A DNA stretch of 32,000 nt from Acaryochloris marina MBIC11017. GTDB lineage: Bacteria > Cyanobacteriota > Cyanobacteriia > Thermosynechococcales > Thermosynechococcaceae. Each line of letters starts with the position of its first letter. Within the stretch, counting starts at the first letter, position 1. A model generated the notes under the pieces. The model ran no database searches. It had not been told where the DNA came from and worked only from the letters and a program-made list of their open reading frames with translations. Below are positions 1 through 32,000 of this stretch, in pieces. A program made the position numbers and the translations under genes. The stretch covers positions 1 to 32,000 of the forward strand of contig NC_009929.1 in NCBI RefSeq assembly GCF_000018105.1. The letters run 5' to 3'.

Positions 1-287
1 TAGTAGGGTTATCAACGATGGTTTTTATTTCAAAAACTAAGCACAACAAATGTTGCCCTCATGAGCTAACCAAGCTGGTGGTAAAACTCCTCCGCCCTTC
101 AGCTTGTTAAGTTGAGTGCAAGCCTTATCGCTGGGAGTTATATCTTGCTACCAACCTACGAGAATGTCAATCTATTTTTGAAATACATTTAATGGCCTCA
201 AAGCCATATCTATCATAGAATAAGCTGACTTCAGTTTCTAGAATATTCCACAGAAATAGCTGAACATCAAGCCCTACAGTATAGACC

Positions 288-360
288 TGTGGAAATCATC
301 CCATCAGATGTGGATAACATGGGAAATATTGTGGGAAATGTGGGGAAAATCTGGGGATAA
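288..360. promoter_or_regulatory. Cluster of same-orientation DnaA-box-like 9-mers
   Basis: Read directly: TGTGGAAAT 288-296, TGTGGATAA 309-317 (reverse complement of the consensus TTATCCACA), TGTGGGAAA 330-338, TGTGGGGAAAA 339-349, CTGGGGATAA 351-360. All lie in one orientation within ~75 bp, ~200 bp upstream of the rbp gene. Confidence 0.3.
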
Positions 361-565
361 AATTTTAATCTTTACTAACCTAAATATCTGTAAAGTTTAT
401 TAGTTCACCTAAACGGAAAATTGGGGATCAGTTAGTATTGCAATTGAGATGCAAGTATCGGTTTTACGTTTGTTTTCAGAATTGTTTGGTATCCGCCAGT
501 TTAATTCCCAAGACCGCGCACCGAAATCTATATCTCCTCACCTTATTGATTTTGGATATTTGTTT

Positions 566-853
566 ATGTCGATTTACGTTGGTAACCTTTCTTACGACGT
601 TACCCAAGATGAAATTCAGGCCGTGTTTGCTGAATATGGGGCCGTCTCTAACGTTCATGTTCCCAAAGACCGCGAGACTGGCAGAATGCGAGGATTTGCC
701 TTTGTTGAATTGGGCAACGATGCCGAAGAATCCAAGGCTATTGAAGAACTCGAAGGGGCTGAATGGATGGGGCGAACACTCAAAGTAAACAAGGCTAGAC
801 CTCGTGAGAACAATAGAGGTAATAACAACTTTAGTGGTCGAAACCGTTTTTAA
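566..853 (+). CDS. RRM-type RNA-binding protein (cyanobacterial Rbp family), 95 aa
   Basis: The internal ATG at 566 of ORF 449..853 gives MSIYVGNLSYDV... (RNP2) and RGFAFVEL (RNP1), the canonical RRM motifs. Length and the short Gly/Asn/Arg tail are typical of cyanobacterial Rbp proteins. A strong terminator follows. Confidence 0.9.
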   Translation: MSIYVGNLSYDVTQDEIQAVFAEYGAVSNVHVPKDRETGRMRGFAFVELGNDAEESKAIEELEGAEWMGRTLKVNKARPRENNRGNNNFSGRNRF

Positions 854-877
854 CGCAATCTGAAATTCGATGATGGG

Positions 878-919
878 CTCTCCCAGTCTCAGGAAGAATG
901 GACTGGGAGAGAGTTTTTT
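878..919 (+). terminator. Rho-independent terminator, possibly bidirectional
   Basis: Perfect 11-bp stem CTCTCCCAGTC (878-888) / GACTGGGAGAG (901-911) with a 12-nt loop, followed by TTTTTT (914-919). It sits between the convergent rbp (+) and dsRBD (-) genes. Confidence 0.7.
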
Positions 920-927
920 CTATGCGG

Positions 928-1215
928 TTAAGTTGCTCTCTCCAGCCACTCTTGCAATTGCTGTTGACCTCGTTCTCTCAATTGCTCTAGTATCTCTCTA
1001 GCGGCGATACTCTTCGCCAATTTCTTCTTCTTTGCTACCCCACTCCCTTCAAGCTGCTGACCTAAAACCGATAACTCACACTCGCAGATAAACCATTCAT
1101 CGGAACTGACCATTGTGTACACAGGGGTCTCCCATCTTAAGGTTTGACAAACATCAACCAGCATCCCGACAAAGTTCTGCCCCTCCTTAAGGGGCTTCAC
1201 CAATGCCGTATGCAT
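928..1215 (-). CDS. Stand-alone double-stranded-RNA-binding-domain (dsRBD) protein, module A
   Basis: NFVGMLVDVCQTLRWETPVY ... FICECELSV.G...EGSGVAKKKKLAKSIAAREILEQL fits the dsRBD alpha-beta-beta-beta-alpha pattern, including the G.G.KK.A...AA...L C-terminal signature. It lies directly downstream of the RNB gene on the same strand. Confidence 0.6.
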   Translation of the reverse strand: MHTALVKPLKEGQNFVGMLVDVCQTLRWETPVYTMVSSDEWFICECELSVLGQQLEGSGVAKKKKLAKSIAAREILEQLRERGQQQLQEWLERAT

Positions 1216-1330
1216 TGATTTGGATAAGGGTGCTGTTACTCGTTTTATGTCTTCATTACCAGACTTGAACTGCGGCTCAGGTAGTACTGGCTGTGCTCGT
1301 TGCTCTGGTGAGACTAAGCTGTGGTGGATT

Positions 1331-3244
1331 CTAAGCTTCTATCCATATCAAACAAGCGTGATGACGAGCGGGTTGTTTGCGGGAATGGGTAGCGGGATGA
1401 ATCGTCGTTAAAGTGTCTCCAGAAATTTTCACCTCTAGCCAAACATGGAATGGTGGTTTATTCTCCGCTTCTAGATATTTAAATGCTTCCCAGTTCCCTT
1501 CTCGATTGGAGGCAATGGTGATCACACTCGCCGCATCATGGATATGGCTAGACAGATACTGAATCACTTGCTGATGTAGCTCAAGTTCTTTGGACTGAAA
1601 GAGCAATAGGTAGAGATCCTGTACGGCTAATTGCTCAGCGTCTAACCGGTTCACAAGTTCACTGCGAAGGTGATCAACCCCCTGAGACTCAACCGCATAT
1701 TTCAGGAGTCGTGTGAATTCTTTCCCAGTGAGATTTGCTAAGTCTTCGGGGGTCTGAAGTTGCTCCTGGTAGACCTTTTGATGGGCTGCTTTGAAGAACT
1801 CCGAGGCCTGCTCTTTATGCTCATCCTTGACCTGGGCAATATGCTGTCCCAATTCCTCCAGCTCAGACTGGGTATAGGGTAGGTCTTGCTGCTTGAGGCG
1901 GGCTTTGACAATCCGATGGTTGATCAGGTCAGCGACTCTGCGAATCGGACTGGTGAAGTGGCAATAGGCAGGCAGGTTCAGGGCAAAATGCCCTATCAAG
2001 ACGGGACTATACACGGCCCGATTCATCCAACTGTGCAACCGTTGACGAATGGCTGCATTTGACCCTAACATCAACAACATTTGGTACATTGTTTCCCGAT
2101 CTGGGGCAATGGCTCTGGCGGTGTGATTCCGATACAGCGCTGGGATATCCTGATCGGCTAACCATTGAGCGACGGCGAGGTTCGCCAGGATCATAAATTC
2201 TTGAATGAGGATATGGCTTGGATGAAGTTTACCTTGGATAAGGCTGCCTTCTTCTGTGAGCCACTGGCCTTGAGCCGTCTGGGTCGCTCCAATTGAACCT
2301 GATGTCAGCCGATTTCGGTACAGATGGGAGGCCCATTGGTGAGCCATTTCCAGAGTGTTATGAAAAGGAGTAGATGATTTAGGCTGGGAGGCTTCAGCAT
2401 AGGTAAAGCGTTTGTGACTTACCAGCCAGGATTCAAAGATTTTGACGTCAACCATCTGGGCGTTCGGGTTGAGGGTAACCTGAACGGTAACGGTAGGTCG
2501 GGCTTCACCTTCCAGCAGGCTCAGCTTATTTTCGGACAGGGGTCTTGGCAGCATGGGTGCGTTCCCATTGCTGAAATAGCGTGTGACTGTGCGAGAGAGG
2601 GCTACCTTATCCAATATCGAGCCCATCTCCACGAGTTCGGAGACATCGGCAATATGTACGGAGAGGACTACCCCTGACTCAGTCGCTTCAATCCAGATAG
2701 CGTCATCCAGGTCTCGAGAAGTCGGTCCATCGATGGTGATGCCTTGAACTTGGGGACGTTCCCAGAGTTCATCAGCGAGGACAAGGCGCTTGGCTATTTT
2801 AATGACATCTGGGGAGAAACGGTTCTTGCTTTTGGGAGTCGTTTCAGTCTTTGCTGGTGGACTATCCTGAGTCAGTGGCTTAGGTTTCTCATCTTGCACC
2901 GCCGCTGTCGACTTTGCCTGTTCGATTGGTTTTTCCTGATCTAACGTTATGGGCTTTTTATGTTGAAGTACGCCTTCAGGCTTTGACTCCAGCTTTTGCG
3001 ATAAAGGGGGTTTCAGCGTTGTTCTTTCTTGCTGCAATGATTTCTGTTTGGCCTGCTTCTTGGAGTGCCTTAATGCAGCTTTTCGCTGGGCTATCTTGGA
3101 TGCTGTGGTCTTGGACTGGCCTGGGTCAAGCTGGGCTTCAAGTTTTTTAATTGCACTTTTGAGTACCTTGGCAGCAGTGGGGTTGCTGCATTGCTGGAGT
3201 TGAGAACGCAGTTGTGAAAGCTTTTCTAAAGTTGAAGAAGGCAT
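1331..3244 (-). CDS. RNase II/R-family (RNB domain) 3'-5' exoribonuclease with atypical N- and C-termini, module A
   Basis: RNB motif I ITIDGPTSRDLDDAIWIE and motif IV HFALNLPAYCHFTSPIRRVADLINHR are present. The N-terminal ~170 aa is coiled-coil plus K/Q/P-rich, with no recognisable cold-shock domains. The C-terminal ~70 aa (PPFHVWLEVKISGDTL...SRKQPARHHACLIWI) reads like a degenerate dsRBD (low confidence). Confidence 0.85.
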   Translation of the reverse strand: MPSSTLEKLSQLRSQLQQCSNPTAAKVLKSAIKKLEAQLDPGQSKTTASKIAQRKAALRHSKKQAKQKSLQQERTTLKPPLSQKLESKPEGVLQHKKPITLDQEKPIEQAKSTAAVQDEKPKPLTQDSPPAKTETTPKSKNRFSPDVIKIAKRLVLADELWERPQVQGITIDGPTSRDLDDAIWIEATESGVVLSVHIADVSELVEMGSILDKVALSRTVTRYFSNGNAPMLPRPLSENKLSLLEGEARPTVTVQVTLNPNAQMVDVKIFESWLVSHKRFTYAEASQPKSSTPFHNTLEMAHQWASHLYRNRLTSGSIGATQTAQGQWLTEEGSLIQGKLHPSHILIQEFMILANLAVAQWLADQDIPALYRNHTARAIAPDRETMYQMLLMLGSNAAIRQRLHSWMNRAVYSPVLIGHFALNLPAYCHFTSPIRRVADLINHRIVKARLKQQDLPYTQSELEELGQHIAQVKDEHKEQASEFFKAAHQKVYQEQLQTPEDLANLTGKEFTRLLKYAVESQGVDHLRSELVNRLDAEQLAVQDLYLLLFQSKELELHQQVIQYLSSHIHDAASVITIASNREGNWEAFKYLEAENKPPFHVWLEVKISGDTLTTIHPATHSRKQPARHHACLIWIEA

Positions 3245-3270
3245 GGGAGAGGAAAATCTCGCTAGGAGCA

Positions 3271-3297
3271 GACTTGCAGGTATTCTAATCTAGAGAA
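3271..3297. promoter_or_regulatory. Conserved 27-bp motif in the divergent promoter region of module A
   Basis: GACTTGCAGGTATTCTAATCTAGAGAA matches GACTTGCGGCCATTCTAGTGTAGAGAA at 10539-10565 at 22/27 positions (hand alignment). Both sit at the same relative position between the divergent genes. Confidence 0.4.
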
Positions 3298-3373
3298 GAA
3301 GGATTCCAGCAGAATCTAAGGGTCTGGCTATGACGAACCACTATCTAAGCCTAGCCCCATAATCAATGACATT

Positions 3374-3568
3374 ATGAACCACTGTGCTTTTCAGACCTCC
3401 CATCAAGCCAAAGATTTGCGGCATACCCAAGATGGTCAGGCCATCGCTGAATTTGTAGTCACTATTCCTCCATTACGAGAAGAAGATCCGCCCGAAAACC
3501 TCAAAGCAATTTACTGGGGTGAAAATGGAGAAACGCCCACCTTTCCCTACAACCTGGCGACCAACTGA
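3374..3568 (+). CDS. SSB-like OB-fold stub (64 aa), module A
   Basis: MNHCAFQ...LRHTQDGQAIAEFVV..PPLREEDPPENLKAIYWGENGE resembles the N-terminal half of bacterial/cyanobacterial SSB (LRYT..G.AVA.F.V ... LKVVGWG), then terminates. A paralog of similar length is at 10641..10832. Confidence 0.5.
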   Translation: MNHCAFQTSHQAKDLRHTQDGQAIAEFVVTIPPLREEDPPENLKAIYWGENGETPTFPYNLATN

Positions 3569-3922
3569 TTCTACAAGGGCAGCTCAAAATCACAAAAGTG
3601 ACACACTAGATGGGTGAAAAAGAATATGTTGAGCAACAGGCAAGTCTGATCGTAGAGAAGATTAACCGAATTCAACGTGCCAGTTAACGCAGCAATCTAT
3701 CGCAATCCTCAGTAATGCTATCTCAACAAGTGAAAGTGAAGCTTCGAGTAGCTCGGCCAATCTTGGAACCGTTGCTATTTACAAAGGGAATGATGATGAA
3801 ATCCTCCAGAAATGCCGAATGTAGCCCATTAATGATTAGATACAAAGGAAGTTAATTCTGGGAATGCTATACGTTAGCATTCTTAGTTTTGCTGAAATAA
3901 ATACACTGATCTACGACGAACT

Positions 3923-4714
3923 ATGGCCCCTGACAACAAATACTCCACAGTACTCCTTGAGTTAAAGACTCACTACCAGGAGACACTCGCTGAACTTGAA
4001 GCTCAAACGAGTCAACTCAAGACCAAAATCACGTCTCTGGATACGTTGATTGAAGATCCTTTGTTAGGTTCAGACATCCTTTCAATCCTTCAAGGTGAAG
4101 CAGATTCACTCACCTCACCAGAACCAGTTTCTAAAACTGCCGACACAGTAGAACTTAAAGCCAAGTCTAAGAAAGCTACTCCAAAAGCTGCTTCAAAGAA
4201 GAAGTCTACACCCCCTAAGAAGCCAGCTTCAACTGCAAAGACAAAGGAGAAAGTAAAACCGGAAGTTGACGCTGAAGCTACCCCAAAGAAAGCCGCTCAA
4301 AAAGCTTCGCCCTCATCCGGGAAGAGAAAATCCTCAACTTCCAAGAAAGCTGTATCTCAGGCAACAGCAAAGAAGAAAAGTCAGAAGAAAACAAGCAGCT
4401 CTTCATCCAGCGTTCTGACAATGAACAAGCCCTATGACCAGATGAAGAAAATTGATGCGATCACACAGATCATGCAGGAAAATCCTGGGAAAGTCATGCA
4501 TTACGATGATTTGATTGTGAGACTGTTTGGTGAACTAAGTAAAGATGATCAGAAAGCTGAGCGGGGTAGGATTAAAGCCGCCATGTACCAGGGGGCTAAA
4601 AATAATCTTTGGAAAAAAGCAAACGTACCAATGTGCTATATCTACGATCCAAGTCTAAAAGCTGAATCTAAAGCAACAACCTCAAAGACTCAAAAGTCTC
4701 GTAAAAAGACCTGA
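3923..4714 (+). CDS. Lys/Ala/Ser/Pro-rich (histone H1-like) protein with N-terminal coiled coil and C-terminal HARE-HTH-like domain
   Basis: The long KKA/KKS/PKK low-complexity core is seen directly. The C-terminal IDAITQIMQENPGKVMHYDDLIVRLFG...ERGRIKAAMYQGAKNNLWKKA resembles the HARE-HTH / RpoE-delta N-terminal domain pattern (from memory). Confidence 0.55.
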   Translation: MAPDNKYSTVLLELKTHYQETLAELEAQTSQLKTKITSLDTLIEDPLLGSDILSILQGEADSLTSPEPVSKTADTVELKAKSKKATPKAASKKKSTPPKKPASTAKTKEKVKPEVDAEATPKKAAQKASPSSGKRKSSTSKKAVSQATAKKKSQKKTSSSSSSVLTMNKPYDQMKKIDAITQIMQENPGKVMHYDDLIVRLFGELSKDDQKAERGRIKAAMYQGAKNNLWKKANVPMCYIYDPSLKAESKATTSKTQKSRKKT

Positions 4715-4746
4715 TGTCCGATCAGTAGAGTAAAGACGTTCAAGAT

Positions 4747-5028
4747 TCAAGCTGAAGCCATCATTCTTGAGATCAGGAATGATGGTGGAGCAAATAGAAA
4801 AATGCCTCTACCAATCTCCATTTGCTCTCCTGACAGCGCAAAAGTACTGCCAGCCAAGTAGTCTGTTAGCCTCTGAGCTAGCTTGGTTTCTAAAGCCGCC
4901 AAATTCACTAGGAGCATATCATCCGTTTTCATCGCGTTGATTGCTTCCTCAGCATCTTCAAATGACTTGGGGTGAAACACACGGATTTTATGGGGCGATA
5001 TTGCTTGAAAGGGAAGAAGATTGTTCAT
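4747..5028 (-). CDS. SepF-like (DUF552) domain protein, paralog A
   Basis: IRVFHPKSFEDAEEAINAMKTDDMLLVNLAALETKLAQRLTDYLAGSTFALSGEQMEIGRGIFLFAPPSF matches the SepF C-terminal domain pattern. The start at ATG 5028 (MNNLLPF) was chosen because GAGGAG lies ~9 nt upstream and paralog B starts MNNLVIF. The longest ORF extends to a GTG at 5229. Confidence 0.7.
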   Translation of the reverse strand: MNNLLPFQAISPHKIRVFHPKSFEDAEEAINAMKTDDMLLVNLAALETKLAQRLTDYLAGSTFALSGEQMEIGRGIFLFAPPSFLISRMMASA

Positions 5029-5273
5029 AAACCAGTGCTCCTCTGCGACCAAGTCCAGGCACATCCTCAGCGTTTCGTGAATACTCCAGGCAGTCTGTTG
5101 ATACATGCTCAAGCCTAGGATCTCACCTGATAGGTTACTCTCCATGACATCAGAGCCAGCGGAAAGTTCCAGCTCCACAGATTCTCTTGGAGTTCGCGGT
5201 TGACTGATCTGAAGGTTTTTTGAGGACACTGACTGAGGTAGTCCGTCCGGAATAGAGTTGAAAATTGAAGAAG

Positions 5274-6101
5274 TTATCTTTTTCGGGCAATGTGAAAGGC
5301 AGAAATGTTCAAGAGTTTGATGTGACCTGCAAAGTGATTGTCTATTTTCTTCTGCAATCCTACGAACAAGTCTTTCCTGCTTTTTTCATCTAACTCCAAG
5401 TATTGTGAAAAGGTACTCAACAGTGTCAAATATTCATCCACACTATATGAGGTCTCCCAAATAATCTGTTCGAAAACGATGCCTTCGAATTGATCTGAGG
5501 TAGCAACAATCTGTCCTAGTTCTCTCAATTCAGCCTCATGAGTTTCTCTGCCTTTGTAGTGAGACAGGGATGGAGCATGGATTTGATACACATCCTGTAA
5601 CACCTGATGGAACTCTCGATAAGGAATGGCTGGCACATTCCATAACAGTATGAGCACTCCATTATCCTGTAATGCATTGGCCACTTTAGGGTACGCAACT
5701 TCTGCCGGAATCCAATGAATCGAAGTTGCTGCTAAAACAGCGTTAAACGGCTTTGCTTCTGGTTTCCATTCCTCAAATGAGGTGTTTTTGATCTCGAGAT
5801 TTGGGTAGTGAGAACAATTTCTCCGAGCAATCTCGTAAAAGTCTGGGTTTGGCTCAAGACAGAGCATTGAAAAACCCAGGTTAGCAAACGAAACTGTTGC
5901 AGTTCCAGGGCCACAACCTATTTCAAGAATTCTCGACCCATTTTCAAGTTGAGTTAACTCGACAACTCGACTAATCAATGTATCAGGATAATGAGGTCGT
6001 GTTCTGTTGTAAGCCTCTGCTGCGGGAGAGTACCAAGTCTTTCTCTGTTTCAAGTCTTTGCTAGAGTACTGCTTGGTTGTTTGATCGTTATCTTTCACCA
6101 C
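5274..6101 (-). CDS. Class I SAM-dependent methyltransferase
   Basis: Motif I ILEIGCGPGTAT and a typical downstream acidic/hydrophobic pattern. GTG start, so the exact start is uncertain. Confidence 0.85.
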   Translation of the reverse strand: MVKDNDQTTKQYSSKDLKQRKTWYSPAAEAYNRTRPHYPDTLISRVVELTQLENGSRILEIGCGPGTATVSFANLGFSMLCLEPNPDFYEIARRNCSHYPNLEIKNTSFEEWKPEAKPFNAVLAATSIHWIPAEVAYPKVANALQDNGVLILLWNVPAIPYREFHQVLQDVYQIHAPSLSHYKGRETHEAELRELGQIVATSDQFEGIVFEQIIWETSYSVDEYLTLLSTFSQYLELDEKSRKDLFVGLQKKIDNHFAGHIKLLNISAFHIARKR

Positions 6102-6283
6102 TCAGCCTCAAACTCAAAATGCTCTCTGCCTATTCTGAAACTACATTCTAATAAATAGGATTAGATACCTAACCTTGGATATCTGTCGGTCAGCCAGGTT
6201 AAGGGGGTGAAGTCAACTCTCAAACAAATCATAATGAGACACTCAGATACCAATAACGGCAAAGAAAATATGTAGGTTAAATT

Positions 6284-6619
6284 GTGCGATCGCTTGTCCA
6301 AATCAACTCATTGACGGGGAACTATCTGGCTATCAATAGACTCAACTTCACCAACGCAGATAATAGAAGGTTTCTAATGACTGATTTCAAGCATAGACCT
6401 ACTAACTTAGGGCAGCACCTATGGAGTCCAAGGAATTTAGCTGAACAGACCCACGCTGCTGCTCAAAGCGCTGAACTACACTCCCGTAGTGTTGGACAAG
6501 CCAGTCTCTCCCAGAAATTACTGGATATCCAACGTCAATTATGTATCCTTCAACTAAGACTCAAAGATCCTGAAATTCAAGAGTGGACTGGAAAGCAAAT
6601 GCAGCTACCATTCAGATAA
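6284..6619 (+). CDS. Hypothetical protein (weak)
   Basis: ORF only. GTG start overlapping a HIP1 site, with an alternative ATG at 6377 (MTDFKH...). No recognisable domain. A weak hairpin plus T-run lies downstream at ~6680-6710. Confidence 0.25.
   Translation: MRSLVQINSLTGNYLAINRLNFTNADNRRFLMTDFKHRPTNLGQHLWSPRNLAEQTHAAAQSAELHSRSVGQASLSQKLLDIQRQLCILQLRLKDPEIQEWTGKQMQLPFR
6286..6293. repeat. HIP1 octamer GCGATCGC
   Basis: Exact palindromic octamer characteristic of many cyanobacterial genomes. A second copy is at 10707-10714. Confidence 0.6.
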
Positions 6620-6771
6620 AATGCTCAACTCTCCCAGATTCATACCTGTTCTTAACATTCAAATGCACCTCCATCTTTCATTCAGAATTACACTGAATTG
6701 AGGTTTTTTTCCTTGAAAGAGCAAGATACTCAACCCTACTAAGCAACTGAGAACCAGATAGGAAAGACCTT

Positions 6772-6990
6772 TTAACCCCAACACTCCGCTACCCGCTCCC
6801 ACTCAAACTCCGCCTGAACCCTCTCCCAGATCCGCTTCATCTCCTTCTGTGGACGAAGCTCAATCACTTGTAAAATCTCAAAGTTCTCTTCAATTTCGAC
6901 GGCGCACTCAAATCAAACCCCCGGTGTAGCAAACGATTCCCTCACGAAAGGCTTCCCCGTTCTCTTCACCAAAACTATTATTGCCCTAAG
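6772..6990 (-). pseudogene. Remnant copy of the C-terminal domain of the 7940..8554 gene, with an in-frame TGA
   Basis: The minus-strand translation IIVLVKRTGKPFVRESFATPGV*FECAVEIEENFEILQVIELRPQKEMKRIWERV...CWG* aligns in frame with LITVAGTGKPFVRNTFATPEFCWECAVEIEENFEIGEVIELRPPETMERIGEMV...VWG*. The TGA at 6913-6915 replaces the Cys codon. The frame is closed upstream at 6991-6993. Confidence 0.6.
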
Positions 6991-7036
6991 TTATTCTTGG
7001 AGATGGTCAGCGTCTCTAACTCGCTTCGACATCCAT

Positions 7037-7780
7037 CTAGTTAGGAGATTGTTCGCATTTCAGTGTATAACCTACCCCTCGAATCGTATGGATAAGTTCG
7101 GTTCCAACCTGATTGGCTTTGAGCTTATTCCGTAGGCGAGACACATGGACATCAACTACTCGCGAGTCAACGATGGTCCCATTACTATATCCCCACACTT
7201 TCTCTAACAACTCTTGACGAGACACTACTGCTCCAGGGGTACTTGCCAATAGTTCTAACAGACTAAATTCCATGTGGGTTAGGATGATACGTTCTTGACC
7301 TCTGAAGACCTTCCGCTTGTTGGTGTCAATCCGGAGTGAACCGATGTTTAGCACTCCGGTAACTCGATAATTAAAAGGCTTTAGAGAACCCATTCGGCGT
7401 ATGATGCATCGCACTCGTGATTCTAATTCCTTAGGTGAAAAGGGCTTGACCATGTAATCATCTGCACCCATTTCTAAGCCAGTAACCCGATCTCCTACCT
7501 CAGAAAGTGCCGTCAGCATAATGATCGGAACTCTCGAGGTCTTGCGGATGGCCCGACAGACACCATACCCATCCAGTCTGGGCATCATAACATCTAAAAC
7601 AATCAAATCAGGGTGCTGACGATCAAAGATTTCTAATGCTTCTACGCCGTCAGCAGCAGTGAAGACGTGATAGCCCATCATGGATAGCCTAGTGTCTAAA
7701 ATTCGTCGAATCGGCCCTTCATCATCAACTACCAAGATAGAATGCTGCTTATTGCTCTGATTATTCATGAATTCAGGCAT
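7037..7780 (-). CDS. OmpR-family response regulator (RpaB-like), orphan
   Basis: Receiver domain ILVVDDE...DLIVLDVMMPRLDGYGVC...VPIIMLTA...GADDYMVKPFSPKELESR, plus a winged-helix C-terminus (VVDVHVSRLRNKL...IHTIRGVGY). No histidine kinase is adjacent. Confidence 0.95.
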   Translation of the reverse strand: MPEFMNNQSNKQHSILVVDDEGPIRRILDTRLSMMGYHVFTAADGVEALEIFDRQHPDLIVLDVMMPRLDGYGVCRAIRKTSRVPIIMLTALSEVGDRVTGLEMGADDYMVKPFSPKELESRVRCIIRRMGSLKPFNYRVTGVLNIGSLRIDTNKRKVFRGQERIILTHMEFSLLELLASTPGAVVSRQELLEKVWGYSNGTIVDSRVVDVHVSRLRNKLKANQVGTELIHTIRGVGYTLKCEQSPN

Positions 7781-7939
7781 CTTTGGCTACGCTTTAGTTC
7801 AACGTAGCATTTATACCTAAGTAATAATGCTTAAGACGCTTGATAGAAATGATTCTTATGATTAGGTCATTTTCGAGAGAAATTGCCTAGTCTACTGCTT
7901 CGGCATTTGCCCAAAACTCAACTCACTCCCAAACTCAAC

Positions 7940-8554
7940 TCACCCCCAAACCCTCGTCACTCTCTCCCGCTCCAACCACACTCCGACCATCTCCCCAATC
8001 CGCTCCATCGTCTCCGGTGGCCTTAGCTCAATCACTTCCCCAATCTCAAAGTTCTCCTCAATTTCAACAGCGCACTCCCAACAGAACTCCGGCGTAGCAA
8101 ACGTATTCCTCACGAAAGGCTTCCCCGTCCCTGCCACCGTAATCAAGTACTCCTCAGACTCATTCTTGGAAACAGCCAGATACTCCAGCTCCCCTCGCGT
8201 CCTGGTCTGCTCAACCAAATTCTTCTGTTTCAGCTCCAGATTCTTGAATCGCCGCTCCAGCTCTGCCGACACTCTAGGGGTTCTCGGTTGACTAGTCTGG
8301 GCAGCTTCTGAGGTCTGGGTCTTGGGAGAGTACTCAGGTTTGGCTGATCGGTGAGTTCGCCTAGAACTCCGGCGTAGTCCTCCCAGCTCCTCATGCCCTT
8401 GTTCTAGCTTGGCTGGCCGGGTTCCTTCCGGTGTTTTCTTAGGAAATGCTGTCCTACTAACCAGTTTGGGCAAGGAAGGGACGGACTTAGGTAGTTGTGG
8501 GATGATGGTCTTGGGTACAAGCTTGGGGTTGAGGGCAACGATTGGGGGAGTCAT
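7940..8554 (-). CDS. Hypothetical protein (Pro/Lys-rich N-terminus, conserved C-terminal domain)
   Basis: 204-aa ORF downstream of SepF-like B. Its C-terminal ~75 aa is duplicated as the remnant at 6772..6990. Its SQPRTPRVSAELE segment recurs upstream of SepF-like A. Confidence 0.55.
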   Translation of the reverse strand: MTPPIVALNPKLVPKTIIPQLPKSVPSLPKLVSRTAFPKKTPEGTRPAKLEQGHEELGGLRRSSRRTHRSAKPEYSPKTQTSEAAQTSQPRTPRVSAELERRFKNLELKQKNLVEQTRTRGELEYLAVSKNESEEYLITVAGTGKPFVRNTFATPEFCWECAVEIEENFEIGEVIELRPPETMERIGEMVGVWLERERVTRVWG

Positions 8555-8581
8555 TGGGGAATCCTCAAATGCACTAAAGTC

Positions 8582-8860
8582 TCAATACTTGGATTGTTTC
8601 ACAATTGGAAAAGTTTGAGGAGCAAACAGATAAACACCATTTCCTATTTCTGTATATTCACCACATAAAGAGTTAGTACAACCTGCAAGATAATCACTTA
8701 TTCTCTGGGCCGATTTTGGAGATAGATTTTCTAAATTGACGAGTAGCAGTTGTCCGTTCTTCAGGCAATGTGCCGCTTCTTTAGCCTCCCTAAAAGAACT
8801 CGGATTCGACAAATATATTTCAGATGAAGATTGTCCTGGGAATATGACTAAATTGTTCAC
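8582..8860 (-). CDS. SepF-like (DUF552) domain protein, paralog B
   Basis: IYLSNPSSFREAKEAAHCLKNGQLLLVNLENLSPKSAQRISDYLAGCTNSLCGEYTEIGNGVYLFAPQTF fits the SepF domain. GTG start (a stop lies 3 codons upstream). Confidence 0.75.
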   Translation of the reverse strand: MNNLVIFPGQSSSEIYLSNPSSFREAKEAAHCLKNGQLLLVNLENLSPKSAQRISDYLAGCTNSLCGEYTEIGNGVYLFAPQTFPIVKQSKY

Positions 8861-8972
8861 AGAATGATGCTATTACTTGCTCAGAGGTATGTCTTAATTC
8901 TTCCATGAAGGAATTTGCTTTTCTTTAATCGAAAAATAAGTTTAATGTTCACATCACTTCAAAATCGCATCC

Positions 8973-9446
8973 TTAGCCTTTAGAGGGTGAAATGTGACAT
9001 AGACCTTCCTCTGCTCTCTTCAACAACATCTCCGCAGCCCCCATCTTCGCTTTCTTCTTCGATGCTCCCTAGCCTACTCCCTGTAATCCCATCGACTGCA
9101 CTAAACAACGAAACCCTTCTGATATCTCTGAAAACTCGTACCTGGGCAACGATATTTGCTGTTTCTGGCAAAGCTCTTGCAATTGTCCAATCGGATTCTC
9201 CACCTGTTCATCAACCTGGCTGTTGGGTTGATCAGGGGAGGTCTCAGGTTGCTCGGCTTCTTCCTGGCGTGGATGTAAGATATGTACCTGCTGTTCGGCC
9301 TTGCGGATAGCTCGGTTCCTAGCCCGTTCAAGGAGCCTGATCAAAGCATCTTCTGGATCATCATTGGGGTACAAATAGTCGAGAAATCCAAGCTGCTCTT
9401 CGGTTAGTAGAACGTTTAGGCTGAGGGAAGGTCGAGATTCAATCAT
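8973..9446 (-). pseudogene. dsRBD protein of module B, interrupted by an in-frame TAG (9069-9071)
   Basis: The ORF ends ...NPIGQLQELCQKQQISLPRYEFSEISEGFRCLVQSMGLQGVG-TAG. The same frame continues GASKKKAKMGAAEMLLKRAEEGLCHISPSKG-TAA, which completes a textbook dsRBD (G.G.G.SKK.AK..AA..L). The ATG overlaps the upstream stop (ATGA at 9443-9446). Confidence 0.65.
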
Positions 9447-10519
9447 ACCTGGAGAGTGGAAGACTCCAATTTAGAAAGGACTTGGTCGATGATGTTCTGA
9501 TCTTTGATTTCTGGATCAGTGATTTCCTGGTCAGTGGATTCAGTAGCGTTACTCTTAGGCGTTGAACGTTCTCCAACAGCCACAACCTTGACGGTAACGC
9601 CATCTCTATGGCAGATGAACTCATAGAGCTTTCCATCCTTGAGCGTCTCCAGGCAGTCCTCACTCACGAGCGGGGAATGCTGGCGGATATGAATCTCTGG
9701 GTCGCGCTCCTGATCCCGCTGTATCAAAACCCTTTGCTTATCTGCTCTCCATACTCCGATCAATACCCAGTTCTCTGTCTTTGCTGATGCCCGTTGCGAG
9801 GTACCTGTTAACTGCAAAGATGTAATCTGACCATTCATGATATTGGGATAACCAAACACCATGATTGGTTTGTCTAAAACTGACTTGACTTTCTTAAAGC
9901 TCTTCTTCGATAGGAAGAGTTTGATGGGTTGTCCATCAACTTCCACAAAATACAGAGACTTTGTTCTCCCATCGTCAAACTCCTTCTCTCGTACTCGAAT
10001 AATTCCGGGAATTCGGCACCAAGCCCGATGAGTGCCATTTCCAGGGAGCAGTGGAGGTTTCTCGGAAAGTTCACCTGATTTTGACTTTGATGTTGTCTTT
10101 TCTTGTTTTTGATTTTTTGAATTTGAATTCTTACTGTTAGGAGTGTCTACAGTCTTAACATGCGGCTTTTCCTGGGCTGGATTTGGGAGCTTCTTGCTCT
10201 GAGAGATTACTTCAGGTTTTGGCTCTATTTTGTTGAGTGAAGGGGGTTTCAACGTTGTTCTTTGTTTTTGTGATGCCTTCTGCCTAGATTTCCTCTCTGA
10301 TTTCTTGTGTGCAGCTTTCCGCTGAGCTACCTTGAAAGAATTCGTGTTAGTTGTCTTTAACTGGTCTATCTTGGATAACTCGATCTGGTCCTGGCCTAAG
10401 TTGAGCTGGGCTTCAAGCTTTGCAATCGTACTCTTGAGTAGCTTGGCAGCAGTGGGGTTAATACAATCCTGAAGCTGCCTTTTAAGCTGGTTCAGCTTAT
10501 CGATAGATGCAGAGGGCAT
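9443..10519 (-). CDS. Module B protein sharing the module A N-terminus but carrying a different (unknown, beta-rich) C-terminal domain
   Basis: MPSASIDKLNQLKRQLQDCINPTAAKLLKSTIAKLEAQL...RTTLKPP aligns with MPSSTLEKLSQLRSQLQQCSNPTAAKVLKSAIKKLEAQL...RTTLKPP of the RNB protein. There is an 18-nt identity CTTGGCAGCAGTGGGGTT (3167-3184 / 10442-10459). No RNB motifs are present. GGGAGG SD upstream. Confidence 0.75.
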   Translation of the reverse strand: MPSASIDKLNQLKRQLQDCINPTAAKLLKSTIAKLEAQLNLGQDQIELSKIDQLKTTNTNSFKVAQRKAAHKKSERKSRQKASQKQRTTLKPPSLNKIEPKPEVISQSKKLPNPAQEKPHVKTVDTPNSKNSNSKNQKQEKTTSKSKSGELSEKPPLLPGNGTHRAWCRIPGIIRVREKEFDDGRTKSLYFVEVDGQPIKLFLSKKSFKKVKSVLDKPIMVFGYPNIMNGQITSLQLTGTSQRASAKTENWVLIGVWRADKQRVLIQRDQERDPEIHIRQHSPLVSEDCLETLKDGKLYEFICHRDGVTVKVVAVGERSTPKSNATESTDQEITDPEIKDQNIIDQVLSKLESSTLQV

Positions 10520-10538
10520 GAGAACCTCCCTGGGATCG

Positions 10539-10565
10539 GACTTGCGGCCATTCTAGTGTAGAGAA
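10539..10565. promoter_or_regulatory. Conserved 27-bp motif in the divergent promoter region of module B
   Basis: GACTTGCGGCCATTCTAGTGTAGAGAA, 22/27 identical to 3271-3297. Confidence 0.4.
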
Positions 10566-10640
10566 TTGGGTTTTGGGGAAAGTAAAAGTTTTTTCCACGA
10601 ATCGTTACTGGCCTTTAATCTAGCCTTAAGATCAGAAATT

Positions 10641-10832
10641 ATGAATCACTTCGCTATACAAGGAATACTCCTAGAGAGATCCCTGCGATATACCCAGGAA
10701 AGACGTGCGATCGCTGAGTTTGTTGTTGAAATTAACCCTCTGAGGGAAGAAGACCCCAAGGAAAATCTCAAGGCCATCTATTGGGGAGAGAATGGGGAGA
10801 AAGCACACAATGCATTGCATACCTTAGGATAA
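10641..10832 (+). CDS. SSB-like OB-fold stub (63 aa), module B
   Basis: The ATG at 10641 gives MNHFAIQG...LRYTQERRAIAEFVVEINPLREEDPKENLKAIYWGENGE, a paralog of 3374..3568 with the same start context (ATTATGAAYCAC) and near-identical length. Confidence 0.5.
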   Translation: MNHFAIQGILLERSLRYTQERRAIAEFVVEINPLREEDPKENLKAIYWGENGEKAHNALHTLG

Positions 10833-10965
10833 ACAAACGGTACACATTTTTTATTTATTACGTATTTGTTCTATTTTTAAGGTTTCTCTAAAACTTTTTT
10901 CTCTTTATATTATTAATATTTAGGCCATGATAGACACAATATCATGACATCAAATAGGCTTCAGC

Positions 10966-11001
10966 AGAGAACTATTATTAAGTATTCAATAATAGTTCTC
11001 T
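10966..11001. repeat. Perfect 14-bp-stem hairpin at the left edge of the AT-rich island
   Basis: AGAGAACTATTATT (10966-10979) / AATAATAGTTCTCT (10988-11001), 8-nt loop. It lies immediately 3' of the minus-strand GNAT-like gene and may be its terminator, but there is no clear U-tract. Confidence 0.4.
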
Positions 11002-11013
11002 ATTATAATTGCA

Positions 11014-11559
11014 CTATTTTCTCCACAAAATATTTACGATATTAGTAAGCTCTCCTTTTGTTCCAGATAAAAATAAACCACAGGCTTTCAAACCTAGGGC
11101 ACGATGAAAGTTCTCAGATGCATGATTTCTTAGAGGACTCACAGCTGTTGCTGTAAGTGCAGTTAACCCATCAAAATTTAGAAATACGTCATCGTATAAT
11201 GCTTTTGCATATCCCATTCGCATGAATTCAGCTTTAACGGCTATTTTTGCAATCCAATAGCAATTATCTACATTTGGGTATAATTGCTCTGAATCAAACC
11301 AAATGAGAGATTCGTTATTAATTAGTAATCTACTTAAGATCTGATGCTTTGGAGGAACAACCATTACAAATCCTACTAGATTAGAATCTTGAGATAAAAC
11401 TTTTATATAGCCTGTATCATGTAAATCTTCATAAACCTTAAATGAGGCTCCGGGTAGAAAAAAACCTTTTGCATTAGCATCTTCAGAATTAGAAGGAAAA
11501 GACTTTTCTAATTCATAGCAAAAATTCAGTTCTTCAAATGATGGTGTGTAGATTTTCAT
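11014..11559 (-). CDS. GNAT-like acetyltransferase-fold protein (weak)
   Basis: Start taken at ATG 11559 (MKIYTPSFEEL...). The segment IAKIAVKAEFMRMGYAKALYDDVF resembles the GNAT motif A region. The longer ORF (to 11718) overlaps the upstream GNAT gene and was rejected. Confidence 0.5.
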   Translation of the reverse strand: MKIYTPSFEELNFCYELEKSFPSNSEDANAKGFFLPGASFKVYEDLHDTGYIKVLSQDSNLVGFVMVVPPKHQILSRLLINNESLIWFDSEQLYPNVDNCYWIAKIAVKAEFMRMGYAKALYDDVFLNFDGLTALTATAVSPLRNHASENFHRALGLKACGLFLSGTKGELTNIVNILWRK

Positions 11560-12232
11560 TATTACTATGGCTAGTCTTAAAAAATTCTCTAACCATCTTA
11601 ACTGACAATCCGGCATTGCCATTAATAAATTGGTTAGATGCCTCTCTCCATCCCATTTTCTTATAAAAACCTGAAGATTGAACTCTACAATTACACCAAA
11701 TATGTCTAAGTTGCTCATCTTTTTCTAAATCGGAAATCATAAAGTCAATTATCTTTCGACCTATTCCTTTAGATCTCCATTCAGGTGCTGTAGCCATTGC
11801 TCTTAGCTGCCAAGCTAGGAATCCATTCCAATATGACTGAATTAAAGAAACACAGCAAATATTATTTTCTTGTCTATCAAAAGCACCATAATGTCTACTT
11901 TGATAATCGTGATCTTCATTGAACATAACTTCAGTGATTGGATACCCATTTCTTAATACTTGATGCCTTAATTTAAGAATTGAGCCTACATCAGTTTTTT
12001 TGAAGTCAATTTCATTAGCTTGATGTTTTATTATTAGCCTATCATCTTTAACTAGCTGCTCGAATGTAAATGGTTCTTTTTTATATGTAAGGCGACTAAT
12101 TCCTGTTATTCTTGATAAAGTTTCAATATAGTCTTCTTGTCGAATAAGCTGATGGATTACACATCTTAGGATAGTGGGATTTTCTAGTATTGATAACCAA
12201 GCATCTCTAATCAATATTGATAAAGCCTGCAT
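11534..12232 (-). CDS. GNAT N-acetyltransferase domain protein; probable C-terminal part of an IS-split gene
   Basis: WQLRAMATAPEWRSKGIGRKIIDFMI...CNCRVQSSGFYKKMGW is a GNAT acetyl-CoA-binding motif (R/Q-x-x-G-x-G/A). The ATG at 12230-12232 abuts the IS target duplication. Confidence 0.7.
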   Translation of the reverse strand: MQALSILIRDAWLSILENPTILRCVIHQLIRQEDYIETLSRITGISRLTYKKEPFTFEQLVKDDRLIIKHQANEIDFKKTDVGSILKLRHQVLRNGYPITEVMFNEDHDYQSRHYGAFDRQENNICCVSLIQSYWNGFLAWQLRAMATAPEWRSKGIGRKIIDFMISDLEKDEQLRHIWCNCRVQSSGFYKKMGWREASNQFINGNAGLSVKMVREFFKTSHSNNENLHTII

Positions 12233-12234
12233 AA

Positions 12235-13626
12235 CCCTCTTTTATCACTTTAGACAGAGAGAAAATCAGGATGCTTGAGCAATTTCCTCACCAGTGGACA
12301 GCAAAATGCCTCCATCTTTGATGTGAGTTGCTCAAACCCCTTTTTCAAAGCACGGCTGGGAAAGACTTCTAACCAGCGCTTTAGAAGATTCCAACTGATT
12401 AACGGTTGAATGATCAAGCGCACATTATTGAGCAGATTCTTCCACCCGTTTTGGTTATCCCACCAAGGATGCTGCGCAAAGTGTTGATGTGCCACTGGAC
12501 AAGAGTCATTGAAGACATCAGCGAACAAACTCACCATCAAGAAAGCGCTCATCACTATCTCCCACCACTTTTCAATTTGTTCGTAGTGCGTCATGCGAAA
12601 ATCAGCCCAACCCAAGGTATCTTTAGACTGTTTGAGACCATACTCAATCCAAGTTCTGAAGCCATAGCAATCCCCAATTTCATCCAGCTTGATCTCGGGT
12701 GCCGCTGCCATGACATAAGAGGTTGAGTTCTCTGGTAGCGTTTGGGGGTCCGTGGTTAATAGCCAATAGCGCTTCTGGTGGTGTCGCTGGCCATAAATGA
12801 TCTCTTGCCTGTAACGAGTTTCAGTGGTGCCATTGCTGAAGGTTCGTTCAAATGACTGCCACGGTTCGGCAAAGACTGCTTGTTCTGCGGGTAACCACAC
12901 CGCATGATTGCTACGAATCGCTAGGATATAGGGCAGCTTTAACTCCTCTAAGACATTCACAAAGTTTGTTTGAGCTTCCCCATACAAGCTGTCAGCCAGG
13001 ACGAGCTCAAAGCAAAAGCCCATCCCTTGCAACTGTCGGATCATTCCAGCAGCAATTTGGGGTTTGCTGAGATACTCATCCTCCTCTTTAAGACGTTCTC
13101 GGGGTTTGTACACTTCAAAGGACAAAGGCAAAATCATCCCTTGAAACAGCCCGTAGGCAGTGACTGCGACGATGCCATTCTCTTTCTTGCCCACATTGCC
13201 GATATACTGCCGTTTCACATAGTCGGTACTCTTGCCTTTTTTGCAATCGCCCGTCTCATCGATCAATAGAATTAACCTGCGCCCATCCAGTATTTTCAAG
13301 ATGATGTCCAATCTCTTGTCAGACAAATGTGACGCTACCCAAGGTGATTCACTCAGAAAATGATGCAGGCTTTGATGGTTCTCCAAGCCCACTGCTCTTG
13401 CAATGGCGGGCAATGATTTACGTTTGATATCACTAATCATCCCCAGATGGAGATGCTTGAAGGCTTCATAACTGCGGACTTGGGGAAATAACTCTGCAAA
13501 TAGTTGGCAGTACTCATCAACAAAGCCAATGGTTGGTTCTGGACTTCTTGAAGCTGACATCACTCATTAGAAAAATAGAAACTGAGAATAGTCTATTTTT
13601 TATCTGTCTAAAGTGATAAAAGAGGG
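12235..13626 (-). mobile_element. IS701-family insertion sequence (1392 bp) with 23-bp perfect terminal IRs and a 4-bp ATAA target-site duplication
   Basis: CCCTCTTTTATCACTTTAGACAG (12235-12257) is the exact reverse complement of CTGTCTAAAGTGATAAAAGAGGG (13604-13626). It is flanked by ATAA (12231-12234) and ATAA (13627-13630). GC content is clearly higher than the surrounding AT-rich DNA. Confidence 0.85.
12250..13563 (-). CDS. IS701-family DDE transposase
   Basis: RKSLPAIARAVGLENHQSLHHFLSESPW ... LLIDETGDCKKGKSTDYVKRQYIGNVGKKENGIVAV... matches the characteristic N-terminal pattern of IS701-family transposases (from memory). It fills the IS. Confidence 0.9.
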   Translation of the reverse strand: MMSASRSPEPTIGFVDEYCQLFAELFPQVRSYEAFKHLHLGMISDIKRKSLPAIARAVGLENHQSLHHFLSESPWVASHLSDKRLDIILKILDGRRLILLIDETGDCKKGKSTDYVKRQYIGNVGKKENGIVAVTAYGLFQGMILPLSFEVYKPRERLKEEDEYLSKPQIAAGMIRQLQGMGFCFELVLADSLYGEAQTNFVNVLEELKLPYILAIRSNHAVWLPAEQAVFAEPWQSFERTFSNGTTETRYRQEIIYGQRHHQKRYWLLTTDPQTLPENSTSYVMAAAPEIKLDEIGDCYGFRTWIEYGLKQSKDTLGWADFRMTHYEQIEKWWEIVMSAFLMVSLFADVFNDSCPVAHQHFAQHPWWDNQNGWKNLLNNVRLIIQPLISWNLLKRWLEVFPSRALKKGFEQLTSKMEAFCCPLVRKLLKHPDFLSV

Positions 13627-15005
13627 ATAATGTCAGATTTGACAATTATGGAACTACGTAAAAACAAGAATACAGGTTTAATTTGAGCAATAGGATTATT
13701 AAGCAAATTACAAGAGTTGAACTTAAGATTGAAATTATAATGTGGGAATCCAATAATCGTTCTTATATTGCTATCACCATTACTCAAAGCATGCGTAACT
13801 TCATCTGGCTCCATTTCTGTTGTAGTGCTTTTTGTTAGAAGCTTAGAATTAATTAGATTCTCATATATAAAAAATTCAGTTGATGGTACTTCTTTCATTA
13901 AAAGGTATTCACCGTCCAAACTTCGTTCATTTAATTCTATATTTGAAGATAAAATCCCATGTGTCATATTTGGCATCATAAATGATGAAGTATATCTTCC
14001 TGTTTTTTCCCTTAGAAGAACACTCGCGGTAGCAAGGGTTAGAGTAAAACCATCAACTTGCCTTGAAAAATTATCGAATATTGCATTCTCAACAATTTCA
14101 ACCGAGTGAGGATGATGGTAATCAAAGGTTATATTAATATTTTTTTCTCTTAAATAAGTTAATATGGCAAGTGTTCCTGCATGAGCAGGAGAGACTACTA
14201 AATGTATTGGATTTTCGTTGATCACACGGGTTGCTTGTTCAAGGTTCCAACCTAAACGAGTCGTTCTATTAAGCTTTTTCTCTTGATCGCATACCAAAGA
14301 TTCCTTTGATTTAGTGAAAGCAAGAAAAGATGAATCATTTTCTGCATCTTTGATTCGTTTACTATATGCCGCTCTGCTAAAAATATCTGTGATATTTAGC
14401 ATTAATATAATTTCTTCAAAATAAATTTTCTCAAGCCAAATCAAATTTTCTTCAATATTGAATGGAATGGGAAATTTATTAAACCTAGTATCAATATTAA
14501 ATTTTTTCAGATGACTTATTTTTTTGATAGATGAATTTGCATAATTTTCAGGTATATTATTAAGTTGATTATCTCGTTTGTTTGATATGCTAGCCTTTTT
14601 GCTTCTATTTGATTTATTCTTTTCCCAAAGAGAGTTCACTTCATTTAGATTTATGTCTGTTTTCTTTGACCAAAGCTCTAGAGAAAAGTGCCAATCTTGA
14701 GAACCTTGCTTATTTACACGATGATCTTGAAGGATACCCAAAAAATCTTTTAGGCAATGTAGTGCATCTCTAATATCTGTTTTTTGCAAAGGGTTTCGTA
14801 AATCGTAATGGTCACACAGATATTTGAGATTATTGATTGTAGTTTTTACAATCAGTGTTTTTTCCTGAAGCCCATCTTCTTGCCAACTATATTGGATGTT
14901 TATTTTTTGAGTATGTTCAAATTCATCATTAGCGAATCTAAGTATGCATTCTAAAATTCGTAATACTCTTGTTTTTTGCGCAGGTCCATAGGAAATTCGG
15001 GGCAT
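13608..15005 (-). CDS. N-terminal part of an IS-split large ORF (unknown function); the last 6 codons and the stop are IS-derived
   Basis: 465-aa ORF in very AT-rich DNA. The C-terminal ...KSDI-IPLLSL* runs into the target duplication and IS terminus. The N-terminus (SYGPAQKTRVLRILECILRFANDE...QGSQDWHFSLELW) resembles a domain I recall at the N-termini of many cyanobacterial multidomain proteins (unverified). Confidence 0.65.
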   Translation of the reverse strand: MPRISYGPAQKTRVLRILECILRFANDEFEHTQKINIQYSWQEDGLQEKTLIVKTTINNLKYLCDHYDLRNPLQKTDIRDALHCLKDFLGILQDHRVNKQGSQDWHFSLELWSKKTDINLNEVNSLWEKNKSNRSKKASISNKRDNQLNNIPENYANSSIKKISHLKKFNIDTRFNKFPIPFNIEENLIWLEKIYFEEIILMLNITDIFSRAAYSKRIKDAENDSSFLAFTKSKESLVCDQEKKLNRTTRLGWNLEQATRVINENPIHLVVSPAHAGTLAILTYLREKNINITFDYHHPHSVEIVENAIFDNFSRQVDGFTLTLATASVLLREKTGRYTSSFMMPNMTHGILSSNIELNERSLDGEYLLMKEVPSTEFFIYENLINSKLLTKSTTTEMEPDEVTHALSNGDSNIRTIIGFPHYNFNLKFNSCNLLNNPIAQIKPVFLFLRSSIIVKSDIIPLLSL

Positions 15006-15293
15006 AAGCTAAACATCCTATAAAGTTTTGGGAAACCCTAGGGTATTTGACTTACCCCAAGGTACCTTAAAACCTACTGTCCTTGATTTTTCGTTATCCT
15101 AGCCTGAAGGTTGCAATGGGGCATATCCTCAATGGGATAGTAATGCACAGTTGTTAAGAAGATTTAGTACAAAGTATTGCTCCTGATGGTAAATGGCAGT
15201 TCCAACCAGGCTAACCAAGCTTAGGTACAGAAACTAACTATTCTGTCATCCAAGTCTTCAAGCAGCTGTAACTTTATATTTCTAGTATCGACG

Positions 15294-15617
15294 ATGTCTA
15301 TTCACAGATATGATTTGCAACTCACTGAAAACCTTTCAATTTCCAAAATAAAAATAGATCAGGAGATTCAAGTACTATCTAAATCGAATGATGCTGTAAT
15401 ATCAGAGTTCGCAGAAGCTATGCGAAAAGGGGCTGACTTTCCACCTATCACAGTTTTCTACGATGGTTCTGAATATTGGCTGGCTGACGGATTTAGTCGT
15501 ATAAAAGCCAAAGAAGCAAACGGAGACAGTTATATACTAGCTGAGGTGGAGTTTGGCTCCCGTCATGAAGCGAAACTTTATGCTGTTGTAACTAACACGA
15601 ATCAAAAATCGAATTAG
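15294..15617 (+). CDS. Truncated ParB N-terminal-domain paralog
   Basis: AEAMRKGADFPPITVFYDGSEYWLADGFSRIKAKEANGDSYILAEV aligns with AQDMKQGATFPPVIVYFDGEEYWLADGFHRVRAKEAIGETSVTAEV of 16057..17118. The DGxHR His is replaced by Ser, and the ORF stops after ~107 aa. Confidence 0.55.
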   Translation: MSIHRYDLQLTENLSISKIKIDQEIQVLSKSNDAVISEFAEAMRKGADFPPITVFYDGSEYWLADGFSRIKAKEANGDSYILAEVEFGSRHEAKLYAVVTNTNQKSN

Positions 15618-15717
15618 CATAGATCAACAGAAAATCAAATAAGCCCTTTTAAATAAATCAGCTAGTCGTAAGGGACTGTGGAAGTAGCCGCAAAACCGTT
15701 TTACACTCCGTCTTGAA

Positions 15718-15731
15718 CTAGTTCGAACTAG
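15718..15731. repeat. Perfect 14-bp palindrome CTAGTTCGAACTAG (candidate parS-like site), followed by a 9-bp-stem hairpin at 15747-15769
   Basis: Read directly. The hairpin is TCTCTGGGG / CCCCAGAGA with a 5-nt loop. Both lie between the two ParB-like genes. A one-base-shorter variant CTAGTCGAACT occurs at 17244-17254. Confidence 0.3.
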
Positions 15732-16056
15732 AACAGCGCCCAGATTTCTCTGGGGAAGTTCCCCAGAGACAAAACTCCTTTACTTGATAGTCACTCAACA
15801 AATTGGTACTCCATAAATTGAATGTCCGTACATGTAGTGAAGAGTAATATCAGTATCAATTCTCTTAACTAAGCTATCTCTTTGATAGTGCTCATCTAAC
15901 TACAAGGAACAAAGATAATGAAACTCAAAGATCAGATAACCAAGATCTTTACTTAACTCAAGTTAACAAAAACTATAGCGATTCTCTGAATTGCTTGTTG
16001 CTTAAAGGCTGAGATGTTTTCATAGCGGTATTGTTGTTGTCACCCAATAACCCTGA

Positions 16057-17118
16057 ATGCCGCCCAAGAAAGCCTCTAGAGAATTACATGAAGTTTCTAC
16101 CCAGTCAGTTGAGATAGCTGAAATTCGCATGGATGGAGGCACGCAACCTCGTGCCAAATTATTTGAAGAAGTTGTTGACGATTATGCTCAAGATATGAAA
16201 CAAGGGGCAACTTTCCCTCCTGTGATAGTTTACTTCGACGGAGAAGAATACTGGCTAGCCGATGGCTTCCACCGGGTCAGAGCTAAGGAAGCTATAGGGG
16301 AAACATCAGTTACTGCTGAAGTCCATCTTGGAACTCAACGTGATGCTGTTTTATATGCTGTTGGCGCTAACGCTGCACATGGCTTAAGGCGGACAAATGC
16401 TGATAAGCGCCGTGCCGTTATTAGACTACTGCGTGACTTTGAGTGGCGTGAATGGAGTGATAGGGAAATTGCAAGGCGTTGTGGGGTTGATCATAAAACG
16501 GTAGGAAGTTTGCGGAAGGATATATATCCAACTGATGATCAATCTAAAGAGTTTCGCAAAGGCGCAGATGGGAGAATAACTAATGTCAGCAATATAGGCA
16601 AGTCTACTAAGACGATTAATGAATCAAACAAACGACAAAGGAGAAAAAAACCAGCAGCTACTCTCAACACTATTGTTGAGCAATCTCAAAAGGTTCAAAT
16701 AGACGATATTTGGAGGCTAGGTAAATCCCATCTTTTGTTTTGTGGAGACTCAGGGTCAGCCAAATTTCAGAAATTGTTACCAATAGAAATTTCATTACTG
16801 TTATTTTTCCCACGCAAAGACAAACCTTGGTTACCAGAGAAGCCAACAAATGTGCACAATACTTTACTATTCCATACCTCATATGGAGAAGACCTACACT
16901 TAGAGACATTAAGAGGAATCATTGAGAATTGCTTATCGGGCACTACTGACGCAAACGATCCTATTGTAATGATCAACCTTATTGATCCTTCACTATTCAT
17001 TTTGATAGATGAACTAGAATGCTCGTGCTTTTGTGCTGAGCCTGATCCTCAACGATGCACAGACGCACTAACAGTCTGGACAGCCATCAACCAGACAGTG
17101 AAAAAAATATCCACCTAA
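16057..17118 (+). CDS. ParB/Srx N-terminal-domain protein with a degenerate methyltransferase-like C-terminal remnant
   Basis: ParB-N pattern (IRMDGGTQPR, YWLADGFHRVRA, AHGLRRTNADKRRAV). Then IWRLGKSHLLFCGDS resembles the junction of ParB-fused DNA methyltransferases (LG.HRLLCGDS), but no DPPY/NPPY motif follows (SLLLFFPRK in its place). Confidence 0.75.
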   Translation: MPPKKASRELHEVSTQSVEIAEIRMDGGTQPRAKLFEEVVDDYAQDMKQGATFPPVIVYFDGEEYWLADGFHRVRAKEAIGETSVTAEVHLGTQRDAVLYAVGANAAHGLRRTNADKRRAVIRLLRDFEWREWSDREIARRCGVDHKTVGSLRKDIYPTDDQSKEFRKGADGRITNVSNIGKSTKTINESNKRQRRKKPAATLNTIVEQSQKVQIDDIWRLGKSHLLFCGDSGSAKFQKLLPIEISLLLFFPRKDKPWLPEKPTNVHNTLLFHTSYGEDLHLETLRGIIENCLSGTTDANDPIVMINLIDPSLFILIDELECSCFCAEPDPQRCTDALTVWTAINQTVKKIST

Positions 17119-17326
17119 CTGAAATTACAAGCTCTTAAAATCTCGGAGATTAATATTGATACTCATAGAAATTCTGACGATCACCTATTGAGAATATGTT
17201 GTATGATCGCGTTAAGCATTTTTCTAGTACAAGGATATCTCTTCTAGTCGAACTCTAATTCGGCTCATAGTCATAAGACTAACCTTATCCAAAATTATCC
17301 TTATTTTGATTAGGTTTATCCGCGAA

Positions 17327-17388
17327 CAGCATTAGTTATTACTAATGCTGCCTCCAAGATATCTCTTGAGACCCAACTCAAGAGATAT
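17327..17388. promoter_or_regulatory. Two adjacent perfect hairpins in the rep upstream region
   Basis: CAGCATTAGT-TATT-ACTAATGCTG (17327-17350, 10-bp stem) and ATATCTCTTGAG-ACCCAA-CTCAAGAGATAT (17359-17388, 12-bp stem). GATATCTCTT recurs at 17234-17243. Confidence 0.4.
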
Positions 17389-17787
17389 AACTTTACACTT
17401 CCCTACTAGGTATGGGTTGTGTGTCTCCTTAATTAAATAGGCTGAACCCTTGATCGATCACGGGTTTCAGTGTATTTAAAGTCTAATACTTAACCGATAA
17501 GGAGGTAATTTATGGCCCAATAAGTGACAAAACCCCAACTTCTGCAAGTAGGGGCATCAGTCACATATTTAACGTGGTATTAGGCAGGAACCGAAAAGCT
17601 TGATTGGACCCTTGCATTTGGTTACCTGGGCTTTGCCGTGCTTAGATTTTAGCCTTAGCTTGCAACAAATTGCAAGCATTTGCTGAAACCTATGCCACGG
17701 CTCCCTTTCGCTACATTCGGAAAACTTCAGGGAGTTCGTAAATGAACCATTTTTTTCGCATCCAGCTACGGGCATGGGAGCTAGCCC

Positions 17788-20700
17788 ATGTCTAGCTTTC
17801 AAAATATTTCGAGTAAATTACTTGCAACCAACCGCTCCAACCCCTGCGACCTCTGTGGGGATATCACAGGCAAATGCAGAAAGGCAGGCAACCTCAATCT
17901 CTGCATGACCCTCTCAGGCCAGATCGAGGGATATCGCTACCTAGGCCAATCCAAAGATGGCCTCTGGGGTAAATACGTCCTCAATGACGGGAAAGACCTC
18001 AGCCACGAAGACCGGGAACGCCGATGGCAAGAGCAACGGATTCTCAGAGAGCAACGCGCCCAAGCTGAGGCTCACCGCCATGCACAATCCCTCCCCGCAA
18101 TTGAGCGGGATCGGCTCTACCGCCAACTCCTTGACCAGCTCACCTTGCACCCTGCGGATCGGGCTGACTTGCATCGTCGAGGATTCACCAATGAGCAGAT
18201 CCAAGACTGGGGAGTGAAGTCAGTCGAACAGTGGCAACCGCTCTCTGGTGAACTACCCCATGACTTGCCAGGAATAAACCTGGATGGGAAGTCTCTCAAC
18301 ACCCCAAGGCCAGGTTACCTTTGCCCCATCATGGATGCTGACGGTCAGATCGTCGGATTCCAAATCAGATCCCGCAGTTCCGAGGGTGGTCGCTATTTCT
18401 GGCTCACAGGCAAAACTAGGAAACGGCCCAACGGACCCACACCCCACCTTCGCAATGGTGAATTACCCCTAGCCATCCACCGTCCAGAGCAAATCACGAG
18501 AGATGCATTCGCACTCGTTGAAGGTACTGGAGCAAAACCTCACCTCCTAGCTCAGCGCATGGGCCAAGTGACCATCGGCGCAGCGGGGGGATTATTCGCG
18601 GCATCCCCTGAAACCTTGAAAGCAACCCTAGCCCAGCTTGGGATAACAACTATCGAGTTCTACCCCGATGCTGGGGCGATTCAGAACAAGTCAGTACTGC
18701 GGCAATACCGGGTAACCTGGGCACTGCTAAAGGAGTGGGGTTACACTGTCACCGTTGCCTGGTGGAAGCAGACAGACAAACGCATCCACACTGACATTGA
18801 TGAACTGGATGACCTAAGCCAGATTCAATATTTGTCTGTGGCTGACTTTGAACGGATTACAGCTCAATGTAATGGTCTATTGCATCAGCTTCAGCAGGCA
18901 CTCTCAAAACTCACTCGTCCTTCATCGCCCGCTCAAGGGTTTGCCACTCCCAATGACCAACAAACCCACCCCACTGAATCTCGCAGAACGAAGCGAACTG
19001 CACCAGATGACGAGCGTCTTGCAACGCTGCCTGCAACAAGCCGTCGAGCTAGACGATCCCGTCGTCGCACTGCACGACTCCTTGCAGCTCATCGTAGACA
19101 TGGATATATTTCCAAACTTCGACTGGAAAATTATCGAAGTCGCATTAGAAGACGTGCGGCACAATCAGCAAACTCCAGAAGCAGCAGCCTACAAAGCTGC
19201 CCTGAAGATAACGGGACTCTCGAAACAACAACACCTCTAGTCCAAGAGTACGAACCCGGCCAACGGCTCCAAACTTGGGAAACCCTTATCTCATCAGGAT
19301 TCCCCTACATCCTTGACCAGTCCCAACCCGGTACTGGGAAAAGCTACGACTCTGGGAATGTCACCCCGATTGGCTTTGGGATGGAGCAGGTTATCTATCT
19401 TTCAGACCAGCACCGAAACCCCACCGTATCAACTTTAGAACAAGGAAATGGCTGGTGTGACCTAGAAGCACGGCATGGAGGACTAAACCGAGTCAAGAAT
19501 CGACTCCAACGATCTGCCAAAGGGGATGCCTTCGCTGTTCCTGCTAACTGTAGTCGCATTGGTGTCTTGAATGCCTTACGGGACAAGAATATCCCTGGTG
19601 CAGATACCGCCAATCTCATCTGTGGTACTTGCATTGCTCGGGAAGCTTGCATCAATGCCAATGGGCCAGGGTATGGCTTTTTGAACCAACGTCGCAATGT
19701 CTTAGGTGCGCCGCTATTGAGGGCACATCCTGACTCCCTGCCAGACCCAGAGGATTACCCCCTGGAAAACACCATGCTGATCTGGGATGAACCGGGTCAG
19801 AACTTCCAGGTCAAGCAGTCCACAACTGTCACACTCACCGATCTACAGCAAACCATCTCAGCATTGATTACCTACCCCGAGATCTTTGCCCTGGTGCAGC
19901 CCTTACTCTCAGCACTGCTGCCCTTAATGGATGGCTCTATGAAGCTAGGGAAATATGGCCTGAATCATCTAGCTCTCAAAAGCCGTTTGCCCGATATGGC
20001 AGGAGTGAAGCTGGGGGAAATCGCTCTAATTCTGATGCCAAACCTGGGATTCCTCAATACCACTTCCGACTATGGGATTGACCTCGCAGATTTACCCAAG
20101 CAACTCAGAAAGAAGTTCACTGAGCGAGATTCTGAGATGGCAGAGCAAGCGAGGAACGGTGTGGTCAAGCAGTGGCTTATTCCCCTGATCCGCATCCTGC
20201 AAGGGGGAGCAGGATGTATCCAAGTCAGTCGCTATGGCCTTCTGACCCTGAATACCCCAAATCCTCGCCATCGAGATTTAGCCCAAGCTGCCCAAGCCAA
20301 TGTATTTCTCGATGCCACTCTATCCCGTGAAGATTTAGCGCTGAAGCTGGGTTGCTCTCCTGATGAAATCCTAGTAGTCCGTCAAGCCATCCCAGACACC
20401 GGAAACCTGGAGGTGATTCAGGTGAAGGACATGGGGCGAGTGGGCATGAGTCGAGGAGGGGATCAACTGAAACGCATTGGGGCATTGGCCCAGCATTACC
20501 AAGATTTGGATGCAGCGAATACCCGAACGATTGATTTTAAGAAATTTGAAAAGGATGGGGCCTGGTGGCGAGATAGCCGAGGGGTCAATGATTTCCTCAC
20601 CGTCCAGACTCTAGTCCTTGTCGGCACTCCCTGCCGCAATCTCAATGACTTGGCTGCTGAATTCGCCATTGTCTGTGGATATTATCCAGAAGACGATAAC

Positions 20701-21312
20701 CCAGCGTTCACGGCATTTATTGACCGCTCTATCCTCGCAGAAATTCACCAAGCCATTGGGCGACTGAGGGCGCATCGGCGTCCGAATGAATCCCTACAAG
20801 TGGTACTGATTTCCAATATTGAGATGGACTGCTTCGTTCAGGAAGTCCAAGCTAAGGATCTGACGATTGAAGCAGCCCACAAAACGGAGCGAGTAGAAAT
20901 CGCCATTGAGTCAGCCATTCTCCAACTCCAAGCCAAAGGCGAGAAGGTCACTCAGCAAATCGTTTCAGCAATGACCCAAATCCCCAGAGGGACGATTGCG
21001 CGATACTGGCGTCTGTTCATTTCGCTATTAGAAAGTTTAAATAGCAGAATGAACAATTCAAGCAACGCGCCAAATCCAGACCAAGAAACCCATCAAGCGA
21101 TTGCGGGTGTTTTGGATGAGTTAGCGGATCTGCCCGTCAACGATCTACTACCAAGCCTGAATGAAGTATTCTTTGACTGGCTTAAACCCAAGGAATGGAG
21201 TTCGGTATGGAGTGAAGTCAGCGCATCGAGCCAGATGGCGATTCTGGAAGGGTTAGCAATGACGTTACCTGCAAAGATGCTGGAGAGAGGAATGCCAGAG
21301 CTGGCGGCATGA
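17788..21312 (+). CDS. Large plasmid replication-type protein: N-terminal Cys cluster, Toprim/DUF3854-like domain, P-loop NTPase (CyRepA-like)
   Basis: CDLCGDITGKCRKAGNLNLC (Zn-ribbon-like). LVEGTGAKPHLLAQ is a Toprim-like EG..KA motif. Walker A QPGTGKSY and Walker B MLIWDEPG are present. GGGAG SD. The architecture recalls DUF3854 + helicase replication proteins of cyanobacterial plasmids (from memory). Confidence 0.8.
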   Translation: MSSFQNISSKLLATNRSNPCDLCGDITGKCRKAGNLNLCMTLSGQIEGYRYLGQSKDGLWGKYVLNDGKDLSHEDRERRWQEQRILREQRAQAEAHRHAQSLPAIERDRLYRQLLDQLTLHPADRADLHRRGFTNEQIQDWGVKSVEQWQPLSGELPHDLPGINLDGKSLNTPRPGYLCPIMDADGQIVGFQIRSRSSEGGRYFWLTGKTRKRPNGPTPHLRNGELPLAIHRPEQITRDAFALVEGTGAKPHLLAQRMGQVTIGAAGGLFAASPETLKATLAQLGITTIEFYPDAGAIQNKSVLRQYRVTWALLKEWGYTVTVAWWKQTDKRIHTDIDELDDLSQIQYLSVADFERITAQCNGLLHQLQQALSKLTRPSSPAQGFATPNDQQTHPTESRRTKRTAPDDERLATLPATSRRARRSRRRTARLLAAHRRHGYISKLRLENYRSRIRRRAAQSANSRSSSLQSCPEDNGTLETTTPLVQEYEPGQRLQTWETLISSGFPYILDQSQPGTGKSYDSGNVTPIGFGMEQVIYLSDQHRNPTVSTLEQGNGWCDLEARHGGLNRVKNRLQRSAKGDAFAVPANCSRIGVLNALRDKNIPGADTANLICGTCIAREACINANGPGYGFLNQRRNVLGAPLLRAHPDSLPDPEDYPLENTMLIWDEPGQNFQVKQSTTVTLTDLQQTISALITYPEIFALVQPLLSALLPLMDGSMKLGKYGLNHLALKSRLPDMAGVKLGEIALILMPNLGFLNTTSDYGIDLADLPKQLRKKFTERDSEMAEQARNGVVKQWLIPLIRILQGGAGCIQVSRYGLLTLNTPNPRHRDLAQAAQANVFLDATLSREDLALKLGCSPDEILVVRQAIPDTGNLEVIQVKDMGRVGMSRGGDQLKRIGALAQHYQDLDAANTRTIDFKKFEKDGAWWRDSRGVNDFLTVQTLVLVGTPCRNLNDLAAEFAIVCGYYPEDDNPAFTAFIDRSILAEIHQAIGRLRAHRRPNESLQVVLISNIEMDCFVQEVQAKDLTIEAAHKTERVEIAIESAILQLQAKGEKVTQQIVSAMTQIPRGTIARYWRLFISLLESLNSRMNNSSNAPNPDQETHQAIAGVLDELADLPVNDLLPSLNEVFFDWLKPKEWSSVWSEVSASSQMAILEGLAMTLPAKMLERGMPELAA

Positions 21313-21315
21313 GGG

Positions 21316-21347
21316 TGCTGTTTGCTATCAGTTGATATCAAACAGCA
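21316..21347 (+). terminator. Stem-loop immediately after the rep stop (terminator candidate, no U-tract)
   Basis: TGCTGTTTG (21316-21324) / CAAACAGCA (21339-21347), with additional inner pairing TATC/GATA. Confidence 0.3.
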
Positions 21348-21887
21348 GTAGATCCTGAAGCTTCATTATTATTTTAAAAATTGGATATTCAGCCGTTTAT
21401 TTTTATGGCCTTTCTACATGGAATCTACGCTCCTTTTTGAGTCGTTAGAGCTACCTTTTATGTAGCAGCAATGGTTTTAGTTCTTGCATTCCGTTTAGGT
21501 ACATATCTTTTGAAAGTCACTCATAGAAGTGCTTTTAGAGTTTGCAGCGCAGCGATTCTTGTTGAAAATACTCGCAATTGTAACCGATTGTATCTTTTGC
21601 TTTGACGTGCTTCCTTTGTTGGCGCTAAAGTACACGCAGGTCAATCAATCGACTATTCCTTCACCTAAGTTTTTCAATTAAGTACTTCTACTAGCGCTCA
21701 AGAAAACAGCAAAGGTCTAGCCTTTGCTAGAGTTCATTTTAAAAGCCAATCCTAACGGGAATTCCTAGTAAGGTTCCTGCAATGTTTCATATAGTCAGAC
21801 CCCGATCTACGTTTAAACGACAACCACGGTCTGCCAAGTTGCACCGAGTCAGACCGTGATCTACTCCCCTACAAAGGAGATGATTTC

Positions 21888-22310
21888 ATGCTAACTGTTA
21901 ATACTCAAAAGGTCACTGCTACTCCAGTGTCTGATCTCACTGCTATGTCTCCAGACGAGGCAACAGAAGTCTATCAGCAGCAGTATCGCGAGACTTATGT
22001 TGACCTAGCGATCCAAGCGCAAGAGCATTTGGGGTTGCCAGTATTGAAAACCTTTGGAGAACTCTTTCAATTGGGTTGCACCGATCCAGAACTCAGTAAC
22101 TCCATAGATCAAGAAATTGCCCACAACCCAATACTCACTGACTGGCCGATGCAGGATTCTGACTGTATCGGCCTAATTTCGCAGGGTCCATACGTCCAGT
22201 CTCAAATCAACTTTCATGGTGTTCCAGTGCGGGATGTCATGGAGTACGTCTGCGATCTGTTCCGTGAAACGCCTGAACCTAATGCAGCTCTAGATGATGT
22301 CGCAGCATAA
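21888..22310 (+). CDS. Hypothetical acidic protein
   Basis: 140-aa ORF with AAAGGAG SD 8 nt upstream. No recognisable domain. Confidence 0.6.
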   Translation: MLTVNTQKVTATPVSDLTAMSPDEATEVYQQQYRETYVDLAIQAQEHLGLPVLKTFGELFQLGCTDPELSNSIDQEIAHNPILTDWPMQDSDCIGLISQGPYVQSQINFHGVPVRDVMEYVCDLFRETPEPNAALDDVAA

Positions 22311-22482
22311 GTTTGTGACTTCTCCCGTGGCTGATCAACAAGGCATCCATGTAGACCCTCAACCCAGTTCTGGCAGTACTTACACGGATTTTCTCAATAC
22401 TCTCCATCTACTGGGAGTGAGTGTCTGTTTCGATGCCTCAAAAAGCAAATTCAACCTTTTGGAGCTGTCCGATAATCGCTAG
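22294..22482 (+). CDS. Hypothetical small protein (weak)
   Basis: 62-aa ORF overlapping the preceding gene by 17 nt. No domain. Confidence 0.3.
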   Translation: MMSQHKFVTSPVADQQGIHVDPQPSSGSTYTDFLNTLHLLGVSVCFDASKSKFNLLELSDNR

Positions 22483-22552
22483 AACCGGGTATCTCCTCAA
22501 CCTCTTAAAGCCCCTTCTCATTCACTCCACATCTTCACTCGGAGTAAGAACC

Positions 22553-23875
22553 ATGAACAAAGGCACTGGACTTCGACCACCACCCGACATCATCGCCACT
22601 ATGGCGCGATACCCTGACCTATCTCCAGAGCGAGAAGCTGAACTGATCATTAAAGCTCAGAACGGGGATTACGAAGCTAGGCAAACCGTGATTTACTCTA
22701 ATCTTGCCTGGATTTGTTCTAGGGGAGGGCAATTTTCCCGAAAAGGGATAGATGACGGTGAGTTGATCAACGAAGGGTATTGGGGATTAAACCGGGCGAT
22801 TGATCAATGGGATCCTACCAAAGGTGCCAATTTACGCACCTATAGCGAAAGAAAGATCTATAAGTTTCAATCTGAAGCTATCCGTCAAAAAAATCATATC
22901 CGACTGCCCAAATCAACCTATGAGCAGCTTTCTAAGTTGAAGAAAGCAACTGAATCCTTGGGTGAGGATGCCACTGTTGCCCAGCTAGCAGAAGAAACCG
23001 AGATTAAAGAGAAGCGAATCAGGAAATTACAAGAGATATCTCAGCCCGTTTCCCTGAATAGTGTCACGGGGGAGCGAGAGAACCTTGAGCTACTGGATCA
23101 GCAAGCGGATGATTCCCTAGGAAGCCTAGATCCCGCTCTCTCATCAGAACTATTGGATTTAGTGGACAAGCTACACCCACGCCAGCGGGAAATATTGCAC
23201 CTGTATCACTGGGAGGAACTGTCTTTTCAAAAGATCAGTGATTATCTGGGTCTACCCGCAAAACAGGTGCGGAAACTCTACAAGAAAGCTTTGGATCTTC
23301 TGCGGAAGTTCCTTCAAGGTGAGATTAACGAATTCCCACCTCTCCCCTTGCTAGAATGGCGCAATTTTATCTTTGCCAAATTCTTTCTTGCAACTGGATT
23401 ATCCCAAATATTCAATATCGTTGTTGCCAAACTAAAACGCCTGAAGCGTCTCCATCGGAATAACCACATTGCAACCGTCCAATCGCAACTGACCGTATCT
23501 CAAAGCACTACAGAGGTATTGCCAGCATCAGGTCCTGAATGTGCCATTCAAGCACCAGCAGAACCCTCAACTCAATACTCTGCTTGGTATGAGAGGCTAT
23601 GGCAATTCGTGAATCGTGATAAACCCACTCATTCACGAGTAAATACTCATCAGATTGATTCAGGAGGATTAAGGGATGGTCCGAAATATCTTGTGGACAC
23701 TTTTTGGCATGGCCTTAACTGTATTGCTCAATTCCTGGGGTATTGGCCCGGATCGCCTCGCGGAAGTGATCAATACCGATGCCGCAGCGGAGATCGCTGG
23801 AGATGTCGGGGACAAACTGAAGGACGTTACTCAAAAAAGAAAGTAATACGGATAGTTGGGAATCCAACTTTTTAG
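22553..23875 (+). CDS. Sigma-70 family RNA polymerase sigma factor with ~190-aa non-sigma C-terminal extension
   Basis: The ATG at 22553 has a GGAG SD. Region 2: LINEGYWGLNRAIDQWDPTKGANLRTYSERKIYKFQSEAIR. Region 3: TVAQLAEETEIKEKRIRKL. Region 4.2: LSFQKISDYLGLPAKQVRKLYKKALDLLRKF. The extension contains one hydrophobic segment (NFIFAKFFLATGLSQIFNIVVA). Confidence 0.85.
   Translation: MNKGTGLRPPPDIIATMARYPDLSPEREAELIIKAQNGDYEARQTVIYSNLAWICSRGGQFSRKGIDDGELINEGYWGLNRAIDQWDPTKGANLRTYSERKIYKFQSEAIRQKNHIRLPKSTYEQLSKLKKATESLGEDATVAQLAEETEIKEKRIRKLQEISQPVSLNSVTGERENLELLDQQADDSLGSLDPALSSELLDLVDKLHPRQREILHLYHWEELSFQKISDYLGLPAKQVRKLYKKALDLLRKFLQGEINEFPPLPLLEWRNFIFAKFFLATGLSQIFNIVVAKLKRLKRLHRNNHIATVQSQLTVSQSTTEVLPASGPECAIQAPAEPSTQYSAWYERLWQFVNRDKPTHSRVNTHQIDSGGLRDGPKYLVDTFWHGLNCIAQFLGYWPGSPRGSDQYRCRSGDRWRCRGQTEGRYSKKKVIRIVGNPTF
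23676..23846 (+). CDS. Small SD-led ORF (56 aa) with N-terminal hydrophobic helix, overlapping the sigma ORF tail in another frame
   Basis: AGGAGG at 23662-23667, 8 nt before the ATG. Translation: MVRNILWTLFGMALTVLLNSWGIGPDRLAEVINTDAAAEIAGDVGDKLKDVTQKRK. It falls below the ORF-track length cut-off. Confidence 0.35.
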   Translation: MVRNILWTLFGMALTVLLNSWGIGPDRLAEVINTDAAAEIAGDVGDKLKDVTQKRK

Positions 23876-24112
23876 GATGAATTTTGCCCATTAGTAAATA
23901 GAGATCCACAGCTAAAAATAGAGTATTTGAACTCGATTAAGCCTTTTTTAAGGGATTCAATATCTCTTGTCTAAGTGACTTATAAAAGGCGCTTAGGGTG
24001 GATATTTATTGGATTGTGCTTTAGATTCGTGCGCTTTTCTAGGCTTATTCAATTCTTTTGATTTTTTGACTTTTTGTTGACTGTTGTTCACCGTTTATTC
24101 TGAGTAAGTGAC

Positions 24113-25090
24113 ATGTACAAACATATTCCTCATGCGATCCCCATCGCTTTATGTCTGGCTGCAGTACCAGGGATTGCCCAGGCTCAAGACTTTCCAACCA
24201 TTGAAGTTGCTCCAAGGCATGGGCACACTTTTTACTTCAAGAATGAAGAGGCTGTTGTTGTCGAAGCATGGCCTGGAGCCTTTGATGCGTTTGATTTTGG
24301 AGAACGGCCAAAGATTCCCAGTGCGAGGTTTATTTTTGTCAATCTCAAGCCAAAAGGCAATATCGATAGCACGACGTTAACCGTGGTCTATCGGGTTGGC
24401 ACTAAGGAAAAAACAAAGACATTCCTCCTGAAAAAGACCAAAGGTATTCCGAGTCGGTTTAGTACTGCTATTGATGGGGCACCTCCTCTTGCTGCCCAAC
24501 CGCAGCCCGTTCAACCCATTACGGTTACAAATGTATTTACTCCTCCTCCCAAGCCTGTTAAGCAGATACATAAAGAGAAGAAAGCTAAAAAGCCTAGAAA
24601 ATTAAAGGTATCCAAAGAATTCAGTAGCCCCTTCTCATCAGGATTTGCGTCATCCAATTCAGTAGCGCAACCTCCCGCTAGTAAAGAGACTCAACAACCT
24701 GAACCTGAAGAAACTGAAGAGACTGACGTACCCGATTCAGTTGAGCCAAAGACTGAAGAGAAGGCTGAAACACCCCAGTCTGAACCATTACCCCTGATCC
24801 GCGCACCCAAGACGCTCCAGGCCAAAGCGACGATTGAGACGCCGACTGAGAAGCAACTGATCGCGCGCTCTAGTCTGGACAACTTTGGAATTGCCCGCTA
24901 TCTCCTGCGAGGGTTGTACCAGGCTGAACGGCTGAATCAAATCAACACCCACACACCCCAATTTGGACAAGCTCAAGACACCGCTATCTGGCTCAGACGA
25001 GGGCGCAGCATTGAAGAAGCGCTAGAGCTATCGGGCTTACCGCCCGTGACTTTCAATAATCTTTTGGGACATGGAGGCGTGGGTAAATGA
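24113..25090 (+). CDS. Secreted Pro/Glu-rich protein, first gene of the T4SS operon
   Basis: Signal peptide MYKHIPHAIPIALCLAAVPGIAQA/QD. Beta-rich N-domain, Pro-rich linker, helical C-domain. The stop overlaps the next start (ATGA at 25087-25090). Confidence 0.7.
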   Translation: MYKHIPHAIPIALCLAAVPGIAQAQDFPTIEVAPRHGHTFYFKNEEAVVVEAWPGAFDAFDFGERPKIPSARFIFVNLKPKGNIDSTTLTVVYRVGTKEKTKTFLLKKTKGIPSRFSTAIDGAPPLAAQPQPVQPITVTNVFTPPPKPVKQIHKEKKAKKPRKLKVSKEFSSPFSSGFASSNSVAQPPASKETQQPEPEETEETDVPDSVEPKTEEKAETPQSEPLPLIRAPKTLQAKATIETPTEKQLIARSSLDNFGIARYLLRGLYQAERLNQINTHTPQFGQAQDTAIWLRRGRSIEEALELSGLPPVTFNNLLGHGGVGK

Positions 25091-25998
25091 TCAAGCCTCT
25101 AATACTCCTGTCACTCCTTGGGCAGCTCAATGTAGCTCCTTCCATCGGAGAGGGCAACATTGCCCCTGCCATTGGAGAGCAACCCAAGCCCGTTGAAACA
25201 GAGCCAGTCGTTACCGAGCTAAAACCTGAACCTGCTGCCGTACAGACAGATGTTCCATTGGAGACAGCCACTGCTCCCCCCGTGCCTATCGATATACCCG
25301 TTCCAGAGCCATTAGCAGAAGAATCAGCGGTTCTAGCTCCACCTTTAGAGCAGCCTGAATCCACATTAGAGGATCACCATCAACCCTATGGAGAAATACC
25401 TTCGACGCCTCTGCAACCTCCTTATCAGTCCCCTTTACCTACACCAGCACCGCAACCTCAGACATCTGTTCCCCCTAAGCCAAGGCAACAGATTCAGCCC
25501 TCTTCCGGTGTTGCCTATCGCCAGCCCACGGCACCCGTGCCCACAACCATTGTAGAAACCATAGGCTATCCCCTGACCTCAACATTTGCCGTTACCAGTG
25601 CATTTGGCTGGAGAGAACATCCGGTCCAGGGTAATACCAGTTTCCACGCTGGCATTGACCTAGGTGCACCCCACGGCACCCCCACCTTGACCATGCTCAG
25701 TGGACGGGTTATACATGCCGACTGGGAAGGGGGCTATGGAAAATCCGTGGTGATTGAGCATCCCGGTACGGGGCTGAAGACGCGATACGCTCACCTCTCC
25801 AAGATTCATGTTCAGCCCGGTCAATGGGTGGATCAGGGGTGGCATATCGGGGATAGCGGGGCAACGGGATTAGTCACAGGCCCCCATGCTCATATCGAAA
25901 TGATTATGAACGGTCAGCCTGTAGATCCCTGGCCCTATCTGGCTCAGGCCAGCCGTCAAGCCGTTCTTATTAATCGCCTTCACCCGTGGGCTGGGTAA
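25087..25998 (+). CDS. M23-family metallopeptidase (peptidoglycan hydrolase) with Pro-rich N-terminal region
   Basis: HAGIDLGAPHGTP (HxxxD) and GPHAHIEM (HxH) motifs. Signal-like N-terminus. Confidence 0.9.
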   Translation: MIKPLILLSLLGQLNVAPSIGEGNIAPAIGEQPKPVETEPVVTELKPEPAAVQTDVPLETATAPPVPIDIPVPEPLAEESAVLAPPLEQPESTLEDHHQPYGEIPSTPLQPPYQSPLPTPAPQPQTSVPPKPRQQIQPSSGVAYRQPTAPVPTTIVETIGYPLTSTFAVTSAFGWREHPVQGNTSFHAGIDLGAPHGTPTLTMLSGRVIHADWEGGYGKSVVIEHPGTGLKTRYAHLSKIHVQPGQWVDQGWHIGDSGATGLVTGPHAHIEMIMNGQPVDPWPYLAQASRQAVLINRLHPWAG

Positions 25999-26032
25999 GT
26001 TTTTTCGTTTATTCCACTCAGAGGTTCAACTC

Positions 26033-26329
26033 ATGCAATTTCACAACCTAAAATCTCTGCCAACCGCCTTGTCAGAGCAACTAGACAACGATGTAAAGGC
26101 AAATCGCAAGCAATATTTAACTCGTTATCTTCCGGTCTCGACAGCACTAGCTGTTGCTTCAGTTCCAATGCATCTGAAAGCAAAGTCTTTTAACTCAACT
26201 CATTTAACAGTGGAAAGCGGCTTATTCTTGCTGGCTTCTGCATTAGTAATGCTCCTTTTTATTGGCAATACGGGGGTGATTGCTTTTAGTCTCTGGACGA
26301 CTCGACCGGGTGTAAAGGCAGAAAAATAA
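26033..26329 (+). CDS. Small membrane protein
   Basis: GAGG SD. Two hydrophobic segments (VSTALAVASVP; GLFLLASALVMLLFIGNTGVIAFSLW). Confidence 0.5.
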   Translation: MQFHNLKSLPTALSEQLDNDVKANRKQYLTRYLPVSTALAVASVPMHLKAKSFNSTHLTVESGLFLLASALVMLLFIGNTGVIAFSLWTTRPGVKAEK

Positions 26330-26385
26330 CCATTTGCCATCCCGTCTCACCCTGGTCTGGGTAAGTTTCCACCAGTAGCCAATAC

Positions 26386-26607
26386 TTGGAGGCTTCCGTG
26401 AAAAACGAAACAGCCCTTAGTCACCGCATTAAACGCCTCACCAACGCTTGTTACTATATGTCGCTCGTGTCTGGGGTCACTATCTACTTCATGTTTGACC
26501 GCTTAGATTTGCTTTCAATCCTGCTTAAAAGCGGACTGACCCTAGCAACGGTTTACGTGATTTATCTGCGGAGTGCAGCAGTCAAAGCCAAGCGGTCTAG
26601 CCGCTAA
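26386..26607 (+). CDS. Small membrane protein (start uncertain, TTG in the track)
   Basis: Two hydrophobic segments (YYMSLVSGVTIYFMF; LLKSGLTLATVYVIYL). Within the T4SS operon. Confidence 0.4.
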   Translation: MEASVKNETALSHRIKRLTNACYYMSLVSGVTIYFMFDRLDLLSILLKSGLTLATVYVIYLRSAAVKAKRSSR

Positions 26608-26651
26608 TTCCCAATCATTCAACACCGCGAAACACACAGAGGATTTTCCCA

Positions 26652-27131
26652 ATGCAACCGATTCAATCGGCTTCCCAAAGCCAACTCAAACGATTTTTCC
26701 ACGAATACAAATACCTTCTGATCATGATTGCAGGCTTAGCAATTGCCTGCATTGCTGAACCTGCTGCTGCTCAATGCTTAGGTTGGTTATGTGGGCCTAA
26801 AAATGCCATCACCAACAATGGGGTCATCAATGGTAATAACAGTGCCACGGTTTTTATCGAATTCATTTTCCTGGCGATCCAAGTTCTAATTCTTGTGGGT
26901 CTGGGTGGACTCGCCGTTGTCTTCTTCTTCAAGATGGACCGCGATGAGAACTATGTGAAGCCTCTGGTTGCTCTACTAGTAGCGCTTTTACTTATTTTTG
27001 GTACGAACTTTGTTGCGGGCTATATCGTGGGGGATGGCAATAATGCCGGGACGAGTGCGAGTGGGAACAACAATGGTGCGAACACCACCCAAAGCCAACC
27101 CGTTCGGGGCGCTACAACGGTGTTCAATTAA
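26652..27131 (+). CDS. TrbC/VirB2-like pilin candidate
   Basis: Long leader ending AEPAAA/Q, then two hydrophobic helices (FIEFIFLAIQVLILVGLGGLAVVFFF; LVALLVALLLIFGTNFVAGYIV). It sits immediately before the VirB3-VirB4 gene, as in trb/virB operons. Confidence 0.5.
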   Translation: MQPIQSASQSQLKRFFHEYKYLLIMIAGLAIACIAEPAAAQCLGWLCGPKNAITNNGVINGNNSATVFIEFIFLAIQVLILVGLGGLAVVFFFKMDRDENYVKPLVALLVALLLIFGTNFVAGYIVGDGNNAGTSASGNNNGANTTQSQPVRGATTVFN

Positions 27132-27143
27132 GGGGGCTAATCC

Positions 27144-30100
27144 ATGTCAGATGGTGATCGTATTACTTATACCCCCGTTCTGGATAAGAAACCATCCATT
27201 TGGATGATCCCTCAAGCCACCTTTATCGTCGGTGGGGTATCCGGGGTTTCCCTACTCGTGCTGTACATGATGCTGGCAACGATCCACCAGGCACCGCCTT
27301 GGTGGATTCCGACTGCGTTATGGGTATCGATCTGCTCCGTGTACTGGGCGCTGTTAGGGGATACCCCCTGGAAGGTTCAGGGGCAGCTCCATAGGCGAAT
27401 GCCAAGAGAGAATAAGCATTCTACGGCTGTACGTCAACCCGTCAACACCCTGAAGCCGAAGCTCAAGACCCGCAGAGTTGGCCCCAAGTCAGCTCGGCGC
27501 AAAGTCAAGCCCGCTGAAGAGGATGTTGATATTGCGGCCATCCTGATCTTTGAGATTGACGGTCTAACGGTAGGGGCCGCTCTCTTGCAGCGCAACAACC
27601 GTCTACAAGTGGTGTGGTTCTTCTATTCAAACGGGATTCCGTCTTCTACGACCGTCACCCAGGCCCGTGTAATCGGTGAACGGATTCAGGAAGGGTTTCG
27701 GGATTTGAGGAATGGGGAACCCCTAACCATGCATATGGGTTCCTTCTCGGATTGCTCCAAACGGGTGGCAGAACTGAACCGTATGGGGGAGGAAGCCCCC
27801 CTAGAGGAAAGCACATTCTTGTTGTCGTGGATGCGAAAGCGGGTCAAAGCCCTTAAGCGCTTGGGACGGTACAATCCCAAGTTTTTGCGGTTTTATATCG
27901 CCCATGATTTGGGGGCATTTGGACAGCACAAGGACTGGTTTTCCGGTCTGATGCAGACCATTGAGGATCAGGTGCAAACCCTGACGGGTCAAAAGTCTCC
28001 TCTGAAGGATCGGTTGCACAGCATGTTGGTGGAAGCCTTTGAAGATTCCTTCTATCAGAATCAGAATTTTTTTAGAACCTGTGGCATCCCCGTCACCCCA
28101 GCATCCGCAGATCAAGTCTGGGAATGGATTTACCGTCAGTTTAATGATGATACGGTGCCTCCCATCCCTCAAGTGATTACGATTACACGGGACGGGCTGA
28201 AGGCTCAGCAGTATGACCGTAGATCCATCTCCTCCGTGCTGCTCAAGCACTGCCCAGATTACGGCAAAAAATGTGTGTGGCTCCCTGGCCGCAAGAAGTT
28301 CGCTGGGGGTGTGATCCTAGAAGGTCGGCCTAACCGTTCCTATGATCCTATCGAGGGGCGGTTAGATCAGCTCCTAGACGCCAGCTCTCCGATTCTGGGA
28401 GATAAGAACCAGAAGACGAGCAACAACTCCCTCCATGATTTAGAAATTGTGGTCACCTTTACCGCAGAGCATCAAAAAGGCGTCTTGCAGGAGTCCCAGA
28501 AGAAAACTGGGCAGTCTAATCAATCCTTAAGGATGGTGGAAGAGAACAAGCGCTTGGATGGGGGAGCACTCTACAACACCAGGGAATCCCTGGACGCTGA
28601 GATGAAGCTACGCGACGGGTGTCATACCACTCGTGTTGGCTTAATGATCATTGCCTATCGGGACAAGAAACGGCAGTTGGACCGGGCACTGGAGAATATT
28701 GCAGCTCTACCTATTTTCTCCGGGGGCAAGGTGGTCCGGGAAACGGGCTACTTTGATTCCCTGTTTCTAGAAGCCTTACCGATCACAATGGAATCCTTGC
28801 TATCGGGGGATCCAAAGAAGCTCACGGAACGGTTTGATCGGCGGATCCGAGAAACCACCGCTGCTGCCGTGGGCTTGATGCCCTTGATCCTAGACAGTCG
28901 TCCTGATCTGCACGGGGTTGAGTTTGTCTCTCGCAGTGGGTCACCCCTGCTCGTGGACCCAATGGGCCGATTCCCCCACAACCACATGATTGTTGTGGCG
29001 AGGACTAGAGCGGGTAAGACCGTCCTGGTGATGCAGTTTGCGTCCAATGTACTGGTGCGTCCGAACCATCAGGTGATCATCATTGATGCAGGCCGAGAGG
29101 ACGGCTCTGGCTCCTACGATGAATTCACGACGTTCATGGATTGCTCTCACTTCAGAGCAGGGGAAGATTCCTACAATATCTTTCAAATCCCGGATCAGGC
29201 CCAGCTCTCGGCTGAGAAGTTTGAAAAAGCGTTTATCACCTATCAAAAATTCATCCTGTCCGCCCTGGTTACCCTGACCACCTCCGCTGATGATGCTGCA
29301 CGGTTAATCAGCTACTACGAGGATATCTTGACGAACTTGATTGCAGCTTTCTTGGCTGATGGGTCCATTCAGGAGAAGTATCAGCAAGCCTACAAGGATG
29401 GATTTGGGTCAGAAGCATGGCAGCAAATGCCCTGTCTAACAACCTTTGTAGAGTTTATGAGCCTGTCCCGACTCCCCGCTGAATTGCAGAATGAGGATGC
29501 AGAGAAGGCCATCCAGCGCATGAGAATGAGCTTGATTGCTCTGATGCAACGCCAGTCAGGCCAAGCCCTATCCCGTCCCTCCACCTTTAGAACGGATAAG
29601 CCCCTGGTGGTCTATGCCTTGGGTGGGGTGCAGAAAAACGCCGATATGGTCCCTGCCCTATTAGCAGCCAGCGCATCCATGCTGGCCCAAACCTTTAGCC
29701 GCAAAAAGACCTATGTGGTGGCAGAAGAAGCCACCCACCTGTGGCAATTCCCCAGCTACCGAACAATTGTGACGGAATGGTTCACAGGTAAGGCCAAGAG
29801 CGGAGTTTGGGTTTGTTGGGTGGGTCAATCCCTCAAGATTCTCCTCCAGCATAAAGAGGCAAACAGCGTCCTCGAAAACGTGGGTACAACCCTAGTGGGC
29901 TGGGTCAAAGAGGCTGCATTGAAGCCCCTGAAAGAGGCAGGCTTAGACCCTGAATTGGTTCAACCGTGTATTGGCTCCGATTTCAACCCTCCCCGAGATT
30001 GCAATAACTGTGAATATGCCACGAACTGGCTGATTGAAACGGACGGTAAATACCATGTGGGCCTGAATTACAACGATTTTGCCTCTCTGGGTATCACCAT

Positions 30101-30236
30101 GAACGACCTAGAGAAGGTGATTTTGCGGGAGGAAATCTACAGCCAGATCAACTCCGACAACAAGTATGAGCGGGTGGCAGGCGTTGCTAGCTACCTGGAA
30201 GAAACCTCTATCGACAAACAAGGACTTAAGTCATGA
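27144..30236 (+). CDS. VirB4/TrbE-family conjugation ATPase with fused VirB3/TrbD-like N-terminal membrane domain
   Basis: Walker A VVARTRAGKTVLV and Walker B KTYVVAEEATHLW. The 1030-aa size fits the family. The N-terminal two-TM segment (FIVGGVSGVSLLVLYMML...WWIPTALWVSICSVYWALL) is followed by PWK. Confidence 0.88.
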   Translation: MSDGDRITYTPVLDKKPSIWMIPQATFIVGGVSGVSLLVLYMMLATIHQAPPWWIPTALWVSICSVYWALLGDTPWKVQGQLHRRMPRENKHSTAVRQPVNTLKPKLKTRRVGPKSARRKVKPAEEDVDIAAILIFEIDGLTVGAALLQRNNRLQVVWFFYSNGIPSSTTVTQARVIGERIQEGFRDLRNGEPLTMHMGSFSDCSKRVAELNRMGEEAPLEESTFLLSWMRKRVKALKRLGRYNPKFLRFYIAHDLGAFGQHKDWFSGLMQTIEDQVQTLTGQKSPLKDRLHSMLVEAFEDSFYQNQNFFRTCGIPVTPASADQVWEWIYRQFNDDTVPPIPQVITITRDGLKAQQYDRRSISSVLLKHCPDYGKKCVWLPGRKKFAGGVILEGRPNRSYDPIEGRLDQLLDASSPILGDKNQKTSNNSLHDLEIVVTFTAEHQKGVLQESQKKTGQSNQSLRMVEENKRLDGGALYNTRESLDAEMKLRDGCHTTRVGLMIIAYRDKKRQLDRALENIAALPIFSGGKVVRETGYFDSLFLEALPITMESLLSGDPKKLTERFDRRIRETTAAAVGLMPLILDSRPDLHGVEFVSRSGSPLLVDPMGRFPHNHMIVVARTRAGKTVLVMQFASNVLVRPNHQVIIIDAGREDGSGSYDEFTTFMDCSHFRAGEDSYNIFQIPDQAQLSAEKFEKAFITYQKFILSALVTLTTSADDAARLISYYEDILTNLIAAFLADGSIQEKYQQAYKDGFGSEAWQQMPCLTTFVEFMSLSRLPAELQNEDAEKAIQRMRMSLIALMQRQSGQALSRPSTFRTDKPLVVYALGGVQKNADMVPALLAASASMLAQTFSRKKTYVVAEEATHLWQFPSYRTIVTEWFTGKAKSGVWVCWVGQSLKILLQHKEANSVLENVGTTLVGWVKEAALKPLKEAGLDPELVQPCIGSDFNPPRDCNNCEYATNWLIETDGKYHVGLNYNDFASLGITMNDLEKVILREEIYSQINSDNKYERVAGVASYLEETSIDKQGLKS

Positions 30237-31255
30237 GAAACATCATTACTGGACTGACAGCTATCACCCTGATAGCAGCCTCTTCCCTCCCCACCCTCGC
30301 CCAGAATGCTGCATCGGGAGAGAGTGATTACTGGCGCACAACCGATGTGGATTACAGCGTCTTTAAGAAGGATCAGCCCATCAACAATAAGGGGCTGTTT
30401 GAGGTAGATAAGAAAACGGGTAAACAGACTCAACTGTCTAAGGACTTTCAGAAAGGGGTTGAAATCTACCAGCAGGCTAAGCCCGTGATCGATCTCGTGG
30501 GTGGAATTTTTGGCTTGGGGGGTAGCTTGGGTTTTCTCAAGCACATTGACAACAACCTGGAGTATGGCGAGTGGCTATTTGGCAAGGTGCCCAGAGAGCA
30601 GCAGGCGCAGGAGCAACAGGCGCAAGGCACAGAGGCCAACGGGGCACCGCTGGGAGATGTCTATGGGGTTGATGGCAAAGTTGACCCGACCAAGGCGCGA
30701 GAGCAGGCATTATCGACGATTGAGGCCAATGCGGACATCAAGGCCGATTCTCCCTTTGGGGTGAGTCGCACCATGTACAAGCTCTTGGTGGGTGATCTGG
30801 CGGTTACCCGTGCGGCCCGGAAAAACCTTGAGCTGATGTTTGGTGAAGCGGGTCAACAGTTTGCCAAGGAAGCACGAGAGTACTCAGCCAATGTGGTCAA
30901 AACGTCAGGGCAGATGGTGGATCAGGCTCTTGAAGCGAAATCTACTCAAGATGTCAATAAAATCCGTGCCCAGATTGCGGCCAACGGACAGCTCCTCGAT
31001 CAGGTGCAGTTTGCCGAGCAGCAGCAAACCCGCTTCTCGGTGGATCGGGTCAATGATGCGGTCTTGACCCAGTTGGAGCTAAAGCAGCAGGAGAAGTGGG
31101 ACAAAGAGCAAGATGAAGCCTCAGCCGATATTGGCTTGGCTCAAGTCCGTCAGCTTACTTTCTCGATGCTGCATCCGAGTGGGTCCGAGTCAGGTCCAAG
31201 TAACCAAGCAGCCAAAGTTTCAGCTCAACAGAACCCTAGCTTTATTCGAAAATGA
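30233..31255 (+). CDS. Secreted coiled-coil protein, TrbJ/VirB5-position candidate
   Basis: Signal peptide MRNIITGLTAITLIAASSLPTLAQ/N, with Q/E/A-rich helical content. ATGA overlap with virB4 (30233-30236) and with the next gene (31252-31255). Confidence 0.7.
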   Translation: MRNIITGLTAITLIAASSLPTLAQNAASGESDYWRTTDVDYSVFKKDQPINNKGLFEVDKKTGKQTQLSKDFQKGVEIYQQAKPVIDLVGGIFGLGGSLGFLKHIDNNLEYGEWLFGKVPREQQAQEQQAQGTEANGAPLGDVYGVDGKVDPTKAREQALSTIEANADIKADSPFGVSRTMYKLLVGDLAVTRAARKNLELMFGEAGQQFAKEAREYSANVVKTSGQMVDQALEAKSTQDVNKIRAQIAANGQLLDQVQFAEQQQTRFSVDRVNDAVLTQLELKQQEKWDKEQDEASADIGLAQVRQLTFSMLHPSGSESGPSNQAAKVSAQQNPSFIRK

Positions 31256-32000
31256 TGTTTTCTTTAGATGCAATCCTGATTGCTGGGATTAACTTTGATA
31301 GCCCTCAAGATATTATCAACAACACCAAAGAGATTTCAGCGGAGATTGATAAGGCTCTGTCAGTGCTGTGGGGCTTTTTGGGGTCGAAGTTGTTTATTGA
31401 AATATCCAATGTTGCGGCGATTATTGCAGCGTTAGGCGTGGGCTTCTGGGCCATCAAATGGATTAAGGAGGTTGCCAAATCGGACGAGTTCTTTTATCCA
31501 GACAAAATTCCGCAAATGGCCTTTGGCTTGATGTTAGCAGTCTTGTTGGGCGCACCAACCGAGCGGGGCAAGCTCTTGACGGATGTCTTGATTTCCTATG
31601 ACCGTTTTACAACAAATCTCTCCAATATTGTCCTAGTTGCCGCCCGACCCAACCCTGAAAAGGATCCCGTCGCCAGTGCTCAGGTTTCCCAGGCGGTTCG
31701 TGACCGAGCGGCTCAAGATGCCAAGAAGTGCGAGAAGTTGGGTCTATTAACCCAGGCTCGGTTTGATTGTGTAGATGAAGCCATTGAGCGAGTCTCCACC
31801 TCCTTAGAACCCTATAAGGAGGAGTGGGCATCGAAACTTCATCGTGAGCTGACTTCTGCACTGGGTCTCTTGAATGACCGTGCTATCGGTGAAGCCGCTA
31901 AAGAGAATATCAAAAGGGATTTCACTTTATTTGCCGGGGATGCGCTGAACAAGGTGTTGATTTTCGTTATGTTTGGCCTGACGGTTGCATTTTTGGTCCT
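31252..32000 (+). CDS. Partial multi-pass membrane protein, TrbL/VirB6-position candidate (continues beyond the window)
   Basis: Hand translation from ATG 31252 is open to base 32000 (MMFSLDAILIAGINF...VLIFVMFGLTVAFLV). Several hydrophobic helices. Absent from the ORF track because it has no stop in the window. Confidence 0.7.
   Translation, partial: MMFSLDAILIAGINFDSPQDIINNTKEISAEIDKALSVLWGFLGSKLFIEISNVAAIIAALGVGFWAIKWIKEVAKSDEFFYPDKIPQMAFGLMLAVLLGAPTERGKLLTDVLISYDRFTTNLSNIVLVAARPNPEKDPVASAQVSQAVRDRAAQDAKKCEKLGLLTQARFDCVDEAIERVSTSLEPYKEEWASKLHRELTSALGLLNDRAIGEAAKENIKRDFTLFAGDALNKVLIFVMFGLTVAFLV

What the first reader, a model, noticed from the sequence alone, without database searches (positions are those of the whole stretch)
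928..10832. Two paralogous nucleic-acid modules (SSB-stub <> shared-N-terminus effector > dsRBD) about 7 kb apart: candidate undescribed system
Seen directly: both loci have the same layout.
- A 63-64 aa SSB-like stub gene lies on the + strand.
- A ~120-130 bp divergent intergenic region carries a 27-bp motif conserved at 22/27 positions (3271-3297 vs 10539-10565).
- On the - strand there is a protein with a homologous ~100 aa N-terminus (MPS..(L/I).KL.QL..QLQ.C.NPTAAK.LKS.I.KLEAQL ... RTTLKPP), including an 18-nt identical stretch.
- A small dsRBD protein follows it.
The effector domain after the shared N-terminus differs between the copies: an RNB exoribonuclease in A, and an unrelated beta-rich domain in B. 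SepF-like genes accompany both loci.
A shared adaptor N-terminus with swapped catalytic or binding domains, a dsRNA binder and an ssDNA-binder fragment is the modular pattern seen in defence or plasmid-competition systems. I know of no described system with this composition. Any function (RNA surveillance, antisense-RNA or copy-number control, anti-phage) is inference only.
Basis: partly seen in the sequence, partly recalled or inferred. Interest (0 to 1): 0.85.

Follow-up and report, generated by a model that had tools for sequence, protein, structure and literature searches.

The report
Shared gene-start cassette on decaying plasmid paralogs
Two neighbouring genes on an Acaryochloris plasmid, an RNA-degrading enzyme and a predicted strand-binding protein, share the same promoter, leader and first ~120 amino acids through recombination, but the supposed three-gene "system" is mostly broken gene copies, and nothing found links it to defence.

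Summary
The window is an Acaryochloris-type plasmid.

**Confirmed**
- The shared N-terminus (BLASTP 1e-28).
- The 22/27 motif and the 18-nt identity.
- The RNB domain and both SepF genes.

- The two "SSB stubs" are remnants of a 104-aa SSB-like gene, which is damaged in nearly every related plasmid copy.
- The "small dsRBD protein" of locus A is the C-terminus of a frameshifted 767-aa RNB-dsRBD gene.
- The dsRBD gene of locus B carries a nonsense codon.
- The "beta-rich domain" is a tandem OB fold (AF2 pLDDT 94). Its best structural match is Deinococcus SSB. It belongs to an unnamed cyanobacterial family.
- The 27-bp motif is the promoter (-10 TAGAAT) and leader of the N-terminus gene. It sits upstream of the start codon in all 11 upstream regions aligned, whatever gene lies upstream.

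**How the shared start arose**
- The hairpin N-terminus is ancestral to the OB family and was captured by plasmid RNB paralogs.
- The 5' cassette is still exchanged by recombination.

**Other tests**
- The module proteins have no PADLOC hits.
- The RNB type is usually not next to an SSB gene.

**Verdict:** this is a real, lineage-restricted, uncharacterised paralog neighbourhood, and I found no evidence that it is a defined system. Interest is moderate to low.

The parts
569..853 (+). RRM-type RNA-binding protein (Rbp), convergent with the RNB gene. The listed ORF starts at 449; the likely true start is MSIYVGNL at 569.
   Evidence: Pfam RRM_1 2.7e-19 (one search was for other proteins; this hit is). 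The same convergent Rbp follows every short B-type gene and the RNB gene in L008.
928..3244 (-). RNB-dsRBD exoribonuclease gene carrying the shared N-terminal cassette, disrupted by a +1 frameshift at about 1320-1334. As a result it reads as two ORFs, 1331-3244 and 928-1215.
   Evidence: tblastn of P0024 (767 aa) matches aa 1-633 in frame -2 and aa 638-767 in frame -3. Sequence of the junction. Pfam RNB 7e-70 and dsrm 3.3e-7.
1892..2740 (-). RNB catalytic domain (aa 169-451). The Asp motif DGPTSRDLDD and the motif TSPIRRVADLINHR are both present.
   Evidence: Pfam PF00773, 236 bits. The motifs were read directly from the translation.
2888..3244 (-). Shared N-terminal region of locus A. It comprises a helical hairpin (aa 1-45) and a basic disordered linker running to RTTLKPP and aa ~119.
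   Evidence: BLASTP 1e-28 against locus B. Mosaic origin: aa 1-120 are 86-93% identical to P0027, whereas the body is 97% identical to P0024.
3271..3297 (-). Conserved promoter and leader element of the N-terminus gene, locus A. The -10 box TAGAAT is at 3287-3282, followed by GCAAGTC.
   Evidence: TAGAAT is invariant in all 11 aligned upstream regions. The longer pattern has 2 hits in the window against 0 expected, and 10 exact copies in the fetched loci.
3374..3684 (+). SSB-like pseudogene A. It has a frameshift after codon 53 and an in-frame TAG at 3607-3609.
   Evidence: tblastn of the intact 104-aa SSB-like protein matches aa 1-53 in frame 2 and aa 39-104 in frame 1, with a stop in the second piece. 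Sequence.
3923..4714 (+). Lysine-rich 263-aa protein of unknown family. It is a recurrent member of the neighbourhood.
   Evidence: No Pfam or NCBIfam family. Homologues lie beside B-type or SSB genes in L001, L002, L004, L010, L016 and L017.
4747..5229 (-). SepF-like gene (160 aa).
   Evidence: Pfam SepF 1.1e-19, 70.8 bits.
7037..7780 (-). RpaB-type response regulator paralog, last gene of the locus-B minus-strand gene string.
   Evidence: NCBIfam ResRegRpaBCyano 9.4e-111, 368.7 bits against a cut-off of 330.
7940..8554 (-). 204-aa protein of unknown family, a recurrent member of the neighbourhood. A fragment copy lies at 6775-6978.
   Evidence: No family hit. Homologues and fragments occur in most related loci. 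Direct repeat D1.
8582..8860 (-). SepF-like gene (92 aa).
   Evidence: Pfam SepF 1e-19, 71 bits.
8976..9446 (-). dsRBD gene of locus B. It is 157 aa in relatives and is interrupted here by a nonsense codon at 9069-9071, inside the dsRBD.
   Evidence: tblastn of the intact pREC2 protein gives 95% identity in one frame, with '*' at residue 126. The intact relative passes the Pfam dsrm cut-off (25.3 bits against 23, aa 85-143). The window ORF does not.
9443..10519 (-). Intact gene of locus B. It comprises an N-terminal hairpin (10391-10519), a disordered basic linker and a tandem OB-fold domain (9566-10063).
   Evidence: AF2 domain model: pLDDT 93.6, pTM 0.84, with two b1-b2-b3-a-b4-b5 units. Foldseek best hit: Deinococcus SSB 3udg_A, E 3.4e-4, TMq 0.54. 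dN/dS is 0.03-0.29 for the N-terminus and 0.08-0.23 for the OB domain.
10539..10565 (-). Conserved promoter and leader element of the N-terminus gene, locus B. The -10 box TAGAAT is at 10555-10550. GGGAGG lies just upstream of the ATG.
10641..10832 (+). SSB-like 5' remnant B. Homology runs only to codon ~60 (10820), then AT-rich unrelated DNA begins.
   Evidence: tblastn matches aa 1-59/60 only. GC drops to 0.33 in 11001-12000.

Best explanation
The two loci are paralogous pieces of a gene neighbourhood that recurs on Acaryochloris plasmids. They are not a self-contained three-gene system.

**What is shared.** The loci share a portable 5' cassette with three parts:
- a promoter (-10 TAGAAT with a conserved upstream CAAAnCC) and a short leader (GCAAGTC..., then a GAGG-like Shine-Dalgarno);
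- a 45-aa helical hairpin;
- a basic disordered linker.

**Locus B.** The cassette carries its ancestral body, a tandem OB-fold domain of an unnamed cyanobacterial family. I infer that it binds single-stranded nucleic acid. The hairpin probably acts as an oligomerisation or docking element, in the way Deinococcus-type two-OB SSBs work as dimers.

**Locus A.** The same cassette has been captured by a plasmid paralog of the widespread cyanobacterial RNB-dsRBD 3'-5' exoribonuclease. That family lacks the cold-shock and S1 OB domains of RNase II/R.

**How the similarity is kept.** Recombination and gene conversion inside the cassette keep it similar between paralogs and move it, together with flanking DNA such as the SSB-like gene, between loci. 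That is why the two loci look alike.

**Likely consequence (inferred).** The cassette gives common transcriptional control. It may also bring a strand binder and an exoribonuclease to a common assembly or location. This would fit a neighbourhood dominated by RNA-binding proteins (RRM Rbp, dsRBD protein).

**State in this window.** The neighbourhood is largely decayed. Both SSB-like copies, the locus-B dsRBD gene and the RNB-dsRBD gene carry disabling lesions. Only the tandem-OB gene is intact.
For: **Shown**
- N-terminal homology: E=1e-28.
- Promoter and leader:
  - TAGAAT and the leader are conserved in all 11 aligned upstream regions, 5 RNB-type and 6 OB-type. This holds whether the upstream gene is SSB, GNAT, a K-rich protein gene or ParA/RHH.
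  - The motif occurs twice in the window against 0 expected. It has 10 exact copies in the fetched loci, those checked lying about 30-40 nt before the ATG.
- Tandem OB fold: pLDDT 93.6. The best PDB matches are tandem-OB SSBs of Deinococcus and Thermus, followed by other OB-fold ssDNA binders.
- OB family beyond Acaryochloris: a profile search finds 23 relatives sharing the GNGxHxA, YP, WxxGxW and VQR motifs.
- Direction of capture: the hairpin is also present in the two most divergent OB homologues (hhalign 84% and 71%). RNB-dsrm proteins of about 640 aa without it are abundant in cyanobacteria. Capture was therefore from the OB family to the RNB gene.
- Recombination:
  - The window RNB body is 97% identical to P0024, but aa 1-120 are 86-93% identical to P0027, whose body is only 75% identical.
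  - P0021 joins an A-type hairpin to a B-type linker.
  - dS of the N-terminus is far below dS of the OB domain in several pairs, for example 0.08 against 2.3.
- Purifying selection acts on the hairpin and on the OB domain.
- Lesions.
- Recurrent but reshuffled neighbourhood.
- Published work describes Acaryochloris plasmids as rich in duplicated and recombinant paralogs (PMC3156569, PMC11086944).
Against: - No experiment or complex prediction shows that the hairpin oligomerises, or that the OB protein and the RNase interact.
- Whether the target is ssDNA or ssRNA is undecided.
- The fold match to SSBs is moderate (TMq 0.54, 9-10% identity).
- The frameshifts could be assembly errors. The nonsense codon and the truncation are less likely to be.
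- The -10 box assignment rests on consensus and conservation only. The generic promoter scan did not list it, because the -35 region is non-canonical.
- Conservation of the B-type, dsRBD, SepF, hyp204, RpaB string in three plasmids could reflect recent common descent (94-97% DNA identity) rather than functional linkage.
Confidence: 0.6

Rival explanations
1. Plasmid DNA-maintenance role. The tandem-OB protein, originally together with the small SSB-like protein, is a plasmid-specific ssDNA-binding factor used in replication, partition or conjugative entry. The RNB paralog merely borrowed its promoter and N-terminus.
For: - The fold is most similar to ssDNA-binding SSBs.
- A divergent SSB-like gene or remnant lies upstream in 7-9 loci.
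- ParB-like genes lie 4-6 kb upstream in the window, L001, L003 and L016.
- ParA plus a small gene sit directly upstream in L007.
- OB-family homologues sit beside parA/parB on both plasmids of Cyanobacterium sp. HL-69.
- The window also carries a primase-like 1174-aa candidate Rep.
Against: - Several OB-family members are chromosomal, lying next to ycf66 and housekeeping genes.
- The SSB-like partner is decaying nearly everywhere, so it is not required.
- The most constant neighbours are RNA-binding proteins: an RRM Rbp in every short-form locus and a dsRBD protein within 5 kb in 9 of 10 loci.
- The protein has no acidic SSB tail.
Confidence: 0.2
2. This is an undescribed defence or plasmid-competition system, built from an adaptor N-terminus with swappable effectors plus dsRNA-binding and ssDNA-binding accessory proteins.
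For: - The N-terminus sits on two unrelated bodies.
- The family is lineage-restricted and plasmid-borne: 23 hits among 5.8 billion proteins.
- Mobile-element and conflict-type genes are nearby, for example an EAD4-domain protein at 13608-15005.
- The neighbouring methyltransferase hits the PADLOC model mad2.
Against: - Only two body types carry the N-terminus in all searches.
- No module protein hits PADLOC.
- The components are not co-inherited as a unit.
- The accessory genes are pseudogenes, here and in sister plasmids.
- The RNB-dsRBD body is a housekeeping-type cyanobacterial enzyme.
- Several copies occur per genome on different plasmids, the pattern published for Acaryochloris housekeeping paralogs (PMC3156569).
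Confidence: 0.07
3. Inert relics. Both loci in this window are non-functional leftovers of duplication, and any apparent organisation is only shared descent.
For: - Four of the six genes are disrupted.
- Fragments of hyp204 and of the SSB-like gene are scattered through related plasmids.
- The window is 94-97% identical to pREC2/pREC3 over locus B, so descent is recent.
Against: - The tandem-OB gene is intact and its family is under purifying selection, with dN/dS 0.03-0.29 for the hairpin and 0.08-0.23 for the OB domain.
- The promoter and leader are conserved across deeply diverged copies.
- RNB-type genes with the N-terminus are intact in at least 10 relatives at 62-87% identity.
- The RNB catalytic motifs are intact here.
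Confidence: 0.13

Closest known systems
Cyanobacterial RNB-family exoribonucleases (RNase II-like Sll1290 and Alr1240; second paralogs such as Sll1910), reviewed in PMC10989914
   Same: - It has an RNB catalytic domain with intact Asp and Arg motifs.
- Its closest relatives lacking the N-terminus are 60-66% identical cyanobacterial RNB+dsrm proteins of about 640 aa.
- It is expected to be a 3'-5' hydrolytic exoribonuclease.
   Different: - It has no cold-shock or S1 OB domains, and its NCBIfam RNase R / RNase II scores are far below the cut-offs (217 against 598; 118 against 642).
- It carries C-terminal dsRBD(s).
- It has a ~140-aa N-terminal extension found only in Acaryochloris, on plasmids wherever the replicon is known.
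- This copy is frameshifted.
Deinococcus-Thermus two-OB-fold SSB (PDB 3udg, 2ihf, 2fxq, 2cwa)
   Same: - It has two OB folds in one chain.
- These SSBs are its best structural matches (E 3.4e-4, TMq 0.54).
- It probably works as a dimer presenting four OB folds.
   Different: - Sequence identity is only 9-10%, and there is no SSB Pfam hit.
- It has no acidic C-terminal tip.
- It has an N-terminal hairpin and a long basic linker instead.
- It has its own invariant motifs (GNGxHxA, YP, WxxGxW, VQR).
- Its substrate is unknown.
Naturally truncated OB-only SSB-like proteins of Anabaena (Alr0088; Alr7579), PMC3976300
   Same: - The intact 104-aa relative of the 'stubs' is OB-only, with no P/G-rich region and no acidic tail.
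- It is weakly SSB-like (NCBIfam ssb 6.5e-4; PHROG SSB 2.4e-4).
   Different: - The window copies are broken fragments of 53-60 codons.
- The family is repeatedly pseudogenised in Acaryochloris plasmids.
- No biochemistry is available.
Acaryochloris plasmid-borne paralog expansion, with recombinant paralogs (PMC3156569, PMC11086944)
   Same: - There are multiple copies of housekeeping-type genes (recA, rpaB/ycf27 and others) on pREB-type plasmids.
- Recombinant paralogs are documented, for example ycf27 C0101.
- The same neighbourhood here contains RpaB, SepF, RecA, RecD and PBP1A paralogs.
   Different: Those papers do not mention ribonuclease, single-strand or SepF genes by those names (term searches of the main text). 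I therefore found no earlier description there of the shared 5' cassette, the tandem-OB family or the RNB fusion.

Membership tests
RNB exoribonuclease superfamily (RNase II/R) | RNB catalytic domain (Pfam PF00773) with a conserved Asp cluster and an Arg-containing motif | tested here: met
   PF00773 at 236 bits against a cut-off of 29.3. DGPTSRDLDD and TSPIRRVADLINHR are read in the translation. The residue roles come from established E. coli RNase II knowledge.
RNase II / RNase R proper (equivalogs) | Full architecture of CSD1-CSD2-RNB-S1, with a score above the NCBIfam equivalog cut-off | tested here: not met
   TIGR02063 scores 217 bits against 598, and TIGR02062 scores 118 against 642. 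Only the RNB core aligns, and there is no CSD or S1 hit.
Cyanobacterial RNB+dsrm proteins | RNB and a C-terminal dsRBD in one polypeptide | tested here: not met
   Relatives are single proteins (P0024 and more than 60 others carry PF00773+PF00035). In the window the reading frame breaks at about 1320-1334. The ancestry is met, but the intact architecture is not.
Bacterial SSB (PF00436 / TIGR00621) | Complete OB domain scoring above the family cut-off | tested here: not met
   Window copy B scores 15.6 bits against 26, and copy A has no hit. The intact 104-aa relative scores 20.1 bits against 53.95. The window copies stop at codon 53-60.
Bacterial SSB (PF00436 / TIGR00621) | C-terminal acidic tip preceded by a P/G-rich linker | tested here: not met
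   The intact relative ends ...EKINRIQRAS.
dsRBD (PF00035) | Complete alpha-beta-beta-beta-alpha dsRBD scoring above the cut-off | tested here: met
   This applies to locus A, ORF 928-1215: 31.2 bits against 23. For locus B it is not met in the window, where a stop at codon 126 leaves only a 14-bit partial hit. The intact relative scores 25.3 bits against 23.
SepF (PF04472) | SepF domain scoring above the cut-off | tested here: met
   70.8 and 71 bits against a cut-off of 27. A role in division was not tested.
Deinococcus-Thermus type tandem-OB SSB | Two OB folds per chain | tested here: met
   The AF2 model (pLDDT 93.6) shows two b1-b2-b3-a-b4-b5 units.
Deinococcus-Thermus type tandem-OB SSB | Detectable sequence homology to SSB and ssDNA binding | tested here: inconclusive
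   Foldseek gives E 3.4e-4, TMq 0.54 and 9% identity. There is no PDB sequence hit and no SSB Pfam hit. Binding cannot be tested with these tools.
Known anti-phage defence systems (PADLOC-DB 2.0) | Any component matching a defence-system model | tested here: not met
   There are no hits for RNB-dsRBD, the OB protein, SSB-like, dsRBD, the K-rich protein, SepF, hyp204 or Rbp. Only the unrelated methyltransferase at 5274-6101 hits mad2.
Conserved multi-gene system (operational definition) | Components co-localised across independent genomes | tested here: inconclusive
   OB gene with dsRBD gene: within about 5 kb in 9 of 10 flanked loci. OB gene with Rbp: all short-form loci. SSB-like gene: mostly remnants. 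RNB-type gene: usually behind a GNAT gene, with no SSB. All of these lie within one genus.

The most novel reading that the evidence does not exclude
The 45-aa hairpin may be a dedicated docking module that assembles a plasmid-encoded RNA-handling complex.
- In this reading, the tandem-OB protein supplies in trans the single-strand-binding OB folds that the RNB-dsRBD exoribonuclease lacks. In canonical RNase II/R, those folds are provided by the CSD and S1 domains.
- The dsRBD and RRM proteins of the same neighbourhood would act as further subunits.
- The result would be a split, modular RNase II-like machine, perhaps used for antisense-RNA or copy-number control of Acaryochloris plasmids.
Probability: 0.12. 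Interest if true: 0.6.

Novelty: new variant of a known kind. Interest (0 to 1): 0.33.

Why it matters
If the reading holds, this is a clear bacterial example of one block, comprising promoter, leader and N-terminal domain, being captured by an unrelated enzyme and then kept similar by recombination among plasmid paralogs.

It also flags two uncharacterised protein units:
- a cyanobacterial tandem-OB family with invariant GNGxH, YP, WxxGxW and VQR motifs, which has no Pfam or NCBIfam model;
- a 45-aa hairpin under strong purifying selection.

Both could be tested cheaply with binding assays and complex prediction.

The result does not open a new class of defence system. For annotation, it warns that the small 'SSB' and 'dsRBD' ORFs here are gene fragments.

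Tried and rejected
- **Family searches on the OB protein and N-terminus.** Pfam, NCBIfam, PHROGs and PADLOC gave nothing.
- **PDB sequence search with the OB profile.** It returned only a chance hit at E 0.62.
- **First AF2 run on the full-length protein.** pLDDT was 56 and the Foldseek hits were all weak. A rerun on the domain with a broader alignment gave pLDDT 93.6.
- **Search for a third effector on the same N-terminus.**
  - tblastn against plasmids found only the two known architectures.
  - The genome-contig scan returned 2 loci, both Acaryochloris, one of each known architecture.
  - A profile search of 5.8 billion proteins returned only 3 short fragments.
- **The look-up of encoding contigs.** P0012, P0024 and P0153 were not on record.
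- **Idea that the OB family is strictly plasmid- or par-associated.** It was weakened by chromosomal homologues next to ycf66.
- **Guess that the N-terminus of the locus-B dsRBD protein is a ribbon-helix-helix.** There is no Pfam support, so it is left as unknown.
- **Rfam.** No RNA family was found anywhere in the window.
- **Generic sigma-70 scan.** It did not pick up the conserved TAGAAT element and found no excess of promoter-like sites.
- **Literature.** I found no description of this module. The two Acaryochloris duplication papers do not mention ribonuclease, single-strand or SepF genes by those names, and no supplements are held.

Full report
**Source and setting.**
Megablast of 900-11000 hits only Acaryochloris plasmids. 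The best matches are A. marina MBIC10699 pREC2 at 94% and pREC3 at 97%. The rest of the window fits a large plasmid backbone:
- ParB-like genes at 15294-15617 and 16057-17118;
- a primase-like 1174-aa protein;
- a sigma factor and an M23 peptidase;
- a DDE transposase.

**Checking the observation.**
The sequence-level claims hold.
- The two minus-strand proteins share their first ~119 residues (BLASTP 1e-28, 50% identity).
- The 27-bp element matches at 22 of 27 positions.
- Its core, TAGAATNNCNGCAAGTC, occurs exactly twice in 32 kb, with none expected.
- An 18-nt identical run lies in the N-terminal coding region.
- Pfam confirms RNB (7e-70), a dsRBD in ORF 928-1215 (3.3e-7) and two SepF genes (1e-19 each).
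- The two SSB-like ORFs are 70% identical to each other.

**Three of the described 'genes' are fragments.**
1. *dsRBD of locus A.* The closest RNB relatives are single proteins of 753-784 aa carrying both RNB and dsrm domains. P0024 (767 aa) aligns to the window as aa 1-633 in frame -2 and aa 638-767 in frame -3. The break falls in the conserved linker EAY(L/I)Q..LVSP, where the window has one extra base. The 'small dsRBD protein' of locus A is therefore the tail of a frameshifted RNB-dsRBD gene.
2. *SSB 'stubs'.* An intact 104-aa SSB-like gene exists in A. marina S15 and in 'Moss Beach' plasmids.
   - Window copy A matches it to codon 53. It then continues out of frame and contains a TAG.
   - Window copy B matches only to codon ~60, where AT-rich DNA begins.
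   - Sister plasmids show independent damage. pREC3a has a nonsense codon and pREC3b a frameshifted C-terminus. pREC2 has lost its start codon and is truncated.
   - Further fragments lie in L010 and L016.
3. *dsRBD of locus B.* The gene is 95% identical, in a single frame, to the 157-aa pREC2 protein, but has a stop at codon 126. That stop falls inside the dsRBD, which Pfam places at residues 85-143 of the intact relative.

**What the 'beta-rich' body is.**
- The OB-type protein has only 23 relatives among 5.8 billion clustered proteins. All named ones are Acaryochloris or Acaryochloridaceae. It has no Pfam or NCBIfam model.
- An exhaustive profile search with the C-terminal domain found 23 representatives, including remote homologues at E 1e-10 to 1e-3. 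They share invariant N-G-x-H, Y-P, W..G and Q(R) positions.
- With that broader alignment, AlphaFold gives a confident model (pLDDT 93.6, pTM 0.84). It consists of two consecutive b1-b2-b3-helix-b4-b5 units, which is a tandem OB fold.
- Foldseek places it nearest the two-OB SSBs of Deinococcus (3udg_A, E 3.4e-4, TMq 0.54) and Thermus. Other OB-fold single-strand binders follow. The viral library gives the same picture.
- The full-length model adds an N-terminal helical hairpin (residues 3-54) and a disordered basic linker.

**What the 27-bp motif is.**
I aligned the 150 nt upstream of 11 cassette-bearing genes, 5 RNB-type and 6 OB-type, from six plasmids and two MAGs.
- The alignment shows an invariant TAGAAT, a conserved CAAAnCC about 20 nt upstream, GCAAGTC just downstream, and a GAGG-type ribosome-binding site before the ATG.
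- This holds whatever gene lies upstream: an SSB remnant, a GNAT gene (pREC1, pMB02), a K-rich protein gene (pMB01) or ParA plus a small gene (L007).
- The motif is therefore most simply the core promoter and leader of the N-terminus gene, not a shared operator of a divergent SSB pair. This is an inference from consensus and conservation; no TSS data were available.

**Origin and dynamics of the shared N-terminus.**
- The hairpin is also detectable in the two most divergent OB-family members, P0146 and P0147 (hhalign 71-84%, 46-47% identity over 35 residues).
- Meanwhile, many cyanobacterial RNB-dsrm proteins of about 640 aa start directly at the RNB domain.
- So the cassette is ancestral to the OB family and was captured by Acaryochloris RNB paralogs, on plasmids wherever the replicon is known.
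- Exchange continues:
  - The window's RNB body is 97% identical to P0024. Its first 120 residues are 86-93% identical to P0027, whose body is only 75% identical.
  - P0021 joins an A-type hairpin to a B-type linker.
  - Synonymous divergence of the hairpin is far lower than that of the OB domain in several paralog pairs, for example 0.08 against 2.3.
- Both the hairpin (dN/dS 0.03-0.29) and the OB domain (0.08-0.23) are under purifying selection. The linker is relaxed (0.2-0.67, in pairs with measurable dS).

**Is it a co-inherited system?**
A tblastn map of 14 reference proteins over all fetched loci, together with the annotations, shows a recurrent but reshuffled kit on Acaryochloris plasmids. 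The kit comprises the cassette::tandem-OB gene, an RRM Rbp, a dsRBD protein, the 204-aa and K-rich proteins, SepF, RpaB, the SSB-like gene and ParB.
- Long OB forms are followed by dsRBD, SepF, hyp204 and RpaB. This applies to the window, pREC2 and pREC3, which are 94-97% identical and therefore recently related.
- Short OB forms are always convergent with Rbp, with a dsRBD gene 1-5 kb away.
- RNB-type genes usually sit in the arrangement PBP1A-RecD-RecA <> hyp-GNAT > RNB, with no SSB.
- The locus-A layout in the window is therefore a local recombinant, not a conserved arrangement.
- No module protein hits PADLOC.

**Wider family context.**
- OB-family homologues lie beside parA/parB on both plasmids of Cyanobacterium sp. 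HL-69.
- Related metagenomic and Logan contigs place others in chromosomal-looking contexts next to ycf66. Most of those carry an N-terminal region similar to that of the HL-69 proteins, which has only a weak Ada-like Zn-finger resemblance (Pfam E 0.03).
- The OB domain is therefore a general cyanobacterial module with interchangeable N-termini. It is not plasmid-specific.

**Mechanism, with its basis.**
- *Shown:* the shared promoter, leader and N-terminal cassette; the tandem OB fold; an RNB core with intact catalytic motifs; recombination of the cassette; decay of the SSB-like and dsRBD genes.
- *Inferred:*
  - The OB body binds single-stranded nucleic acid. This rests on fold analogy to SSBs.
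  - The hairpin mediates oligomerisation or docking. This rests on its being a short helical hairpin under strong constraint and retained on two bodies.
  - The cassette gives common regulation and possibly co-assembly of binder and exoribonuclease.
- The RNA-heavy neighbourhood (RRM, dsRBD, RNB-dsRBD) tilts me towards RNA. The SSB-like neighbour and the nearby par genes keep a DNA-maintenance role alive as the main rival.
- Cyanobacterial plasmid copy number is known to be controlled through antisense RNA and RNase E (PMC9978351, listed; see also PMC10899382). That makes an RNA-level plasmid function conceivable, but it was not tested here.

**Comparison with what is known, and novelty.**
- The parts belong to known kinds: the RNB superfamily, dsRBD, SepF, and OB-only SSB-like proteins comparable to Anabaena Alr0088 and Alr7579 (PMC3976300).
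- They fail the stricter tests for RNase II/R and for canonical SSB (see the membership table).
- Gene duplication and recombinant paralogs on Acaryochloris plasmids are published (PMC3156569, PMC11086944).
- I found no earlier description of the shared cassette, of its capture by an RNB gene, or of the tandem-OB family. I rate it a new variant of a known kind.

**Verdict.**
The loci are real paralogs with an evolutionarily interesting shared 5' cassette and one uncharacterised, probably nucleic-acid-binding, protein family. The proposed SSB-stub, effector and dsRBD system is an appearance created by pseudogene fragments, a split fusion gene and segmental recombination. Interest is 0.33.

Noticed in passing
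window 13608-15005 (-): A 465-aa protein has a strong Pfam 'Effector-associated domain 4' hit (EAD4, 2.8e-37). It lies in a low-GC stretch (GC 0.32-0.39), next to a DDE transposase (12250-13563) and two overlapping GNAT ORFs (11014-12232). This is a more plausible conflict-system component than the finding itself. The stretch is probably a recent insertion, and the same AT-rich DNA cuts off SSB-like copy B.
   Followed up: partly
window 5274-6101 (-): A class I SAM-dependent methyltransferase hits the PADLOC model mad2 (mads_2) at 3.6e-19 over its methyltransferase core. No other MADS components were looked for.
   Followed up: no
window 17788-21312 (+), 15294-15617 (+) and 16057-17118 (+): A 1174-aa protein has an N-terminal Cys cluster and a weak PHROG DNA-primase hit (3.8e-4). 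It sits downstream of two ParB-N-like genes. It may be the plasmid replication initiator of the CyRepA/CyRepX kind reported for A. marina plasmids (PMC10899382), but homology to CyRepA was not tested.
   Followed up: partly
window 6775-6978 (-) against 7943-8128 (-): A 185-nt direct repeat (76% identity) is a stray C-terminal fragment of the 204-aa unknown protein, lying downstream of the RpaB paralog. Similar hyp204 fragments are scattered in L001, L002, L010 and L017. This points to frequent partial duplication in this backbone.
   Followed up: partly
L013, L020, L024 (also L019, L022): Homologues of the tandem-OB domain in Cyanobacterium/Geminocystis-like contigs carry a different N-terminus. 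It is similar to that of the HL-69 plasmid proteins and has only a weak Ada-like Cys-rich Zn-finger resemblance (Pfam E 0.03). In L013, L020 and L024 the gene sits divergently from a Ycf66-like gene, and the surrounding genes look chromosomal. The OB module thus pairs with at least two N-terminal domains in different lineages.
   Followed up: partly
L014 6542-7981 and L015 2950-4110 (Cyanobacterium sp. HL-69 plasmids pCHL69-1 and pCHL69-2): Both plasmids of this strain carry a tandem-OB family gene within about 0.6-1.3 kb of their parA/parB genes.
   Followed up: partly
window 3923-4714 (+) and 7940-8554 (-): Two proteins have no family hit in Pfam, NCBIfam, PADLOC or PHROGs: a lysine-rich 263-aa protein and a 204-aa protein. 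They recur beside the cassette-bearing genes on most related plasmids. Their function is unknown.
   Followed up: partly
window 27144-30236 (+): A 1030-aa ORF has no Pfam hit at 1e-3. Related plasmids are typed conjugative (MOBF, MPF_T) by PLSDB. It may be a divergent conjugation ATPase, but this was not tested.
   Followed up: no

Follow-up and report, generated by a model that had tools for sequence, protein, structure and literature searches.

A predicted tandem OB-fold domain and an RNB exoribonuclease domain alternate behind a shared leader in an Acaryochloris plasmid cassette

A stretch of 32,000 nucleotides from Acaryochloris marina MBIC11017 (GCF_000018105.1, NC_009929.1:1-32000; hereafter the window) encodes two proteins that begin alike and end differently. 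In one, encoded at a locus that we call module A (1331-3244, minus strand; 637 aa), a leader is fused to an RNB exoribonuclease domain. The other is encoded by an ORF at 9443-10519 (minus strand), which a preliminary description of the sequence read as a domain swap: the same N-terminus and a low-complexity linker, followed in place of the nuclease by a beta-rich domain of ~200 aa, perhaps OB-like or a beta-barrel. What is this second domain, and what could a protein built on the leader of a nuclease do on a plasmid?

A GNGxH domain with a predicted tandem OB fold

The ORF is intact in the window, exactly where it had been placed, and encodes a 358-aa protein composed of a leader, a linker, a predicted tandem OB domain and an acidic tail. 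The leader (aa 1-45; 10385-10519, minus strand) is a predicted helical hairpin, with helices at aa 4-17 and from aa 22 onward and a mean pLDDT of 83-93 over aa 11-40, and is common to the RNB proteins and all Acaryochloris OB paralogues. The low-complexity, basic K/S/N/Q linker (aa 46-154; 10058-10384, minus strand) has pLDDT values below 50 at aa 49-67, 89-100 and 102-161 and includes a conserved basic segment at aa 71-90, with block means of 57-69. The first barrel (aa ~160-243; 9791-10042, minus strand) comprises the GNGxH motif, strands 1-3, a helix, and strands 4-5 with an invariant YP; the second (aa ~248-320; 9560-9778, minus strand) carries invariant W..G.W, Q-R(D/S), Y and R residues. 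The domain is beta-rich in the model, as first described, but its size was overestimated: the fold takes up ~166 aa (aa 155-320), and the last 38 residues form an acidic tail (aa 321-358; 9446-9559, minus strand).

Positions 7900-10900 of the window are 97% identical to plasmid pREC3 of A. marina MBIC10699 and 96% identical to pREC2. The acidic tail is confined to this window/pREC2/pREC3 clade (plus a fragment, P0001) and is missing from other paralogues. It ends in ...ESSTLQV, without the D-D-D-I-P-F-type tip of SSBs, and tblastn and blastn searches of the paralogous loci found no source for it.

To sequence libraries the protein is nearly silent: nothing meaningful was matched in Pfam, NCBIfam, PHROGs or PADLOC, and two profiles of the domain matched no PDB sequence at E≤10. 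When the C-terminal 203 aa were used in a word-indexed search, 15 proteins were returned; those with a named source come from Acaryochloris/Acaryochloridaceae, several of them plasmid-borne, and the remainder are metagenome sequences. All 13 full-length Acaryochloris homologues in this close group share one layout – an MPS...KLxQLxxQLxxC leader, a low-complexity linker and a conserved LLPGNGTHRAWCRIPGIIR... domain – so that the domain does occur fused to the same leader elsewhere. An exhaustive HMM search with the domain profile against 1.84 billion cluster representatives returned 23 proteins, 20 of them distant relatives (E 8e-11 to 8e-4) that mostly matched over nearly the whole domain.

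In a 27-sequence alignment, members are 21-59% identical to the target and share invariant N-G-x-H, Y-P, W, G, Q and Y, with G, E, W, R and R near-invariant. This motif set spans about 165 aa, and the window protein has every invariant column (N161, G162 and H164; Y224 and P225; W251, G255 and W257; Q267 and R268; Y299; R305). Every relative with a traceable source is cyanobacterial, including plasmids and phage-like contigs. All family members are named 'hypothetical protein' and have no Pfam domain; the one exception is a subgroup with a weak Ada-type zinc ribbon at the N-terminus. That subgroup, which joins an Ada-like zinc ribbon and a K/E-rich linker to the domain, is found on chromosomes of Geminocystis, Cyanobacterium and related MAGs; neither in these two genera nor in Gomphosphaeria and one more context do the chromosomal homologues have conserved neighbours. 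With a four-sequence sub-alignment as query, 9 loci were recovered from cyanobacterial genomes and none from IMG/VR.

Three distant members lie on phage-like contigs. The first, P0032 (at L004 5727-7640; metagenome contig ERZ27315841 k119_96743), has the zinc-ribbon N-terminus, and its gene overlaps an upstream VRR-NUC nuclease gene and abuts or overlaps a downstream DEDD/RNase_T exonuclease gene, with translational coupling between the two. The same contig carries a Sipho_Gp157 gene and an SMC-like ATPase. The second member sits beside ribonucleotide reductase and a T5orf172 gene, and the third adjoins a tail-collar gene. Another distant member is found beside a Tn3 transposase and an integrase.

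A full-length AlphaFold model has a confident N-terminal helical hairpin, a mostly disordered linker, and an OB-like barrel whose second half is poorly resolved. When the domain alone was modelled with AF2 on the 27-sequence alignment (pLDDT 93, pTM 0.84), two consecutive five-stranded barrels were obtained, each with a helix between strands 3 and 4. The top Foldseek match of this model in the PDB is the Deinococcus radiodurans SSB 3udg (E 1.4e-4, probability 1.0, TMq 0.54). Further PDB matches include Thermus thermophilus SSB, HIN-200, Teb1-AB, LEF-3, PriB, RPA, and the OB domains of DnaE/PolC and ligases; in the viral library BFVD, LEF-3, phage SSBs and ligase OB domains were matched. A tandem OB fold at aa ~160-320 is predicted with high confidence, which bears out the guess of an OB-like domain or beta-barrel. 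Filed on its motifs and its predicted structure, the GNGxH tandem-OB domain is best regarded as a new, previously unnamed OB-fold domain family.

Like the two-OB SSBs of the Deinococcus-Thermus group (3udg, 2cwa), the target is predicted to have two consecutive OB barrels in one chain, and the structural alignment spans both. Unlike them, it has no PF00436 match at E≤1, shares only ~9-11% identity in that alignment, lacks the DDDIPF-type tip, has a shorter second barrel, and carries an N-terminal leader and basic linker. The target thus resembles a two-OB SSB in predicted fold and departs from SSBs in sequence. Tandem OB topology is likewise shared with HIN-200, Teb1-AB, baculovirus LEF-3 and RPA, but these superpose at TM-scores of 0.24-0.32 and are unrelated in sequence and from other taxa.

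The invariant residues raise the alternative that the barrels form an enzyme, for example a nuclease or phosphoesterase, with an active site made of the His of GNGxH, the Glu of ExW, Gln-Arg-Asp, Tyr and Arg. Polar and charged residues are unusually invariant for sequences that are 21-59% identical, and the domain can stand in the place of a nuclease domain and is operon-coupled to nucleases. We nevertheless consider an enzymatic role very improbable: staphylococcal-nuclease-like and other catalytic OB proteins were absent from the best 50 Foldseek matches, neither a family model nor a PDB sequence was matched, and the Asp of QRD is replaced by Ser, Gln or Thr in many members.

In well-diverged paralogue pairs, dN/dS is 0.08-0.26 for the OB domain and 0.03-0.29 for the leader, with a looser linker; the ratios indicate that the OB domain family is under purifying selection. 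Judging from these values, the 15 close homologues and a GGAGG Shine-Dalgarno sequence 6-7 nt 5' of the ATG, the target ORF is a real gene.

Two effector domains behind one leader

The swap itself is evident from both protein and DNA comparisons. Residues 1-119 of the target are 50% identical to the module A RNB protein (BLASTP, E 2e-28), and BLASTP found no match between the two beyond aa 119. At the DNA level, homology with module A begins in the divergent SSB-like gene, covers the intergenic region and the leader, and stops at about codon 119 (about window position 10163). Pfam detects RNB (PF00773) in module A at E 7e-70 and no domain of any kind in the target at E≤1; NCBIfam likewise detects no RNB in the target.

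These comparisons uphold the swap and the absence of an RNB domain as first described. The competing suggestion, that the C-terminal domain is a degraded RNB domain, is ruled out by the sequence, which has no match, and by the predicted tandem OB fold. Among the best 50 Foldseek matches there were no CSD or S1 chains of RNase II, RNase R or Rrp44, which argues for a tandem OB domain from a family without an existing model. The relationship to RNase II/R (RNB; PF00773, TIGR02063) is therefore confined to the N-terminal ~119 aa and the upstream DNA that the target has in common with the window's plasmid RNB protein; the target differs in its all-beta predicted fold, as against the alpha/beta fold of RNB, and has no CSD or S1 Pfam match. 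A fused dsRBD at the C-terminus of the module A protein was also considered and found no support in BLASTP or Pfam.

Leader relatives were surveyed by tblastn against plasmids. The exchange may have run in either direction: the leader is joined to OB more often than to RNB, and RNB fills the usual OB slot in module A. The leader comes in two flavours: one, with NETAALLLKR, belongs to the common ~275-aa OB proteins, and the other, with NPTAAKLLKS and a conserved basic stretch (KIAQRKAAL...TTLKPP), to the RNB proteins. The window protein, P0004 and P0013 carry the RNB-type leader, and in the window protein the RNB-type conserved segment (KVAQRKAA...QRTTLKPPSL) lies inside the linker at ~aa 63-95 (10235-10333). 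A leader profile matched nothing among PDB sequences at E≤10 and recovered only two fragments from a set of 5.8 billion proteins, the query being too short for the word index.

Sharing a leader with a ribonuclease suggests a second alternative, in which the OB protein is an RNA-specific partner of the RNB nuclease. It would lend the nuclease single-stranded RNA binding in trans, or shield 3' ends as its competitor, and the shared leader would join the two proteins or bring both to one RNP with the RRM and dsRBD proteins described below. The CSD and S1 domains that serve as anchors in RNase II/R are missing from the plasmid RNB proteins: module A passes straight from the linker into RNB at aa ~169, and Pfam and NCBIfam found no cold-shock or S1 domain there. 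Six of ~10 plasmid records contain both leader-OB and leader-RNB types. Against this alternative, the nearest structures bind single-stranded DNA and the CSD and S1 chains of RNase II, RNase R and Rrp44 are missing from the best 50 Foldseek matches. The RNB genes of pMB02 and S15 unnamed43 lie away from the cassette (RNB paralogues outside it are 779 aa long), and the distant family members occur in DNA-metabolism contexts. We hold this alternative to be doubtful, while keeping it as a live rival.

Between pMB01 and pMB02 (L017/L016, OB genes 4686-5522), dS is 0.12-0.25 in the leader and linker and ~2 in the OB domain. From the sequences, this mosaic is best explained if plasmids sharing a cell underwent gene conversion over the 5' part. 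Such conversion would also supply a mechanism for effector swapping.

A recurring plasmid cassette and its neighbouring genes

To place the swap in context, we took a census of 12 plasmid and metagenome loci by tblastn, together with their annotations. A recurring cassette was present at at least 8 plasmid loci: a divergent SSB-like gene, the leader-OB gene, a convergent RRM gene and, further on, a dsRBD gene. In most copies a ~120-bp spacer separates the SSB-like gene from the OB gene. The convergent RRM gene lies ~50 nt downstream of the OB gene, and the dsRBD gene usually ~0.9-1.4 kb past the OB stop on the same strand. ParB genes are found ~4-6 kb from the cassette. Module A follows the same plan, with RRM at 569-853 (plus strand), leader-RNB at 1331-3244 (minus strand) and the SSB-like gene at 3374-3684 (plus strand); flanked in this way by RRM and SSB-like genes, its RNB domain occupies the slot held by OB elsewhere. 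Retention of the convergent RRM gene in at least 8 loci, with a dsRBD gene near or coupled, favours the RNA-partner alternative considered above.

The SSB-like neighbour is ~105 aa long and passes the Pfam threshold for SSB (PF00436). Like the target it has an OB fold, and it is co-inherited and transcribed divergently from the same ~120-bp region, but it is a single barrel where the target has two, and hhalign of the tandem-OB profile against it indicated no relation (probability 0.2%). The copy beside the target (10641-10832, plus strand) is cut after ~60 of its ~105 codons, where a low-GC insertion begins. The copy in module A matches as two overlapping tblastn pieces and is apparently frameshifted; with one cut by an insertion and the other apparently frameshifted, both SSB-like copies in the window look damaged. 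The low-GC block (~10830-15100; 32-39% GC against ~45-47% around it) contains two GNAT-like ORFs (11014-12232), an IS4-type transposase (12250-13563) and a 465-aa ORF without a family match (13608-15005).

The dsRBD gene downstream of the target (8973-9446, minus strand) was the basis for an early suggestion of a complex. The observation behind it was accurate, as the target TGA (9443-9445) and the dsRBD ATG (9444-9446) overlap in an ATGA at 9443-9446. The proposed translational coupling, and the complex thought probable from it, were not borne out in that form. The ATGA junction occurs only in the window and the pREC2 and pREC3 loci, which at 96-97% identity are recent copies of one locus and so amount to one observation; at at least 8 other paralogous loci the gene next after OB is the convergent RRM gene, not dsRBD. 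Moreover, the window dsRBD gene has a premature TAG (9069-9071) where pREC2 and pREC3 have GAG, which shortens the protein to 125 aa from 157 aa and removes the KKKAK helix. The intact pREC3 protein passes PF00035 (25.5 bits against a cutoff of 23), whereas the window copy gives only a faint DND1_DSRM match (E 0.059) and lacks part of the full alpha-beta-beta-beta-alpha motif. With a nonsense codon, a coupling seen at a single locus and a cut SSB-like partner, the case for an OB-dsRBD complex at the window locus is weak. Gene linkage of OB and dsRBD nevertheless recurs across plasmids: near-full-length dsRBD genes lie ~0.9-1.4 kb past the OB stop at L018, L021, L024 and L030, and L016 has a 48-aa remnant only. 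The ~50-aa N-terminus of the intact dsRBD protein resembles a ribbon-helix-helix by eye, with no Pfam support.

A block of ~45 nt before the leader ATG (TAGAAT..C.GCAAGT..G..CC.AG.GAG) is conserved as well. At the target (10520-10563, minus strand) it comprises a -10-like TAGAAT (10550-10555) and a ~30-nt 5' UTR with the GGAGG sequence, and it has a counterpart in module A (3245-3300, minus strand). Across 8 cassette copies TAGAAT and much of the block do not vary, even when the other upstream sequence differs, and the leader's synonymous sites are less well conserved than this block. The block may be a promoter and 5' UTR, or an autoregulatory site. A promoter/terminator scan gave nothing above shuffled expectation, an inverted repeat 5' of the ATG is weak or absent, and an Rfam scan of the window found no family at gathering score.

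Damage to both partner genes in the window, together with an R-to-W change at the invariant QRD of the pREC3 orthologue (L001 11416-12492), suggests that the window/pREC2/pREC3 clade may be decaying. In the strongest form of this view, the window gene would be left over from a duplicated cassette and would no longer have a function. Other copies are broken, too: that of S15 unnamed43 is split into two ORFs and that of S15 unnamed13 is truncated (L030 4654-5489; L029 4686-5393). Between the window and pREC2 the linker dN/dS is 1.4, from few changes. Yet the target ORF is intact, with all invariant residues, the Shine-Dalgarno sequence and the promoter block, and its changes relative to pREC2 are concentrated in the linker (~14 substitutions and a 6-aa insertion) as against 4 in the OB domain and tail. 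A functionless remnant therefore strikes us as quite improbable.

From one Acaryochloris plasmid to the next, the cassette is also accompanied by plasmid-borne paralogues of SepF, of an RpaB-type response regulator and of a 204-aa protein without a family match. In the window these are SepF at 4747-5229 and 8582-8860, RpaB at 7037-7780, and the 204-aa hypothetical protein at 7940-8554 with a fragment at 6775-6978. The long SepF (160 aa) and the 204-aa protein have a SQPRTPR..ELE motif in common.

Candidate ligands and roles on plasmids

OB barrels are characteristic of single-stranded DNA- or RNA-binding proteins. The best explanation for the leader-linker-effector architecture and the effector swap documented above is that the leader-tethered tandem OB protein is a non-catalytic single-stranded nucleic-acid binder, one of the effectors exchanged behind the leader, with a lean towards plasmid replication or maintenance; we give this reading a probability of roughly 55%. 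The tandem OB domain (aa 155-320) would bind single-stranded nucleic acid without catalysis, a putative activity that we infer from the model, and the disordered basic linker would tether it to the ~45-aa helical-hairpin leader. By pure inference, the leader could be a docking or oligomerisation element for alternative effectors, tandem OB or RNB exonuclease, on Acaryochloris plasmids. The effectors would be exchanged when leader and linker sequences recombine or undergo gene conversion. The OB protein would work alongside the co-inherited small binders (SSB-like, RRM and dsRBD) near the ParB/Rep backbone, and may coat or hold single-stranded tails, the class of substrate for the 3'-5' exonucleases found in its place or coupled to it.

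For the ligand we lean towards single-stranded DNA or 3' single-stranded tails, because of the structural neighbours of the model, the SSB-like partner, the proximity of ParB/Rep genes and the phage DNA-metabolism contexts; associations with RNB, RRM and dsRBD keep an RNA role alive. Several observations count against a single-strand binder in plasmid replication or maintenance. An OB fold is compatible with DNA or RNA, the best TM-score is only ~0.5, and those of HIN-200, Teb1-AB and LEF-3 are lower still. Both partner genes are broken in the window, chromosomal homologues lack conserved neighbours, and the SSB-like protein is unrelated to the target by hhalign.

A more ambitious reading treats the whole cassette as a self-contained, recombining nucleic-acid kit beside ParB/Rep, made up of the SSB-like protein, the leader-tethered tandem OB protein or RNB exonuclease, the RRM protein and the protein that combines an RHH-like part with the dsRBD. 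The leader would be the docking element by which exchangeable effectors reach one site, plausibly an R-loop, an RNA-primed replication intermediate or an antisense-RNA copy-control duplex, and swapping binder for nuclease would tune copy number or incompatibility. We think this unlikely; if true, the swap would adjust copy number or incompatibility among the many plasmids of one cell.

How cyanobacterial megaplasmids replicate and remain compatible is poorly understood, and the cassette is a testable candidate for accessory replication or RNA-control functions. Preferring the single-strand binder, we regard the locus as a clear case in nature of effectors being exchanged behind a common leader, where one copy of a conserved plasmid cassette has a binder and another an exonuclease. 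Its interest lies in the modular swap and the new domain family; the mechanism itself would not be surprising or amount to a new kind of biology.

Acaryochloris plasmids are reported to carry multiple CyRepA/CyRepX replication genes (bioRxiv 10.1101/2023.10.09.561360), which sets the cassette among replication functions that are still poorly understood. In the window, a 1174-aa ORF without an NCBIfam match (17788-21312, plus strand) adjoins two ParB-like genes (15294-17118, plus strand) and could be a CyRep-type replication protein as in cyanobacterial megaplasmids.
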